This document shows positions 1-64,000 of a DNA stretch of 64,000 bases, in pieces (position 1 is the first letter of the stretch; each line of letters opens with the position of its first letter). Location of the stretch: assembly GCA_000002435.2 (NCBI GenBank), contig CM018792.1, one strand, 5' to 3'. Below the pieces are notes generated by a model. It saw nothing but the letters and a program-made list of their open reading frames with translations. It was not told the DNA's origin and searched no databases. The position numbers and the translations under genes were made by a program. This stretch comes from Giardia intestinalis (taxonomy: Eukaryota).

Positions 1-1
1 G

Positions 2-733
2 ATCAACCTCTCTGCGCTGCCTCAACTGATCCGTGCTGCACACACGAATAACATGGAGACTGTCCGGATGCTGGCTAACAAGAGGAACTACATCGGCCAG
101 CGCGACGAGCAGGGGATGACGGCCCTCATGCACGCGGCCCAGCAGGGGCACATCGGTCCTGTCGAGCTGCTTGTTAGAAAAGAGAGGGGTCTCAAAGATA
201 AGAGCGGTTGGACCGCGCTCATGCACGCTGCACACGGGAACCACCTTGAGGTAATTGAGATTCTCATCCCTTATGAACATAGGAAGAGGAGCAAGAATAA
301 CCACACTGCCTTGATGATCGCCGTAAAAAAGGGCCACATAGAAGCTGCCTCCCTTCTAGTCTCATATGAGAAGAACCTGATCGACGACGAAGGCAAAACG
401 GCCTTGGTGATTGCGGCAGAGGCAGGACATGAAGCTCTGATGGAGACCATCGACCCAACCGATGACAGGGGCGTCACGGCGCTCATGCGAGCCGTTGATA
501 GAGGTGATATGGCAACAGCAAAAGCGCTTGTGGCTCTTCAACGAGGACGAGTGGCACATGGTGAGACGGCGCTAATGCAAGCAGTCACGTACGACAATAT
601 AAATGGGATAAAATTATTACTGCCACATGAAAGCGGTATGCATGATAGATATGGTGCAACCGCCCTCATGAAAGCTGCCTATAAGGGTTACTTAGAGGCA
701 GTAAAGTTATTAATAAAAAAGAAAGTGGGATGA
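2..733 (+). CDS. Ankyrin-repeat domain of a NEK-kinase / Protein 21.1 paralogue; 5' end lies outside the window. The reading frame is open from nt 2 and stops at 731-733
   Basis: Repeated 'G(x)TALMxAAxxGH' ankyrin units. Nt 1-75 are nearly identical (1 mismatch) to nt 29987-30061 inside the NEK kinase gene at 28860-31445, and the protein is collinear with that gene's ankyrin tail (INLSALPQLIRAAHTN...). Confidence 0.7.
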   Translation: MNLSALPQLIRAAHTNNMETVRMLANKRNYIGQRDEQGMTALMHAAQQGHIGPVELLVRKERGLKDKSGWTALMHAAHGNHLEVIEILIPYEHRKRSKNNHTALMIAVKKGHIEAASLLVSYEKNLIDDEGKTALVIAAEAGHEALMETIDPTDDRGVTALMRAVDRGDMATAKALVALQRGRVAHGETALMQAVTYDNINGIKLLLPHESGMHDRYGATALMKAAYKGYLEAVKLLIKKKVG

Positions 734-1131
734 AGGACAATTATAACAGGACTGCGCTCATGGAAGCGGCGGCTAGGAATCATTTGGAAATAGTTATAAT
801 GTTAATAGAATATGAAGCATGCATGAGGGATAGCTTTGGGGAAACGGCCCTTATGAAGGCTGCTTCGAATGGTCATTTGGAGGTAGTTGAGCTGTTGATA
901 GAATACGAAGCTGGTAAAAATGATGACTCTGGAGAAACAGCCCTTATGAAAGCCGCCCTCGGGGGCTATCTGAAGGTAGTCGAGCTGCTATTTGAAAGCG
1001 AGGGGTATCTAATAGACAAATCTGACAAATCCTTCTTTGGTAAGCTTGAGGCTAAGGGCTACTTTGAGATAGTATCTTTCCTTAGGGACAGCAGTAGAAC
1101 ATCTAGCACCGATGGCTACAGTTACTCTTAG
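730..1131 (+). CDS. Ankyrin-repeat continuation of the preceding gene in a shifted frame (probable frameshift, so pseudogene or sequencing error)
   Basis: '...VKLLIKKKVG*' is followed directly by 'MKDNYNRTALMEAAARNH...', which completes the same ankyrin unit if one nt is restored near gtggga^tgaagg (~728-731). Ends DGYSYS*. Confidence 0.5.
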   Translation: MKDNYNRTALMEAAARNHLEIVIMLIEYEACMRDSFGETALMKAASNGHLEVVELLIEYEAGKNDDSGETALMKAALGGYLKVVELLFESEGYLIDKSDKSFFGKLEAKGYFEIVSFLRDSSRTSSTDGYSYS

Positions 1132-1930
1132 ATTACTTTACGGCTCACGAGTAAATCTGTCGTTCCCTCAAGAGAAGCAGAAGGCCCTGGAGAACAGGCT
1201 GGACTACGTCAGGGCCCACAAGGCCGTGGACGCAGGCCAGAGGGACGCAGACGGGAAGACGGCGCTCATGTGGGCCGCCGAGGCCGGGCACACCGCCGTC
1301 GCCCTGGAGCTGGTCGACGCAGAGGCGGGCCTGGTCTCGAACGACGGGTCCTTCGCGCTGATCGCGGCGGCAAAGAGGGGGAACCTCGAGCTGATCCAGG
1401 CCCTTTTCGAGAAGGAGGGGAGGCTGCGGGACGCCGGCAAGCTCTCCGCCCTCAACCACGCCTCCAGGGCGAAGCAGTTCGAGGCGGCCAAGGTCCTCCG
1501 GCTGAAGACCATCGAGACGATGGACGCGGCGATGCTGGAGCAGCTCCGGCAGAGGGTCGCGGCCACCTACACCGAGATGGCCAAGAAGTCGCAGCAGGCC
1601 GAGGTCAAGAGCCACAACATGGCCATCTTCCGCTCGTTCTTCGAGGCGTTCTACTCCCTCTCCTGCTCGGGGATCGACCAGGGGGCGGAGATCTCGGAGG
1701 AGCAACTGAACAAGTCCCTCGAGAAGTGCCTGGGCGAGATCCGCAAGCTCCTCAACTCGAAGAAGTACACGAAGTGCGTGAAGTGCCGCGCCAACGCCCC
1801 CAACCTGGTCTGCATGCCGTGCAAGCACTACGTCCTCTGCAAGGACTGCGGGAAGGACGTGGCCAGCGAGGTCTGTCCTGGTCTGCGAGAACCCCCTTGG
1901 CACACTAGTAGATCCTCAAGGTATCGCTAA
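1112..1930 (+). CDS. Ankyrin-repeat protein with a C-terminal RING/B-box-like zinc finger (Protein 21.1-like); extremely GC-rich coding sequence
   Basis: The ATG at 1112 overlaps the last codons of the upstream ORF. Ankyrin units ('GKTALMWAAEAGHTAV', 'DGSFALIAAAKRGNLEL'), a coiled-coil-like middle, and 'CVKCRANAPNLVCMPCKHYVLCKDCGKDVASEVCP' (C-x2-C...C-P-C-x-H...C-x2-C). GC content jumps from ~40% to ~66% at ~1150. Confidence 0.6.
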   Translation: MATVTLRLLYGSRVNLSFPQEKQKALENRLDYVRAHKAVDAGQRDADGKTALMWAAEAGHTAVALELVDAEAGLVSNDGSFALIAAAKRGNLELIQALFEKEGRLRDAGKLSALNHASRAKQFEAAKVLRLKTIETMDAAMLEQLRQRVAATYTEMAKKSQQAEVKSHNMAIFRSFFEAFYSLSCSGIDQGAEISEEQLNKSLEKCLGEIRKLLNSKKYTKCVKCRANAPNLVCMPCKHYVLCKDCGKDVASEVCPGLREPPWHTSRSSRYR

Positions 1931-1937
1931 GGCATAT

Positions 1938-2381
1938 GTGGGGGTGGATGGCTGCTCAGCATGTACAGCCCCGACAGCTCTGACAACAGCTGGCATGACT
2001 GCTGCTATATGCACCTCTTGTGATAACAGTAAGAAGCCCAACAAGGGTGGCAGTGGGTGCTTCACATGTGCTATCGATGGATGCTCGCACTGCAACAGAG
2101 ACAACATGTGCGAGGCATGTAATGATGGTAAGAAGGTGAGCCCTGGGAGGAAGTCATGCGTGGATGGCTGTCCCAGCAACTCCACTGACACCGACTCTGT
2201 CTGTGTGTGCAGTGATGGGTACAGTCTAGACAGCAGTGGGGCCTCCTGTGTGTCCTCTGGCGCCAACAGGGGCGGGCTCTCCACGGGGGCCATCGCGGGG
2301 ATCTCCGTCGCCGTGGTCGTCGTCGTGGGGGGCCTCGTGGGCTTCCTCTGCTGGTGGTTCGTGTGCAGGGGGAAGGCGTGA
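1938..2381 (+). pseudogene. Orphan 3' fragment of a variant-specific surface protein (VSP) gene. No ATG and no signal peptide (the track 'start' is GTG)
   Basis: CXXC/CXC-rich sequence, then the TM helix '[26 protein letters not shown]' with the invariant CRGKA tail. About 90% nt identity to 28600-28771. Followed at 2381-2394 by ACTTAGATAATAAC, a degenerate version of the VSP extended poly(A) signal. Confidence 0.7.
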
Positions 2382-2675
2382 CTTAGATAATAACCGCATC
2401 AAGAGATGTGCTGATAGCTTCCTGGGTCCTGATTCGCCAAGCACTGGGTAGTATCTAGCCGAAGGTCTCAAAAAGAGACAGACCCGCATCAGACGAACGA
2501 TAGTACCAGAGGGAGGGAGCTAGGAGTGCCTCCATCAGAATAAGCAGGACAGCCTTGTTAAGACAGCGTAGCTAACCAGTTATTCGCCTCTGTGCAACAA
2601 TGTCATGCGAATCTTCACTTTTTTATGACATGACATACAATTTATTATTGCACTACTTGTAAAGCAATTAAAAGG

Positions 2676-4121
2676 ATGGACTCGATTGAAGAGAAAACGG
2701 CCGACTCTGTGACCTGCCGCTTTGTCACCCAGCTTCCCATAGAGCTACAAATCGACGACGATGAGTATGCCATTCCTACCATGGCGACTCGACTGGAGTT
2801 ATCTCAGCTTATTAATACCTTAATAGGGCGCCCACACCCCCTTGCCTTTGACTTCTTGGTGAATGGCTCATTTATGCATACAGCACTTGGTGACCACTTG
2901 CTCCTAAATGAGATAAGCTCCGAACAGGCCTTGACGATAGAATATATCTTGGCACAGCTTCCTCCCTCTGATAAGTACACCCTTAAAGTGAGCGACTGGG
3001 TTTCCACAATCATTCCATCGATGAATGATTACTTTACCCTGCCTAAAGACATTAAGGATGCTGCTTTAGCATCTCTGTATGATGGATCCTTGGTGCTCTT
3101 CAACTTTGCCAGCCAAGATCAGGCAGATGATTATGACAGCGCCGATGAGCTGGTTGGTACACGACACCAAGTGTGCAAGCTATTCAGCACCCCAATAAAA
3201 GCTACCTGTCTTGTGAAGATCAACGATCAAATGCACGTCGCGGCTGGCGGATATGAGGGACGGATACTATGTTCTACAATCTCCGAGACTGATGCATCAT
3301 TCACACAAGAGGTCGAATATACCAATCTGAATAGCCCCATTCTCTCTCTGGCAAGCAACACGTCACTCTCCTACATGGCGGCGGGGACAGTCGACGGTTT
3401 GGTTTATCTCTATGATATAGCAAACACGCAGCGAGCGACAGAACCGATGGTAATGCAGGTAGAGCCTAGACCTAAACGCAAGCGTATCCACGGCAATACA
3501 ATAATCAAGACAGCCACAGAGCGCCTGTCCTTTTTGTTTCACTCGGTGCAGACGTCGGAGGCCCGTGCACACGACCCTTTCACAGTTGCCACAGATATCA
3601 ATAGCGTGACCTTCAGCAATGAGCATAATAGCCCTTATATTGCAGCTGGCTGTGCGGATAACTGCATCCGGTTCTATAATATCAAAAAGAATGCCCCAGC
3701 AGGACTCATATCCACAAATTCTTCCTGCCAAGTTCTGAAGTACATGAAGAGGTCTGACGACATGCTCCTCTGTGGCTTCAATAACAAGCTACTAAGGCTC
3801 TATGACACTAGGAAGGATAAGCCACTTGTGTCAACGTTCACAGGCCACAAGTCGTCCCTAACATGCTTAGATGTTCGGGATAACATGATCATTAGTGGGT
3901 CTATAGGCGGGGATCTGTGCGTATGGGATCCTAGGTCGTCTGTCCCGCTGTGGGTTGGAGATTGCTTTTATAGGAAATTGGAGCACAAACGGGATCAATC
4001 CCGATTACTTTCATGTGCCTTTGCGGTCAATGCATTGGCTCCTGTATTCTATCATGGAGGAAGCGACCGTCAGATAACGATGCGGAAGATAACAGACCCG
4101 CTTGCCCTTTCTCGAAAGTAA
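2676..4121 (+). CDS. NLE-domain WD40 ribosome-biogenesis protein (WDR12/Ytm1- or Notchless/Rsa4-like)
   Basis: The N-terminus 'CRFVTQLP...ELSQLINTLIG...AFDFLVNGSFMHTALGDHL...TIEYI' fits the Notchless-like NLE domain. The C-terminal half has WD repeats (LRLYDTR...GHKSSLTCLD...GDLCVWDPRS). An A/T-rich stretch precedes the ATG (caattaaaaggATGG). Confidence 0.75.
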   Translation: MDSIEEKTADSVTCRFVTQLPIELQIDDDEYAIPTMATRLELSQLINTLIGRPHPLAFDFLVNGSFMHTALGDHLLLNEISSEQALTIEYILAQLPPSDKYTLKVSDWVSTIIPSMNDYFTLPKDIKDAALASLYDGSLVLFNFASQDQADDYDSADELVGTRHQVCKLFSTPIKATCLVKINDQMHVAAGGYEGRILCSTISETDASFTQEVEYTNLNSPILSLASNTSLSYMAAGTVDGLVYLYDIANTQRATEPMVMQVEPRPKRKRIHGNTIIKTATERLSFLFHSVQTSEARAHDPFTVATDINSVTFSNEHNSPYIAAGCADNCIRFYNIKKNAPAGLISTNSSCQVLKYMKRSDDMLLCGFNNKLLRLYDTRKDKPLVSTFTGHKSSLTCLDVRDNMIISGSIGGDLCVWDPRSSVPLWVGDCFYRKLEHKRDQSRLLSCAFAVNALAPVFYHGGSDRQITMRKITDPLALSRK

Positions 4122-4170
4122 ATTAATTGTCTAGACATCAGCCCTTCTTTTCTTAAGTCCACGAAGTGAG

Positions 4171-4178
4171 AATTAAAA
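4171..4178 (+). promoter_or_regulatory. Giardia-type A/T-rich initiator immediately 5' of the ATG (AATTAAAAatgG)
   Basis: Seen in sequence. The same architecture occurs at 11852-11864, 28845-28859, 42781-42792, 56421-56434, 60678-60690, and on the minus strand at 39873-39885 and 50613-50625. Confidence 0.4.
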
Positions 4179-5006
4179 ATGGTACAGACGCATAGCGTTC
4201 CTTTATACCCCCACAGCAGGGCCATTTACCGGGTAGACTCTGTGGCCATAGATGTGCTAGATAGAGGCAGTCCATTCACGTTTGTCCTAGTTCATGGGCA
4301 TTGCTCGAACAAGCACGCAATCTTCTTTGATGCAATCTTTGAAAGGTCTCCCCATAATGTGGTCCGATTTGACTCTCCAGGACAAGGGGATGCACCGGGT
4401 ACATACTCCCTCTCTTATGCGGATGAGGTTGACGTTCTATCCTCAGTCCTTGATCACCTTAAAGAATACATACAGGAGTGGGGGTTAAGCCGCACGGTGC
4501 TTGTGGGCCACTCGCGGGGAGCAAATATATCTCTGTTGTACATCCAAAGGTTGGTGTTGCAGTGTCCTGAGCAGCCTGAGCTACCTTATGTCGTGGTTGT
4601 CTCGGGGCGCTTTGATCTCTCCGGAACCTTAACCAGTCAACTCACACCTGAAGAAGTTCTACAATTAGAGAACGGCCACGAATTTACAAAAGCGTTTCCA
4701 GGTTGCAGGTGTCCTCTACTAGTGACACCAGCATTCATATTGGAACGCAGGAGCATCCAACTGGGAGACGCATGCCGTGTTCTCAGTCAAACAGACAGAC
4801 TTGCAGTACTTCATGGTACAAATGATCGGGCTGTTCCTCCGCAGGAGAGCTCTCTGATGGTCCAGTTTTATTCTGAGGAAAAGAAGAGGAGCAGGCTGAG
4901 ACTTGTGGATGAGGCTACACACAACTGGAAATACAAGCTCGAAGAAGGATATCATGCTTTCTGCGGACTTATAGAGGGACTACTTGTTGCTCACAGAAAA
5001 GACTAG
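4179..5006 (+). CDS. alpha/beta-hydrolase-fold protein (serine hydrolase)
   Basis: 'VLVHGH' oxyanion-hole region and the 'VGHSRG' GXSXG nucleophile elbow. Its 3' end overlaps the convergent LSm gene by 4 nt. Confidence 0.6.
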   Translation: MVQTHSVPLYPHSRAIYRVDSVAIDVLDRGSPFTFVLVHGHCSNKHAIFFDAIFERSPHNVVRFDSPGQGDAPGTYSLSYADEVDVLSSVLDHLKEYIQEWGLSRTVLVGHSRGANISLLYIQRLVLQCPEQPELPYVVVVSGRFDLSGTLTSQLTPEEVLQLENGHEFTKAFPGCRCPLLVTPAFILERRSIQLGDACRVLSQTDRLAVLHGTNDRAVPPQESSLMVQFYSEEKKRSRLRLVDEATHNWKYKLEEGYHAFCGLIEGLLVAHRKD

Positions 5007-5383
5007 GTAATACTGGTAAATCGCCTGCGTGTCACAAAAATAATACTATCTCCCCGGATGACCAGCAAAGGAAAGAAGCGGTTGAGTGAGTGTCCGGTCT
5101 CTTCTGCGTTAATTAAAATAAGATTCATATGTTCATCAAAGCTCGCCAAAAGTCCAGTTATGGACGAGTTATTTTGCAACAGAACGCTAACACGGTCTTC
5201 CAGGCTTGTCTTTAACAGGTAAAGAGGGTTTGAAAACTCCGTGTATTCAGGCGTGACTCTATCGCCAGCTGAACCGTGAAACAGGGGCGCTTCCATATAT
5301 TCTTCATTGCTGTGATCCACATCCATTCCAGTCTTCCGGCCAGCGCCTTCTGACTGTAAGTAGGTTAGCGAGGCTCCTGACAT
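5003..5383 (-). CDS. Sm-like (LSm) protein
   Basis: Sm1 'LLKTSLEDRVSVLLQNNSSITGLLASFDEHMNLILINAEE' and Sm2 'LLVIRGDSIIFV'. An internal Met (MEAPLFHG...) would give a canonical ~100-aa Sm protein. Confidence 0.6.
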   Translation of the reverse strand: MSGASLTYLQSEGAGRKTGMDVDHSNEEYMEAPLFHGSAGDRVTPEYTEFSNPLYLLKTSLEDRVSVLLQNNSSITGLLASFDEHMNLILINAEETGHSLNRFFPLLVIRGDSIIFVTRRRFTSIT

Positions 5384-5889
5384 TGTGCTGTTATTTTATA
5401 AATTAAGGCTCTCTTGTTTCTTTGGTTTTCAAATGGGTAAGTAAATGGTCCTTCTCCGCGTGATAAGTACGCCTGTGCATTACCGGGCTTTCTCCGTGGT
5501 TTAGGCCCTTTCATGCGTTCCACTGATGCTCTTAGATAAGTTGAGGATTGGTTGAGATTAGTTGACTGTGGCGTCTTATGGATGAAAAGAGTGAACTGGT
5601 GATGCGTTCTGCTTTACGGCAGCTAGCTAGCTGCAAGTAGAGTCCTACAGAGAAAATCAGTACAAAAGATAGTACATAGTTAAGTAACCCAATCAGGATT
5701 GGAGTCTGCTCGTGGCTGGATTGCTTCTTTGCACCTCGGATCCATGGGCAAATCAAGGTCCAAGCTCACCTCTGAGACAGTTCCAATTCTTTAAAACTTA
5801 ACTTTAAAACCTAATGGTTGTAACATACAATGTGTTTTATTTACACGCTAAGAATGTCTAAGGATCACAGCATATGATGATGGTGGTGA

Positions 5890-6645
5890 TCACTTCGACT
5901 GTCGACTGCCAACAAAGCTCCCAGTAAAGCTCCCAGCAAAGCTGCCAGTAAGGCTCACTCTGAGACGTGGTGTGCCGGTAGCAGATCCAGGAGTTGCAGG
6001 ACTGGTAGTTAATGACATAGCCCTCCCGAGCTTTGTGGTTGTACTGTGGGTAAACATAACGTTGATGGTGGAAAAGAATGCACGCAAGTCTTCCATTGCC
6101 TTTTGAGGCTCCTCAGTTTCACACTCCAACTCTACCATGCGGCCCGGCCTGGGCACAATGAATATGACGTTATCTAGTTCCAGGGTATGCTTTTTATACG
6201 TGTATCTGCGTCGCATAGTTGTAAAGGAAGCAATCTTCATAAGTGCTCCTTCAATCGCGTTGTCTAAAACCGTATGAAGGTCACATACATTGTTCTTGAA
6301 AAATGATAACACTCTTTCCCCTGTCGAATCGCCCATCAGAGCGCTATAGTCCTCTTTGGAGATGTGGACCTCCTCCTCTATTGCACGAAAGACTCCTGCA
6401 GCCGTGATGCTCGACTTTGCCTTCAAGGTGGCTGTGTAAGAAATGCTTGTCGCTGTCTTCAGTTCACGAAGACGCATGGATGCCTTCTGATGGGCCAGCT
6501 CGTGAGTTGCAGTGTCAAAGTAAGTGCTTGTTAGGGTCACCGAGCCTATATATTTTGCTTGTTTGTCTAGTTCCGTGAGGACTTGTGCGTACGAATTAGG
6601 GTCGCACAGCGTGAGTTTGATCTCCTGCTCAATATTGGACGGCAT
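5890..6645 (-). CDS. CYTH/triphosphate-tunnel (TTM) domain protein, from the first ATG. The track ORF begins at a TTG at 6657
   Basis: N-terminal 'EQEIKL' (ExExK) and 'YFDT' motifs typical of TTM/CYTH enzymes. Low-complexity C-terminal (SFxG)n tail. Its start codon CAT abuts the ATG at 6646 on the opposite strand. Confidence 0.5.
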   Translation of the reverse strand: MPSNIEQEIKLTLCDPNSYAQVLTELDKQAKYIGSVTLTSTYFDTATHELAHQKASMRLRELKTATSISYTATLKAKSSITAAGVFRAIEEEVHISKEDYSALMGDSTGERVLSFFKNNVCDLHTVLDNAIEGALMKIASFTTMRRRYTYKKHTLELDNVIFIVPRPGRMVELECETEEPQKAMEDLRAFFSTINVMFTHSTTTKLGRAMSLTTSPATPGSATGTPRLRVSLTGSFAGSFTGSFVGSRQSK

Positions 6646-6696
6646 ATGTCTCACCAAAGGCCTGAAATATTTGATAATTTTGCTGGCGCACAGGTC

Positions 6697-7989
6697 ATGA
6701 CGGTTGATGGCGAACCACAGCGTGATCTAAACCAAGCTAGGAGAATAGTGCTGGAGATGAAGGAGCCACTTTGTCGAATTCCTGAGGATCTGCGCTCACT
6801 CCTATCTGTAACCATATCGGTGTATTGCATTGAAACACCAAGCGCCCTCGTTTCCACCATCATTAAGAATATGCCGCCGGAGGCTTCTATAGCGCTAGTA
6901 ACTGGCTGCAGATTCTTGGCAGTTAGAGATGGCCCTCGAGGGAAGACGGTCACCGTTCTCTCCACAGCTTTTTTGTCTGGTCTGGACGAAAGCGTGACAC
7001 AGCAATTGTTTATCCACGCAGATACGTTGCTGCTCACGCCAGAGGCTCGCTCACGCATCAGTCTCCTTCAGGACATCATCGAAGACCCGCCAACCTCCTT
7101 TGAAACAGTAGGCCATATAGCACACTACAATCTTCGAGAGGCTCACCTCCCGTATAGGTACTTCATAGGCGCCGTCACCTGTGAAAAGGAGCCTGCCATC
7201 ACCACGGTTATCACCAAGATAGACACGGTTCAATCGCAGTACCGTACATACAACTTTGAGCTGATCGGAGGAGTCCCGCGGTATGACGTGAAGCTCGTGC
7301 AAGACGGAATAACCTACTCATTTAATTACACTAAGGTTTACTGGAACTCGCGGCTCTCACATGAGCACTTGTCACTTGCTCAGCATATCAACCAGACTAT
7401 CTGTCCCAATGACCTGGTGTTAGATGGGACATGTGGGATTGGTCCTCACGCCTTACTTCTAGCTAAACGTTTCAACTTTACCAATCTCATTTGCAATGAC
7501 TTGAACCCAGATGCATACAAATCCCTTAAAATGAATGTTCGTATAAATAAAGCAGAGAATGCCATTACATGCTTCAACGAAGATGTTTCCTCCCTTCTTA
7601 GGCGATTATTGCCGGAAACTAACCTTAAGGCTGTTATTTTCAGCCTCCCAGAACTCTCTATAAATCTGTTACAGGCTATGAAGGGGGTCCCTGATATCTA
7701 CTGCTTCCTTGAATGCTTCACACGAGCCCCTCCACACCTTGCATACTATGATTTGCTGCTTCGATGCTCTGAGTCTCTGCTTGATACTAAGGTATGTACC
7801 GGTATACAGCAGGCCTTATCGGACATAGAGAAGGTTGCAGAAAATAAAGAGTTGATAGACCTGTTAATAGCATGCTATGAGACATTTGAGGTCAAGGAAA
7901 TCCGGACTGTTTCAACTAATAAATTCATGTACAGGGTGACCCTAAAGATCAATGAACAAAAGGAAACAGTAAAGGTATTGAAAAAGTGA
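6697..7989 (+). CDS. TRM5: tRNA (m1G37) methyltransferase, Trm5/TYW2 (Met-10+) family
   Basis: 'LDGTCGIGPHALLLAKR...LICNDLNPDAYKSLKMNVRINK' matches the Trm5 SAM-binding region (D-x-F-A-G-x-G ... N-D-L-N-P). The track ORF starts at a TTG at 6583. ATGs are at 6646 and 6697. I chose 6697 because it leaves a 51-bp A/T-rich divergent promoter. Confidence 0.7.
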   Translation: MTVDGEPQRDLNQARRIVLEMKEPLCRIPEDLRSLLSVTISVYCIETPSALVSTIIKNMPPEASIALVTGCRFLAVRDGPRGKTVTVLSTAFLSGLDESVTQQLFIHADTLLLTPEARSRISLLQDIIEDPPTSFETVGHIAHYNLREAHLPYRYFIGAVTCEKEPAITTVITKIDTVQSQYRTYNFELIGGVPRYDVKLVQDGITYSFNYTKVYWNSRLSHEHLSLAQHINQTICPNDLVLDGTCGIGPHALLLAKRFNFTNLICNDLNPDAYKSLKMNVRINKAENAITCFNEDVSSLLRRLLPETNLKAVIFSLPELSINLLQAMKGVPDIYCFLECFTRAPPHLAYYDLLLRCSESLLDTKVCTGIQQALSDIEKVAENKELIDLLIACYETFEVKEIRTVSTNKFMYRVTLKINEQKETVKVLKK

Positions 7990-7997
7990 GACTGTCA

Positions 7998-10900
7998 TTA
8001 CTGGGGCCTTCTTTTACCGGGCATGGCAGTCTGTGGTGGAGTGGTGAGCTTACGAGTTGTGGATGGCCTGCTTGCCGTGTTGGACTTAGCACCGGTACTC
8101 GGTCGTCCTTTCTTGCCCTTGGCTCCCTTCTTGCCCTTCTTGCCTTTGGTGCTCTTAGTAGGTCGAGGAGGCGTTTCAGGAGGAGTGAGCAAAGACTCGG
8201 TCACATCATAGCCGATGGGTCTTGCAATGGTATATGTCCCCGCGGCGACAGGAGCCATGCGCTCTATCACCTGGGCCATTATGTCTGGGTTCATCGCCCC
8301 TGTTGTCCTGTTTAGGTGTCTGCTTTGATAAGCACGGTTGATGATCTGGTTGTAGCTGTTTCTGAGGAGCTCAACCAACTTCTCTGCCTTCTTATTAATT
8401 TCTTCAACCTGCTTAATCTTTTGCTGGAGCTCACCTGCCTTCGCTTCCAGATCATCTATTTCTGCTTGATGAGTTAATTCTGCCTCTGTCATTTGCTTCA
8501 TGATATTTTGGTATTCCTCGTCAGCCTTGGATACGGCGAGCACTTCTTCGGCCAAATTGGCTTGTGCATTGGTTATTTGCTGCTGTATTTGGGCTGTAAT
8601 TAACGGTATCCGCTCTGTCTGTGCTTCGGTAGATTCCACAGCAATGTGTGATGCATCTTCTGTTTGCCTTATCTTCTGCTCTAGACTGGCCTTTTGCCGG
8701 ATAAACGCGTCCACCATTTCCTCTGTAAGAGCCTGAATCGAGCGTCTATGGCTGTCAGCCTCTGCCACCGTCTGAGTCATGAAATCGAGCTCTTCCTGAA
8801 GGATGTTCAATTGCTGCGTTTCTATCTTGTGCTCTGCAATCTGCTGCCTAAGCTTAGATGGGACACTCATTGTCACTGAACGTCGATTTCGTTTGAGAAT
8901 ATCTAAAAGTTTCAATGCGCTGGCATGCGAAACCTGGTTGCCACGCATTATCACCGTGGTGAGATTCTTGTTTTCCATAAGCATCGCTATGCCTATGTCG
9001 CCACCCTTAGACCCGATAAAGTTATCTCTTAAGTTCAAGCATACTAGGCTAGGCAAATTCAAACAAGCGAATGCCAGGGCGATAAATCCCGTATCTGAAA
9101 TGTGGCAAGTGGCTAAGTCGAGCGATCGAAGGCTCTTATTTACGCGTTCAGGGTTCAATAGCCTTGGTTTAGGCCGATATAGCTTTGCGCGCTCGAAGTC
9201 TGTGTAATACGAAATCACTTCGTTCATGTCCAGCTGGTCACAAAGGAGGGCACTGGCCAAGAGAGTTGCTCCGTGGTTATCGAGCTTGTTGTACGAAAGG
9301 TTTATGTGTCTGAACTGTGGTCTTGTACTGGCCAGTTTGCAAAAGTAGGCAATCCCTTGCTCGCGGATTCCATTAGACGAAAGATTGAGAGATGTAATAT
9401 TTGAATATTTAAGGTTTTGAAGATCTACATACGGTATGTATGTGCTATCTATTCCCATGTTGACGGCCAGTTGCTCCATCTGTGAGTACAAATCGTCCAA
9501 ACTTTGAGCATCCTCATTAACCTCATGCCCCTCTTCGGGGTTATATTCGCCATGATAGAGTGGCAGTTGCTTTGTCGTTTCGTTAATACTATTCTCCGAT
9601 ATATTGACAAAATGAGAATCATCGTCAGCTGTGTGCGCGTCGTTAACCATGGGTGTCTCACTATCCCTGGCCAGCAGCTCCATTGTTCTGTCTGCCATAC
9701 TATCGATAACATCCTCAGTGTTACTCGCGCCTGCAAAGCGGACGAATTCCTGAGGCTCTTTGGTGGGTTGCCCTCTGTCCCTAGAAGGAATGGCCACCTT
9801 GGTAACTATTTTGCCGGCAGTATCTCTTATTATAACAAGCTTGTTAGGGGCATTGCGCTTACCCTCGATTATTTTGTCAAAAAAGTCTTGCATATGATCG
9901 TATTCAGCCATCTGAACGTCTTGTTCCTCAGGCTTTTGTTCATCGTGAATAACTTTTTTAAGGAAGGCGTTGAAGTGGTCCCTATCAAGGCTGACGTCGA
10001 TGAGTGGGTTGGATAGTACACCACATATAATGGACACACCATCATCACCAAGTGCGCAGTTTTCCATTGCGAGAGTCGTCAGAGACCTAGAGCAAGACAG
10101 CCCATGTGCAATTGACATGGCCCCATCCAACCCCAAGGGGTTTCCAGACAAGTACAATTCTTGTAGAACACATCTAGGATTAGCAATAATGCAAGCTACC
10201 ATCGGCGCTGTGATAAACGTCATATGATTCCGCGACAAGTCGAGCCGTAGAAGAGACCCGTTGCGCCCCAGGCCGCGCAGAACTGCCGTGACACCGGCAT
10301 TTCCAAGTCGGTTAGCAGATAGATCAAGTGCGGTGAGTGTTGTGTTAACAGCGAGCATCGCACCTATGCTTGTCGGTCCATCTATGTCCAAAGACGCTGC
10401 ACCGAAACGACGCCGAGCGGTGCTGGATCCAGCCGGCCCATCAATCCCAGCTAAACCAATAAAGTTACCATTAAGGCCCAGATACTTCAATGTGTTGTTG
10501 TACATCAGCGCTTTCGCAATCCGAGCTGCAGAAGACGAATCAACGTAGTTGTTGTGGAGAGTTCCCGAAGAAGAGAACCCTTGTCTGCGTGGAGCTGCAA
10601 AAATGTATCCGGTCGGCTTTCCAAGCTCTATAGCTTCCAAGCCAGTGCCTCCCTGCAAAATCTCTGCCAGAGCCATACAGCCCTCCGTACCAATATTGTT
10701 ACAGCCCACACAGAGGCGCTTAAATGTTGAGTGCCGCTCTGAAAACTTCAACAAAGCCATGAAGCCGGTATCTTTAAGCATATTGTCATAGGCATCAATA
10801 TATGTAATTTGGTCAGATTCTAGACGCTTCATAAGAGTGATGGCACCTGCAGGACCAATCCGTATGGAACGTACTGACATACCGTTGCCTTTACTGGACC

Positions 10901-11015
10901 GAAAGACTTTGGTCATCCAATCCAAACCCTCCCTTGATGGAAGCTCCTCATTATCACGGCATATAGACAAGTAAACATCACGTATGAAATCTTGAGTGGA
11001 CCAAATGGGCTCCAT
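7998..11015 (-). CDS. RNI-type leucine-rich-repeat protein with a long coiled coil and a lysine-rich tail
   Basis: LRRs ('LTALDLSANRLGNAGVTAVLRGL', 'LLRLDLSRNHM', 'LQELYLSGNPLGLDG'), a heptad-rich ~250-aa segment, and a C-terminal 'KSTKGKKGKKGAKGKKGRP'. Confidence 0.6.
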   Translation of the reverse strand: MEPIWSTQDFIRDVYLSICRDNEELPSREGLDWMTKVFRSSKGNGMSVRSIRIGPAGAITLMKRLESDQITYIDAYDNMLKDTGFMALLKFSERHSTFKRLCVGCNNIGTEGCMALAEILQGGTGLEAIELGKPTGYIFAAPRRQGFSSSGTLHNNYVDSSSAARIAKALMYNNTLKYLGLNGNFIGLAGIDGPAGSSTARRRFGAASLDIDGPTSIGAMLAVNTTLTALDLSANRLGNAGVTAVLRGLGRNGSLLRLDLSRNHMTFITAPMVACIIANPRCVLQELYLSGNPLGLDGAMSIAHGLSCSRSLTTLAMENCALGDDGVSIICGVLSNPLIDVSLDRDHFNAFLKKVIHDEQKPEEQDVQMAEYDHMQDFFDKIIEGKRNAPNKLVIIRDTAGKIVTKVAIPSRDRGQPTKEPQEFVRFAGASNTEDVIDSMADRTMELLARDSETPMVNDAHTADDDSHFVNISENSINETTKQLPLYHGEYNPEEGHEVNEDAQSLDDLYSQMEQLAVNMGIDSTYIPYVDLQNLKYSNITSLNLSSNGIREQGIAYFCKLASTRPQFRHINLSYNKLDNHGATLLASALLCDQLDMNEVISYYTDFERAKLYRPKPRLLNPERVNKSLRSLDLATCHISDTGFIALAFACLNLPSLVCLNLRDNFIGSKGGDIGIAMLMENKNLTTVIMRGNQVSHASALKLLDILKRNRRSVTMSVPSKLRQQIAEHKIETQQLNILQEELDFMTQTVAEADSHRRSIQALTEEMVDAFIRQKASLEQKIRQTEDASHIAVESTEAQTERIPLITAQIQQQITNAQANLAEEVLAVSKADEEYQNIMKQMTEAELTHQAEIDDLEAKAGELQQKIKQVEEINKKAEKLVELLRNSYNQIINRAYQSRHLNRTTGAMNPDIMAQVIERMAPVAAGTYTIARPIGYDVTESLLTPPETPPRPTKSTKGKKGKKGAKGKKGRPSTGAKSNTASRPSTTRKLTTPPQTAMPGKRRPQ

Positions 11016-11099
11016 TCCTGCAGGAAGGTGTGGGCTACGTTAGAAGGCTAGCTGAAACTAAGATTTTGATTTTTATTCTTAACCAAACGATGCCTACTT

Positions 11100-11726
11100 T
11101 TACTTCTTAAGGAACTTGACGAATCTTCCTCTTCCCTTTCCACGTTGCGCCCTGCCACCACTTGGTCCTCCTTGACGCTCTCTCTGTGGACCAACGTACG
11201 TGCGCTTTGGAATGACGGTTAACTGTTCTCCATGAAAGAGCGTCCCATGCTTTGTGGCGATGACCCGGTTAACATCCTCGATTGTCGAGCACTTGATCAC
11301 AGCTGTGCGCAGCCCGCGGAACCCGTTTCTTCCCATATGCACCGCCTGGACTGAGCAAATTGCGCCAAATTCGTTACGCAGCATCACTTCTGTAACCGTC
11401 CGGGCAATATTTGTCACAAAAACAGAAACCTTGTCCGTCTCAGTTTGGATGTATAGAGAGTCGTCGCCCTTCTCCTCTGGAAGCTCTGAGACCAAGGTAT
11501 CGAGATCTATTTCTGCTGATTGAATGTCTGCAAGCTGTAGCAACGTGTGGAGGAGGACAAAGCCATTATCGGGAAGGGTCTTGAAGTATGCATAATCAGG
11601 GTCATCTGGCTCTACTAACTGCACAGTTGATTCGTCGGGAATACTCGTGCCTTCACCCTTTACTGCGTCCTCTCCCTGGCCCTTATTCTTCTCGGCCTGT
11701 CTTTGTCGCAGTAGAGTCAAGCTCAT
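11100..11726 (-). CDS. Putative RNA-binding protein with an RRM-like domain and a C-terminal RGG/RG box (from the first ATG that does not overlap the gene at 11865)
   Basis: 'VFVTNIARTVTEVMLRNEFGAICSVQAV...GFRGLRTAVIKCSTIEDVNRVIATKHGTLFHGEQLTV' followed by 'RERQGGPSGGRAQRGKGRGRF'. Confidence 0.45.
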   Translation of the reverse strand: MSLTLLRQRQAEKNKGQGEDAVKGEGTSIPDESTVQLVEPDDPDYAYFKTLPDNGFVLLHTLLQLADIQSAEIDLDTLVSELPEEKGDDSLYIQTETDKVSVFVTNIARTVTEVMLRNEFGAICSVQAVHMGRNGFRGLRTAVIKCSTIEDVNRVIATKHGTLFHGEQLTVIPKRTYVGPQRERQGGPSGGRAQRGKGRGRFVKFLKK

Positions 11727-11864
11727 CCGTCCTCCAGCTCGTCCCGGCTCAACGTTGCTGGACTTGTTAAGCTTTTTGCCATATGCAATGAAGTAAAATA
11801 CAACAGAGTTTGACCATAAGATGTGCGCGTAATTTGAATAATTCTGGAGTAGAAAAAATCTTCT

Positions 11865-14021
11865 ATGGTTAACGAGCTCGATTGGTGGACTGCCGTGGAG
11901 AATAGCAATGTGCCCATGCTTCTGGGAATAGTATCTGTTTACGCCGGCTGCCGCAATCATGTTGGTCAGACTGCGTTGCACATGGCTGTCCAGATGCAGA
12001 GCGTCGCCATGATCCAGGTCCTGGCTGCGCACGAACATTCACTCCTGACTCCCGACGGCCGCACCGCGCTTATGTTAGCGATTGAGGGGAAGTACCTCGA
12101 GGGTATCGATCTCCTTGTGCCGTATGAAGCTGAGTATATAACGCCTCTGGGAACCACTGCGCTGATGTATGCTGCACAGGTAGGATACGTCCCAGCTGTG
12201 GAGAGACTCCTTGGGTATAACCTGGGCCTCGTTGATAGCTCAAATCGCACCGCACTTATCTATGCTGTGGAGCACAAGAACACGGAAGCAATGAAGTTGA
12301 TCCTGTCCAAGGGAGGAGCATCGTTCATGGCGGATGCTAGGTCTGCGCTGGACATTGCAAAGAGCACAAACCAAGACCTTGCTGCCAGGATATTGACCGA
12401 TTATATTTCCAAGCATGAGTATCTCGGGCAGGAAGTCGATCAGGGACCACTTGTGCCCAACTCTGGAGACACTACTAATAGTCTCAATCGTATTACCGGT
12501 GTTATGGAAGATCTTGATGAAGTGAAGAGCATTCTTAGCGCAATTCAGAAATCTGCCAATCCTATCGATGTAGAGGCAGTGCTAGCAGAGGAGCGACGTC
12601 TTTCTAGTACTAGCCCAGATAAGGGTAGCATGAACACAACGAGCCCTCTTACAAATAGTTTTAGATACAAAGCAGATATTGTGTCTCCCGTGCGTGGCAC
12701 GTCCCAAAATAACAATGACAGTTCTTCTCTTTATCCTGCGCCCAACGGTGGCAACGATGGCCTAGATTCCATAATGCGTATCAACCCAATAGAAACTGAG
12801 ATTAACACGCTCAAAGCCAGTTTCCGGTCTATCGGCAATACTGGCAAGCCATATGTAACAAAGTCAGGCAAGCTCATTAGCACACCTTCGTCTGAACTAA
12901 ACTCGGCTGCTAACACTCCTACTGGCCCTGGGATAACTGACACCAGACGGATGAGGGGTGCTAGGGAGTCGACGGTAGGGAAACAGTCGGGCATTACTTC
13001 TTCTTTTACTCAGAGCAAGCTTGCTAGCACTACTCGTGGAGTGACGAGCATCACTGCATCGAAGCGCGCATTTTCAATCGCCCGCCAAAGGCGCCCACTG
13101 TGTTTCGGGGAGGATAATCTCGGAAAAGCCTCCGTTGTCTCCGGTATAGATCTAAACGCTACTAAGAATCACTCTTCAACGATGAAACTGGACAATAATG
13201 ACCACACTGCCCTTATGGAAGCGGCACGCCTCGGAAACGTTTCTCGCGTTAAGGAACTTATCAAATCGGAATCGGGAAGGCAAAATAAAGATGGCTATAG
13301 TGCCCTGATGTATGCCAGTATAATGGACCAGCTAGAATGTGCACAAATCCTGATTCCTTACGAGGTTGGCTTGACTACTGACAACGGTTGGACATCGCTC
13401 ATGCTTGCAGCAGAAATGGGAAACATCCGCTTGGTCAACGAGCTTTTGCCTCACGAGGCCTGCTATCAGGACCACGATGGGTATACTGCCCTTATGATAG
13501 CTGCCGAAGAGGGACATGGAGACGTGGTAAAGCTCCTCATTTCAAAGGAGGCGGGTATGAATGATAACCAGGGTGGCTCTGCACTTATGAGGGCCGCGTC
13601 CAACGGGCACTCCAACATTGTCGCACTATTGGTGCCCCACGAAGGTGGGATGCAACGTAAAGACGGATACACCGCCCTCATGAGTGCTGCGTACCATGGA
13701 CATCTGGCTTCTGCTGAGCTATTGGTTCCTGAAGAGGCTGGAATGACAATGGGTGACGGCTGGACGGCCTTGATGTGTGCTGCACAGAATGGGCACTTAG
13801 GTGTTGTCCGATGTCTAGGTTCTGAGGAAGGAATGAAGACTATCTCTGGCTGGTGCGCCGTTATGAGCGCCGCAAGCAACAACCACCGCAAAGTGGTCGA
13901 TCTGTTAGTCAATGAGGTCCCTATAAAAGATAAGTCGGGAAATGACGCACGCACCTATGCTAAGCTAAATGGTCACGACGCACTCTTTGATTACATGTCC
14001 GGGTATGAAAGAAGAAGGTAA
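11865..14021 (+). CDS. Protein 21.1-type ankyrin-repeat protein (N- and C-terminal ankyrin blocks separated by a Ser/Thr-rich linker)
   Basis: Many 'GxTALMxAAxxGH' units and ~250 aa of S/T/N-rich low-complexity sequence in the middle. Confidence 0.8.
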   Translation: MVNELDWWTAVENSNVPMLLGIVSVYAGCRNHVGQTALHMAVQMQSVAMIQVLAAHEHSLLTPDGRTALMLAIEGKYLEGIDLLVPYEAEYITPLGTTALMYAAQVGYVPAVERLLGYNLGLVDSSNRTALIYAVEHKNTEAMKLILSKGGASFMADARSALDIAKSTNQDLAARILTDYISKHEYLGQEVDQGPLVPNSGDTTNSLNRITGVMEDLDEVKSILSAIQKSANPIDVEAVLAEERRLSSTSPDKGSMNTTSPLTNSFRYKADIVSPVRGTSQNNNDSSSLYPAPNGGNDGLDSIMRINPIETEINTLKASFRSIGNTGKPYVTKSGKLISTPSSELNSAANTPTGPGITDTRRMRGARESTVGKQSGITSSFTQSKLASTTRGVTSITASKRAFSIARQRRPLCFGEDNLGKASVVSGIDLNATKNHSSTMKLDNNDHTALMEAARLGNVSRVKELIKSESGRQNKDGYSALMYASIMDQLECAQILIPYEVGLTTDNGWTSLMLAAEMGNIRLVNELLPHEACYQDHDGYTALMIAAEEGHGDVVKLLISKEAGMNDNQGGSALMRAASNGHSNIVALLVPHEGGMQRKDGYTALMSAAYHGHLASAELLVPEEAGMTMGDGWTALMCAAQNGHLGVVRCLGSEEGMKTISGWCAVMSAASNNHRKVVDLLVNEVPIKDKSGNDARTYAKLNGHDALFDYMSGYERRR

Positions 14022-14050
14022 ATGCTTTTTATAAATTATAAAGAGAGGGC

Positions 14051-15493
14051 ATGCAGCTGGCCAGCGTCGAGGATTGGTTTAGGGCCGTATCGAACAGGGA
14101 GTACCGCCTTGTTTCCACCAACCTATTCCAGTATAAGCAGTCTCGAGACAGCAAGGGAGAGACTGCGCTTATGTGGGCGGCGCGCCACGGCGACTTGGAG
14201 CTTGTCCACATACTGGCCCCAGCCGAGCATGCAATGGTCAACAGCGAGGGCTACACATCTATTATGCTTGCGGCGGCCGGAAACCACTACGAGATATGTA
14301 AGATATTGGCTCCCTTTGAGGCTCGCGACACACTTCCAGATGGCAGGACTGCCCTTATGTTAGCAGCAGAGGCGGGCTCGCTGGAATCAGTACAGGTGTT
14401 GGTACGTTATAATAGATTCAGTTTTGACAAGCGAGGACGAACAGCATTGACAATAGCCGCGGAAAATAATCGGATTGATTGTGTTATAGAGCTCCTAGAT
14501 GGCGTTCATGGGCGATACTGCTATGATTCTAGGATGGCCTTGATCATAGCAGCCGAGAAGCATTATGAGGAGCTGGCTAAGCTTCTTGCGGATTATATTT
14601 CCGAGGCTCAACCAAATTTACTGCAGGAGCATGCGCCGGTAGGCGAAAAGGACGACTCCAATCTGCTTAGTATGGATACGTCGAACATCGTGGTGGACGT
14701 GCAGTCAGATTTTGCAGAATTAAGAAAGCTACTTAAGCTGTACAAGGAAGAGGCAGCTGCTAAGGATCTAGCGCTTCTAAATATGAACTCTCTTCTAGTG
14801 GAGGCCGATACAACAGACGCTCGCAGTGCAAACCAGTCTCTTAGCGAGGCATCTAGACTGTCAAGCTCTCTTGTCACTAGAACGGGCTTATTTGATAGTG
14901 GGGGTCCAGGCAACTCCCCTGGCTCCATTATTGGTATGGGGAGGGCTGCCAATCTTGAGAGGCTTCTACGGGACGTCCCCCAGCCTTACCAAAACGCACT
15001 CATGACCGCCTCCCTAACTCGAATGTATGAGAGCGATGACTGCATGACTGCAATGATGGGGGCAGCATACCTTGGCCACGTGGCTGTTGTGGAGGCCCTA
15101 ATGGACACTGAGGCTGCTCGCCGAAACAAGACGGGGCATACGGCTTTAATGATCGCAATTCAATATGATCACCAGAAGGTCGCTGAATTACTGATACCCC
15201 TCGAGTTTGGTATTGTCGACAATGAAGGCTGGACAGCCCTTATGCTGGCGGCCCAACGCGGGAATATCCATTTGGTGACTCAACTTATCGATCACGAAGC
15301 TGGCGCCCAAGCAAATGATGGGTGGACAGCTTTGATGAGTGCTGCGTTTAATGGACACTTAGAATGTACCCGGATTCTGGCTTCTGTCGAAGGAGGAATC
15401 GTGGACTATCATGGGAAAAGTGCATCCCAATATGCACAGGAAGCAGGCCACACTGAGATAGCCCGTCTTCTTCTGGATATGACTGGGATATGA
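14051..15493 (+). CDS. Protein 21.1-type ankyrin-repeat protein, in tandem with the previous gene
   Basis: Ankyrin units at both ends (GETALMWAARHGD..., GHTALMIAIQYDH..., GWTALMSAAFNGH...) and a central acidic/coiled segment. Confidence 0.8.
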   Translation: MQLASVEDWFRAVSNREYRLVSTNLFQYKQSRDSKGETALMWAARHGDLELVHILAPAEHAMVNSEGYTSIMLAAAGNHYEICKILAPFEARDTLPDGRTALMLAAEAGSLESVQVLVRYNRFSFDKRGRTALTIAAENNRIDCVIELLDGVHGRYCYDSRMALIIAAEKHYEELAKLLADYISEAQPNLLQEHAPVGEKDDSNLLSMDTSNIVVDVQSDFAELRKLLKLYKEEAAAKDLALLNMNSLLVEADTTDARSANQSLSEASRLSSSLVTRTGLFDSGGPGNSPGSIIGMGRAANLERLLRDVPQPYQNALMTASLTRMYESDDCMTAMMGAAYLGHVAVVEALMDTEAARRNKTGHTALMIAIQYDHQKVAELLIPLEFGIVDNEGWTALMLAAQRGNIHLVTQLIDHEAGAQANDGWTALMSAAFNGHLECTRILASVEGGIVDYHGKSASQYAQEAGHTEIARLLLDMTGI

Positions 15494-15516
15494 TCACCTA
15501 CTTTCTTATTCTAGTA

Positions 15517-17331
15517 CTAATATGCCTCAACGTGAACTCTATTCTCAGAGCGCATTGTACGGTATTTCTCTGCTCCCACCATGTTTTCAATCACTTTATT
15601 AGATGTATCAACCGCATCATTTGCAGGCCCGCAATAATATACACTCAAGTCCGGTCTATTCAGATCTCTCAACAATCTATCAGGAATGGATGACGAATGG
15701 ATAACGTCCCCCATACGCTTCCCTTTGTAAATGTGCAAAAATGTTCCGTGTGCTGATGTGAAGCTATCTATGTCTAAGCCCTTGCCTTGATTATCTGTCC
15801 CATCATCTCTAGTGAGGCAAAGAACTACGTTTATGACCCCATTCTCCACATCTCGACGGAGCTCCTCTAAAAGCTGCGGCTCTGCATGCGGTATGCTTAA
15901 TAAGAGTAAGTAAGGAGCTAAAGTCTCCACACCATCCATACTAGCTATGGCTGAACGGAGTTCATGATATGCACGGAATGGAGCAAAACCCGAGCCAAAT
16001 GCAACTCCAATGAGTGCCGTCTTTCCACCAAGTAACATAGTAAGCCCAGAATCGCTGAGAAATTGGTTCTGTAGTATTGCAATACGGATGGGCTCGTTAG
16101 AGATAAGAGCTCGTTGAAGATACGAGGGGCCCAAACTATTCTGGATAGAATGTCCATTTCTTGGCTTTGGATTGCCTACTAAAAGGTCCACAGTGCATAC
16201 AGTGTTAGAATCTTCATCCGGATGAGGTAAGGATGCAACACTGTAAAGTCTAGGGTCGATACGAGGACACACACGCAAAAACTTGCCCAGAGGTATCCGT
16301 AGACTGCTAAAATCCAACAGAAAATCATAGATGGTAGGCCATTGGTAAGACAGAATGTCAAATAGAACTGCGTCTTCCGTGAGATACTTTAATTTGAACT
16401 TGTCCTCTGAAGTAGTAGCATATGGGGCTAAAAACGAAATGAGGTTGTACGATGGCTTTGCATTCACGTTACATACGCGACTCAGCAAGTCAACAATCGA
16501 GATAGGATCAGCGGGAAGGTCTGGATCATGAGGGGAATCGATCTGTATAAAGGCAGTAGAGTCTATCGATGTGTCATGCAATGTAAGTACTCCCAAATCG
16601 AGCAGACGATTTATCATGGATTCCTCTATACGTGGGTATACTGCAATGTGTGCTCCTGGAACAAGCATAGGCGAAAGAGTGCTAGGAACGTGCAAATGAT
16701 AAATCCATCCAAAGCTGCTGAGCATGGTGGCAGACAATAACGTAGATTCAGTGATCCGGGGATCAAATAGAGTGTTTTCTGATAAATCGGCGAGATTTTC
16801 TTCGCCGAGTTTCCTTACCGGCACATCCAGAACATGGGAGTCAGTAGTGCCAATTGCAGTGAGAAACTTTTTAACCCAAAGCTGTAACCCTGTCTCCAAC
16901 TCTGATGTGTCTAAGTGGATGGGTTCGACAAGGGTAGGAATGCTGTGACTCTTAAACACGGCTACAGCATCTTGCGATGCTGCACAGAATTGGTGATACT
17001 TGATAGATCCTATGCCTAAAACAGCTATTCGTCTACTAGACCCCAAAAGTTGAGGATTTGCTTCGCGTTTATTGAGCCAGTGACGTGGTCCGGGTTTTGA
17101 CTGCTGCTTAAGGCTTTTCATTAAAGCGTGTGCACTCTGCGGATGCTGTCCGAGTCCATGCGTAGATGTAAGGTAGAGAAGGTCGCCCGTCGGCAAGTCT
17201 TCGAGCGTCCTGATATTCTTGACGTCATACAACTGGGTGGCTATTCCTCGTGAATCCAGAAGCGCTGCTATCTTGTGTGCTAGATTTCTGGCCGTCCCAC
17301 CCACCGTTGCATACACTATGCTCAGGGCCAT
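15517..17331 (-). CDS. Diflavin NADPH oxidoreductase (CPR/Tah18/NDOR1 family)
   Basis: N-terminal flavodoxin-like FMN domain (IVYATVGGTARNLAHKIA...), the FAD motif 'RLYSVAS', and the NADPH motif 'GSGFAPFRA'. Confidence 0.8.
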   Translation of the reverse strand: MALSIVYATVGGTARNLAHKIAALLDSRGIATQLYDVKNIRTLEDLPTGDLLYLTSTHGLGQHPQSAHALMKSLKQQSKPGPRHWLNKREANPQLLGSSRRIAVLGIGSIKYHQFCAASQDAVAVFKSHSIPTLVEPIHLDTSELETGLQLWVKKFLTAIGTTDSHVLDVPVRKLGEENLADLSENTLFDPRITESTLLSATMLSSFGWIYHLHVPSTLSPMLVPGAHIAVYPRIEESMINRLLDLGVLTLHDTSIDSTAFIQIDSPHDPDLPADPISIVDLLSRVCNVNAKPSYNLISFLAPYATTSEDKFKLKYLTEDAVLFDILSYQWPTIYDFLLDFSSLRIPLGKFLRVCPRIDPRLYSVASLPHPDEDSNTVCTVDLLVGNPKPRNGHSIQNSLGPSYLQRALISNEPIRIAILQNQFLSDSGLTMLLGGKTALIGVAFGSGFAPFRAYHELRSAIASMDGVETLAPYLLLLSIPHAEPQLLEELRRDVENGVINVVLCLTRDDGTDNQGKGLDIDSFTSAHGTFLHIYKGKRMGDVIHSSSIPDRLLRDLNRPDLSVYYCGPANDAVDTSNKVIENMVGAEKYRTMRSENRVHVEAY

Positions 17332-17350
17332 TTCAATACAGGGGTCACCA

Positions 17351-17357
17351 ATTTACT
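17351..17357 (-). terminator. AGTAAAT polyadenylation signal for CTP synthase
   Basis: On the minus strand, AGTAAAT lies 4-10 nt past the stop. The whole intergenic region to the next ATG (17331) is only 29 nt. Confidence 0.4.
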
Positions 17358-17360
17358 TAA

Positions 17361-19223
17361 TCACATTCCCCTCTTTTTGGCTAAAGCAGCGCCAATAAGA
17401 CCTACAAACAAGGGATGAGGCTTTAGCGGCCTAGATAATAGCTCTGGATGAAATTGCACCCCCAAAAAGAAGTCCAAAGAAGGGATTTCCATGATCTCCA
17501 CTAACGAGCTCTCCGTAGAAAGTCCGCTGAACACTACCCCTGCTTCTTCGAATAGAGTCTTGTACCTGCCATTAAACTCATACCTATGCCTGTGCCGTTC
17601 ACGAATGTTCTTACACTGATAACACTTCTGCGCTAGAGTTCCGTTTAGCAAGGTACAATTGCATGCCCCTAAGCGCATGCTTCCTCCCGACCCCCGAATA
17701 AGTGTTGCCGCCAAGGGGTTTGCAGCCTTGACATCTTCTGATATGATTGTGGCTATGACGGGATTGGTGGTTTCGGGATCAAATTCGGTAGAGGTGGCGT
17801 CTTTGAGATTCAGCACATTGTTAGCAAATTCTATAGCCATGCATTGCATTCCAAGACATATTCCAAGAATGGGCTTATTATTTTGTCGACAGTATTTGAT
17901 GGCTTCAAGCTTCCCGCTAACTCCCCTGCTCCCAAATCCACCAGGAATAATGATGGCATCTACGTTTTCCAAAGTGACCGTCGCTGGAACAAAATTACTG
18001 GTCTCGGTGTGTAGTTTCTCCTCAAACTTAGCAGGCTCAGCGGATTGTGCTTTTGGTGCGGGCGTAGAAGAGGAGGCTCTGTCCGCTCCTTCACAGGTGT
18101 CGCTCACTATTGAAAGGATATCCACATAGCAGTTACTGTGAGCAGCTGCATGATGTATCGCTTCATATACCGAAATGTACGCGTCACGAAGCTCTACGTA
18201 CTTACCTACCAAGCCTATGCGGATATGTGATTTCTTATCATATTCCTTGCATGCCAGAGCATCACCTGTTGATAAAGTGGCCGGGTGAATAAATCTTTCA
18301 ACTATCTCGCTCCACTTATCAAGACTTGCTTCAGCTTCTTTCTCTGCTGTAGCCCTAATGGGTATTACGTTAAAGAGATTAAAAACAAGTGCAGGAACGT
18401 GCTTAATAAGTAATGGGAGCTGATAGATTGATTGTACGGTAAAATTTTCAATAACATGGTCCTTCGAAAGACCACAGGAATGCGCTAACTTAGCTATAGT
18501 CTCCTTTGGCAAATGGGTGTCTGTACGGCACACAAGAAAGTCTGGTTTTATGCCAACAGACAGAAGAGTCCGAACTGAGTGCTGTGTGGGCTTAGTCTTA
18601 AGTTCTTTTCCATTTGACAGTACCGGGATGTAGCTAACATGGAAGCTACAAGCATTGCATCTTCCCACATCATCAATAAGCTGGCGCATAGCCTCAAGAA
18701 ATGCCGTTGATTCCATATCACCGACAGTTCCCCCTATCTCTATTATCACAAACCGCTTTTGAGTGGAGGCCAGTGGAGCAGAATGCTTACGTTGAGGCTC
18801 TGAATTTTCTCCCGGTACGGTAGATATCAGTTCAAAGCACCGCATCCGCGCTTTGATTTCGTCAACTATCTGAGGAACTACCTGCACTGTCATGCCATTG
18901 TAGCCACCCTCACGTTCCCTCTGGATCACAGTAGAATAGATAGACCCGGTAGTGACGCTAGACAGTCTGGTGAGATTTGTATCCAAAAAACGTTCGTAGT
19001 GGCCTAAGTCCAAGTCTGTCTCTGCGCCATCGTCGGTAACAAAGACCTCACCATGCTGATATGGGGACATTAGTCCGGGATCAACGTTTATGTATGGATC
19101 GCACTTTTGCATCACAACGTCATATCCATAACTCTTGATGAGCATCCCCAATGAGGCAGCAAAGAGACCCTTTCCTATACCGGAAATAACTCCTCCGGTA
19201 ACGAAGATGTAGTACGTTTGCAT
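17361..19223 (-). CDS. CTPS: CTP synthase
   Basis: 'YIFVTGGVISGIGKGLFAASLG...KCDPYINVDPG...GEVFVTDDGAETDLDLGHYERFL' and the C-terminal GATase 'PILGICLGMQ'. Confidence 0.92.
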   Translation of the reverse strand: MQTYYIFVTGGVISGIGKGLFAASLGMLIKSYGYDVVMQKCDPYINVDPGLMSPYQHGEVFVTDDGAETDLDLGHYERFLDTNLTRLSSVTTGSIYSTVIQREREGGYNGMTVQVVPQIVDEIKARMRCFELISTVPGENSEPQRKHSAPLASTQKRFVIIEIGGTVGDMESTAFLEAMRQLIDDVGRCNACSFHVSYIPVLSNGKELKTKPTQHSVRTLLSVGIKPDFLVCRTDTHLPKETIAKLAHSCGLSKDHVIENFTVQSIYQLPLLIKHVPALVFNLFNVIPIRATAEKEAEASLDKWSEIVERFIHPATLSTGDALACKEYDKKSHIRIGLVGKYVELRDAYISVYEAIHHAAAHSNCYVDILSIVSDTCEGADRASSSTPAPKAQSAEPAKFEEKLHTETSNFVPATVTLENVDAIIIPGGFGSRGVSGKLEAIKYCRQNNKPILGICLGMQCMAIEFANNVLNLKDATSTEFDPETTNPVIATIISEDVKAANPLAATLIRGSGGSMRLGACNCTLLNGTLAQKCYQCKNIRERHRHRYEFNGRYKTLFEEAGVVFSGLSTESSLVEIMEIPSLDFFLGVQFHPELLSRPLKPHPLFVGLIGAALAKKRGM

Positions 19224-19293
19224 GAAATAGCAATTATTTTATTCCCTTTACTCCGCAATACCATTACCTTTCAATAAGGCGTCTAACCCGGCT

Positions 19294-19445
19294 GTGAATG
19301 AGGTGAATAATCATAGGATATCATATGAGGAAAATATTGTGGTACTTACTCTTACCGCAATTGCAAAGCGTGGGAGTGTCACAGAATATCCTGATTCCAC
19401 GTATGAGAACGGTGTCACAGCTCTCATAAGAGCTGCAAATAGGGG
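19294..19445 (+). pseudogene. Ankyrin-repeat gene stub (~50 aa) cut off at the start of a GC-rich block
   Basis: '...NGVTALIRAANRGEW' ankyrin unit. Composition switches abruptly at ~19445. Confidence 0.4.
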
Positions 19446-22430
19446 AGAGTGGAAACAGCAAGACTCCCGGCCCCCCTCCACGAAGGAGGCCAGGAGCCAG
19501 GGAGGGCTGACGCCGGAAGACAGCGGAGGCGCTTTGCATCAGCATCGCCAGGCCAACTGGGCTCTGTCAGCAGCACCAGGAACGGAGCGCCACAGGGCCA
19601 TGGTAAGGGCACGGGGTCGCGAGCATGGGAGAAGCACTCTGCCCAGCGCCTGCTTGCTTGGTAGGACCGGGCGCCAGAGGGGCATGTTGCCATCGGGGTA
19701 TCTCTGTCACTAATGCGCAGCGCATTGGAACACGTGCCTGGGGCCGCATCCCTTCGGCCGGGCAGACAGCCGCTAGGCTCGGCGTGAAGATGGAAGCCGT
19801 GATAGCGGACGCCGTCTCCCGGAGCAGCGCCCCCGCACAGAGCCGGCTATGCCGCGCTAGCTCGCTCGATAAGGGGCATGGGGGTCCCTTACGACGCCCT
19901 TCGGCATCTGCCGTGTCACAGGTACCCATGGCCACGAGCAGCACAGGGGACGCGGCTATGTGGGCAGGGTAGCGTATTCATGGAGGGGCAGCTGCTTCAC
20001 CTGTGCATGGCGGCGCCGGCCAGCACGTCTAGCTGCCCCACTGGCGACCACTCCTTCCCTGTGCTTGCCACAATGGGAGGGCACGTGCGCCCGTAGACCG
20101 GCAGATGCCGTGCTGGTCCTCTCGAGCAATATGCGCATCCTTGCGTGACATCCAGCGTGGACCAGATACCACGACCTGGGCCATCGCTACTGGCAAGGCA
20201 AGTGCTGGTTGCAGCAGGGACGCCCGCCGCCCTCCAAGATAGACCAGCGACCTGCGCACCAGCTGCTATGGGCCTAACCTGCCGGGAACCTGGATCACAG
20301 CGCACTTGTCAAGGCCGCACACTCATTTGCATACTCGCCGCTAGCGTTGGACAACTGCGAGGTGTCCGTCTCCGGCCGCGCTCGCCTTAGTGTTTGGTCC
20401 ATGGTGATACGCCTCAGCCGAGGAGGCTATCCGTACGCGGCAGTTCCCGGAGAGAAGGCAGGGGTGGCCGGCGGGCCTGGGAGATAGGATTAGCACTAGC
20501 GAGTCCAGCCATCGGCCCGGGTTGCACAAAGGACGCCTGTAGTGCCTCCCCGGCTTCTGAGCATGGAAGGGCTGTGGGGTCTGCAGATGAGACGGACGCT
20601 GCATTTTGATTTTATGTGTTTGTAGCAGCATAGTATTTATCGGGGTCTGCTCTGTCTGAAACCGAGAACATTCGCTTTCTTTCCTTATACAGGCTGGGAT
20701 CGATTGTAGAGGTGTACTGTGCAAACCGGTGGCGGTCAGCGTATCTACTATCCAAACAGATACTGCCTGCGTCCTCCTGTGGCAGACCACCACCAGGACC
20801 CAATCTACACAGCTACCCTGGGGCACCTGTCGGGCAATCATCACCTCCTGTCGAAGGATTGCTGTACGTCACACATCCTGAGTCGTCCATCGACCAGGTG
20901 GTGCCATAAGCTCTTGTCCCCTACTTGTCCACTCAATGCAGACTCTGAGCGCCGCCAGTTGCACTCACGTCTGCACTACTCATCTGGATGCCCCCCACTC
21001 TTCAAGAGCACATGCCCGCAGCCGATGCTCCGTATTACGAGAGGAGCCAGCCGGGCCACTGCGCTGTGCATAGCTCTCATGGGCGTATTGTTATGCGCGC
21101 CCAGCCTTTCCATCCATAAGTCACCACGCGGCTCTTTCCCACCGTCTCGCGTTCACACGTGTGCCGGCACCACCGAGCTTTTGTGGTCTCGAGTGGCCCT
21201 GATGCATGGAGCGCTTGCGCAAAGTCCTTCCACCACTGACCCAGGCCGACCCCTCGCAAGATCCTTAGCGGAGTTGCATCCGAGATGTGTGTCTGCGTTG
21301 CTGTCCAGGTGCATGTGCCGGCCCTGGTGCTTCTCACAAGCTTGCGAGCATCGAGCTGGCCTCTACCGAACCGTATCAGAAGTCAGCACCAGGATGTAGT
21401 CCCCTCGGTTGGGCTCTGCAGGCTCCCAGAGCTACACACCAAAAGGCCGTTTTTCTTTGGTTGTGCAGCGTGGGGAGATGCATCGAACTACCACACCCTC
21501 TCTGTGTGGCGTGTTTTACGGTGGGGGACGGGATCCCTGTGCTCACTGTCTATCTGCCCAGGGCCAGCCGCAGCCCGGGTTGACGATGACAAGCGAGCAT
21601 CACCTGGCTCCTTGTCAGCAGGTGGGAGATCCCGCCACCCTAGTGCCCACAACAAAGGGTGCCAATCACTGGCAGAAGGACAAGACACCCAGGCTCCCGT
21701 TCCTTCCACTGATGGTAGCCCACTATGAAGAGCCCTTTGCCGCCTGCACCAACAACCTCAGGCACTGTGGGTCCAAGTACTTCCATAGTGGACAGTGGTA
21801 GCACTATGATGATCTGGGATGATAGGAGTCCTAGTTCACTGGCTCAGGAGGCAGCACGCTTTGGGTGGTTCTTCCCTCTTGTCCAGATCTGGGAGGGCTG
21901 GCTGCCTTCTGAACCCCCTGGCACCTTGTTATGCGGTGGGAACTTTAGTAGTATTTAGTACACGAGATCAGAGCTATGCACACACCAGGCTAGAGAGTCT
22001 CATGGGCTTGCCTCCGTTGGTCCACGCTTCCACGGACCCGGTATCTCCTCCAGGGACCGCAAGAGAGCACAGAAGGCTGTGGCCAGGGAGCAAAAGCCCC
22101 TGGAGAGGAGATGCTAGCAGCTGTGCTACTGGAGCAGGAGGAGCATCGCTGCTCACTTAGGATTTCCTGGTTCCGCATGCACAGAGATCTCGGAGTCGGT
22201 GCCTGGCTGGGAGAGCAGGTTGTACAAGGGACGCGTTTGCTATCTAAATCTACACCTTGCCTCTGCAGAGGAAGCCAACGAATACTCCACAGCAATGTAC
22301 AAGAGTGCACCCCGACCAATCATTCCACAGGAGAGGTGCGATCTGAGCCTGGCCCTCACTGGTCCTGTTCCTACTGAAGCCAGGGGGAACTGCGCTATCA
22401 GCTGGCCTCCGGTTGGCGTGCTCCTGATTT
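19446..22430. other. ~3-kb GC-rich (~60%) block lacking any credible ORF. Identity unknown (a dead mobile element, rDNA-associated DNA or another junk insertion)
   Basis: Only short overlapping ORFs in all six frames. Bounded by the ankyrin stub on the left and the VSP promoter on the right. Atypical for this compact genome. Confidence 0.45.
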
Positions 22431-22544
22431 TATTCTTTTCCATCTAATTGATTTATCAAAAGGTAACAGTGGTTTGTCTACAACTTCTGGATTGATTACA
22501 AGCTTAATTGAAGAGAATGATAATCGAGTGTAAGCTTAAACTTA

Positions 22545-25500
22545 ATGTTAGCAGTAATTCTTTTAGCGTGCACAACGGTTCTAGCAGGAATCGTCCCGAA
22601 AACGGCCTGCAATCCAGAGATACCCGGCTGTGCGACGTGCACAACGACTGGGAGCGAGCAGACCTGCACAAGCTGTGCGACGGGCGGAGAGAAGGTCAGG
22701 CCGGACAAGAAGGGCTGCATCCCGCAGTGCCCTCCTGACGTGAGCACAGAGAGCGGTGAGTTCTGCGAGTGCAAGAGCACGCACCAGCCCTCGCCGGACG
22801 GGCAGACGTGTGTCCCGAAGACAGGGGCCTGCAATCCAGAGATACCCGGCTGTGCGACGTGCACAACGACTGGGAGCGAGCAGACCTGCACAAGCTGTGC
22901 GACGGGCGGAGAGAAGGTCAGGCCGGACAAGAAGGGCTGCATCCCGCAGTGCCCTCCTGACGTGAGCACAGAGAGCGGTGAGTTCTGCGAGTGCAAGAGC
23001 ACGCACCAGCCCTCGCCGGACGGGCAGACGTGTGTCCCGAAGACAGGGGCCTGCAATCCAGAGATACCCGGCTGTGCGACGTGCACAACGACTGGGAGCG
23101 AGCAGACCTGCACAAGCTGTGCGACGGGCGGAGAGAAGGTCAGGCCGGACAAGAAGGGCTGCATCCCGCAGTGCCCTCCTGACGTGAGCACAGAGAGCGG
23201 TGAGTTCTGCGAGTGCAAGAGCACGCACCAGCCCTCGCCGGACGGGCAGACGTGTGTCCCGAAGACAGGGGCCTGCAATCCAGAGATACCCGGCTGTGCG
23301 ACGTGCACAACGACTGGGAGCGAGCAGACCTGCACAAGCTGTGCGACGGGCGGAGAGAAGGTCAGGCCGGACAAGAAGGGCTGCATCCCGCAGTGCCCTC
23401 CTGACGTGAGCACAGAGAGCGGTGAGTTCTGCGAGTGCAAGAGCACGCACCAGCCCTCGCCGGACGGGCAGACGTGTGTCCCGAAGACAGGGGCCTGCAA
23501 TCCAGAGATACCCGGCTGTGCGACGTGCACAACGACTGGGAGCGAGCAGACCTGCACAAGCTGTGCGACGGGCGGAGAGAAGGTCAGGCCGGACAAGAAG
23601 GGCTGCATCCCGCAGTGCCCTCCTGACGTGAGCACAGAGAGCGGTGAGTTCTGCGAGTGCAAGAGCACGCACCAGCCCTCGCCGGACGGGCAGACGTGTG
23701 TCCCGAAGACAGGGGCCTGCAATCCAGAGATACCCGGCTGTGCGACGTGCACAACGACTGGGAGCGAGCAGACCTGCACAAGCTGTGCGACGGGCGGAGA
23801 GAAGGTCAGGCCGGACAAGAAGGGCTGCATCCCGCAGTGCCCTCCTGACGTGAGCACAGAGAGCGGTGAGTTCTGCGAGTGCAAGAGCACGCACCAGCCC
23901 TCGCCGGACGGGCAGACGTGTGTCCCGAAGACAGGGGCCTGCAATCCAGAGATACCCGGCTGTGCGACGTGCACAACGACTGGGAGCGAGCAGACCTGCA
24001 CAAGCTGTGCGACGGGCGGAGAGAAGGTCAGGCCGGACAAGAAGGGCTGCATCCCGCAGTGCCCTCCTGACGTGAGCACAGAGAGCGGTGAGTTCTGCGA
24101 GTGCAAGAGCACGCACCAGCCCTCGCCGGACGGGCAGACGTGTGTCCCGAAGACAGGGGCCTGCAATCCAGAGATACCCGGCTGTGCGACGTGCACAACG
24201 ACTGGGAGCGAGCAGACCTGCACAAGCTGTGCGACGGGCGGAGAGAAGGTCAGGCCGGACAAGAAGGGCTGCATCCCGCAGTGCCCTCCTGACGTGAGCA
24301 CAGAGAGCGGTGAGTTCTGCGAGTGCAAGAGCACGCACCAGCCCTCGCCGGACGGGCAGACGTGTGTCCCGAAGACAGGGGCCTGCAATCCAGAGATACC
24401 CGGCTGTGCGACGTGCACAACGACTGGGAGCGAGCAGACCTGCACAAGCTGTGCGACGGGCGGAGAGAAGGTCAGGCCGGACAAGAAGGGCTGCATCCCG
24501 CAGTGCCCTCCTGACGTGAGCACAGAGAGCGGTGAGTTCTGCGAGTGCAAGAGCACGCACCAGCCCTCGCCGGACGGGCAGACGTGTGTCCCGAAGACAG
24601 GGGCCTGCAATCCAGAGATACCCGGCTGTGCGACGTGCACAACGACTGGGAGCGAGCAGACCTGCACAAGCTGTGCGACGGGCGGAGAGAAGGTCAGGCC
24701 GGACAAGAAGGGCTGCATCCCGCAGTGCCCTCCTGACGTGAGCACAGAGAGCGGTGAGTTCTGCGAGTGCAAGAGCACGCACCAGCCCTCGCCGGACGGG
24801 CAGACGTGTGTCCCGAAGACAGGGGCCTGCAATCCAGAGATACCCGGCTGTGCGACGTGCACAACGACTGGGAGCGAGCAGACCTGCACAAGCTGTGCGA
24901 CGGGCGGAGAGAAGGTCAGGCCGGACAAGAAGGGCTGCATCCCGCAGTGCCCTCCTGACGTGAGCACAGAGAGCGGTGAGTTCTGCGAGTGCAAGAGCAC
25001 GCACCAGCCCTCGCCGGACGGGCAGACGTGTGTCCCGAAGACAGGGGCCTGCAATCCAGAGATACCCGGCTGTGCGACGTGCACAACGACTGGGAGCGAG
25101 CAGACCTGCACAAGCTGTGCGACGGGCGGAGAGAAGGTCAGGCCGGACAAGAAGGGCTGCATCCCGCAGTGCCCTCCTGACGTGAGCACAGAGAGCGGTG
25201 AGTTCTGCGAGTGCAAGAGCACGCACCAGCCCTCGCCGGACGGGCAGACGTGTGTCCCGAAGACAGGGGCCTGCAATCCAGAGATACCCGGCTGTGCGAC
25301 GTGCACAACGACTGGGAGCGAGCAGACCTGCACAAGCTGTGCGACGGGCGGAGAGAAGGTCAGGCCGGACAAGAAGGGCTGCATCCCGCAGTGCCCTCCT
25401 GACGTGAGCACAGAGAGCGGTGAGTTCTGCGAGTGCAAGAGCACGCACCAGCCCTCGCCGGACGGGCAGACGTGTGTCCCGAAGACAGGGGCCTGCAATC

Positions 25501-28496
25501 CAGAGATACCCGGCTGTGCGACGTGCACAACGACTGGGAGCGAGCAGACCTGCACAAGCTGTGCGACGGGCGGAGAGAAGGTCAGGCCGGACAAGAAGGG
25601 CTGCATCCCGCAGTGCCCTCCTGACGTGAGCACAGAGAGCGGTGAGTTCTGCGAGTGCAAGAGCACGCACCAGCCCTCGCCGGACGGGCAGACGTGTGTC
25701 CCGAAGACAGGGGCCTGCAATCCAGAGATACCCGGCTGTGCGACGTGCACAACGACTGGGAGCGAGCAGACCTGCACAAGCTGTGCGACGGGCGGAGAGA
25801 AGGTCAGGCCGGACAAGAAGGGCTGCATCCCGCAGTGCCCTCCTGACGTGAGCACAGAGAGCGGTGAGTTCTGCGAGTGCAAGAGCACGCACCAGCCCTC
25901 GCCGGACGGGCAGACGTGTGTCCCGAAGACAGGGGCCTGCAATCCAGAGATACCCGGCTGTGCGACGTGCACAACGACTGGGAGCGAGCAGACCTGCACA
26001 AGCTGTGCGACGGGCGGAGAGAAGGTCAGGCCGGACAAGAAGGGCTGCATCCCGCAGTGCCCTCCTGACGTGAGCACAGAGAGCGGTGAGTTCTGCGAGT
26101 GCAAGAGCACGCACCAGCCCTCGCCGGACGGGCAGACGTGTGTCCCGAAGACAGGGGCCTGCAATCCAGAGATACCCGGCTGTGCGACGTGCACAACGAC
26201 TGGGAGCGAGCAGACCTGCACAAGCTGTGCGACGGGCGGAGAGAAGGTCAGGCCGGACAAGAAGGGCTGCATCCCGCAGTGCCCTCCTGACGTGAGCACA
26301 GAGAGCGGTGAGTTCTGCGAGTGCAAGAGCACGCACCAGCCCTCGCCGGACGGGCAGACGTGTGTCCCGAAGACAGGGGCCTGCAATCCAGAGATACCCG
26401 GCTGTGCGACGTGCACAACGACTGGGAGCGAGCAGACCTGCACAAGCTGTGCGACGGGCGGAGAGAAGGTCAGGCCGGACAAGAAGGGCTGCATCCCGCA
26501 GTGCCCTCCTGACGTGAGCACAGAGAGCGGTGAGTTCTGCGAGTGCAAGAGCACGCACCAGCCCTCGCCGGACGGGCAGACGTGTGTCCCGAAGACAGGG
26601 GCCTGCAATCCAGAGATACCCGGCTGTGCGACGTGCACAACGACTGGGAGCGAGCAGACCTGCACAAGCTGTGCGACGGGCGGAGAGAAGGTCAGGCCGG
26701 ACAAGAAGGGCTGCATCCCGCAGTGCCCTCCTGACGTGAGCACAGAGAGCGGTGAGTTCTGCGAGTGCAAGAGCACGCACCAGCCCTCGCCGGACGGGCA
26801 GACGTGTGTCCCGAAGACAGGGGCCTGCAATCCAGAGATACCCGGCTGTGCGACGTGCACAACGACTGGGAGCGAGCAGACCTGCACAAGCTGTGCGACG
26901 GGCGGAGAGAAGGTCAGGCCGGACAAGAAGGGCTGCATCCCGCAGTGCCCTCCTGACGTGAGCACAGAGAGCGGTGAGTTCTGCGAGTGCAAGAGCACGC
27001 ACCAGCCCTCGCCGGACGGGCAGACGTGTGTCCCGAAGACAGGGGCCTGCAATCCAGAGATACCCGGCTGTGCGACGTGCACAACGACTGGGAGCGAGCA
27101 GACCTGCACAAGCTGTGCGACGGGCGGAGAGAAGGTCAGGCCGGACAAGAAGGGCTGCATCCCGCAGTGCCCTCCTGACGTGAGCACAGAGAGCGGTGAG
27201 TTCTGCGAGTGCAAGAGCACGCACCAGCCCTCGCCGGACGGGCAGACGTGTGTCCCGAAGACAGGGGCCTGCAATCCAGAGATACCCGGCTGTGCGACGT
27301 GCACAACGACTGGGAGCGAGCAGACCTGCACAAGCTGTGCGACGGGCGGAGAGAAGGTCAGGCCGGACAAGAAGGGCTGCATCCCGCAGTGCCCTCCTGA
27401 CGTGAGCACAGAGAGCGGTGAGTTCTGCGAGTGCAAGAGCACGCACCAGCCCTCGCCGGACGGGCAGACGTGTGTCCCGAAGACAGGGGCCTGCAATCCA
27501 GAGATACCCGGCTGTGCGACGTGCACAACGACTGGGAGCGAGCAGACCTGCACAAGCTGTGCGACGGGCGGAGAGAAGGTCAGGCCGGACAAGAAGGGCT
27601 GCATCCCGCAGTGCCCTCCTGACGTGAGCACAGAGAGCGGTGAGTTCTGCGAGTGCAAGAGCACGCACCAGCCCTCGCCGGACGGGCAGACGTGTGTCCC
27701 GAAGACAGGGGCCTGCAATCCAGAGATACCCGGCTGTGCGACGTGCACAACGACTGGGAGCGAGCAGACCTGCACAAGCTGTGCGACGGGCGGAGAGAAG
27801 GTCAGGCCGGACAAGAAGGGCTGCATCCCGCAGTGCCCTCCTGACGTGAGCACAGAGAGCGGTGAGTTCTGCGAGTGCAAGAGCACGCACCAGCCCTCGC
27901 CGGACGGGCAGACGTGTGTCCCGAAGACAGGGGCCTGCAATCCAGAGATACCCGGCTGTGCGACGTGCACAACGACTGGGAGCGAGCAGACCTGCACAAG
28001 CTGTGCGACGGGCGGAGAGAAGGTCAGGCCGGACAAGAAGGGCTGCATCCCGCAGTGCCCTCCTGACGTGAGCACAGAGAGCGGTGAGTTCTGCGAGTGC
28101 AAGAGCACGCACCAGCCCTCGCCGGACGGGCAGACGTGTGTCCCGAAGACAGGGGCCTGCAATCCAGAGATACCCGGCTGTGCGACGTGCACAACGACTG
28201 GGAGCGAGCAGACCTGCACAAGCTGTGCGACGGGCGGAGAGAAGGTCAGGCCGGACAAGAAGGGCTGCATCCCGCAGTGCCCTCCTGACGTGAGCACAGA
28301 GAGCGGTGAGTTCTGCGAGTGCAAGAGCACGCACCAGCCCTCGCCGGACGGGCAGACGTGTGTCCCTTCTAACACAAACAAGAGTAGCGGCCTTTCTACC
28401 GGCGCTATTGCAGGCATTGCTGTGGCCGCTGTCATTGTCGTTGGGGGCCTCGTGGGATTCTTGTGTTGGTGGTTCCTCTGCCGGGGCAAGGCGTAG
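22545..28496 (+). CDS. Variant-specific surface protein (VSP) of 1,983 aa: signal peptide, 26 identical 74-aa cysteine-rich repeats, TM helix and CRGKA tail
   Basis: Start context ttaATGtt (PyAatgTT). Signal peptide 'MLAVILLACTTVLAG'. Repeat unit 'TGACNPEIPGCATCTTTGSEQTCTSCATGGEKVRPDKKGCIPQCPPDVSTESGEFCECKSTHQPSPDGQTCVPK'. C-terminus '...[26 protein letters not shown]'. Poly(A) signal ACTTAGGTAGTGAAT at 28509-28523. Confidence 0.9.
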   Translation: MLAVILLACTTVLAGIVPKTACNPEIPGCATCTTTGSEQTCTSCATGGEKVRPDKKGCIPQCPPDVSTESGEFCECKSTHQPSPDGQTCVPKTGACNPEIPGCATCTTTGSEQTCTSCATGGEKVRPDKKGCIPQCPPDVSTESGEFCECKSTHQPSPDGQTCVPKTGACNPEIPGCATCTTTGSEQTCTSCATGGEKVRPDKKGCIPQCPPDVSTESGEFCECKSTHQPSPDGQTCVPKTGACNPEIPGCATCTTTGSEQTCTSCATGGEKVRPDKKGCIPQCPPDVSTESGEFCECKSTHQPSPDGQTCVPKTGACNPEIPGCATCTTTGSEQTCTSCATGGEKVRPDKKGCIPQCPPDVSTESGEFCECKSTHQPSPDGQTCVPKTGACNPEIPGCATCTTTGSEQTCTSCATGGEKVRPDKKGCIPQCPPDVSTESGEFCECKSTHQPSPDGQTCVPKTGACNPEIPGCATCTTTGSEQTCTSCATGGEKVRPDKKGCIPQCPPDVSTESGEFCECKSTHQPSPDGQTCVPKTGACNPEIPGCATCTTTGSEQTCTSCATGGEKVRPDKKGCIPQCPPDVSTESGEFCECKSTHQPSPDGQTCVPKTGACNPEIPGCATCTTTGSEQTCTSCATGGEKVRPDKKGCIPQCPPDVSTESGEFCECKSTHQPSPDGQTCVPKTGACNPEIPGCATCTTTGSEQTCTSCATGGEKVRPDKKGCIPQCPPDVSTESGEFCECKSTHQPSPDGQTCVPKTGACNPEIPGCATCTTTGSEQTCTSCATGGEKVRPDKKGCIPQCPPDVSTESGEFCECKSTHQPSPDGQTCVPKTGACNPEIPGCATCTTTGSEQTCTSCATGGEKVRPDKKGCIPQCPPDVSTESGEFCECKSTHQPSPDGQTCVPKTGACNPEIPGCATCTTTGSEQTCTSCATGGEKVRPDKKGCIPQCPPDVSTESGEFCECKSTHQPSPDGQTCVPKTGACNPEIPGCATCTTTGSEQTCTSCATGGEKVRPDKKGCIPQCPPDVSTESGEFCECKSTHQPSPDGQTCVPKTGACNPEIPGCATCTTTGSEQTCTSCATGGEKVRPDKKGCIPQCPPDVSTESGEFCECKSTHQPSPDGQTCVPKTGACNPEIPGCATCTTTGSEQTCTSCATGGEKVRPDKKGCIPQCPPDVSTESGEFCECKSTHQPSPDGQTCVPKTGACNPEIPGCATCTTTGSEQTCTSCATGGEKVRPDKKGCIPQCPPDVSTESGEFCECKSTHQPSPDGQTCVPKTGACNPEIPGCATCTTTGSEQTCTSCATGGEKVRPDKKGCIPQCPPDVSTESGEFCECKSTHQPSPDGQTCVPKTGACNPEIPGCATCTTTGSEQTCTSCATGGEKVRPDKKGCIPQCPPDVSTESGEFCECKSTHQPSPDGQTCVPKTGACNPEIPGCATCTTTGSEQTCTSCATGGEKVRPDKKGCIPQCPPDVSTESGEFCECKSTHQPSPDGQTCVPKTGACNPEIPGCATCTTTGSEQTCTSCATGGEKVRPDKKGCIPQCPPDVSTESGEFCECKSTHQPSPDGQTCVPKTGACNPEIPGCATCTTTGSEQTCTSCATGGEKVRPDKKGCIPQCPPDVSTESGEFCECKSTHQPSPDGQTCVPKTGACNPEIPGCATCTTTGSEQTCTSCATGGEKVRPDKKGCIPQCPPDVSTESGEFCECKSTHQPSPDGQTCVPKTGACNPEIPGCATCTTTGSEQTCTSCATGGEKVRPDKKGCIPQCPPDVSTESGEFCECKSTHQPSPDGQTCVPKTGACNPEIPGCATCTTTGSEQTCTSCATGGEKVRPDKKGCIPQCPPDVSTESGEFCECKSTHQPSPDGQTCVPKTGACNPEIPGCATCTTTGSEQTCTSCATGGEKVRPDKKGCIPQCPPDVSTESGEFCECKSTHQPSPDGQTCVPSNTNKSSGLSTGAIAGIAVAAVIVVGGLVGFLCWWFLCRGKA
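22605..28368 (+). repeat. Perfect head-to-tail array of 26 x 222 bp (coding tandem repeat inside the VSP)
   Basis: Unit starts (gcctgcaatccagag...) recur exactly every 222 nt (22605, 22827, ...). All shadow ORFs are identical, implying ~100% identity between units. Confidence 0.9.
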
Positions 28497-28508
28497 ATTT
28501 AACTGTAC

Positions 28509-28523
28509 ACTTAGGTAGTGAAT
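28509..28523 (+). terminator. VSP extended polyadenylation signal ACTTAGGTAGTGAAT (AGTRAAY core)
   Basis: Lies 13 nt downstream of the VSP stop. The same 15-mer class recurs after the VSP relic at 28771-28785 (ACTTAGGTAGTAAAT). Confidence 0.6.
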
Positions 28524-28552
28524 GCTGCACAGTGATGGGGTGATAGTGCTAT

Positions 28553-28771
28553 GTGGGTGATTGCAAGCACTGTGTGGTGGATGATGTGTGTGGGGAGTGC
28601 AGTGATGGATACAGTCTAGACAGCAGTGGGGCCTCCTGTGTGTCTTCTAGCAGTAATAGGAGCGGGCTCTCCACGGGGGCCATAGCTGGCATCTCCGTCG
28701 CTGTCATCGCTGTCGTGGGGGGCCTCGTGGGCTTCCTCTGCTGGTGGTTCCTCTGTAGAGGGAAGGCGTGA
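28553..28771 (+). pseudogene. Orphan VSP 3' fragment of 72 codons. No ATG (the track start is GTG) and no signal peptide
   Basis: '...[57 protein letters not shown]' plus the poly(A) signal at 28771-28785. Paralogous to 2200-2394. Confidence 0.7.
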
Positions 28772-28859
28772 CTTAGGTAGTAAATGCGTCGACGAATCCA
28801 GTGTGGCCCAATCACTCGTTCAGCCCAATACTTGACCCTGTTTTTGAAATAAAGCTATC

Positions 28860-31445
28860 ATGACCGACGGTGATGACCACACAGTCAGCCCCTCAGCGGC
28901 GGCCCTCGCCATCCCACAGTTCACCTTTGAGGACCTTCGCGAGCGGCTGGGCAGTGTGTTAAGAAGAGACGCCGCAGCTGTAGTCTACTCCCTCGAGGGC
29001 TATCCAAACCTCGCTGTGCAGGAGATCCTCCTCGATGGCCTGGACAAGGGGGATCTGGACGCCATCAAGACAAGATTGACCGTCATCCTTACCCTCTCCC
29101 ACCCGGGGGTCCTCAAGCACCACCAAGTAGTCGAGGACGAGGGCCTCATCTACGTCGTCACGGACCGGCACGACAGGACCCTCGAGCGCCTCCTCACCGA
29201 GCACAAACGAAGGAAGATCCCCGTGTCTGCCGGCGTGATCCTCTCCGTCATGAAACAGCTCGCCGCCGCCCTCGCCTATCTTCATGGTCTCAGCGGGGTA
29301 GGTGCTAATGGGCTTGTCCACTGCGACCTCAGGCCTGCCAACGTCCTCATCAGCGCAGACGGGGAGCGCTTCGTCATCGCCGACTTCGGCCTCTGCAGAA
29401 ACACATTGTGGAGTGAGAGCACCATTGCAGGCATGGCAGTATACATGGCCCCCGAGATGCTCCTCCACAACGAGCCCAGCCCCGCCTCCGATGTGTGGAG
29501 CCTCGGGGTCATCCTCTACGAGATGGCCACTCTGAGGAGACCGGACTTCCTGAAAGGTAAAGACCCAAAAGACGTCTTCGTCGACAGGTGGAGGCCGGAC
29601 CTGAGCAGTGTCACCGATGGCTTCATAAAGAGTGTTCTGGAGAGGATATTCGTGCTGGAGCCAGAGGAAAGACTGACAGCCAGGGAGCTGCACGAGACGC
29701 TCACTGCGGCTGACATCCCAGTTGGTGAGCTGGGGGCTCAGTACGCGATGCTGAAGTACGAATGCGGATCCCTGAAGGCCGCTCTGAACAGTGCTAACGC
29801 TAGGATTGCTACTCTTGAGGCAGCCCTCGACGCCAGGTCTACTGAGATGGTGTCTCAGTCAACCGAGACTGCCTCTCTCAAGGACGCACTTGAAGATCAG
29901 TGCAAGGAGCATCTGGCCATGATTAAGGCACTAGAGAATAGATTCACAGAATTTAGTGGTGGGATGAACACGAGTAGCTCCCAGATCAACCTCTCTGCGC
30001 TGCCTCAACTGATCCGTGCTGCACACACGAATGACATGGAGACTGTCCGGATGCTGGTCAGCGAAGGGATTGGCATCGGCCAGCGCGACGAGCAGGGGAT
30101 GACGGCCCTTATGCACGCGGCCCAGCAAGGGCACGTTGGCCCTGTCAGGCTGCTTGTTGAGAGGGGGAATGGCCTCCAGGATAGGAACGGCTGGACTGCG
30201 CTCATGCACGCCGCACACAACGGCCACCCTGGGGCGGCTAGGATCCTCGCTCCTTACGAGTACTGGAGGAGAGACAACAACGGCCGCACCGCCCTGATGA
30301 TGGCCACACAGCAAGGGAGCCTTGAAGTGGTAAAGCTCCTTCTTGATCATGAGAAGGGGCTGAAAGATAAGCAACATCACAACGCCCTATACCATGCTCT
30401 CGAGAATGGCCACTTAGGGGTTGCCGAGATGATCATTCCCTACGAGGACCCCACAGATGAGAAGGGCGTCACGGCACTCATGAGAGCCGCAGCCAGAGGG
30501 GACACTGGGATGGTAAGGCTGCTTATACCAGTTCAGAAAGGAATAAAGGATAGCAATGGGGACACAGCGTTCATGCACGCCCTCAAGAATCAGCACGCAG
30601 ACATAGCTCTGCTTCTTCGCGAGCATGAGGCCCCCTCGTGGACCCCGCTCATGTGCGCGGCCTTCACTGGAGACGTTACCATGGTGAGGAGGCACTTCCA
30701 TGAGAGAGACGTGAAGAACAGCGACGGCGAGACTGCGCTGGTGATTGCTGCAAGGAAAGGATACAGGGAAATCGTCGAGCTCCTCGATCCCACAGATGAG
30801 AATGGCGTCACAGCGCTCATGCGAGCTGTTGACAGAAACGATCTGATGGCTGTGAAGGCCCTCCTTCCTCTCCAGGGGGGACAGAAAGCGACGGGGGATG
30901 TCAGGATAGGCAAGCTGATTATATACGGTGGAACGGCGCTGATGATAGCAGCAGCACGTGGTCACACAAGGATAGTGGAACTGCTCGTGGAGAAGGAGGG
31001 CGGGATGCAGACAAGTTATGGTTCGACAGCCCTCATAAGGGCAGCGGAGAATGGTCACACAGACTGTGTTAGACTACTAGTAAAGAAGGAGGGCGGGGTA
31101 CAGAATAAGTATGGATGGACAGCTCTCATGAGTGCAGCACAGAATGGCTATACAAGGATAGTGGAAGTACTCCTGGAAAAGGAAGGGGGTATGCAAAGGA
31201 GTGACGGCCAGACAGCCCTCATGAGTGCAACACAGTATGGTCATACAGACTGCACTAGAATATTGCTAGAGAAGGAGGGTGGGATGCAGAACAATGGTGG
31301 TTCGACAGCCCTCATGTTCGCAGTAAGGTATGGCCACCTAGAGTGTGTTAAGCTACTCCTAGAGAAGGAGAAGAACATAGACAGGAGGAAGCTCTTGAAC
31401 ACAGCCGAGGGAAATGAAGAGATACTAGCGATCCTCTCGAAGTAG
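28860..31445 (+). CDS. NEK-family Ser/Thr protein kinase with a coiled coil and a C-terminal ankyrin-repeat domain
   Basis: Kinase motifs 'HCDLRPANVL', 'IADFGLCR', 'YMAPE', 'DVWSLGVILYEM'. Coiled coil at ~aa 290-370. At least 12 ankyrin units follow. A/T-rich initiator upstream. Confidence 0.85.
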   Translation: MTDGDDHTVSPSAAALAIPQFTFEDLRERLGSVLRRDAAAVVYSLEGYPNLAVQEILLDGLDKGDLDAIKTRLTVILTLSHPGVLKHHQVVEDEGLIYVVTDRHDRTLERLLTEHKRRKIPVSAGVILSVMKQLAAALAYLHGLSGVGANGLVHCDLRPANVLISADGERFVIADFGLCRNTLWSESTIAGMAVYMAPEMLLHNEPSPASDVWSLGVILYEMATLRRPDFLKGKDPKDVFVDRWRPDLSSVTDGFIKSVLERIFVLEPEERLTARELHETLTAADIPVGELGAQYAMLKYECGSLKAALNSANARIATLEAALDARSTEMVSQSTETASLKDALEDQCKEHLAMIKALENRFTEFSGGMNTSSSQINLSALPQLIRAAHTNDMETVRMLVSEGIGIGQRDEQGMTALMHAAQQGHVGPVRLLVERGNGLQDRNGWTALMHAAHNGHPGAARILAPYEYWRRDNNGRTALMMATQQGSLEVVKLLLDHEKGLKDKQHHNALYHALENGHLGVAEMIIPYEDPTDEKGVTALMRAAARGDTGMVRLLIPVQKGIKDSNGDTAFMHALKNQHADIALLLREHEAPSWTPLMCAAFTGDVTMVRRHFHERDVKNSDGETALVIAARKGYREIVELLDPTDENGVTALMRAVDRNDLMAVKALLPLQGGQKATGDVRIGKLIIYGGTALMIAAARGHTRIVELLVEKEGGMQTSYGSTALIRAAENGHTDCVRLLVKKEGGVQNKYGWTALMSAAQNGYTRIVEVLLEKEGGMQRSDGQTALMSATQYGHTDCTRILLEKEGGMQNNGGSTALMFAVRYGHLECVKLLLEKEKNIDRRKLLNTAEGNEEILAILSK

Positions 31446-31479
31446 CCAGAGTAAACAGCGATCGTCTCTACATCAGACT

Positions 31480-31751
31480 TTACATCTCACAGCCCCACCA
31501 CGCAGCAGGACTCCGGGGCCAGCAGCCTCTAGCGCGAGAGCGAACGCGGCTCAGGGAAGTCGGCAAGCCGGCTCCGTAACCTCGGGAAAAGGAGTGGCTC
31601 TGACGGCGCGCCGGGTCAGAACTGGAACGGACGCGGGGATCCCGACTGTTTACTAGAAACACAGCGTCGCGAGGGCCGCACCCGGCGCTGGCGCGACGTG
31701 ATTTCTGCCCAGTGCCACGACCGTCACTGTGAAGCGATCCGCCGAAGCCCT

Positions 31752-31803
<52 letters not shown>

Positions 31804-32010
31804 GGGCAATTTCCGACGTGCATGAATGGACCAACGAGGATCCCACTGTCCCGAGCCGCGCCTCCGCGAGCCTCCAGCCTCGGGAACGGGCGAGGGCCGG
31901 CCAGCGGGGCAAGAAGACCCTTTTGAGCTTGACTCCAGCCCGGGCCTGTGGGACGCACCTGCAGAGCGCAGGGCGGGGCGCGCCGAGAAACTGCTTTGCT
32001 GGTGTGTGTG
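31480..32010 (+). rRNA. 5'-truncated fragment of large-subunit (LSU) rRNA, domains IV-V (rDNA relic). GC-rich rRNA-like sequence may continue, in diverged form, to ~32500
   Basis: Universally conserved LSU strings in order: 'GGGAAGTCGGCAAGCCGGCTCCGTAACCTCGGGAAAAGGAG', 'CTGTTTACTAGAAACACAGC', 'CTGCCCAGTGCC', 'GGTAAACGGCGGGAGTAACTATGACTCTCTTAAGGTAGCCAAATGCCTCGTCGGGCAATTTCCGACGTGCATGAATGG', 'GGCAAGAAGACCCTTTTGAGCTTGACTC'. The upstream LSU domains and the SSU are missing, because the kinase gene ends at 31445. Confidence 0.7.
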
Positions 32011-32962
32011 GCAGACAGACAGGGAGCGCGGAAAGAGAAGAGTGAGGTCGTGCAGGAAGGTCCGAGGGGCCGCCGGAGGACACGTGCACGCCCACGGCCG
32101 GGTCTTCCTCGTGCAGAGGGACGCCCGTGTGTGCCGCACAGCACCGCTGGGAGGCCGTCGGGGGAGACCGCTGCGGAGAGGGCAGCAGAGCAGCCAGGAG
32201 GCCCCAGAGGCGGTGCAGGGTGGCTGTGTCACCCTGCCAGAGGGTGGAGGCAGGGGGCACACGGGGGAGGGGCGCAGAGAGGGCGCGGAGGGGCGCGTGG
32301 ACGGAGCCCTGCAGGGGACACGGGGGCAGCCACCGAGGATCCCTCGAGCACTCCGGTCTCTCCTGTGGCCTCCTGCTCCCCCGTGCCCCCGCTGTAGCCA
32401 GGCGCGCACCCCGCACCCGGGACAGCCACCTGAAAGAGCTGTGTACACCGGGACAGAGAGGGTGACCAAGGAGAGTCAAGCAGTCCTGTCATGAGGGTGC
32501 ACCGGTAGGCCCTTGTCCAGCACACATCATACGATATTCGGAGGTCATGAAGTGCGTATTCGGTGCGTCTATCAGACGTCAATACGGCTGGATTAGCCGT
32601 CCTATTGCCAGGTTGTGCCGCCTCGAGTTAGCAGAGAGCTATGCTCCACCCTCTGCAGGCTGCTCTCTCAGTCGCGGCTCAGCCCTTGTCCCGGAATTCC
32701 GATACCATTCAGGCTCTGCCTCGTCCGCCCGCTGCACTGTAGAGTAGGAGCGCAGGCCTCGGTCCACACTTCAGTGTTACCCATTCCCATAGTGCAATCC
32801 GTCACATTAGAAGATCAAGGATGTTTTAGCTTAGTCTTTGCAACCATCTATGAAGAGTGCTTCGCAAAGGAAAGAACATGACAAAACTTTATTGGGACTT
32901 TGTCCAGCACTCTTCTAAGCCTAGAATCCGCATTGCCAACGACTAGGGAAGTATCGAATGTT

Positions 32963-33919
32963 CTAGGAAACCGCTTGGAAGCACAGCCCACGATATGTTG
33001 CCCTGCAAGAGCCTTTCCCTTTAACTCGGCGCATTCAGCCATGCACTCCCACCTCTATAGAATTCCGAGACGTCTGCTTTTCCTACAAGACGGGCTGCGA
33101 TATTCTACATGGCTTGACCCTGTTTGTTCATCCCGGTCAGAAGGTTGCTATCGTGGGAGGTCTGGGATCGGCAAGTCCACGATCATCAACCTCTTGACGC
33201 GGCTATACACCACACCCCAGCCTCAGGACACTTCGTCGCCCGGAATCTATCTCAATGGCAGGGCTATAGGGTCCATTCCACGCGAGGAGCTGCGGCGGCT
33301 TATAACAGTCGTCCCGCAGGATAACATACTCATCAGGGGCTCTGCCACGGACAACATCGCCTATGGACAGCCCCGCAAGCTCCTGGGCTCCCACGCAGAA
33401 AAGGAGCAGAGGCGCTACATCCGAGAAGTCATTCGGCTATGCTACGAGGCTTCCCGTGTTGCTACTGCTGAAGAGCTCCTGGGAGACGCACCGTACAGTG
33501 GAACCCTGCAGGGCCTTTCTGGGGGACAACGCCAACGGGTAGGAATTGCCAGAGCTGTCGCACGTGGAGGCAGCGTTCTTGTGCTCGACGAGGCGACGTC
33601 GGCACTCGACGAAGAGACAGAGAAGCGGGTCCTCCAACAGCTATTCCGCTCACTGGACCCCAACCAGAGCGTCGTCATTATCAGTCACAGACTCTCCACT
33701 CTCCGGTATGTCGACCTGATTTATGTCCTAGATAATCCAGATGGCAGTGGAGCGCGCGTGGTAGAGTCAGGCTCGTACGACTGGTTCGTTGCCGAAAGCC
33801 AATATCTGAAGGATGCAGGCCAGGATATCTCTGACCTTGTGAGTAACTGTGGCTGTAGCAGCGCAGGTGTTACCCCAGGCTTCTCCCATGCAACTCTTGA
33901 TGCAAAGGGGGATCCGTAG
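32963..33919 (+). pseudogene. ABC-transporter nucleotide-binding domain relic (ABCB-type). It has no transmembrane domain and carries a 1-nt frameshift in the Walker A motif
   Basis: Frame A reads 'SIEFRDVCFSYKTGCDILHGLTLFVHPGQKVAIVGG', then shifts at ggaggt^ctggg (~33150) to 'SGIGKSTIINLL'. The signature motif 'LSGGQRQRVGIARAV', Walker B 'VLVLDEATSALD' and H-loop 'IISHRLST' are intact. Confidence 0.65.
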
Positions 33920-34046
33920 AAACAAAGCACGCCTGGTGGCAAAGACAAATAAGACCAACCAAAACCGCCGAATCAGCAGTCAGTGAATACCTTATAAAGT
34001 CACCTCCTAGTAGTGCTAATTTACTAACCACAAAGTCTGCTGCCGC

Positions 34047-37000
34047 TTAAGCTTCCAGAAGCCGTTTGAATTTCAATTGTAAGGTTTGACTAACAAGCTC
34101 AAGAGTGCTTTGAATCTCAGAAACTTCATTACATGACTCTAGCATCTCCCTGTTGGAGAAGACCTTGAACAAAAAGTTGAAGATTAACACGAAGCTAATA
34201 TAATTTGTTTCCTTCAAGAGTGGCAGAACATCACACGTACAATACTTCAAGTATGAAACCATGCGCTCTCGGACGCCCAACCACATAGAGGAGCAGTCGA
34301 TGAGTTTGTTCTGTACCAACTTATTCTTGATTCTAGAAACGGCCACCAGAACATTATGTAAGCATCCAACTGAGAAGATTTGATTTATAAGAGGAGTGAA
34401 TTCAATAGACCCCGGATTAACTATCGTTTCAGTTGCTTCTTTGTGAAGAGCAGCCGCCACTCTTTGATTTAGAGAAGAGTATGTCACGCCAGAGAGAGCA
34501 ATACTTTTAGGCTTCCGTATATCAAGCACCAACTCATCAATTTCACTGAAAACACTATACAGTAGAAACTCTAGGTAACACTCTGTGGCTGTGTTAAGAA
34601 CCAAAAAGGTCGACTGACAAGCTCTGAAAAATGCACCAGATTCATCAAACGAATATAGATTTGCATAGTCTGCAGGCTTGTTTTCTGCTGAAAAACAATT
34701 TCTAGCAAAAGCATAGGACTGGCGTGTCTTGTGCAAAGAGAAATCTACAAGCTGCGACGTGTCTAGCTCTGAGCGAATCTCCATGATAGCGTCTGCAGAA
34801 TAGTATGAGCTAGCGGTTTCAATGGAATATTGTAGCTCGTCAAGAAGCGAAACCCCTAGGAATAACTGGCCTAGAAGAGACGCGCTGGCGGAAAGCTCTA
34901 TATTGATATCAAACTTCGATGCTAGAAGAGGGAGAAGATTTCTTTGGACAATAAAACTATCAGTAATGAGCTGCTGAAGAGAAGCTTCTATACTTTGAGC
35001 CGTATGCTGGGCAAATAGCTTTCTATAAAAAGACTTATCAAGTGCCTCAAAGTTCAACGAGTGAAGCGAATTGTTAGACTGATTAGGCTGCTGTGCATCG
35101 GAAAGTACACCTATCCGAGTCTTGCCCAGCTCAAAACTGGAGGTCTTCGACTGGTATTCGTTCAGTAGATGGAGGCTAAAGATAGCCCCACCCATATATC
35201 CCTGGATTATAGTCAAAAAGGCCCTTATCAGATCTTCCACGGTTGAGCTTTTCATTCTGGACACAAAGAGCGTAGCATGTTCCAAAAGAGATAGAATCGC
35301 GAGTATGCACAGCGAAATGGACTGTTCAGATATATGGTTATTAGAGGCACGTTGATCCCATTGCTTTATTATAGCTCCAGTATAAATGGAATAGACATGC
35401 CTAAGAATTCCATAATCATATGCTAAGTAGGCTGCATCATTGCGTACAGTTGTTGCTAAGGGAATAAATGCATTGCCTTTAATGTCTGAGGCTACATCTG
35501 CTGAGAAAGACTGTCCTTTAGCCATTTTTAGAGTAGGAGAAAGACTCATCATCTGGGGGGTCTGCTCGGGAGAATCTACAGAGCATACTGGAAGCGTACC
35601 CTCACGAAGAATTGTCGACGGATTGACGACTGAACATGTCCCGATAGATCTAGCAACAGATTGCGCAGTGAATAGATAGGACTTCAATACAGATGCCTCT
35701 AGGCTAGAGATAAATTGAAAAGCTCCTTTGCTGATTCTCGAATACCCTGCTCCCAGTGTACCGAGAACATCTAGAAGATGATATCCAGCATTTAGCGCAT
35801 CAAGGCAAATGGAATTGAAGATTATTATGTCTGTTCTGCGTGTAGTAACAAATTGAGCAATCTGCTTCAGAAGCAGATTGACGATGTATGCTACAATGCC
35901 TTGGGTCAGTCCGGGGATTGTTCGGACAAGAAATCCCAATCCATCGATGAAATACCGCATTGTTGCAAAATAAAAGTCGACGGGCTTTTGAAGCTTGCTT
36001 GCTAGTAAGGTTGAGATGGGTGAGCTCATATGAAGCAATTGCAAAATAAGACTAGAGAATGAAGAGTCCCCAATTTGCTCGAATAATGGAAGCTCCTTTG
36101 CAAATGGAATCTGGATCTGCTTCTGATCTAAGATCGGTCCAATATAACACATGTTCTGGGTACGGATGAGCTCTTTTGGCCTTAGTCCGACGTACAGTAA
36201 AAAATCGGACCAACAATATATATTCTGCTGTGTCCCACCTGGCGAGACAAGAGAACTAGAGAGTTGTTTCGGTATCGGGCTTGGCTCGCTAGAGATTAGG
36301 CCTGACTTAATAGCGGAAATGGAAGATCCTGCATTCGATAGGGGAGACATTGGAGGGCGCTGTGGAGAGTCAAGAGTCGATTGAGCAGAGTCTGGTGGTG
36401 AACGGAGGGTAGGCTCTACGTCATCAAGAGTGCACTCAATGCATATGTAATTAAGGGAAAAAACAAACACAATCTGGTTGTAGATAATAAGAAGGATGAG
36501 ACGCAGTATTTCCTCGCTCAAAAGACCGGCCATTCCTGTAAAGGAAATACGTTGCACCAAGCCATACCTTACGTCCCAAGGTAGCGCAGTTGTCAGAGAC
36601 AGAGAAAAGGGAAAGACATCAGAGACAATCGCGTCACTAAAGACATCCTTAAAGTTTCCGGAGAATGTATAACCATAGCTACATAGCTTTCCAAAGGTGC
36701 TTAAAGAAATCTTTGGATCAAACGCTATTTCTTCCGTAACTATAAATTTGTAGAGTAAGGTCTCGAATCGTGGAGCAAAGTCCATTAGCTTCTTATTCAG
36801 GATTTGAGAGTTTTCTGGAACGAGCTTCGTCGCAACTGCGTTTTGACCAAAGATCGAAGATATGTTGGAGTCTTCTAGCTTCTTTATATCTATCCGTGTC
36901 AAGAACATATTTAGATTTTCTCCAAGAATAGCATTCTGTTGTCCCAATTGAGTCAATACCGTTGAGAGAAGTTCTACCTTGCTAGCTGCCTTCATATCGA

Positions 37001-37454
37001 GATAGAAGTACTTATTCTTGAGGGAGATGAGATATTGCAAGTACATCCTCAAGTCCTCTTGGTTAGCAGAAGCGATATAATCAACCAGGGATATGCAGCT
37101 CGCCATTTCGTCTGATAGTTTAAAGAAATCGGCGTGCTGCATAGCCTGATCGTACTTGAGTTGAAGCTGGTCTCTAGCCTTGCAGCGCGCAATCACATCC
37201 GAAAAAACTCCCATTGACTTTTCCGTGAGAGCACTAAACTTCTCGCTATGAAAGTCGATGGACTTCGTAAGAGATATCATTCTGTTAATGCACGTGAGGA
37301 GAGAGGAGAAGTCAACGAATTTCTCCTGAACATCTCGGGCTGCCTCTTCTGCGTTGCCTCGCTTCTTCTGCTTCAGTTGGTTAAGCTGGTCGTTCACACT
37401 ATCTCTGGACCCATCACATCCCAGTGCCTTCAGCTTCTGAACGACTGGATCCAT
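34047..37454 (-). CDS. Large conserved hypothetical protein (1,135 aa); family not recognised
   Basis: Long uninterrupted ORF starting at an ATG, with typical Giardia codon composition and an N-terminal coiled-coil-like region. Confidence 0.5.
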   Translation of the reverse strand: MDPVVQKLKALGCDGSRDSVNDQLNQLKQKKRGNAEEAARDVQEKFVDFSSLLTCINRMISLTKSIDFHSEKFSALTEKSMGVFSDVIARCKARDQLQLKYDQAMQHADFFKLSDEMASCISLVDYIASANQEDLRMYLQYLISLKNKYFYLDMKAASKVELLSTVLTQLGQQNAILGENLNMFLTRIDIKKLEDSNISSIFGQNAVATKLVPENSQILNKKLMDFAPRFETLLYKFIVTEEIAFDPKISLSTFGKLCSYGYTFSGNFKDVFSDAIVSDVFPFSLSLTTALPWDVRYGLVQRISFTGMAGLLSEEILRLILLIIYNQIVFVFSLNYICIECTLDDVEPTLRSPPDSAQSTLDSPQRPPMSPLSNAGSSISAIKSGLISSEPSPIPKQLSSSLVSPGGTQQNIYCWSDFLLYVGLRPKELIRTQNMCYIGPILDQKQIQIPFAKELPLFEQIGDSSFSSLILQLLHMSSPISTLLASKLQKPVDFYFATMRYFIDGLGFLVRTIPGLTQGIVAYIVNLLLKQIAQFVTTRRTDIIIFNSICLDALNAGYHLLDVLGTLGAGYSRISKGAFQFISSLEASVLKSYLFTAQSVARSIGTCSVVNPSTILREGTLPVCSVDSPEQTPQMMSLSPTLKMAKGQSFSADVASDIKGNAFIPLATTVRNDAAYLAYDYGILRHVYSIYTGAIIKQWDQRASNNHISEQSISLCILAILSLLEHATLFVSRMKSSTVEDLIRAFLTIIQGYMGGAIFSLHLLNEYQSKTSSFELGKTRIGVLSDAQQPNQSNNSLHSLNFEALDKSFYRKLFAQHTAQSIEASLQQLITDSFIVQRNLLPLLASKFDINIELSASASLLGQLFLGVSLLDELQYSIETASSYYSADAIMEIRSELDTSQLVDFSLHKTRQSYAFARNCFSAENKPADYANLYSFDESGAFFRACQSTFLVLNTATECYLEFLLYSVFSEIDELVLDIRKPKSIALSGVTYSSLNQRVAAALHKEATETIVNPGSIEFTPLINQIFSVGCLHNVLVAVSRIKNKLVQNKLIDCSSMWLGVRERMVSYLKYCTCDVLPLLKETNYISFVLIFNFLFKVFSNREMLESCNEVSEIQSTLELVSQTLQLKFKRLLEA

Positions 37455-37553
37455 AGAAAGGGCCTGTTTTTAATTTGTTCAAGACTGCAGGAACAAAGTA
37501 CTTTATTCACTAGGCTAGATATGACATAGACATCAGTTACCAGATGGTAGTGC

Positions 37554-39872
37554 CTAGTTTGCTTCCATTGCCTTAAGCGTCTCATCTGGAAGACCGGTGA
37601 ATATCTGAACTTCGGGTTCCTTGATATTCTTGAGACTTTTCTGATGAAGCATGGTCTTTTTAAACTTCCCTATTTCTTCAGCGTGTCCTGGTACGTTTTT
37701 GAAGGAGGATGCGCTCGAAGCGTGTGAGTGAGCAACAGGGGTAACCTTCCTTTGCTCATGCGTAGCATCTGCCTCTAGGGAAGACTTTCCATCTAGTTTT
37801 GCTGCTCGCCGTGCGTCCCGCTGATATTGGGAGACATCAGAACCAGTGTTTCGTGCCACCCTTATTCGTGCATCATGTGCCGCCTTTTCCCTGGCAATTG
37901 CCTCTGCATTCAGACCTCCATGAAGAGCATCTCCACATTTTCCTGCCCCAGCCGCTAAGCCCAGGGCCTGACCATTGTTACTGTTGCCACTGCTGCCGAT
38001 AGCTGCAGGCTTTGATTGACTCCCAGAGCTGGCGGCCGTTGGTCTCTGCTCGCTTAAGATAGCAGCCACCTTAGCGGCAGCTGAGTTTGATTCTACTTTC
38101 TTGAGAGAGGGATTAGTCTTCCGCTTCTGGCGGGTATCTTCTTGTCTATCACGGTGGTTGTTGCTGGAAGTCGCATATTGTTCCTTATATTCGCGACCGC
38201 GACTTACGTGCGACCGTTGATTAACTGATGGAGCTGGAGCAGGTATACCACTGTTTAAAACATCAGTTAAAGGCGGCTGAAGGATTTGCTTTGCCCCGTC
38301 AGTTGTATCGTATTCGTGGTCCTGGCCAGGCTCAGAAGAGCGAGACTCTATGCGTGAATGGCCTCGAGAGGAGTGGCGAGAAAGACTATCTAGACCTATC
38401 TTGTAAACCCCGTCGTGGAAGTCAATGAACACAAACTGAGTAAGTAATGAGCGTGATATCTTTCGCATAACACGAACGTTAGGGTCCCTCTTATCTTCTC
38501 TTGCATTGGTGCTTACGCTCCTACTCTCAGGATTACTAAATAACTCACTGGGAGAACGAGGCCGTCGCAACCCCTTCCGCTCTTCAAATTCCTTCTGAAG
38601 TCTCATGCCGACGCCAGCTCCAATCAATCCTACCTCTGCCAGTGATGAGGCTGGTCGCGGTGCACTCCTCCCCCTCTCCCGCTCCAACTCAGACATGGCT
38701 GTAATGGATGCTAGAGACGACTTTGTGCTGTCAGAGCGACGAAGAGACTTGGTCGGAAGCCGCGGCTCAGAGACACTTCGTGTCGGTGTGCCGACATTGT
38801 TCATAGCTAAAGTGAGAACAGATTCACGATCCCTGCTGCCTTTCTCATTGATGGTAATGCGATCTCTGGATGCACCACTACGCTGCTTTTCAGCGTCTCC
38901 CCACCTAATAGTGTTGCCACCAGTAGCGCCAGCAAACATATGTGGCGGTGAGCGCACAAAGCTAGCTACATTCAATAACCCCTTAAGGATGTCATCACAG
39001 CTAGGACGCTTATTGGGAAGCTTTGATAAGGTTCGTTCTAAAATCGCTGTCAACACAACAGAGTGCTCGTGCTCATGGTATTGTTTAATTATGTTACGAC
39101 TATCGGTAAAAGACTCGTATTTCTGAATCTTATTCATTATAGCGAAAAAGTTGCCACCAGAAAAAAGCGGATTGAAAGTTAATATTTCGTAAAGAACACA
39201 CCCTAACGACCAGATGTCTATCTTGTTGTCATATCCCTCCTCATTGAAAACCTCTGGCGCCATGGTCTGAATGGTGCCAATTGCTGTATGATCCATGTTG
39301 ACGAGTTTGGGATCGATGTGCTTGCATGTGCCAAAATCCGCTAGTTTGACCATCATAATTTGGCTCAAGGGGTCCCTGGGAGACTTCAGCATCACTAGAA
39401 TATTCTTTGCGGAGATATCCCTATGGATGAGGTTGAACGCATGGAGATATGCAACCCCTGAGACTATTTGTACAAATAAACTAAAGGCCTCCTCTATGCG
39501 AAAATATGCTCCCTTTTCTTTACGGTGCATTATAATTTGATCTAATGAACTATCAGCAAGATCCATCACTATGATCATGGTATCCGACCCATTGCCGAGA
39601 CCCATATCGTTAGGGGCATGCATAAAGGACTCTCTGAACTTGATGATATAATTGTTCTTGAAAGTAGAATGTAGCTCCACCTCTTTGGCCGCGTGCTTCT
39701 TCTCTTTAGCTGTGTATTGCTCATAGAAGATTTCCTTTATACAAACCTTTTCAGTGCTTCCTTCTAGATTTGCGCTCCAGCACCGAGCGTATGTCCCCGA
39801 CCCAATGTCTTCAATTAAACGATATGTCTTTCCAGTGTTGGGAGAGGTGATGGCACATCCCGCCTCAAGCAT
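37554..39872 (-). CDS. Ser/Thr protein kinase (NEK-like) with a long Ser/Arg-rich disordered C-terminal tail
   Basis: 'GSGTYARCW...CIKEI', 'HRDISAKNILV', 'LADFGTCK', 'TMAPEVF', 'DIWSLGCVLYEILT'. A/T-rich initiator (ggaaaatttaaaATG) on the minus strand. Confidence 0.8.
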   Translation of the reverse strand: MLEAGCAITSPNTGKTYRLIEDIGSGTYARCWSANLEGSTEKVCIKEIFYEQYTAKEKKHAAKEVELHSTFKNNYIIKFRESFMHAPNDMGLGNGSDTMIIVMDLADSSLDQIIMHRKEKGAYFRIEEAFSLFVQIVSGVAYLHAFNLIHRDISAKNILVMLKSPRDPLSQIMMVKLADFGTCKHIDPKLVNMDHTAIGTIQTMAPEVFNEEGYDNKIDIWSLGCVLYEILTFNPLFSGGNFFAIMNKIQKYESFTDSRNIIKQYHEHEHSVVLTAILERTLSKLPNKRPSCDDILKGLLNVASFVRSPPHMFAGATGGNTIRWGDAEKQRSGASRDRITINEKGSRDRESVLTLAMNNVGTPTRSVSEPRLPTKSLRRSDSTKSSLASITAMSELERERGRSAPRPASSLAEVGLIGAGVGMRLQKEFEERKGLRRPRSPSELFSNPESRSVSTNAREDKRDPNVRVMRKISRSLLTQFVFIDFHDGVYKIGLDSLSRHSSRGHSRIESRSSEPGQDHEYDTTDGAKQILQPPLTDVLNSGIPAPAPSVNQRSHVSRGREYKEQYATSSNNHRDRQEDTRQKRKTNPSLKKVESNSAAAKVAAILSEQRPTAASSGSQSKPAAIGSSGNSNNGQALGLAAGAGKCGDALHGGLNAEAIAREKAAHDARIRVARNTGSDVSQYQRDARRAAKLDGKSSLEADATHEQRKVTPVAHSHASSASSFKNVPGHAEEIGKFKKTMLHQKSLKNIKEPEVQIFTGLPDETLKAMEAN

Positions 39873-39983
39873 TTTAAATTTTCCGTCAAAATAAAGTTAC
39901 TACACGGTCCATTGCCAAGGACACAAGGAGCCTTGCAGCCACACAGGATCTAGATCTTGGTAACTAACCTGTAGTACTATAAC

Positions 39984-40613
39984 ATGGCCATAAAGAATCC
40001 TTTGCCATACTACACTGCAGTTTTCACAGTACTGAAATTGGTCAAAGATGAGAAGCACCTTTACAGTCTCAGACTTCATGCCAACTCAGTCGGTTTACTC
40101 TGCTTAGGCCCGGACCATCCTCTTCTGTCTCTCCCCGATGACTGGGTCATCACCAAGGCTAGCTATTCTGATGGTGCGCACCAAGCCTTGGTTACAATGT
40201 CTGGCAGACGGAAGAAGGGGGCGGGGGTTCTCTTTCCACCGGCCCCGCTATTGACAGTTACCCTCGCTCGTGTTCGCAGCCCTGATAGCAGCGATGATGT
40301 CACCCCTAACACCCTGTCGGTGGTAATTTACTTGCCAATACGATTGAAGTTGATCGAGATCAATGATTCTTTGGAACGCTTCCCTTGGCTACTGAAGACT
40401 TGCTACACTAATCGCGGATTCCTGGCCATCGGGCTATTGCGATACGACTATGCCCAGGCATTGGCAGCGACCCTGCCGATTCAAAGCTACAGGTTAATTG
40501 ATTATGAAAATCTACCACCAGAGGAGAAGGAAAGGGCTCCTACAGAGGAGCAGAGTGCTGCTACTGCCAGGGCGGTCATGATTAAGCTAGACCCATGTCC
40601 GCTAGCTACCTAG
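39984..40613 (+). CDS. Hypothetical protein (209 aa)
   Basis: ATG start and a clean ORF. It overlaps the stop of the convergent gene by 4 nt. Confidence 0.4.
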   Translation: MAIKNPLPYYTAVFTVLKLVKDEKHLYSLRLHANSVGLLCLGPDHPLLSLPDDWVITKASYSDGAHQALVTMSGRRKKGAGVLFPPAPLLTVTLARVRSPDSSDDVTPNTLSVVIYLPIRLKLIEINDSLERFPWLLKTCYTNRGFLAIGLLRYDYAQALAATLPIQSYRLIDYENLPPEEKERAPTEEQSAATARAVMIKLDPCPLAT

Positions 40614-41590
40614 GCTACCAGAGTTACCGTTTTCCCAGGAGACTTTATGTTCATCCCAGTTACAGAGACAGGGTTAAACATTACACGTGGGGGCTCTTGA
40701 GTACTAGATAAATTAAAGTACTGACGGAAGTATACACCACAAGCAAATGTACTCCACGGTCCCCACAGCTCTATCGCGTTATTGTCAGCTGCCGTCGCAT
40801 GTTTTGCCACAACAATAATTTTAGAACCTTCTGAGTCATGGTCGTTGCAAAGATACAGTGTAAATGGCGGCAGAGAAGTGCGAGACTCTACAACCAATAT
40901 CTTCCTTTGTGTATTGTCCTGTGCGGTAATGCGACTCATCCCGTACAATCTGTGGTATGGTCCTGTGCACGGTATAGTAAGGGCTCTTGCTATTCTTTCT
41001 TCGTTCTCAACCTTCTTTTTCCACGATAACGATAGTTCTCTCATTACTTTGCTCTGCAATGGATTGGCACTACATAAAGATGAATGCAGTCCAATACGTG
41101 ATGACTCCCCGGCTTTCAAGTCGGACAATTGTAAGTCAGAATCTTCTTCTGCTTTTTCAGGGCACCCAGTCACGGCCTTCCTTCTCATATGGGCGGAGGA
41201 TAATGAAGAGCTTTGTAAATCAAAGCAGTCAGAGGGCTCCTCACCTTGCATCTCATCCTTTTTAGTGAGGAAACCGCACGACTGGTGACCATGATCACTG
41301 TTCGAGCTTGGAGACGATGTTAGCGCACATAACTGAATGGGATCCTGTGTGCATACAGATCCTGAAAACAGCTCACTTTGACTCCTATCTGTACTTAAAT
41401 CAGAGCATGTGTGTGATTGCGGAGTAGATGTGATACTGTAGACATCTGGGTGGTGGCGCCCCTTTTGAATCGTAGGATTCGAGATAGACGAAATAGACGT
41501 TTCGTTGGGGTCACGAGGAGGCCTGGCGGCTCCAGTACAGCCAGACCTAGTCGATAAATCACTTGTCACACTCTTTATGTCATCAGACAT
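40610..41590 (-). CDS. Hypothetical Ser-rich protein (from the first ATG; the track start at 41650 is GTG)
   Basis: ORF with a low-complexity S/T-rich N-terminal half. Tightly packed between neighbouring genes. Confidence 0.4.
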   Translation of the reverse strand: MSDDIKSVTSDLSTRSGCTGAARPPRDPNETSISSISNPTIQKGRHHPDVYSITSTPQSHTCSDLSTDRSQSELFSGSVCTQDPIQLCALTSSPSSNSDHGHQSCGFLTKKDEMQGEEPSDCFDLQSSSLSSAHMRRKAVTGCPEKAEEDSDLQLSDLKAGESSRIGLHSSLCSANPLQSKVMRELSLSWKKKVENEERIARALTIPCTGPYHRLYGMSRITAQDNTQRKILVVESRTSLPPFTLYLCNDHDSEGSKIIVVAKHATAADNNAIELWGPWSTFACGVYFRQYFNLSSTQEPPRVMFNPVSVTGMNIKSPGKTVTLVA

Positions 41591-41649
41591 CACTACAGGG
41601 AAATACCCTGGCAGAAAAGTCAAGTTTAGTATACCTACCCTACAGTACA

Positions 41650-42348
41650 CTACATTCTATTTCGGGCTGCAAACTGCGCCTCCAGCCTAAGAGCACGCTG
41701 GTACTGTTCAGCCAATTCAACCTTTGCTAGTTCAAGCTCCCGGATTTCTCCTTGCACATCTTGAAGCTTAATGCGCAGGTCCTCGAGAGCCCGCCTTGTC
41801 TTCTCGCCATTATTACTTATGATCTCTCTCCTACGTTCATCTAGCGTAGCAATTTCTCTCTTAAGTCTCTCCTCTTCAGAGACCCACTGTGCTTTGAAGA
41901 ATTGTGCTCTCTGCTCCATTTCTGCCGTTCGTGCTTGTGCGCCTGCAAGCTTTTGGAGAATTAGCGATCTTCGCCTCTCTAACGAGGCTTTTATTCCCTC
42001 AGTTGCCTTATCATATTCGTCCTTAGCCTTCTCGTGAGCCTCTTGGACCGCAGCCATTAGCTTTTCCGTCACGGACGCTTCCTGCTGCGCAGTAGAGATG
42101 GCATCTGCAAGTCTTGTCTGCTTTTCTCGCAGGCGCACCTTCGCCGTATGCTGATCTTTGTCAAGTGCTTCTCTTTCCTTAAGAAGGTCTCCCTCTAACT
42201 TGGCTCGCAAGTCTAGCTCAGCATCTGTCATCTCCCCTTCCCACTGGGCTTGCCGTTCTCGTCTCCACATCTCAAAGCTCCATGTTATGATGTTTTGTAT
42301 AGCTGTGCGCCGCAGGTTAAACTCTTCGATTTCATTGAGATCTGCCAT
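41650..42348 (-). CDS. Coiled-coil protein (232 aa)
   Basis: Continuous heptad-like E/K/R/L-rich sequence (e.g. 'LREKQTRLADAISTAQQEASVTEKLMAAVQEAHEKAKDEYDKATEG'). Confidence 0.5.
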   Translation of the reverse strand: MADLNEIEEFNLRRTAIQNIITWSFEMWRRERQAQWEGEMTDAELDLRAKLEGDLLKEREALDKDQHTAKVRLREKQTRLADAISTAQQEASVTEKLMAAVQEAHEKAKDEYDKATEGIKASLERRRSLILQKLAGAQARTAEMEQRAQFFKAQWVSEEERLKREIATLDERRREIISNNGEKTRRALEDLRIKLQDVQGEIRELELAKVELAEQYQRALRLEAQFAARNRM

Positions 42349-42792
42349 TATAAACGGTTTACGAAACCCTAAATTTTAGATCCACGACCTTCTATTTCAA
42401 TTACTTATCGTAGATCAGGGTCCATTCGCTGGGGAATGCTGTCCGTGACGTGGATAATGTTGGTATTGAAGACCTAGACCAGTGAGCAGCCACGGCTCAC
42501 TATCGCCTGTGGTCATCACCTTGCAGTAAATAGAAAACATACTTCTTGTTTCGAAGTGGTAGACAACCATGTCCTTAGTGCAGAGCCTTAGTTAATCGGG
42601 GTAGTTAAAAGTACATACTTTTACTGTTTACTGTTAAAGTAATATTACTTATTTTAACAAGTGTTGTGATCAGTAATATTACTCCGCTCTACCTTATCAC
42701 GCTCAGGGTAGTAGTCTCTAGCTATGGTGCTGCAACTAATGTTTTGCGTTCTGGGCAAACACTTTTCAATCAAAAAAAAGTGTTCAAAAAAA

Positions 42793-44613
42793 ATGGCGGA
42801 TGGCATAGAAGATCTCCCAGAGATCAAGTTCTCTCGGATGCATCAAGAGGAAGTACCGCCTATTTATCCAGGTGCAGACTACTTGCTTTCTGGCCACCCT
42901 ATTAGTTCTACTCAGTCTGTGCATTTTGTGCCTCCGGGGCTTATTCCTATCAATGGCCAGTCTGGTCTCGATCCCTCGCCTATTCATCAAGCTGTGCCGT
43001 ACTACTCCCCCTCTCACGCACATGCTCTGTCTCCTGTGACGGGCTCGTTGACTAGTAGTACTGCAGCGCTGGCCACTGCACCCCTTGATGGCTCTATGCC
43101 GTCTAGCGTCGGTTTAGACTTCCCGCCTCCAGATATGGCGCATCGCCCTGCTTGCACAGCAACTCCAGTGTCGTCAGTGACCTCTGGCGTGTCTCCTCCA
43201 CACAACCTCTCCTTAAACCCTAACCCGGTCACTGTTCCTATGTCGATACCCGTACAGATGGCACCCGTTGCTTCCTCTCCATCGCTACTATGTGCCATGC
43301 AGTATCCTACTCAGCATCAGTATCCTAGCAGTTTTCCGTCCCTAGCCCATGGTAACCCTGGCCATCCATACTACTTCTCCTGTCCTCCATTCCCCTACTC
43401 GGCAGGCTCCTTGCACAGTCAGCCACCCGTACATTCGCACTCTCCCGTTGCAGGGCCAGTTCCGTTCTACTTTACACCTCATACTGCACCTCAGCTGGCT
43501 TATTCACAACCAGTACTCTCTACTCAGACTTTTGCACCACTTACAGTACCCCCTGTACCCGTCCCCAGTGGTGGACAGAGCTCTTTGACAGCCGTAGCTG
43601 CAACCACAGCGGCAACTACAATAGCTGTTCGTAGGACCGGTGGCAAGGACCGTCCATCTATCTTCCAAGAGCGAGCGAGGGTAAGCGTATCTACGAGACG
43701 GGGTGAACCCCCTGAGGTGTCCTCCAAGGACGCTGCTGAGGCAAAGAAAGCCGAACTGATGCAAGCAGGCCCACGGGCTGCAATAGCATATATGAGGGAA
43801 AATGAAAAGCACATAGAGGTGCTTATGATGTCTCCTTGTGGAAATCATCTGCTCCAGGCCCTCGTTAAGCTTTCTCCAGATGTTGTAGGGTCCATTATAC
43901 TCAACAGTACAACATATAATGAGGACATCTTCAGGATGATTATTAAGGGGAAATGTAGCTGCTGGGTTTTACAGGCTATATTTAGTTGTGGATACGTTCA
44001 CGACAAGACTTTTGAGGATTTACTGATCAAGCATCACGAGGAGATTGCAAAAAGTGAGTATGGAAACTTTGTCCTTCAAAGGGCTATAGAGTGCCCACAG
44101 TTTCAGTTTTTTGATACTTTGTCCGAACATCTCCTGCTAAGCTTTCAATCTATATGCGGCTGTAAGTACGGTTCTCACGTGGCAGAGTGTCTCATCAAGA
44201 CCCTTTCTGCAAGATCTAAGCTTGATGCCGCTGCATACTGGCTGTTCACTCAACCATATTTTTATGGCCTAATAATTGACCAGCACGGATGCTTTGTAGT
44301 AGAGAAGATAGCAGAGGTTGCAACAGGAGAAGTGAAGACATGCTGCTTACGTATTGTTAAGTATGTGATTAGTCTTTTCGCCCCCGGCAGCCAGCCTCAC
44401 GAAGCGGCAGAGCTATTGGGTATTACTCAGCAGATTACCCCTAATCTAGTTGAAAACATCAATAGTATTCTTTATTCTGTTAAATTGAGATGTAGAACCA
44501 TCAATAAATCCTTTGAGTCCATGGTTCCAATGTCTCAAAAAGATCTTCATGCATTTCTTAAGGACCGCAATATTTCGGTAGTAGGTCCTATGGGCTGCTC
44601 GGACGCTATGTAA
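42793..44613 (+). CDS. Pumilio/PUF-repeat RNA-binding protein with a Pro/Ser-rich N-terminal region
   Basis: PUF-like helices 'GNHLLQALVK', 'CSCWVLQAIF', 'YGNFVLQRAIE', 'YGSHVAECLIK'. The ATG at 42793 is preceded by caaaaaaaATGG. The track start at 42724 adds 23 implausible residues. Confidence 0.6.
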   Translation: MADGIEDLPEIKFSRMHQEEVPPIYPGADYLLSGHPISSTQSVHFVPPGLIPINGQSGLDPSPIHQAVPYYSPSHAHALSPVTGSLTSSTAALATAPLDGSMPSSVGLDFPPPDMAHRPACTATPVSSVTSGVSPPHNLSLNPNPVTVPMSIPVQMAPVASSPSLLCAMQYPTQHQYPSSFPSLAHGNPGHPYYFSCPPFPYSAGSLHSQPPVHSHSPVAGPVPFYFTPHTAPQLAYSQPVLSTQTFAPLTVPPVPVPSGGQSSLTAVAATTAATTIAVRRTGGKDRPSIFQERARVSVSTRRGEPPEVSSKDAAEAKKAELMQAGPRAAIAYMRENEKHIEVLMMSPCGNHLLQALVKLSPDVVGSIILNSTTYNEDIFRMIIKGKCSCWVLQAIFSCGYVHDKTFEDLLIKHHEEIAKSEYGNFVLQRAIECPQFQFFDTLSEHLLLSFQSICGCKYGSHVAECLIKTLSARSKLDAAAYWLFTQPYFYGLIIDQHGCFVVEKIAEVATGEVKTCCLRIVKYVISLFAPGSQPHEAAELLGITQQITPNLVENINSILYSVKLRCRTINKSFESMVPMSQKDLHAFLKDRNISVVGPMGCSDAM

Positions 44614-44625
44614 ATGCAATGTCTC

Positions 44626-46068
44626 TTAGTCATCCTCCACATCTTTTTCGTCATCGTCCACTGTGAGCTTGTGCTGCTTGCGGGAGGGAACATCCAGACG
44701 TATGTTAAAGACATCCTGGATGGGTGTGGCAAGAGACCAGCCAAATGGCTGTAATATATATGCAGTCGAGTTAGAGCTTCCAACGGCCAAACTGAGGGAG
44801 TCCTCCCCAGTGCACCAAGCAAGAGAGAACACGGAAAACTCAACTGGCTCCACATGCAGCACCGTTAATGAGTCCGCTACATATGCGCACAAGGCTATTC
44901 CAGGAATCTCTGGGCCACCGACTGCAATAAGACCCTTGACTGCGGGATGCACTGAGAGGCCCGTTAACGGCGCCTTGCCAGGAGAGAGGTCGATGGATAC
45001 AGCATATTCTGCTAGGGGGAAAATAGATCCCACAACTGCTGACTGAGGATCTTTTTTAATATCCAACACAAGTAGTTCGCCCATTTCGGTAGTGCAGCAC
45101 AGCAAGTCTTCTGTTAACCAATCTAATTGCTCCGGATCTGCCTTCAGAACGGTAAGGATCTTAGGGGCCGGAGAGGGATCCATCACAGATATCACAGCAA
45201 CCTTCCGATCTCCAATACAGGTAGATGCCAGTAGGCCTGGACAAAATGGATTGAAAAGTACACAGGAAACAGGCCCGCCACTATGTACATTAGAGAATGT
45301 AGCAATGCATTTGGCTGTGTTAAGATCCCAAAGCTTGATTGTCTCGTCTGCAGAGCCTGAGGCAAGTATGTTACGATGCAAAGATGACCATGAAAGCGTG
45401 AGCACATGATCTTTGTGGGAGCCCGGTAGAGGGACCTGCTTAGTTCGTTTGTTCTTTAAGTAATGATTGTACGGTGCTGACTTCTTTGGCTTTAGACCCA
45501 CCTCTTGGAAGCCACCCAATGTAAGCACTGGTGAAATGGTATCAAGAGTGTCTAAATCCCATATTTCAATCTCTGTGGAGCAAGTTGATACTGCACAATA
45601 GTTGCCAGAGGCACCGTTTCCAAGCGGAGAAAAGTCTAGATATACGGTACAAAGGGGGATAGAGGTGATGAGTATATTGTGGTGGAAAAAGAAATCGTCC
45701 GTTTGTCCATTATAAACAAGACAGTCAACAAACCCTAGCTCTGCAGAGCGCGCGCATATAAGCATATTGTCACTATTAACTAGTTGGAATTGGTCTCGCT
45801 GCTCCTCATCGTCATCATCTACGATATTCTCTGGAGCGTGTGCCCCCTCCTGAATAGCAGGGGCTTCCCTCTGAGGTTCTTCAGGGCACCCTTCTGGCTG
45901 CTCTTCATCTGACTGGGAATCGTATTCCTCTGGCTCATCCGGCACCACTCCTGCCTTTAGTTCCTCCATAAGCGCTCGCGCCGCCTTCTCGTCAGCTTCT
46001 GTTGGCTGATACTTAAGTGGATTGTGCAGCAAGCGCCCACGCGGCACCCATGCCATGGAGGAAAACAT
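44626..46068 (-). CDS. PWP1: Periodic tryptophan protein 1 (PWP1)-like WD40 protein
   Basis: N-terminal 'MFSSMAWVPRG' (compare yeast MISATNWVPRG), an acidic stretch, then WD repeats ('LASGSADETIKLWDL...'). The track start at 46209 is TTG. Confidence 0.75.
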   Translation of the reverse strand: MFSSMAWVPRGRLLHNPLKYQPTEADEKAARALMEELKAGVVPDEPEEYDSQSDEEQPEGCPEEPQREAPAIQEGAHAPENIVDDDDEEQRDQFQLVNSDNMLICARSAELGFVDCLVYNGQTDDFFFHHNILITSIPLCTVYLDFSPLGNGASGNYCAVSTCSTEIEIWDLDTLDTISPVLTLGGFQEVGLKPKKSAPYNHYLKNKRTKQVPLPGSHKDHVLTLSWSSLHRNILASGSADETIKLWDLNTAKCIATFSNVHSGGPVSCVLFNPFCPGLLASTCIGDRKVAVISVMDPSPAPKILTVLKADPEQLDWLTEDLLCCTTEMGELLVLDIKKDPQSAVVGSIFPLAEYAVSIDLSPGKAPLTGLSVHPAVKGLIAVGGPEIPGIALCAYVADSLTVLHVEPVEFSVFSLAWCTGEDSLSLAVGSSNSTAYILQPFGWSLATPIQDVFNIRLDVPSRKQHKLTVDDDEKDVEDD

Positions 46069-46090
46069 TTTAATTGTAATCCAGAAGCCG

Positions 46091-47965
46091 ATGGAGCATA
46101 CTTCTATCGATGAGGTACGCGCATCAATGAAAGCGTTCATTGAGTCCGCAGATGGAAGGACACCCTCCAGGGATGATGCCCTTGTCTGGTGTGGTGCCGT
46201 GGGGAGCAACGATTCGACCTCAGATGATGTTACCCTGCTTCTCCAAGTAATACGGAAAATGTACTCCTCTGTAACTGCTTCAGAGCAGACTACTCAACTT
46301 TCTGAACCCTTTCTGCTTGGCTTTCCTCAGGCAGCTGTGTCGATTATTTACGAAAGATTTCCGAAACACGACGCTCTGATGGCAGAGCTTATTACTGTCC
46401 TTAATGTGACAGCCACGTCTGTTGCTTCTCTTACCATATGTTTAACTACATCACTGGAGGCGTTACTCCTAAACTTAGTTCTATCTAATGTTGACTTTAT
46501 TGACACAATTGCAGGAACGGTTGTCATGCTAGATCTTCTCGACTTGCTAGCTAAGCTATCACACGTGGAGACTGCGCGAAAGAGAGTCTTTTCTGACTCA
46601 CGATTTACTCGCTTTATAAACTATGTCTCAGCTTCTATTATTGAGGAGATATCGACAACAAATACATTCGTAGATCTGCTCTTTGAAGAGCAATCCAAAG
46701 ATCCCCAAGACTCCCGTGATTTGGCTGATTTCCAATCTGTGTTTCTGCACAACACAGATGCACAATACAAGCTTCTGACATATCAACGCTTGTGTGGATG
46801 TGCATATGTCGTTTCTCTTTCTTCTGATAAAGTTGCAAATATAATTGCTAGTACACGCATCCCGGCGCTTTCTTTTGAACTGGTGAGCAAGATTATAGAG
46901 ATATCTTCGCTTGGCGTCATGCAAGTCAGCAAAGAATTGGCAGGGCCTTTGCACTCACTGAATAAAACGCTGGCTGGAGCGCTTGCAGTTGTAATTTCAT
47001 TGCTTCGTTCCAAGCACAATCTGAAGGTCATGAGGCACTATGATTTTCTCCCTCTCGTGGTCGAACTATTGAGACTTTATAGCCATGATGAGCACGAGTC
47101 GATCATATCTAATGAAATCTGTTCGTTTTCATGTATGTTGCTATCGTCGCTTTCTGCTTTTTCCAAGCAATTTGCAGAAAGAATGTACCAGATGCATGTT
47201 CTTTCATTACTAGTGGACGTCATTTCAATCTGTGTTATAGATGAACTGGTGGTCGTTTTCCGCTCTGCTATGTCCTCTCTTGTTGATCTTTCCAACACAC
47301 TTCGGGGGACATTTGGATTCTCCAGAATGAAGCCTTTGATCGAGGATCTGCAAGCACATACAGTTCCTCCGTGTACCGATATCACTGATTTAGTTAATAA
47401 GTTAGTAGATTCCTTCAGTCACTACGTTGATGATGATGAATCTGTTCTCTATTTTGCTGAGTTTGTGCAACTATATACCTCCGGATCTGTAGCCTATGAC
47501 TTTGTTCGCCATGCTATGCTTGCAGCCAATGTCTCGCAGCTTCTACTCGATTCTTGTTCATCTGACAAGCTAGTCATTGCGGTAAAAACACGGTGCATGC
47601 ACGCCCTTGCCAAGTTACTCCGCGTAAAGACTCCAAGTGCAGATGAACTCTTGGTGCTGATCCCGAAGGTTCTCTCGTTTACGCCCACTTTCATGAAGAC
47701 ATGCGTTAAAAAGGCGGAGGACCCATATACAGATCTGACCAATGAGCACAGGTCTTCTATTCCCATGCGCAACCTCCCGTATGAGTATCGCAAATGTGTA
47801 TCTGCTTGCAAAGAAGTCCTTGAAGTTCTTGGGCATGCTGAGGGAAGGAATAAGATTAAGTATACAATGTATAGCATGTTATTCACCGGCACCGTCTTCA
47901 TGATCGTCTACGTGATTGTCCTGCTCTTTCCTAACACGTTCAAGCGCCCATATTTTGACCAGTAG
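46091..47965 (+). CDS. Hypothetical protein with a C-terminal transmembrane anchor
   Basis: ORF with a terminal hydrophobic helix 'FTGTVFMIVYVIVLLF'. The ATG at 46055 would overlap the PWP1 start, so 46091 was chosen. Confidence 0.45.
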   Translation: MEHTSIDEVRASMKAFIESADGRTPSRDDALVWCGAVGSNDSTSDDVTLLLQVIRKMYSSVTASEQTTQLSEPFLLGFPQAAVSIIYERFPKHDALMAELITVLNVTATSVASLTICLTTSLEALLLNLVLSNVDFIDTIAGTVVMLDLLDLLAKLSHVETARKRVFSDSRFTRFINYVSASIIEEISTTNTFVDLLFEEQSKDPQDSRDLADFQSVFLHNTDAQYKLLTYQRLCGCAYVVSLSSDKVANIIASTRIPALSFELVSKIIEISSLGVMQVSKELAGPLHSLNKTLAGALAVVISLLRSKHNLKVMRHYDFLPLVVELLRLYSHDEHESIISNEICSFSCMLLSSLSAFSKQFAERMYQMHVLSLLVDVISICVIDELVVVFRSAMSSLVDLSNTLRGTFGFSRMKPLIEDLQAHTVPPCTDITDLVNKLVDSFSHYVDDDESVLYFAEFVQLYTSGSVAYDFVRHAMLAANVSQLLLDSCSSDKLVIAVKTRCMHALAKLLRVKTPSADELLVLIPKVLSFTPTFMKTCVKKAEDPYTDLTNEHRSSIPMRNLPYEYRKCVSACKEVLEVLGHAEGRNKIKYTMYSMLFTGTVFMIVYVIVLLFPNTFKRPYFDQ

Positions 47966-47973
47966 ATGGAACC

Positions 47974-49920
47974 CTACTCGTCCGCCCAATCCGAGAGGAT
48001 ACTACTTTCGCTTTTTTCTACTTTTGCTTTTGGAAAGACAGGCATTTGTGTCACAGAGTCAATAGGTATCTTTCTATCTGAGCATCCAGAAATTTTCAAG
48101 TAATTAAGAATCGAGTATTGATATGCATCAATGTACATTGTACTCAAGCCGATTGTTTCTGCACATATTGGACAATTCCACTTGTCTGTTTCACAAGCAT
48201 AAGTAACAAACGTCTCCAGATCAAAGCAAGCCGGGTGCTTACAGGTGCATCCTCGCACTGGGATCCTGATTCTGGCTCTGCTTATCGGGTCTTCCAAGCT
48301 GACGTATTCTCTTGACATATTTGTGGCTTGTTCTTCTGATACTGTGCCTTTGAGGAACTGCTCCTCTGATAGTCCCTGTGCTTGGCTGATGCCTCTGATT
48401 AACTGAAGCTCTATACTGATGAAGAGTCTGTTTATTTTGGTGAATTCAACCTGTGGATGCCGTTGTTTAACTAAGCTTATGAACTTCTCTGGGGTGTACT
48501 GCTCAGTGGCAATCCGTGAGTAAAACTCTTCAGGATTGTCAACAGTGGCGTAGAGATCGTCAATGTCATTGAATGAGATGTCGTCGAGAGCGCAGCCGTC
48601 AATTAGGCGGAGGTATAAGTAAGCCTTAGTAAATGCAGCAGAGTATTTGATGATGGTGGCGTAGGGGAGACTATTGGTTAGATGCAGTCTGTAGATAGAT
48701 TGATCGCAAAATAGTTTAGAACTATCTCTTGACTTGAACTCGTTGCAAATCCCTTGAGAGCTCAGACCGCGGCGTTTCTCAGCCACGAAGCAGATGGAGT
48801 TTAAATTAAGGGTGTTCTTATTTTGGTGAGTAAAAAAGTGGCAAACCATTGGAATCGTCCTGAGGTTACTGACTCTTATTTCTTCTGTTGCTGCAAGTAG
48901 CATTGGAGGAGTGTCCAGAACCATATTGATGACTCGTGCAATCCAACAGAAAATCGCAGGATGTGTATGTGCATCCCGAATGAGCATCTCCGTCAACGAA
49001 AGGAAAACTGTGTCTGGAGCATTGACAAGCGTCCTACCATCCACTTCGATGGGCTGCTTATACGTATATATGGCCCGTTGTGTTTCGGGAATGAATCCAA
49101 TCTTAATCATCAGGCATTCTATAGGAAGAATGTGCCTTGCAGTATCCAATGTCTTCGCTAAGCAGAAGAATGTCTCGTGATCATCTAGCTGTAGTTCTAT
49201 ACTGCGAGTAAGGGCTTGTTTGAGGAGACGTCGAGCATGTTTGAGATCATATTGATTGAAGTTAACAGAATGCTGTTTGGAAAATATGGAATAGAGTGTT
49301 GGAGATAGAAGCCTCTTTATCAGTTGAGGGCCAACCACGAGGATAAGAGGGGAAGCAGACTTGAGTGGGCTAGAGGATAAAATAGCGCGTACATTTAGGC
49401 ACGGATGAAATAACAATTTAGAGGTTTTAGCTGAATATTTATTGTTTCGTGTTATCAAGTAGAGTATTTGATTATTAAAAGTTTGTGTTTCGTCGTAGAT
49501 ATACTTATAGTATGGACTGACGGTTATAGTTATTGGAAGGCCTATGGCATTCAGGTCTGCCAAAAGCTGCGATAAAATGCTTTGAAACAGCATCAGGCGA
49601 CAAGAGCAGAGCACCAGTTTGTTGGGTAGAGTGTTGTAGAGTATGTGGTACACCTTCAGTGCTTCACTAAACTTCTTCTGCTGATTCCATAGCCTGTGGA
49701 AGCGGTGTGTTGTCAGCAGCTCTATCCAATCTATAAACTGTGGATAGCACTCCTTTGGGATGTCCTCAGGGGCACCTGCAGTAATCACCTTTACATAGTG
49801 TGTGAGGAACTGCTGCCACTTAGTTATGTCTGGGGTTGACTCTGGTGAAGCCCAGATGTTACACCTTATATCCTTGTCAATGGTGTATAGGTCTAATATG
49901 GTATTGAACTTGGCGCTCAT
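47974..49920 (-). CDS. SP-RING/MIZ zinc-finger protein (PIAS/Siz-like SUMO E3-like)
   Basis: C-terminal 'GCTCKHPACFDLETFVTYACETDKWNCPICAETI', which is the SP-RING pattern C-x-H...C-P-x-C. Confidence 0.6.
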   Translation of the reverse strand: MSAKFNTILDLYTIDKDIRCNIWASPESTPDITKWQQFLTHYVKVITAGAPEDIPKECYPQFIDWIELLTTHRFHRLWNQQKKFSEALKVYHILYNTLPNKLVLCSCRLMLFQSILSQLLADLNAIGLPITITVSPYYKYIYDETQTFNNQILYLITRNNKYSAKTSKLLFHPCLNVRAILSSSPLKSASPLILVVGPQLIKRLLSPTLYSIFSKQHSVNFNQYDLKHARRLLKQALTRSIELQLDDHETFFCLAKTLDTARHILPIECLMIKIGFIPETQRAIYTYKQPIEVDGRTLVNAPDTVFLSLTEMLIRDAHTHPAIFCWIARVINMVLDTPPMLLAATEEIRVSNLRTIPMVCHFFTHQNKNTLNLNSICFVAEKRRGLSSQGICNEFKSRDSSKLFCDQSIYRLHLTNSLPYATIIKYSAAFTKAYLYLRLIDGCALDDISFNDIDDLYATVDNPEEFYSRIATEQYTPEKFISLVKQRHPQVEFTKINRLFISIELQLIRGISQAQGLSEEQFLKGTVSEEQATNMSREYVSLEDPISRARIRIPVRGCTCKHPACFDLETFVTYACETDKWNCPICAETIGLSTMYIDAYQYSILNYLKISGCSDRKIPIDSVTQMPVFPKAKVEKSESSILSDWADE

Positions 49921-49955
49921 TTATTTTTACCGACACTGTTTACTGCTGATGACGG

Positions 49956-50612
49956 CTACATAACATTCCTAATCACAACGGGCAAATCAGTGGGAAGGAC
50001 GTCGCAATACTTTGCATCTGCGGTATCGATGAATGCCGCCATATCTAGCAGCTTGAGAGATACTTTCCCAAGGCTAAGCTCTGGGACATTTAAATTAGCA
50101 TTTTTAATAGCAAGATAAAGGAAGTGATAGAACTTTTTGCTTTTTAATGTCAGATTGTTTTTCATGGCACCCATTAAAGCAAGTTCGTATTGCATGATAT
50201 TTTGCGCCGACACTCCCGTATTTGCTACTGCACATGCATCACCGAGATGTAGCATGCTCTCACCATACATCTTACACCCCAGAGCCAAGGAGGCTATCAT
50301 CGGCCCGAGGGTGTAGTAGGTCGTCTCAGAAAATAACTTATACGCCAGCATCCGTTCATAGTACATCAGGGCGGCAATTAGAATAACACGCTCTTCTTTG
50401 CAAGACGCGATCAGGAGACGAAGACGCTTTACAAGGCTGTCATCGGTGAGGAGGTGTGAGCGCTGGTACTTCACCTTCAGAAGGACGTCCAGAATGCAAA
50501 CGAAGAAATTCTGAAACTCCCTTTCTGACATCCTGTCAATGAGCTGAAGAAAATCATAGTGTGAGATGGCATCACTGTGCGCATCGTCATCAAGAAAGGA
50601 GAGGTATGACAT
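49956..50612 (-). CDS. Cyclin-like protein (PHO80/PCL-type cyclin fold), from the first ATG (the track start at 50654 is TTG)
   Basis: Helical cyclin-box-like region 'LIAALMYYERMLAYKL...MIASLALGCKMYGE'. A/T-rich initiator cattttaaaaATG. Confidence 0.4.
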   Translation of the reverse strand: MSYLSFLDDDAHSDAISHYDFLQLIDRMSEREFQNFFVCILDVLLKVKYQRSHLLTDDSLVKRLRLLIASCKEERVILIAALMYYERMLAYKLFSETTYYTLGPMIASLALGCKMYGESMLHLGDACAVANTGVSAQNIMQYELALMGAMKNNLTLKSKKFYHFLYLAIKNANLNVPELSLGKVSLKLLDMAAFIDTADAKYCDVLPTDLPVVIRNVM

Positions 50613-50763
50613 TTTTAAAATGCCGCGCACGATGAGCTTTATAAGCTGAGCCAATCAACAGATGAACCATCTTGATGCATGTAAACATTTTGGCACAATT
50701 TTGCCGCTAGACTGCACGTAAAATCCTCAGCCAAAATTCCCAAAAAGGCCACGACGTAAATTA

Positions 50764-53700
50764 ATGACACATGCGTGCACGTCATGGTCACATGCATTGG
50801 ACCTTGCGGCTCAGAAATTCGACGTAGTGTCCTGGGGTCGTGAGTTGGACAGAGGAAAACCGACGGGCACCTTACGGCTATCCACTTCGTGCCTCAAGGA
50901 CAGACACATAAGAGCAATCATTTATGCCATTGAACTGGGCTATGAGCATATCACTGAGCTATCAGTACATTTCTGTAGTGACTATTCTACAGATAAGGGT
51001 ACAGAGCGGCAGGATCCATTTTCTTCCGAAGGTTGTCACTCAACGTATCTGCAGTGGCTTGGTATGACCACCAGTCTTTCACGCCCTGATTCTGAAAAGA
51101 AATCTGTCTACGACAGGCTCTCTGCAGGCACCAGTCTTTCGAGTCGTGACAACTACCCCAAAGATACAACTAAGGGCGTTGATGAGCGAGCGCTGGACAT
51201 GACAGTTGAGAGCAAGAAGCGGCTGCAAAGCATGGCGACATTGTTTCGGTTGTTAATTAGGTACTGTCCTCTCATGCAGCATCTGAAGCTGATCTCTTTT
51301 TACGGCATTTGCCCAGGGTTTCTGAGCAAGTCAACAATAACTAGTTTATTCAGTGCAATGGCACGGAACTCTGGGATGTATAAACAGCTAGACGGAATAA
51401 TAGTCAGAAACTGTCCTCTGGGCGATGATATGTTGAAATCGGCAATTCTCAACCTTTCTACGGCACTATCTATCAGGCTGCTTGTTTTACACACCTGTGG
51501 CCTGACAGATGAGTTGGCTGGCGTCCTCGGGGCAATACTTACTGCACACAAGAATGCAAGAGATAACAGGTTATGGGAGCTATGTTTAAGGAAATATGGG
51601 CCAACACTAAGGGAATCTGGCAATTCTGCAGTCCGAGAAGGTCACTTTACGTTTGCACAGTTGCAGAAGATCAGATGTATGCACGAGCTAAAAGGATTAA
51701 CATATCTTGACTTAGGGTATAATAGCTTTGGAAATGAACTATGCACAGAGCTTCTAGACAGTTTGAAGGACGACACTTATGTTCATTCTATCAGCCTAGA
51801 TGGAAACAAGGGTGTGAAGCTCTCCACATCTATTATGATACCTACATATGACAATGGAGACTTAGACTATATCTATGATAACCTCATTACCATAGTGAAG
51901 AACAACGAGGACAATTCTGCGGAGAATTTTCATTGTAGTCACGATGCAGAGTTCAAGAACAAGAATTTGCCTATTCGAATGGCAGAGCGCATTTCAGAGA
52001 TAGAGAATGGGGACTCTCGTGCATGTACCGCGCGGTCGAGAGCCGAGCAGATAGTGCTCCAATCTATCTGTCCTGACTACGAGCCCTCCACCAAATCTAA
52101 CGTAATTTCATATCTAGCCTCATATGCACGTAGCACAGACGACCTGAAAACTTTGATGACTCTTAAAGCACACCCTCTTGTGCAATTGCTGTTACAGAAC
52201 ACCACTATACTACACCTGTTACTGGACAGCTCCACAACCCCGACGCTGTTAAGGTTTGTTCATAGTCGTTTATCAGCAAACCGGAAACTGGCGAATAAGC
52301 ATCTACTAGAGAATGCTGATAAAGTTCTAACACATGAGCGGGATCTTGAGGAGGCTGTAGAAGAGCTGCGCGAGCAGGAAAATCTCCAAGGCATGATTAA
52401 AAAGCTCAAACTAGCTGCAGACCCAATCAATTTTCTTGCAGCTGAAAAACCTGTTGCTTTAGAATACGATAATTTAACACCTAGGCGCCGCAGCCGTCGA
52501 GGGAAGTCTATCTCACGGATAATAAACACAAAGCACAAACTTAAAGACCTAGAACAGCTTGATAATGATATTTCAGGACAGACCACCCCACCACTTGACA
52601 AAGATGTGTATCCTCTCTGCTCGTCTCGAGAAAAAGCATCTAACTACACCCAGTCACGTCCGCAAAGTGCTAGTAAAGTACAGCAAGCTAAGACTACACG
52701 GCGCACAGCCAAGCGACCCATTTCCGCTGAAGCACAGGCGACTCAGCGCCTCAAGGAAAATCAAAAAGAGAATATATATTACTCTAACGCATCTTCTGGC
52801 TTTTCTAACTATTCTAAAGGACCACTTCCATTTGATGTTGCAAGGAAGCCTCGTCAGCGTGCGTTATCTGCCGGGAAAAATGCTTGTAAAGAAGACTCAG
52901 ATGATGTGCCTGCATTCAGAAGAAACAAGCCCGATCCATTTGCCAGTAGGCAGACACAGCAACGATCTGTATCACAGGGCAAGGTAGGCAATACCACCAA
53001 GAATGCAATAGCTTTTACACCTGGGAAGGAGACAGGACGTTCCCTGAAAAAGCAAATCAGCGTGGAAAAACTGACCTCAACCAAGCAGAATGTAGCGATT
53101 CCGCGACAGACACGCCCCAATCAACAGCAGACTCATCGTCCAGCCACATCTACACGGTGGGAATCTCCTGTTTTATCCCGACATAACGACCATGCGTCGG
53201 TGAGTAGTGATGATGAGGCAAGGTACAGCGTTATTCACTCTCCGCGGAGACCTATTTCAACAAGCAAAAGTACGTCCCTGGTTCGTCTAAGCCAGGGAAT
53301 TCCATCGACTGAACCTCTGCGCACATCTCCACACACAAAGAAGAAGACTTCTCGACAAGAGCTACCTGTTTATGCCCCGGTTGACGCATCTGCTCTTTCA
53401 GAAATAGAACCCGTACGATCAAGCAATAGCCCGATCAACAAACCGGATAACCACGGGAGTGGTATAGAGCAATCCGATGTTAACGATATTGCCCTTAATC
53501 GCAACACTGAAGGCTCGCGTGATTCGTTTAGTAAGGCACTGCACGATAATATAGACACGATACGACTGGAGCACTACGCTCCCCCCGTTCTCACTGAACC
53601 ATCGTCTGTATATATAACTCAGGAAGACAAAAATAAGTTATATATACGGCTACTACAAGACATGGCGTCTTCTCAACAAGCTAGCAGTGAGTATGATGAT

Positions 53701-54654
53701 ACCAGTGCAGAGCTGCGTGAGCTTTCGGCCAAAGCACAAAGCATAATAAAAAATTCTCGTTTGAGAAAAGAAGATACACCTAGCGTTCCGAAATACAACT
53801 TCTACTCCCACAAGAGGGAGGGTGGTGAGGTCGATGAGCTTCATATAGATGAATTATCAAACACAGCGGCATCCGGACTTTCGCAATCTCGATCTAGACG
53901 ACTAGATTCCGCAGACATTGAACTTAAAGAAATAGACCAGTTATTGACAAAAGCGCAGAGCATGGGTGAAGAACTGGATAGATCATATAAAAGAATTAAT
54001 AGCTTGTACATGGAGACTATGCAAGACGTTTATGGTTCTACTACAAAGAAGGTCAAAGAGAATGGTAGCGCTCATTTAGACCAAGTGGAGCCTAAGCAAG
54101 TGGATATGCAAGTAGTAGACCAACTGCTGGTGAACAATAGCCCGTCTCGTCCGACCCAGTATCAACCTAAGAACCTGGCAGAAAAGCTAGCTCTCAGTAA
54201 AATGTCAGCATCTGGGACATCGAAGTGGTCCGCATATTCAACGGCTACTCTCACCAATGATGAACTCTTAAGGAGTGTAGATAGCATTATCGGGGACCAC
54301 CCCACTTCACACGAATCGCGGTATCAAAACGGCTCATCCGATGTGTCTAGGACGACTGACCTAGATATTAGTAGCATGAAAGAGAGCATTCGAACAAATG
54401 GCACCCCAATACTGGCTGCAAATATTGGCGACGAATCCTTTGAAAGTGTAATCGGGCTTTTGTATACTGTCCTGATGTACTTTACAAGGTCGGATCGCAG
54501 CGAAGCCTTACGCGTTTATAAGCTTAACGAACCTCGAATTCTAGCATATATAGAAGAGATTTTGGTAAAGCTACGATGTAACGAACTTCATCTGAATGAG
54601 GTGTCTGGATGCCTTTACGAATTAGTTGCAACTCTTGTCAAAGACGTTCCCTAG
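50764..54654 (+). CDS. Large protein with N-terminal RNI-type LRRs and a long basic, Ser/Thr-rich disordered C-terminal half
   Basis: LRR-like units ('LSIRLLVLHTCGLTDELAGVLGAIL', 'LTYLDLGYNSFGNELCTELLDSL') and ~800 aa of low-complexity sequence. A/T-rich initiator. Confidence 0.5.
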   Translation: MTHACTSWSHALDLAAQKFDVVSWGRELDRGKPTGTLRLSTSCLKDRHIRAIIYAIELGYEHITELSVHFCSDYSTDKGTERQDPFSSEGCHSTYLQWLGMTTSLSRPDSEKKSVYDRLSAGTSLSSRDNYPKDTTKGVDERALDMTVESKKRLQSMATLFRLLIRYCPLMQHLKLISFYGICPGFLSKSTITSLFSAMARNSGMYKQLDGIIVRNCPLGDDMLKSAILNLSTALSIRLLVLHTCGLTDELAGVLGAILTAHKNARDNRLWELCLRKYGPTLRESGNSAVREGHFTFAQLQKIRCMHELKGLTYLDLGYNSFGNELCTELLDSLKDDTYVHSISLDGNKGVKLSTSIMIPTYDNGDLDYIYDNLITIVKNNEDNSAENFHCSHDAEFKNKNLPIRMAERISEIENGDSRACTARSRAEQIVLQSICPDYEPSTKSNVISYLASYARSTDDLKTLMTLKAHPLVQLLLQNTTILHLLLDSSTTPTLLRFVHSRLSANRKLANKHLLENADKVLTHERDLEEAVEELREQENLQGMIKKLKLAADPINFLAAEKPVALEYDNLTPRRRSRRGKSISRIINTKHKLKDLEQLDNDISGQTTPPLDKDVYPLCSSREKASNYTQSRPQSASKVQQAKTTRRTAKRPISAEAQATQRLKENQKENIYYSNASSGFSNYSKGPLPFDVARKPRQRALSAGKNACKEDSDDVPAFRRNKPDPFASRQTQQRSVSQGKVGNTTKNAIAFTPGKETGRSLKKQISVEKLTSTKQNVAIPRQTRPNQQQTHRPATSTRWESPVLSRHNDHASVSSDDEARYSVIHSPRRPISTSKSTSLVRLSQGIPSTEPLRTSPHTKKKTSRQELPVYAPVDASALSEIEPVRSSNSPINKPDNHGSGIEQSDVNDIALNRNTEGSRDSFSKALHDNIDTIRLEHYAPPVLTEPSSVYITQEDKNKLYIRLLQDMASSQQASSEYDDTSAELRELSAKAQSIIKNSRLRKEDTPSVPKYNFYSHKREGGEVDELHIDELSNTAASGLSQSRSRRLDSADIELKEIDQLLTKAQSMGEELDRSYKRINSLYMETMQDVYGSTTKKVKENGSAHLDQVEPKQVDMQVVDQLLVNNSPSRPTQYQPKNLAEKLALSKMSASGTSKWSAYSTATLTNDELLRSVDSIIGDHPTSHESRYQNGSSDVSRTTDLDISSMKESIRTNGTPILAANIGDESFESVIGLLYTVLMYFTRSDRSEALRVYKLNEPRILAYIEEILVKLRCNELHLNEVSGCLYELVATLVKDVP

Positions 54655-55371
54655 CTCTTGCCAGCATACATTTCACAATGAAAAATGTACACTCTTGGCC
54701 TCTAATTTCAACAATTAGTCTATATAGTTTAAGAGTTCCTTTACTGATAGCTTCTTTAGGGAAACTATTCAAAGCTTTCCGGGATACTAGGTAGAGCGAT
54801 ATCAGGTGTCCCAAGGAGTTAAAGAGTGGATAAATCAGCTAATACGAAGCACCACTTATATCTGACCACCCTATCTCTGATTCTTGATAACCTAGCGCCT
54901 TAACTTCCTCTCAATGGATATGTTCTCAATTCTGTCGACTGGTTGATTCGCCATCATCGGTTATATTTTCTTTGACAAATAAGGACCCTGCTTAAGAGAA
55001 ACACACTCATACTACTGACATAACACAGGAGGCTGTCTGCGACCTGTGCATTGTCCAGCATCGCTCGATGAGTGGTTTGCTCTCTGTGATAAAACGATTG
55101 CTGAGCCAGGGCAACTCAGCGTTTTGGAGTAATTGGAGTAACATTCCTGTACTGCAGATGCAAAGACTGGTGCGAAACAAAAGGGTGACGGTGTCGAAAA
55201 CGCAAATGGTAGGAAGTTTTCTCTCGATTTTGAGCAATATTAACTGCTGTGTATAAGAAGGAAGATGTATGATTTAGCATTGCAGATTGCAGGAAGCAAC
55301 TCAGTCGGGTAGTATTTAATTCTTGAGATAGAGCAGACTTGTAAACCAGGACTTTGTTCAAGCAAAGCCTC

Positions 55372-56111
55372 ATGAGGATCCTCATCTTTCTTCTCTGTAA
55401 GGTACTTTCTTAGAGTGCGCCATCGAGGAGGACGTCCCGATCGACGGGGTGTGCGTGCCGGCTGGGAGTGCTGCAGGAAACACGTGCGACAAGGGCGTCT
55501 GCACGACATGTGGCAATGGCTACTTCTTCCACTACGGGTCGTGCTACAAGTTCGGAGGGTCCCCGGGCGCCAGCATTTGCTCTGACACTACTGATACTAT
55601 TGGCTCTGTCTGTGGCTCTTGCGGATCGAAGTTCCTCAAGAACCTCAGTGCGAGCTCGTCTGCCACCTCCTGCCTCGCGTGCTACGGGCTGGACGGGACC
55701 CTCTTCTGCGAGCGCTGCCGGATGAACGTGCTCACGGACGCAGACGTGAAGCCCACCCTCTGCACACAGTGCAAAATAGGCTACGTGCCCGTGGATGGTC
55801 GTTGTGTGTCGACTTATTCCGCCTCAGCTGCACTCGCTGGATACTCAGATGTCAGCACAAGAGGGTTTCGCGAGCCAATATTGGTGGGCTCTGCTGGGAC
55901 ACTTGCAGCACCCTCACATGGATCCCTTTGTGTGTGTCTTCCACGACTATCCAGCTTGGGGATCAATGCAGTCTCTTATAGTTCTATAAACCCTTTCATT
56001 ACAGACTTTACTCGCATAACAATCTATGTATTATTACCAAGATTTACTGATAAAAGCACGGCTATTCATTGGCCTTTTCCTACTCACTGCGCTAATGCGG
56101 CCTGCTGCTAG
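55372..56111 (+). pseudogene. VSP/HCMP-like cysteine-rich gene relic: signal peptide 'MRILIFLLCK', then a frameshift at ~55400, then a degenerated 3' part
   Basis: ATG at 55372. The Cys-rich frame from 55401 ('ECAIEEDVPIDGVCVPAGSAAGNTCDKGVCTTCGNGYFFHYGSCY...CERC...CTQC') is -1 relative to the signal-peptide frame. No TM helix or CRGK tail. Confidence 0.5.
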
Positions 56112-56434
56112 TCCACCTAACTAAATCATTTATAGATAGTTTATCACATATAGCAGATTTATCAAATGAATAGGCCTATGGTGAGCCTTTGCTGTTAAGA
56201 TGACCGCCGAATGGTTGTCTGGATGTTAGATACTTTTATAGTAGCATTACTCGGAAAAATATACGCTTGTAAATATAAGAATAAAAGGCGCAAGAACTGC
56301 AGGAGGTCAAGACTTTATAAAGCTTCAGGTTGATTGGTTTAAAGTGATATGTCCAAAGTATTATTAGAGGCGTGCGTTTATGCGCGTGAAAATTCTTTGG
56401 AAATGTAGTAAGTCTTTTACCATTAAAAAATCCG

Positions 56435-58852
56435 ATGCTCAAGCTGCTCTTGTTATTTTTCGTCGGTTCTTTCTGTGGACTTCCAACAGGTACATACTGC
56501 AATGGTTTCGGCATAGAATGTGGGCAGGGGCATGAGCATTGCTTTTCGGGTAGGTGTCTCTTAATAGGTTCGACAAAAGTGTGCACTCGATGCGTGTCCG
56601 GCTATGTTCCGATAAATGGGGTATGCCAGCCGTATCCAGGAAGTGCTTCCTCTGTGTGTATTCCGGAAGAAGCTGAATCCTCAATTCGTTGCATCAAATG
56701 CAAACCAAACGAGAACGTGTTCCTATTTTACGGTGGCTGCTACACGGTGGATCGGTCTGCCGTTGGTGGCCAAATCTGTTCTCGTGCGTCAAATGGCAGG
56801 TGCGTCGAATGCAATGTGAGTACTCATGGGGCCTATGTCTTTACTAATCCAAACGAGACTGCAGAAGAAAGGTGCATTGCGTGCTCTGACTCAATTGGAT
56901 TTAGCGGATACGGAGGCGTTCTTGAATGCTATAGTTGCACACAGCCGGTTACTGGCGGAAAAACTACGGCATTGTGCACTAAGTGTCGTTCTCCTGAACA
57001 AAATCCAATTGACCACGAATGTCGAGCTAAGGGTCTCCATACCTGTTTTTCTGGTCTATGCGTATCGTGCTACAAAACGCACTTACTTTATCACTCTGGA
57101 TGCTACAGCCGGGGCAGTGACACAGGGTTAGCGATATGCGCAGCGAAAAACCAGTATGTGCTGGATAATGTCACTATCTGTAAGGAGTGTGTGAATACGC
57201 TCTACGCACCAAAAAGTGGAGTGTGTGTTCCTGTCGATGGAGATATTCCTGTTATGGGATTTTCTGATTGTACAAAAGATAATGATAAGGGTCTGTGCAT
57301 AAACTGTGCTAATTCTGCGGAGTATTTCCTTTTTTATGGCGGCTGTTATTACAAGAAGTCTGGAATCGGTTCGAGACTCTGCTCAGCGGTGGTCTCAGGC
57401 GTCTGCACAGAGTGGAAAACTCAGTTTGATTTCATCTTTAATAAGAATGACAATGATGGCGGCTATCTGTGCGGCGACGCTACAAATGGGGGCGTTTCTG
57501 ACTGTGCCACGTGCAGCTACGAAAGCGGTGCTGTCACTTGTACGAGCTGCTCAAAAGGGTATCTCGGAGTGGACGGGAAGTCCTGCAGTAAAAGTTGTAG
57601 TGGAGACACTCGGGGAGTGTGCACGAAGGTAACAGAAGGGAGCGAGTCAATTGAAACATCGTGTCGATGCGTCTGCATGCCGACGTTCTACAGCAGCTCT
57701 GGGACCTGCACACCATGTACGGACTCGTGCGCTGTCTGCAAGGATGGCACGCCAGATGGCTGTCAGATATGCAAACCGGGCAAAGTCCTGGAGCCGTCAG
57801 TCGTCACGAACGGTAATGCAAAGTGCGTAGATGAGTGCACTGTTGGTGACAATTGTGCAGAATGCGGCATCACCATCGACGGCAGCAGGTACTGCACGCG
57901 CTGCAAGGACTCGAATATGTACCCTCTCAACGGGGTGTGTATTCCGAACACACAAAAAGACGCGTACTGTACCAGCAAGGCGAACGGTGCTTGCACTGCC
58001 TGCTCTGAAGCGGCCTTCCTGATGAACGGGGGCTGCTACACAACAGAGTACTATCCAGGAAGCACTATCTGTGATAAGCAGTCAAACGGAAAGTGCACAA
58101 CGACCAAGAAGGGGTACTGGATATCGCCCGATGGAAAGCTGCTGGAGTGCGATCCGACATGTCTGGCGTGCACCGCCCCTGGCCCCGGCCGCTGCACCAG
58201 GTGCCCCTCTGACAAGCTCCTGAAGAGGGCCTCGGGTGCCGCCACCGGGAGTTGCGTCGACCCCGGCGCCTGTGTGGACGGGTACTACGCAGACGGAGAC
58301 GCGTGCCTGCCCTGCGCCACTCCGGGGTGCAAGACCTGCGGGCATGCCTCCTTCTGCACAGAGTGCGCGGGGGAGCTCTTCGTGAGCCTGGACGGGCAGT
58401 CGTGCTTGGAGGAGTGCACCGGGGACAAGGTGGTGGGAGAGGTGCCCGGCGGCGTGCGGAGGTGCTGGTGCGAGCGGGGTTTCCTGCCGGCGCCGGACAA
58501 GTCTGGATGTGTGCCCGCACCCGAGTGTCCCCCTGACATGTCGTGGTGTGCATCATGTGATATGTCGGGTAGGTGTCTCTCGTGTGTCACCTCGGGCCAC
58601 AACGTCCAAGTAGACCAGCGGACGTGTGCAGAAGGGTGCGGCGCCAGGGCCTCATCGAACCAGGGGGTGTGCATGTGCGAGACCAGTACGATTCTTGACA
58701 AAGGTGTCTGCATTCCTGTCAATACTCTTACCGGAAGGAAGATGGTAGTAGTTACGGCCAGTGCAGCATCAGCTGTGCTCGTAATCAGTGCCCTGATTGG
58801 CTTCCTTTGCTGGTGGTTCATCTGCAGAGGAAAGCGTCGATACTACCGTTAG
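56435..58852 (+). CDS. High-cysteine membrane protein (HCMP), 805 aa
   Basis: Signal peptide 'MLKLLLLFFVGSFCG', dozens of CXXC/CXC motifs, and a C-terminal TM helix plus '...LIGFLCWWFICRGKRRYYR*' (HCMP-type tail rather than the VSP CRGKA). Confidence 0.85.
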   Translation: MLKLLLLFFVGSFCGLPTGTYCNGFGIECGQGHEHCFSGRCLLIGSTKVCTRCVSGYVPINGVCQPYPGSASSVCIPEEAESSIRCIKCKPNENVFLFYGGCYTVDRSAVGGQICSRASNGRCVECNVSTHGAYVFTNPNETAEERCIACSDSIGFSGYGGVLECYSCTQPVTGGKTTALCTKCRSPEQNPIDHECRAKGLHTCFSGLCVSCYKTHLLYHSGCYSRGSDTGLAICAAKNQYVLDNVTICKECVNTLYAPKSGVCVPVDGDIPVMGFSDCTKDNDKGLCINCANSAEYFLFYGGCYYKKSGIGSRLCSAVVSGVCTEWKTQFDFIFNKNDNDGGYLCGDATNGGVSDCATCSYESGAVTCTSCSKGYLGVDGKSCSKSCSGDTRGVCTKVTEGSESIETSCRCVCMPTFYSSSGTCTPCTDSCAVCKDGTPDGCQICKPGKVLEPSVVTNGNAKCVDECTVGDNCAECGITIDGSRYCTRCKDSNMYPLNGVCIPNTQKDAYCTSKANGACTACSEAAFLMNGGCYTTEYYPGSTICDKQSNGKCTTTKKGYWISPDGKLLECDPTCLACTAPGPGRCTRCPSDKLLKRASGAATGSCVDPGACVDGYYADGDACLPCATPGCKTCGHASFCTECAGELFVSLDGQSCLEECTGDKVVGEVPGGVRRCWCERGFLPAPDKSGCVPAPECPPDMSWCASCDMSGRCLSCVTSGHNVQVDQRTCAEGCGARASSNQGVCMCETSTILDKGVCIPVNTLTGRKMVVVTASAASAVLVISALIGFLCWWFICRGKRRYYR

Positions 58853-59567
58853 TGCTGCTGCGCTCTTTATCTAAGTCTACATAATGATCTCGATAGCTTA
58901 TTAGCGCACATACCCACAATAAGGCTATGATTAAGCATCGTATTCGGTGTCTTTCTACAGTGAATGACTTGAATTACACCGTTGTCTTGCTGTAACACTT
59001 GTTACTTGGGGTCCCTCGTTTCAGCCCCCATCATTGTAGCCAATACACATTGGATTGGCGATACTGTAGCGCTTCTGAGTGTGTTCTAGCCGGTATCGGA
59101 TGGCCGGCTTACTGGGACGTTGGAGGAATCGGTGATCCTGACAGTATCAGCAGAACAGGCGAGCTGGCGGGGATGTTCTGTTCAGTACGTGTAGCCACGA
59201 GTGCTAATCCAGGGGTGCACAGCGGGATGTGCGGCCGTTCAGACGGAGTCGTAGCTCTGCTCCATTGGCGTAGCCTACAATGTGCACTAGCGTAGGTATA
59301 TCCCGCCAGTGAGCTTGGAAGCCGCCCCTTCATTGGATAAGCCGCCCAGAGCCCCTCAGTCACAACGCCTTCTTGTTCCAATGATGTGGTGTGTTGTACG
59401 GCAGAAAGCCACCGGTGTGGACTCGGAAGTAGTCCCAGCCAAGATAGGCTCTATTCTGTGCACGGTGAAGTCCGGCTGCTTTACACCCCAGGTTGGGGGT
59501 AGCAAAAAATCCCCCACTGTTGTGGGCAAAGAGCCAGCCCCCGGCAACTGAGGACATTTCCCTGAAC

Positions 59568-60674
59568 ATGGATCCCTGTCTTTCTGCGCTGAAAAGGACG
59601 CCGCCGTCGTTAACTGCAGAGACGCTCACGACGCTGGTACGGGCCTCGGATGACCCTGACGTAATCTCCGCCCTGTCGTCCCCTGCTGTCATCGATGCCC
59701 TGTCTGCAAAGGCCAGGTCCACGCCAGAGCGGGAGGAGGAGCTCACGGAGGTTCTCCTCTCGCAGCAAGTCTTTCTGGCGGCAAGCAGAGCCCAGGAGTT
59801 TCTAGACACCCTCGCCGCCTCTCCGTCTTTATCTCCTCTTTTAGAGTACCTTCTAATGGCCCTCCTGCGTCTGGCACCGGAGAATAGAATCCACACGGTG
59901 TTTGCTGCCATTCTGATAAATTTTACTCGATGTCTGGGGATAACTAGGACTCTGCTGACGTCTCCTAGCTTGCCAAATGCTGCAGGGCTCATGTTTAACA
60001 TATCGTTCACCAAAGCAACGGCTGGCACTGCTCCGCTCATTCAGCGATCGCTCTACCTGCTGATCAACATTGCCACAGCCGCAGGGGACGCGCCATCCGT
60101 CGCGCACCTCTTTGTCGACTCTCTTGCGGCGAACCTTGTTGGAGCTCACATTGTTGATACCGCCGCTGATTATCCAGGGATATCCTTTCAGTACAGCCAG
60201 CTCCTCCACAACATGTTTTTGATGCTCCGACCTGCTGACCAGTCCGCTACTGGGTCCGATCAAGCAGAGAACCAGACTCAGACCGCCGAGATGCTTGAGC
60301 CGTTGGTAGAGCACATCTTGCTAGCTCTTGTTTGCGAGAGAAGCCTTGAGACCAAAGCGGAGCCACGTGGAGCCGGGCTGACTCCAGAAGAGCATGCTGC
60401 CCTGCCAGAGAGGGTTCAGACGCACATGGCCAGCCTTTCGTCGCTTAGGTTTCCCAGCGAGGAGACGCGTGCCAACCTTAGCGATTGCTTGCTCCTGTAT
60501 TGCCACACCGATCACGGAAAGAAAAGCCTGCAGGACCTGGGAGCCTATCCCCTTCTACGGGAGCTACACTTGAGCATTGTGGAGTCGCTGGGAGACCGCT
60601 GCTATCTGGCCGACTCGCTGCTGACGGTCATCGAGGGCATCATTGCCGAGCCGGATTTGGACGGTGTAAATTAG
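59568..60674 (+). CDS. Hypothetical helical protein (from the first ATG; the track start at 59493 is TTG)
   Basis: Clean ORF, Leu/Ala-rich and probably alpha-helical. Confidence 0.4.
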   Translation: MDPCLSALKRTPPSLTAETLTTLVRASDDPDVISALSSPAVIDALSAKARSTPEREEELTEVLLSQQVFLAASRAQEFLDTLAASPSLSPLLEYLLMALLRLAPENRIHTVFAAILINFTRCLGITRTLLTSPSLPNAAGLMFNISFTKATAGTAPLIQRSLYLLINIATAAGDAPSVAHLFVDSLAANLVGAHIVDTAADYPGISFQYSQLLHNMFLMLRPADQSATGSDQAENQTQTAEMLEPLVEHILLALVCERSLETKAEPRGAGLTPEEHAALPERVQTHMASLSSLRFPSEETRANLSDCLLLYCHTDHGKKSLQDLGAYPLLRELHLSIVESLGDRCYLADSLLTVIEGIIAEPDLDGVN

Positions 60675-60690
60675 ACGCAAATATTAACAA

Positions 60691-61644
60691 ATGGCCGGGG
60701 TCTTTGCTCTCATCCTCCTCCAGGCCCTGCTGGCAGGGGCGTTTCCAGCACACAAGCCCCGTGAGCGGGTAGGCTACAACACGGTATACACTGGCTCGTG
60801 CACCTCCACGACAAACGGTGCCCGGACGGTTCTCCTGACATTCTCGGTCAAGGTAAGCAAGCACTCGATCAACATACTAAAGGCCGGATTCGATGACACG
60901 AGCCACTTCGGAATCGAACTGGCCAATCCTCCTGGCGCATCCATTACCACAGAAACCGGAGACAGCAAGAGCTACGCTATCACTGCATTTTCCAGCACGG
61001 TCTTCGGCGGAAAGGCCTCAAGCTTTGTATACACGCAGTCGGGCCAGAAATTCACATGCACAAGCGGAGAAGGTGCCAGCTGCCTAATGGACTTCAACTT
61101 CGTCAACAGCAAGTTTACCACCTCAGAAACAAAGCCGTGGGCCGATCTTGTCACAGAGAAGGTTAGGCGACACTGGCCCAAGCTCAATGGAGTGCCCACA
61201 GGCCCTCCCCCCGCCGAGCGCCTCATGGCAACTGTTAAACTATCGAACCTATCGACAAGTTCATCAACAACTACTGTTACCACCATGACTGTCTCTTCTC
61301 TTAAAGACGTACTCGAGAAGAACTATGGCAATATAGTGAGTGGCGTCACCTTAAAGTCAGACGGTAGCACTACTGCAGAGTCGCCCACGTGCACGTTCAC
61401 TGTCGCAATGGATTACGATATTGGCTGGACAGTTTGGCCCCTTGCCCTGACGGTTACCGTGGGTATCCTGGTCACGGTTGCCATCAGCGTGCTCAAGTGC
61501 TGCCCTTGCGCCGCCGTCAAGAAGCTGTACGACCGCACCAAGGCCACCGCCCTTACTCAGCCAGACGCCCTCACTGCAGAGCCAACCAACGACCCGTCAG
61601 AGGTTGACGTGCCTGAGGAGACCCTCAAGGTAGATCAGGAGTAG
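60691..61644 (+). CDS. Hypothetical type-I membrane/surface protein
   Basis: Signal peptide 'MAGVFALILLQALLAGAFPA', a Ser/Thr-rich ectodomain, a TM helix 'WPLALTVTVGILVTVAISVL', and a short acidic cytoplasmic tail. Confidence 0.5.
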   Translation: MAGVFALILLQALLAGAFPAHKPRERVGYNTVYTGSCTSTTNGARTVLLTFSVKVSKHSINILKAGFDDTSHFGIELANPPGASITTETGDSKSYAITAFSSTVFGGKASSFVYTQSGQKFTCTSGEGASCLMDFNFVNSKFTTSETKPWADLVTEKVRRHWPKLNGVPTGPPPAERLMATVKLSNLSTSSSTTTVTTMTVSSLKDVLEKNYGNIVSGVTLKSDGSTTAESPTCTFTVAMDYDIGWTVWPLALTVTVGILVTVAISVLKCCPCAAVKKLYDRTKATALTQPDALTAEPTNDPSEVDVPEETLKVDQE

Positions 61645-61768
61645 CCCGGTCTTCAGTGGCACTGTGTCCCTATGTCTATTTCTATACTCTCGAATTCCCT
61701 TCAAGTGAACTAAGCGATCTGCTCATAGGGATTGAAATTGCAAGGCCGACTGATGTCGGTACAGAGCG

Positions 61769-62113
61769 CTAAAGCTCTGATCGGTAGAGACTGTGGGAGT
61801 ACTGTCTTTCTAGCTGCTTGTCGCGCTTCAGCTCGCAGCAGTGGAGGCTGATTGTGACGAGGAGGAGGATGAGGAAGGTCCCCAGGGCGAAGACAATGAC
61901 AAACGACTCGGTTCCTCTGACATCAGGGAGGAACGAGTTGAGAACCCACCGAGACGCGGCGCTCGGAGGATACTGCGATATGGTTACATAAGAATTGGGG
62001 ACAATTCCGCTCCAGTACATATAGTTGTCGTTGCCTGAATAAATGTTCCCGGCAAAGAGGACGTCGATGTACTGGGCAACGTCGCTAATGCCCCAGAACA
62101 TATGCGGGAGCAT
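61769..62113 (-). CDS. Small hypothetical protein (114 aa) with one predicted TM helix
   Basis: ATG start and a hydrophobic stretch 'FVIVFALGTFLILLLVTI'. Weak call. Confidence 0.25.
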   Translation of the reverse strand: MLPHMFWGISDVAQYIDVLFAGNIYSGNDNYMYWSGIVPNSYVTISQYPPSAASRWVLNSFLPDVRGTESFVIVFALGTFLILLLVTISLHCCELKRDKQLERQYSHSLYRSEL

Positions 62114-62399
62114 AAGCGGGTTAGCCGCGATAGTGCAGAACTGGGGATAAACTCACCATGCCTGGACTACATCTTCATAAGGCAAGTAGCTCCTACTACA
62201 TTTGTGGATGATATCTAAATAATTAGAGCCAGTATGTTACAATTCAAATCTCTCATAGATATAACTAGTACTGATTGCTATACCTCTTTACTGTTGATAT
62301 TTTTGGTTACAGACTACAAACGCCCTATGAGCAAACCTACTAAGAGAACACAAATTAGTTTACAGAGACGAGACTTTGGGTAGTGAATGGAGCCAGGCA

Positions 62400-63569
62400 T
62401 TATGACCTCTTTGACTCGCGTACTTCATTCTCCATTTGAGTCCAATAGCACTCATGGGGATCTCCTCCCTTCTTTGAGTCCCAATATTCTGGATCTTCCT
62501 TGTATTTCTTCAAAATGGTCTCGTGGAGTAGAAGAGGAAAGACGAGAGTAGCATCCGCGCAGAGCTTTACAGGCCTGGCTGTCGGAGAAATCTTTCCCCA
62601 GCTGACTGCCTCATCACACGTTGCTCCAGCATCAGAGCCGTCGTATTCCTGTGCCGTGTTTATGTACACAGCAAAGTCGGCACCGTCGCCTGCAAACAGA
62701 TTTGCGTTAAGTATGTGGTGCTTGATGGTTCCACTTCCCAAAATTATGCAGCCATTCTTTGGAGAGTTGATGGCCTGCATATTCATTGCACGAATGTCCC
62801 CGACTACATCTATGATCAGTCCAGGGTTTTTATAGGAGTGGAAGAAGAGCATGTCCCCGAGACTACCGTCCGTTATGGCAGGACAGAATATAGGGATCTT
62901 ATTCCTGTATGCCCAGTATGCAATGGAACGTTCATCATTGATCCGCTTTCCGAGTTTCCAGATAAGTCGCGACGGCGTCCAGTGATATCCCTTACGCTGC
63001 TGCTCCACGCACTCATCGAAGATGGGGATAATCCAGTCTTCAAAGAGGCAATAGTTGTCATTGGGTACTAGGAGATTCCCGATTCGGTTAATGGAGTTCT
63101 TTCGGAGCATTGCCCCATCAGTTTTCCAGTCCCCTAGATAAGTCGGCGCAAGACACTTAATGATGTCCTCCTCAACCCCTCCTGCAGATGTGACTATCAC
63201 GTCCACCAAGGAGTGCTGCACTAGAAAGCGAATGTACTCACGAAGGCCCGAAGAAACCAAGTTTGACGTATACCCCAAGAAGACTTTGCAGCGTATCTTG
63301 GAGCGCGCAATAGGACACTCGGGATAACTTCGATTAGGATCATAGGGATCATCGCTCAGACGCCATGAGTACATTCTGTTGACTTCAGTACAGAGCTTAG
63401 AAAACCCCGTTGACGAAAATCCTATTCTAGCGTAGTTGCTCAGGATAGCATCAAGGCTTTGATTTTCGGGCTTGTTAAGATCTAGCCCATGAATCTCAAG
63501 CTTTTCCTCAATGCAGGATGCGTCGGATGCACGGATGACGTTGTCGGATGCATGCTGAATCCCGTCCAT
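62400..63569 (-). CDS. DHPS: Deoxyhypusine synthase
   Basis: 'GYTSNLVSSGLREYIRFLVQHSLVDVIVTSAGGVEEDIIKCL' matches the DHS core. The first ATG, at 63569, gives 'MDGIQHASDNV...'. The track start at 63647 is GTG. Confidence 0.88.
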   Translation of the reverse strand: MDGIQHASDNVIRASDASCIEEKLEIHGLDLNKPENQSLDAILSNYARIGFSSTGFSKLCTEVNRMYSWRLSDDPYDPNRSYPECPIARSKIRCKVFLGYTSNLVSSGLREYIRFLVQHSLVDVIVTSAGGVEEDIIKCLAPTYLGDWKTDGAMLRKNSINRIGNLLVPNDNYCLFEDWIIPIFDECVEQQRKGYHWTPSRLIWKLGKRINDERSIAYWAYRNKIPIFCPAITDGSLGDMLFFHSYKNPGLIIDVVGDIRAMNMQAINSPKNGCIILGSGTIKHHILNANLFAGDGADFAVYINTAQEYDGSDAGATCDEAVSWGKISPTARPVKLCADATLVFPLLLHETILKKYKEDPEYWDSKKGGDPHECYWTQMENEVRESKRS

Positions 63570-64000
63570 GCTCCGGTTATATCTTTGAAAAGTTATATCT
63601 TTGAAAAACAGTGATTTAAAAACAGAGACATACAAATATACAAGCACCTCTGTGCTCCACCGCCAGCTCTCCCCGTGCTGGGGGGCTTGGCCTTGTCAGA
63701 GCAGGATCCCTTGCTTCCAAGGCACTACGTATATTCCGGGAAATTCCTTAGGGACGGCCAAAAGAGCAGCCTTGCCGTCACGAGTCTTCTTTCCCAGTCT
63801 ATCAACAAGGAAACGAAAATTCGGCACGAGAATGCTGTCCGATTAAGCCTGGGAACGTCTGCTATACGACAGCTACCAGCGGTACATCATCAGCCCAAGG
63901 ACCTCTCACTCCCCGCCCTGAATACAAAGACCTCTCGTCGCTTCACGCAAACAAGAAGTGTTTCCCCGGAAAGGTCCCTGCAGGAGGGCATTTATCTGTC

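Follow-up and report, generated by a model that had tools for sequence, protein, structure and literature searches.

The two Nek-ankyrin genes and their surroundings

The stretch of DNA analysed here (64,000 nt of Giardia intestinalis contig CM018792.1, assembly GCA_000002435.2; hereafter the window) is from isolate WB clone C6, on a 2.76-Mb contig/chromosome of the current assembly, and several of its proteins match KAE83037xx / XP_0017096xx entries exactly. It holds two genes in the same orientation, 29 kb apart (Table 1). Gene B (GL50803_9870 / XP_001709670.1 / KAE8303743.1, 'Kinase, NEK') encodes a dead kinase domain in which VAIK has become LAVQ (Pfam Pkinase, residues 58-278, 5.6e-31), then a coiled-coil-like linker, then a long ankyrin array. 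Gene A (GL50803_32958) is interrupted by the window start, and its frame there is identical to the last 243 aa of XP_001709650.1 (322 aa), which belongs to the 2007 annotation only. Both genes are listed in Additional file 1 of Manning et al. 2011: gene B as GK095, Other/Nek/Nek-GL4, 'Dead Nek, VAIK->LAVQ', and gene A as GK127, Nek-GL4, 'Dead Nek, K72Q', merged from multiple GiardiaDB ORFs (PMC3218828). The sequences given there agree with the window and with XP_001709650.1, and the last 71 listed residues of the GK127 model overlap exactly with the latter.

The kinase domain of gene A lies upstream of the window. It is present in the GK127 model and in the intact syntenic orthologue of isolate DH (Pfam), which bears out the view of the earlier note that the window opens in a second NEK-ankyrin gene. 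Pfam Ank_2/Ank matches mark the ankyrin arrays in window 2-730, 730-1128 and gene B, and TALM motifs are visible in the translations of both arrays; TALM-type ankyrin repeats have been described for Giardia Neks (PMC3218828). The check on catalytic residues (K72, D166, D184) was negative, with LAVQ in place of VAIK in genes A and B. As 71% of Giardia Neks are inactive (PMC3218828), inactivity is typical of these proteins and LAVQ is no bar to Nek-GL4 membership. Genes A and B are members of Nek-GL4 and pseudokinases. A literature search by locus ID returned no paper naming the two loci.

Table 1. Features of genes A and B in the window (positions in nt). WB-A, WB-B, DH-A and DH-B denote the two genes in isolates WB and DH.
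Feature	Position	Strand	Evidence or remark
Gene A reading frame within the window	2..733	+	Premature TGA at 731-733
3' end of the tract shared by A and B, in gene A; first half ankyrin repeat, ...INLSALPQLIRAAHTNNMETVRML	1..74	+	73/74 to 29984-30057
Single A/B difference in the in-window tract	50..50	+	A (gene A) vs G at 30033 (gene B); Asn vs Asp
3' breakpoint interval of the tract	66..75	+	Last A=B site nt 66; first WB-A=DH-A site nt 75
Gene A segment following the DH orthologue while B diverges	75..163	+	92-95% nt identity to DH-A
Anomalous gene A segment	164..451	+	63-83% to DH-A vs syntenic baseline of ~99%
Native 3' part of gene A (ankyrin repeats, C-terminal tail)	452..1131	+	~50% to gene B
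A6 homopolymer, 1-nt deletion vs A7 in DH	715..720	+	Alignment; DH reads LLIKKESGMKDNYN
+1-frame continuation of gene A	730..1131	+	Four more ankyrin repeats, family-typical tail ...DKSDKSFFGKLEAKGYFEIVSFLRDS; open frame
Gene B	28860..31445	+	861 aa
Locus-specific N-terminus of gene B	28860..28981	+	5' of all A/B-shared sequence
Stretch over which DH-A = DH-B	28982..29372	+	391/391 identical to each other; DH-B vs WB-B 93.6%
Shared tract in gene B	29109..30057	+	Residues 84-399, identical to WB gene A save one residue; ~948 nt

The region around the two genes is rich in repeats. The end of gene A overlaps by 20 nt with an ORF at 1112-1930 for 'Ankyrin repeat protein 2' (ankyrin + C3HC4 RING; Ank-RING). 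WB has six or more members of this family that are at least 90% identical, spread over three or more chromosome-scale contigs. Several of the DH copies lie on the same contig as a GL4-type Nek gene, which hints at a Nek + Ank-RING module that recurs. Positions 22593-28366, within ORF 22545-28496 (KAE8303742.1 'VSP', 1983 aa), consist of ~26 head-to-tail units of 222 nt (74 aa) at 99.9% identity; the array also gives rise to long ORFs without stops on the opposite strand, and it is collapsed to one unit in the DH assembly. Dispersed copies of the VSP 3' end (transmembrane/tail), 75-88% identical, occur at 2207-2393, 28379-28494 and 28597-28783. The first lies between the Ank-RING and WD40 genes; of the others, one forms the genuine 3' end of the VSP gene and one survives as a remnant shortly upstream of gene B. 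In DH the first site carries an ORF for a VSP fragment, and one of the two copies upstream of gene B is missing. The short-read contigs of many samples break at the first copy (~2357).

GC-rich stretches (58-60%) at 19224-22544 and 31446-32900 flank the VSP/gene B block and carry overlapping ORFs on both strands, with no Pfam match; DH is collinear through 19224-22816. A contig of another isolate (L016, SRR10662890), 99.5% identical, encodes a 944-aa ABC transporter, of which positions 32900-33919 encode only the C-terminal ABC-ATPase part. Collinearity with that contig stops sharply at ~33001-33005, and the remainder of the contig maps nowhere in the window. WB thus has a rearrangement or insertion breakpoint beside the variable, high-GC VSP/gene B block. 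A second GC-rich stretch spans 58-62 kb; at its margin, an ORF at 56435-58852 encodes an 805-aa cysteine-rich, VSP/HCMP-like protein that matches a Pfam VSP domain. Repeats (~2357, 19440, 33885) end the short-read (Logan) contigs that cover the surroundings of the WD40 and 1135-aa genes, short of A and B, and in a third lineage an 18.6-kb contig stops within the Ank-RING gene. We also considered whether Nek, Ank-RING and VSP remnant had been duplicated together as one collinear segment, and rejected this: gene B has no Ank-RING homologue after it, and its VSP remnant lies on its upstream side, where that of gene A lies downstream.

Extent of the sequence shared by genes A and B

The near-identical tract that the earlier note placed at the window start is present, but 3 nt out of register. 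Aligned ungapped, 1-75 and 29987-30061 are 27% identical; the correct register pairs 1-74 with 29984-30057. No further copy of 1-74 with three or fewer mismatches was found within the window, and 100 dinucleotide shuffles gave 0 matches to the tract, so the chance expectation is 0. At the one position where A and B differ here, the A is private to WB gene A, with G in both DH-A and WB-B. The 24 in-window tract codons contain 0 synonymous A/B differences.

The ungapped alignment of the two genes extends over 322 nt and contains 68 mismatches. If these were evenly spread, one or none would fall in the first 74 nt with P = 4.5e-8. Divergence is thus uneven, and the uniform divergence that the earlier note had set against its own reading was not found. 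Just past nt 74 there are 10 mismatches in a 16-nt block, followed by 36/36 identical positions (91-126), which fall in a conserved IGQRDEQGMTALMHAAQQGH motif. Identity is ~73% over 75-322, 78.9% over 1-322 (BLAST) and ~50% in DNA beyond 322. The fall to roughly 80% described earlier is therefore an approximation only. The proteins, said to remain collinear, are not strictly so: the ankyrin array is longer in B, and the alignment has several large gaps.

To follow the tract upstream of the window, the gene A protein was assembled by joining the GK127 model, XP_001709650.1 and the window translation. It equals gene B over B residues 84-391 (308 aa) and, after the lone Asn/Asp change, over 393-399. 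The 79 extra residues of XP_001709650.1 upstream of the window are all identical to gene B. At the protein level the tract reaches at least 874 nt upstream of the window, which holds its last 74 nt only; what had been taken for a short tract of ~75 nt is the 3' end of one of ~0.95 kb. Most of the dead kinase domain falls within the tract, as do the coiled-coil-like linker and the first half ankyrin repeat. For WB gene A, ~92% of it is known as protein only (2007 RefSeq model, 2011 supplementary table), and of its edges the 3' one is located in DNA and the 5' one (B residue 83/84) in protein. Gene A appears as several ORFs in the 2007 annotation, so the tract must contain one or more A/B differences that break the frame.

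Outside the tract the two genes are far less alike. Gene A departs from B upstream of B residue 84: residues 68-83 form a distinct patch, and over 1-46 the two are unrelated. A patch of gene A upstream of the tract, the DTIRLELATLLDLSHPR segment, is unlike B, and the A-specific junction carries …METVRMLANKRNY…. Downstream of B residue 399, A and B diverge to the ~50% DNA identity given above. The high-identity segment is flanked on both sides by far more diverged homologous sequence.

Comparison with isolate DH

DH is an assemblage A2 isolate, in which the syntenic locus lies on AHGT01000047.1 (L018). There DH-A, intact with kinase, linker and ankyrin parts, follows a 223-aa ankyrin gene and precedes Ank-RING, a VSP fragment and WD40, in that order, and flanking synteny between WB and DH is 98-99% identical. 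In window 1-74, WB-A has 5 differences from DH-A and 1 from WB-B. After the two intermediate segments of Table 1, WB-A and DH-A are 98-100% identical over 452-1131.

We classified the sites at which the three genes differ as P (WB-A = WB-B, unlike DH-A) or Q (WB-A = DH-A, unlike WB-B). In DNA, the P:Q ratio is 4:0 in nt 1-74 and 16:44 in nt 75-322 (Fisher p = 0.008 vs nt 1-74). Within the latter, nt 75-163 have P = 2 and Q = 11, and nt 75 starts 10 consecutive sites that place WB-A with DH-A. In the native 3' part (nt 452-1131) the ratio is 5:309. The protein comparison extends this to both sides of the tract. B residues 84-399 give a P:Q:R of 43:0:1. The P:Q ratio is 2:21 for B residues 1-46 and 3:21 for the pooled 5' flank (residues 1-83; tract vs 5' flank, Fisher p = 2e-14), and 5:20 for the 3' flank (residues 400-480; tract vs 3' flank, Fisher p = 6e-13). 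The tract groups by genome and both flanks group by locus, and the two signals are incongruent.

Purifying selection on the most constrained part of the protein might keep such a tract alike. Many GL4 paralogues do conserve the first ankyrin motif (AAHTNDMETVRML / IGQRDEQGMTALMHAAQQGH) as well as the kinase core, and the 36/36 match at nt 91-126 may be a case of this kind. Across the tract's 949 nt, however, 86 sites separate DH-A from WB-B; 43 codons differ with a change of amino acid and 26 by synonymous changes only. As the DH orthologue has diverged to this extent, constraint cannot explain the identity of A and B in WB. Other paralogues are 58-85% identical to the tract. Constraint would also be hard to reconcile with the lack of synonymous differences in the in-window codons and with the loss of identity within 10 nt at the edge, and we regard it as extremely improbable.

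A second pair of paralogues is available in DH, where the DH-A contig runs on through the VSP (its tandem array collapsed there) into DH-B (L024). Only the first 513 nt of DH-B are present, at a contig end inside a repeat, where consensus quality may be lower. DH-A and DH-B are identical over the stretch given in Table 1. Upstream of it, in B codons 1-41, identity to DH-B is 96.7% for WB-B and 50% for DH-A. In each isolate, then, paralogues A and B share one version of the kinase region, and these versions differ by 6-9% between WB and DH, with a patchy identity profile (80-100% across 60-nt windows). The difference exceeds the 1-2% baseline, which means that extra input from third paralogues is needed; homology searches found no close donor for it.

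The pattern in both isolates is the signature of repeated interlocus gene conversion, that is, of concerted evolution. The gene-conversion footprint proposed in the earlier note is upheld: inside the tract WB-A groups with WB-B, in both flanks it groups with DH-A, and the DH pair is identical at 391/391 positions. Window positions 1-74 are very likely the 3' end of a ~0.95-kb tract that was copied non-reciprocally between two Nek-GL4 pseudokinase-ankyrin genes.

A single recent partial duplication or unequal crossover, in which the ankyrin array of one Nek became attached to the 5' half of a different one, might also yield a chimera, with no conversion involved. The surroundings are variable and repeat-rich, with VSP remnants, the multi-copy Ank-RING gene and the breakpoint at 33001, and Manning et al. 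read five GL4 pairs of >98% identity as very recent duplicates (PMC3218828). The tract is internal, however: gene A retains its own N-terminus (Q = 21 and P = 2 over B residues 1-46) as well as its own 3' part, with DH-A as the syntenic orthologue of both. One crossover does not suffice for this, and the two exchange points that are needed amount to conversion. Nor would a single ancestral duplication foresee that the DH pair is independently identical, with a different sequence. Finally, synteny puts both loci in the common ancestor of A1 and A2. We consider such a duplication improbable.

Under gene conversion, we infer, rather than observe, the recombination mechanism, direction and timing of the last WB event. 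A break in one copy would have been repaired by homologous recombination with the other copy as template, and the copied patch would stop where the similarity between A and B collapses, at gene A nt 66-75. By recurrence of such events the kinase/linker module evolves in concert within a lineage, whereas in the N-terminus and the ankyrin array each locus follows its own course.

Gene A as a mosaic and the turnover of the GL4 family

The exchange with gene B does not account for all of gene A. In the anomalous segment (164-451), the best protein match of WB-A is the GL4-type paralogue P0002 (72%). WB-A and DH-A are here each nearest a different GL4-type paralogue (P0002, P0006), at 72-75% protein identity. 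Upstream of the tract, the WB-A patch at B residues 47-83 best matches P0127-type proteins (88%). As these patches best match other paralogues, further GL4 genes contribute to gene A, and both patches may derive from such paralogues. The earlier note had envisaged a single footprint in diverged paralogues; the footprint stands, as one layer of a mosaic built by several events. In gene A, GC3 lies at 0.67-0.90 in the exchanged segments on the 5' side, against 0.41-0.49 in the stable 3' part. This contrast is suggestive only, of a different origin or of GC-biased conversion, and we rejected it as proof of either. For the ankyrin array of gene B, the best orthologue candidates were 48-61% identical, in a homology search that also missed B's own entry (P0167) and DH-A.

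In WB the frame of gene A is disrupted. The premature TGA is explained by the shortening of A7, as found in DH, to A6. The 402 nt that continue in the +1 frame have 96% protein identity to the C-terminus of DH-A, and the tail motif ...DKSDKSFFGKLEAKGYFEIVSFLRDS is common to P0002, P0004 and P0006. As this frame is open and 96% identical, the disruption is either very recent or not fixed in all four genome copies. The truncated end ...LLIKKKVG is also that of the 2007 protein. Two independent WB assemblies thus agree, so a one-assembly error does not account for the frameshift. In the current annotation, the accessions of gene A's neighbours, the 223-aa ankyrin gene upstream (KAE8303729.1) and Ank-RING at 1112 (KAE8303730.1), are consecutive, which suggests that gene A was left out. 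WB gene A is probably a young, decaying pseudogene that is still in exchange.

The agreement between WB assemblies bears on a possible artefact in which one paralogue was assembled or polished with reads of the other, be it in WB, at the DH contig end or in both. Several observations would fit such an artefact. Short-read contigs of many samples break near these repeats, and the intact 861-aa product is in no short-read assembly; DH-B sits at a contig end inside the repeat, and the upstream part of WB gene A was compared as protein. Yet the junction (B-type to nt 74, then A-type) and the frameshift occur both in the 2007 Sanger-based proteins and in the 2020 long-read assembly. A copy that is 9% diverged would not collapse or be mis-polished over ~1 kb, and the DH-B stretch is tied to its own unique 5' end within roughly one read length. 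This makes an assembly or polishing artefact very unlikely, and gene conversion remains the preferred explanation.

The GL4 group was already known to turn over fast, with strain-specific clusters, 29 GL4 pseudogenes in WB and five pairs at >98% identity (PMC3218828). Our results are like this account in that both genes are listed there as 'dead' members of Nek-GL4, and a frameshifted gene A fits the picture (PMC3218828). The explanation given was duplication, loss and pseudogenisation, and the terms 'gene conversion' and 'recombination' are absent from the main text (PMC3218828). Unlike a new duplication, the present case combines an internal identical segment, diverged flanks and independent recurrence in DH, and this points to conversion between existing loci. 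Segmental gene conversion and recombination are summarised for Giardia VSP genes in Xu et al. 2020, where NEK/ankyrin families are suggested as 'anchoring-points for recombination' (PMC7641422). Exchange between A and B resembles that among VSPs in that dispersed members of a large variable family in 'flexible' chromosome regions are involved, and a VSP and VSP 3' remnants flank both loci. It differs in that VSPs are surface antigens whose exchange has been tied to antigenic variation, whereas here an intracellular pseudokinase and its linker are exchanged and the ankyrin array is left out.

The classical case of concerted evolution by interlocus gene conversion is the primate gamma-globin pair HBG1/HBG2. 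As in that pair, the paralogues are closer within a lineage than the orthologues are between lineages, the tract ends are sharply bounded at the loss of homology, and the copies are linked in direct orientation at tens of kb or less. Unlike HBG1/HBG2, genes A and B belong to a protist that is tetraploid, binucleate and mostly asexual; a pseudogene is probably one of the partners, and more than two family members supply patches. Loci A and B add a well-supported example of a familiar process to a family whose dynamism had been recognised before.

Because the 0.95-kb repeat is shared by A and B, short-read assemblies break here, and SNP or expression calls for the two genes that are based on read mapping call for caution. 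Nek/ankyrin genes make up ~70% of the Giardia kinome and much of the difference in gene content between isolates, and their turnover has so far been read as duplication, loss and pseudogenisation. If kinase modules are homogenised between loci, orthology calls and presence/absence counts between assemblages would in part be artefacts of mosaicism, kinase-domain trees would not follow the history of the loci, and pseudogenes could serve as sequence reservoirs. A wider reading, which we put forward tentatively and consider rather unlikely, is that the GL4 dead-kinase + coiled-coil module is a shared cassette, homogenised among many dispersed loci, pseudogenes included, while the ankyrin arrays remain as locus-specific 'addresses'. 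Such exchange would be family-wide, possibly GC-biased or selected, and analogous on intracellular scaffolds to that between VSPs and pseudo-VSPs. Many 'strain-specific' GL4 Neks and 'recent duplicates' would then be products of conversion, not gains or losses.

Follow-up and report, generated by a model that had tools for sequence, protein, structure and literature searches.

The VSP locus and its neighborhood

Within the window (the whole stretch of Giardia intestinalis DNA analyzed here, 64,000 nucleotides), a complete VSP gene is followed on the same strand by a promoter-less VSP fragment and is preceded by an interval in which only short open reading frames (ORFs) without Pfam matches were found. 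The features of the locus, with the evidence for them in parentheses, are as follows:

17361-19223, minus strand: CTP synthase
19224-22544, no strand: ca. 3.3 kb without a convincing gene, between CTP synthase and the VSP start
22543-22549, plus strand: candidate initiator (Inr) TAatgTT, of the form PyAatgTT, with the start codon inside (sequence read; published tables)
22545-28496, plus strand: complete VSP coding sequence, 1,983 aa plus stop, ca. 202 kDa; GL50803_0050163 of strain WB-C6, vsp13 (ORF, translation, database match, Pfam)
22545-22586, plus strand: signal peptide MLAVILLACTTVLA, 14 aa (hydrophobic N-terminal windows)
22604-28366, plus strand: perfect 222-bp tandem array, 25.96 copies (Tandem Repeats Finder, periodicity test, motif counts)
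28367-28403, plus strand: membrane-proximal linker SNTNKSSGLSTG (translation; aligns with a conserved 13-residue stretch of other VSPs)
28404-28478, plus strand: transmembrane (TM) helix, 25 residues (hydropathy; VSP alignment; AlphaFold2 helix)
28479-28496, plus strand: cytoplasmic CRGKA pentapeptide and TAG stop (translation)
28509-28523, plus strand: VSP-type extended 3' motif ACTTAGGTAGTGAAT with poly(A) signal AGTGAA, 12 nt past the stop (regex match)
28547-28771, plus strand: promoter-less VSP 3' fragment, 74 codons from stop to stop, vsp14 of Adam et al. 2010 (ORF, translation)
28771-28785, plus strand: 3' motif of the vsp14 fragment, ACTTAGGTAGTAAAT

Regions around VSPs tend toward gene poverty (Xu et al. 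2020). Two candidates in the upstream interval were rejected. A 316-aa "gene" upstream on a related contig (L001) is spurious, its frame not being conserved in WB, and a minus-strand ORF near 22267 that ends in FLCRGKV and a stop bears only a chance likeness to the VSP tail, since the STGAIAG/TM context is missing. Downstream of the VSP gene, the fragment at 28547 to 28771 has no ATG, Inr, or signal peptide and is the second of the two genes in a "linear array." With 74 aa, 8 Cys, 2 CXXC motifs, and no Inr, it agrees with the vsp14 row of Adam et al. 2010 (PMC2996952). Protein accession numbering continues with KAE8303743.1, a NEK kinase, so that the fragment is without a protein record; it may represent a nonexpressed cassette or a relic.

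The signals at both ends of the complete gene agree with the published tables. The N terminus (MLAVILLACTTVLAG) is hydrophobic, and Table S1 of Rodriguez-Walker et al. 2022 gives both a predicted signal peptide and the initiator "taatgtt" for GL50803_0050163; TAATGTT is likewise the Inr given for vsp13 by Adam et al. 2010 (PMC2996952), in whose catalogue 41% of vsp genes had an Inr, all of them first or stand-alone genes. At the 3' end, the consensus of the extended motif for VSP genes was taken as ACTYAGRTAGTRAAY, and CACTTAGGTAGTGAATGCTG is the motif given for GL50803_0050163 in Table S6 of Rodriguez-Walker et al. 2022. Both this motif and the PyAatgTT Inr are frequent, not universal. In an alignment of 14 VSPs, most columns of the TM segment and the C terminus were invariant. 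The product is a type I membrane protein. After the signal peptide of 14 aa come an ectodomain of 1,924 aa, a short linker (NKSSGLSTG), the TM helix conserved among VSPs, and the CRGKA tail.

The tandem array and its module

Tandem Repeats Finder described positions 22604 to 28366 as a single tandem array with a period of 222, 26.0 copies, 100% matches, 0% indels, and a score of 11526. A direct periodicity test, in which each base was compared with the one 222 positions ahead, gave a perfect run of 5,763 bp (25.96 copies), and all 25 full in-register units were one identical string. When the whole window was searched, no pieces of the unit were found outside the array. The 74 aa encoded by a unit include 10 Cys and the motifs CATC, CTSC, CIPQC, and CEC, and the 26 modules (26 × 74, or 1,924 aa) account for 97% of the protein. 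The complete protein contains 263 Cys (13.3%), 52 CxxC, 26 CxC, and 26 CxxxC. An earlier note, made by reading the sequence, had described a complete gene with a PyAatgTT initiator, signal peptide, TM helix, CRGKA tail, and poly(A) signal, in which 26 perfectly identical 222-bp repeats with 10 Cys per module and the four motifs named above make up about 97% of the protein. This description held in full: all the gene signals are present in the sequence, both repeat tests agree on the array, and the motif counts agree on the module.

The unit has a G+C content of 65%, versus 51% for the window, and three of its six reading frames are without a stop codon. Because of these stop-free frames, the array also carries antisense ORFs of 1,997 and 1,917 aa, which we regard as by-products of the repeat unit and not as genes.

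The 74-aa module aligned with the last ectodomain module of nonrepeat VSPs, with all Cys columns conserved, and on this alignment, it is homologous to the membrane-proximal Cys-rich module of ordinary VSPs. Given this homology, the gene is a minimal VSP in which one module was amplified, a clean example of its kind (only the membrane-proximal module, amplified) that may aid epitope or structural work. The AlphaFold2 model (mean pLDDT of 79) consists of beta-hairpin modules and the TM helix (H166-187). A Foldseek search of the PDB returned nothing at an E value of ≤1e-3, and the best fold matches were weak (E values of 5e-3 to 0.3, TM scores of ≤0.24, 14 to 25% identity), all of them to EGF-like or furin-like Cys-rich repeats. 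The predicted module, a stack of small disulfide-bonded beta-hairpins, resembles rods such as Pfs25, R-spondin Fu1-Fu2, and the Cys-rich region of IGF1R/insulin receptor, a likeness of fold class only and not of family membership, so that an EGF-like/furin-like structural class is only suggestive. The glucagon receptor, returned by the PDB sequence search, was discarded as a chance match to the TM helix (E values of ≥0.25).

Known identity, family membership, and repeat number

The protein is 100% identical to XP_037901952.1/KAE8303742.1, the product of GL50803_0050163, which lies on chromosome 4 in the PacBio reference of Giardia intestinalis WB-C6. Rodriguez-Walker et al. 2022 tabulated this gene with its length, its numbers of Cys and CXXC, Inr, signal peptide, TM helix, tail, and poly(A) motif, and our counts of 263 Cys and 52 CxxC are the figures given there. 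The older catalogue lists vsp13 as a TR222 gene, the first of a linear array on chromosome 4, with TAATGTT, 725 aa, 74.0 kDa, 93 Cys, and 18 CXXC (Adam et al. 2010, PMC2996952, Additional file 1). When the present protein was cut to nine units, it had 725 aa, 93 Cys, 18 CxxC, and a mass of 73.96 kDa, the values of that row. As judged by these tabulated features (chromosome, repeat length, Inr type, composition per unit, and the downstream partner vsp14), GL50803_0050163 is vsp13 of Adam et al. 2010. Both the reference annotation and two published catalogues thus already contained the gene together with its repeat and VSP features, and it is ordinary for Giardia. The earlier note's reading of the locus survives in part. 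Its account of the structure stands, as does its warning that the copy number could be an assembly estimate (about 8 to 9 units, 725 aa, in the Sanger assembly versus 26 in the PacBio one). The novelty that it implied does not. By the note's own account, the novelty would end if the databases contained a close match among repeat VSPs already described, and they do, XP_037901952.1/vsp13: the exact protein was already annotated, the 222-bp repeat gene was catalogued in 2010, and its features were tabulated in 2022. In addition, at least four other WB VSPs carry perfect arrays of homologous modules. As a discovery, the locus is therefore minor, repeat-built VSPs having been known since CRP170/VSPA6 and vspC5.

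Membership in the VSP family was assessed with the features used by Xu et al. 2020 and Adam et al. 2010 and with Pfam PF03302. A two-unit construct scored 82 bits against PF03302 (cutoff of 31.4, E value of 5e-23, profile positions 265 to 397 of 397), and the signal peptide, a CXXC-bearing ectodomain in keeping with the about 11 to 13% Cys and many CXXC motifs expected of VSPs, the TM helix with CRGKA, the Inr, and the 3' motif were all found. GGCY and the putative zinc-binding motifs CxxCxxxCxxC and CxxCHxxCxxC had zero occurrences each in the 1,983-aa protein. GGCY is a typical VSP feature. The lack of these Cys motifs is still compatible with VSP membership because they occur in only 151 of 218 VSPs (Adam et al. 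2010, PMC2996952). By sequence, GL50803_0050163 is an atypical, minimal member of the family in which GGCY and the putative zinc-binding motifs are missing. In the same catalogue, vsp13 fell outside all three clades and could not be placed, and the gene is classed as a VSP, not as a pseudo-VSP (Xu et al. 2020; Rodriguez-Walker et al. 2022). The 25.96 in-frame copies of 222 bp in the ectodomain-coding region place it in the tandem-repeat subgroup, for which repeats of 105 to 516 bp in 2 to >20 copies were described in 30 genes (Adam et al. 2010, PMC2996952) and which comprised 36 of 136 VSPs in Rodriguez-Walker et al. 2022. A further trait of the VSP family is mutually exclusive expression at the surface, with switching.

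Assignment to another Cys-rich family of Giardia (high cysteine membrane proteins [HCMP], high cysteine proteins [HCP], or tenascin-like proteins) could appeal to the Cys richness, to the EGF-like/furin-like fold matches of the predicted structure, and to the missing GGCY. We give it hardly any credence, and it is effectively already refuted by the CRGKA tail and Pfam: the C terminus is exactly CRGKA behind the invariant VSP TM segment, whereas the HCMP of the same window ends in CRGKRRYYR, the Pfam VSP score exceeds the gathering cutoff, and the Inr and 3' motif are of VSP type. It is also unlikely, if less so, that the array is real and the gene silent and nonfunctional, a runaway repeat expansion tolerated since VSPs are used one at a time. 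In favor of this view, a dead VSP fragment adjoins the gene, the GGCY and zinc finger-like motifs of typical VSPs are missing, and expression, protein, or antibody data on GL50803_0050163 were not found in the literature, in which searches of main texts for the accessions and the gene id gave no papers. However, nothing interrupts the 5,952-nt ORF, which comes with Inr, signal peptide, TM helix, CRGKA, and poly(A) motif. The frame has been kept over all 26 units even though an indel of any length not divisible by 3 would lead to a stop-bearing or tail-less frame. The gene is moreover the first of its linear array and has the Inr found only on first or stand-alone genes (Adam et al. 2010), expression is known for repeat-only VSPs, among them vspC5 (Adam et al. 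2010, PMC2996952), and neither Xu et al. 2020 nor Rodriguez-Walker et al. 2022 treats the gene as a pseudo-VSP.

The repeat number of the same gene is about 8 to 9 in the 2007 Sanger assembly versus 25.96 in the 2020 PacBio assembly. We therefore considered whether the 26 units, and possibly their perfect identity too, are an artefact of assembly or polishing and the true array is substantially shorter, longer, or heterogeneous. Besides the lower number in the Sanger assembly, this is favored by the explicit statement that repeat numbers were approximate and possibly condensed by assembly (Adam et al. 2010, PMC2996952), by the tendency of consensus polishing to remove rare variants of the unit when reads can be placed at any position of a perfect array, and by a frameshifted unit in another WB repeat VSP (P0125) that resembles an indel error left over from long-read sequencing. 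The reference, on the other hand, was built from PacBio RS II data (200× coverage, read N50 of 12.7 kb, 10% of reads longer than 20 kb) with HGAP, Quiver, and optical maps, so that many single reads cover the 5.8-kb array and both flanks; BridgeMapper detected no misassemblies, and the scaffolds match the optical maps. Furthermore, other WB arrays are equally homogeneous, and the 222-bp unit is identical in independent short-read assemblies. An artefact on this scale is quite improbable. The read N50 of 12.7 kb exceeds the 5.8-kb array, and 26 units are probably the major allele; the tetraploid cell may also contain alleles that differ in copy number. The ca. 9-unit version is the likelier artefact, a collapse in the earlier Sanger assembly, since Sanger reads of <1 kb cannot resolve a perfect array of 5.8 kb. 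Copy numbers of such arrays are thus assembly dependent (for this gene, 9 versus 26 units, 74 versus 202 kDa), and studies that use the protein length, mass, or read counts of this VSP need the long-read model. Overall, we are highly confident that the locus is GL50803_0050163 (vsp13), a minimal VSP with an amplified module, in which 26 units are probably the major allele and the expansion was probably recent or is continually homogenized.

Relatives and proposed origin of the array

Searches for orthologs with other copy numbers found none: a full-length protein query returned only the WB protein itself and four other WB repeat VSPs, and a two-unit query found a one-unit protein (P0002) and no multiunit ortholog. 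The arrays of the other WB VSPs have 10.2 × 75, 11.8 × 75, 16.3 × 74, and 23.6 × 80 aa, with 0 to 1 substitutions at the protein level. P0124 (1,602 aa, 16.3 × 74 aa) lies on chromosome 4 too, P0125 has 1,949 aa (23.6 × 80 aa), and P0003 is a two-unit protein of 205 aa on chromosome 5. P0122, P0123, P0124, P0125, and P0003 have the module type of this gene (C..C-x8-C..C ... C...C ... C.C ... C) at 30 to 68% identity to it, and in P0122 to P0125, the arrays are perfect or nearly so at the protein level. P0125 and P0003 share an identical 41-residue tail and the repeat-only layout with this gene, while P0122, P0123, and P0124 differ in having a normal VSP body of 300 to 370 aa with GGCY after the array.

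Among the described repeat VSPs, the WB gene vspC5 (vsp90) has a similar copy number (about 25) and a similar layout, with a short leader (66 bp, versus 59 bp here) and then the array up to the conserved 3' region, so that the ectodomain is nearly all repeat; its unit, however, is 105 bp (35 aa) instead of 222 bp (74 aa, 10 Cys). VSPA6/CRP170 (vsp67), with about 22 to 23 copies of a 195-bp repeat, is likewise a large VSP of WB that consists mostly of a perfect array located directly after the signal peptide; it differs in unit length and in having about 1.3 kb of nonrepeat VSP body between array and tail, where this gene has none. According to Adam et al. 2010 (PMC2996952), the copy number of vspA6 and vspC5 varies between alleles, the VSPA6 repeat is immunodominant and gives size variants through copy number change, and repeat sequences are reportedly unique to each gene. 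By analogy with other VSPs, the product of GL50803_0050163 would be displayed on the surface and, when expressed, should be an immunodominant repetitive antigen, as is documented for the 195-bp repeat of VSPA6. Its ectodomain might form an elongated, disulfide-stapled beta-hairpin rod presenting the same epitope 26 times, and changes in copy number would generate size variants.

One-unit relatives were found in metagenomes. Short-read contigs carried a one-unit, 133-aa version whose unit was identical to that of WB at 213 of 213 nt, with flanks 6 to 11% diverged from WB. The leader, one 222-bp unit, and the tail start were nucleotide identical between WB and another Giardia lineage in at least three metagenomes; that lineage, with syntenic flanks diverged by 6 to 11%, seems to have one unit versus 26 in WB. 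Two scans of metagenome contigs from JGI, with the inter-unit junction and an internal 33-mer of the unit as probes, found 0 matches each. A search with the NEK fragment of the related contigs (L001 to L003) returned only paralogs at 47 to 78% identity and not the WB ortholog, and the cluster of the neighboring NEK kinase contained only WB. An identical unit in one-unit relatives suggests a very recent expansion and possibly cassette exchange. A stronger version depends on both the nucleotide identity and the single unit of that lineage being real. Diverged lineages would then exchange or convert VSP cassettes, or an unusual constraint would act on the cassettes at the nucleotide level, and the 1-to-26 amplification in WB would be very recent; this is a speculation to which we assign a low probability. 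If it were true, the amplification would be too recent for a single substitution, and the locus would offer a natural clock by which to time repeat expansions in antigen genes.

An initial duplication between leader (..GTCCCGAAAAC..) and unit end (..GTCCC..) may have founded the array, and unequal sister chromatid or allelic exchange, or replication slippage, would then have increased the number of units. The expansion would be recent or continually homogenized because the 26 units do not differ in a single nucleotide, either among themselves or from the one unit of a relative with 6 to 11% diverged flanks.

Against this origin, the inter-unit junction seen in the array (GTCCCGAAGACAGGGGCC) is not exactly the one expected from a simple leader/end exchange.

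Sequence and architecture of the tandem array

The earlier note had claimed that a 1,983-aa VSP in the window consists of 26 identical 222-bp repeats. Tandem Repeats Finder reported a single array there (period 222, 26.0 copies, 100% matches, indels = 0), and a direct periodicity test found w[i]=w[i+222] at every base over 5,763 bp, that is, 25.96 copies, all full units being one identical string. The claim was thus confirmed by both methods. No 30-mer of the unit was found outside the array when the 64-kb window was searched. The main features of the gene are as follows.

Features of the VSP gene
22543 (+), candidate initiator TAatgTT holding the start codon
22545-28496 (+), intact VSP open reading frame of 1,983 codons enclosing the array
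22604-28366 (+), 222-bp tandem array

The unit has 65% GC and is stop-free in three of the six frames. Two antisense open frames that span the array (22496-28489 and 22581-28334, both on the - strand; 1,997 and 1,917 aa) are a by-product of this property of the repeat and were not taken as evidence of genes.

The protein begins with a hydrophobic stretch (MLAVILLACTTVLA, residues 1 to 14) and a 6-residue leader precedes 26 units of 74 aa with 10 Cys each. Counted over the whole protein, each unit carries two CxxC, one CxxxC, and one CxC motif, and the Cys total is 263 (13.3%). The array is followed directly by SNTNKSSGLSTG, the transmembrane (TM) segment, and the stop, with ACTTAGGTAGTGAAT 12 bases 3' of it. 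A two-unit construct matched Pfam VSP (PF03302) with 82 bits against a cut-off of 31.4. A motif search of the whole protein found neither GGCY nor CxxCxxxCxxC or CxxCHxxCxxC, since the gene lacks a conventional VSP body. The initiator, signal peptide, TM helix, CRGKA tail, and poly(A) signal listed in the earlier note were all located where it had placed them, and its structural interpretation is correct.

The vsp13/vsp14 locus and the number of units

The implied novelty did not hold, as both the gene and its repeat are already known. The exact protein is annotated as "VSP" in Giardia intestinalis ATCC 50803 / WB clone C6 (KAE8303742.1 / XP_037901952.1 / A0A644F5S0), encoded on a 2,761,001-bp contig. 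Its gene id is GL50803_0050163 (NC_051859.1, chromosome 4), tabulated with 5,952 nt, 1,983 aa, Inr "taatgtt", 263 Cys, 52 CXXC, a signal peptide, a TM segment, CRGKA, and the 3' motif CACTTAGGTAGTGAATGCTG in a study that found tandem repeats in 36 of 136 WB VSPs (Rodriguez-Walker et al. 2022 supplementary tables, bioRxiv 10.1101/2022.03.07.483299). The 222-bp repeat was already listed in 2010, in the vsp13 row of Adam et al. (2010 Additional file 1, PMC2996952): first gene of a linear array, chromosome 4, complete, Inr TAATGTT, TR222 with 222 nt per repeat and "8" repeats, 725 aa, 74.0 kDa, 93 Cys (12.8%), and 18 CXXC. The same authors placed vsp13 among three VSPs between clades II and III. 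Trimmed to nine units, the present protein has exactly 725 aa, 93 Cys, and 18 CxxC, with 73.96 kDa. The entry below it, vsp14 (a linear-array member without Inr, 74 aa, 8 Cys, 2 CXXC; PMC2996952), agrees with the stop-to-stop open frame at 28547-28771. On these two matches, we identify the locus with the vsp13/vsp14 linear array.

The window derives from the 2020 reference, sequenced with PacBio RS II at 200x (read N50 of 12.7 kb, 10% of reads >20 kb), assembled with HGAP and Quiver, and scaffolded by optical map with limited Illumina correction (Xu et al. 2020, PMC7000408). Reads that long cover the 5.8-kb array plus both flanks, so that, judging from the published read lengths, we regard 26 units as a sound estimate for the major allele and the nine-unit Sanger version as a collapsed array; allelic copy-number variants are possible. 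The earlier note's warning that the copy number might be an assembly estimate therefore stands only in a weaker form, in that the number changed once between assemblies (9 to 26). This difference is one of two residual points of interest.

Other elements in the window
1782-2381 (+), second promoter-less VSP C-terminal fragment, 199-codon open frame
15517-17331 (-), flavodoxin/FAD reductase, upstream of the VSP
17361-19223 (-), CTP synthase, upstream of the VSP
19224-22544, 3.3-kb stretch without a convincing gene, adjoining the VSP upstream
28547-28785 (+), promoter-less VSP 3' fragment (vsp14) including its 3' motif, 50 nt beyond vsp13
28860-31445 (+), NEK kinase (KAE8303743.1 / XP_001709670.1) with ~15 ankyrin repeats, directly downstream of VSP/vsp14
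downstream of the VSP, ABC ATPase
56435-58852 (+), HCMP-like gene, 805-aa cysteine-rich membrane protein

The vsp14 fragment (74 codons from stop to stop) ends in CRGKA and is followed by its own ACTTAGGTAGTAAAT; no ATG, Inr, or signal peptide was found in 28547-28771, and the reference assigns it no protein accession. The fragment at 1782-2381, also with neither ATG nor signal peptide, shares its last ectodomain stretch (17 residues) with vsp14 and has a degenerate ACTTAGATAATAAC motif beyond its end. The product of 56435-58852, despite a Pfam VSP match of 132 bits, ends in ...FLCWWFICRGKRRYYR* in place of CRGKA, for which reason we rejected it as a VSP and consider it an HCMP-type relative. 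The stretch at 19224-22544 contained only short open frames with no Pfam hits and a frame not conserved in the metagenome contig L001, in agreement with the gene-poor surroundings of VSPs (Xu et al. 2020, PMC7000408). At 90% identity, the NEK kinase clusters only with itself, the WB protein.

One-unit relatives and a possible origin of the array

Short-read metagenome contigs, drawn from at least three ENA samples and built by two assembly programs, encode a 133-aa protein (P0002 / P0159) in which the vsp13 signal peptide is followed by a single unit and the tail.

Contigs compared with window 20514-30789
L001, 1-3120
L002, 1-1336
L003, 1-3002

All three show synteny with the window in the order upstream spacer, VSP, NEK kinase. 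At the DNA level the unit (213/213) and the tail over its first 73 nt are identical to WB and the leader nearly so (58/59), versus 91-96% identity upstream and 89-94% in the NEK gene. The contigs have a single hybrid tail whose 3' part matches that of vsp14, which is thus absent as a separate element. A single unit could arise from de Bruijn-graph collapse of a longer array; however, three contigs pass through the unit unbroken, and from these assemblies we lean towards a real single unit. If so, the identity of the unit argues that amplification in the WB lineage was very recent. Identity is highest over the VSP cassette, a pattern that suggests conversion or exchange and resembles a conversion or introgression tract, and this identical cassette within diverged flanks is the other residual point of interest.

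The sequence joining adjacent units (TGTGTCCCGAAGACAGGGGCCTGC) resembles that of the leader (ATCGTCCCGAAAACGGCCTGC), and GTCCC closes the last unit before the sequence diverges, making it plausible that the initial duplication occurred by exchange at this short homology, after which unequal exchange or slippage would have enlarged the array. The junction is not the exact product expected from a leader/end exchange.

Homologous modules, predicted fold, and expected display

When the 74-aa unit was aligned with 13 related VSPs, every Cys column was conserved, and the unit proved homologous to the cysteine-rich module that ordinary VSPs carry last, next to the membrane. Related modules occur two or three times in small VSPs from several isolates (P0003, P0004, P0005, P0006, and P0008), and in four more large WB VSPs homologous modules of 74-80 aa form long arrays (10.2, 11.8, 16.3, and 23.6 copies), with 0, 1, and 0 substitutions between neighbouring units in the first three. 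The fourth, P0125 (1,949 aa), has a tail identical to that of vsp13 and is likewise repeat-only. Neither perfect homogeneity nor a length near 2,000 aa is therefore exceptional in the repeat-VSP subgroup, where both are normal. In P0125 (1,485,438-bp contig), one unit at residues about 345-400 is out of frame (QAWTERGRTAAHTSRPGAGPG...) before the frame is restored, the rest of the 23.6 x 80-aa array being otherwise perfect; it has the look of two long-read indels left uncorrected in the reference annotation.

A literature search by accessions and gene id found no expression data for GL50803_0050163. From what is known of VSPs (Adam et al. 2010, PMC2996952; Xu et al. 2020, PMC7000408), we infer that the protein would be secreted to the trophozoite surface and anchored by its TM helix, leaving CRGKA on the cytoplasmic side, and that, with one VSP expressed at a time, it would present a 26-fold repeated epitope.

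A PDB sequence search with the VSP gave no meaningful match. In an AlphaFold2 model covering the tail and the two units before it (mean pLDDT, 79), each unit was a series of short beta-hairpins and the tail a helix. Foldseek matches to PDB were weak (best E = 5e-3, TM <= 0.24), all of them EGF-like or furin-like cysteine-rich repeats (Pfs25, R-spondin Fu1-Fu2, and the IGF1R Cys-rich region), and these results are consistent with an ectodomain that may form a disulfide-stapled rod.
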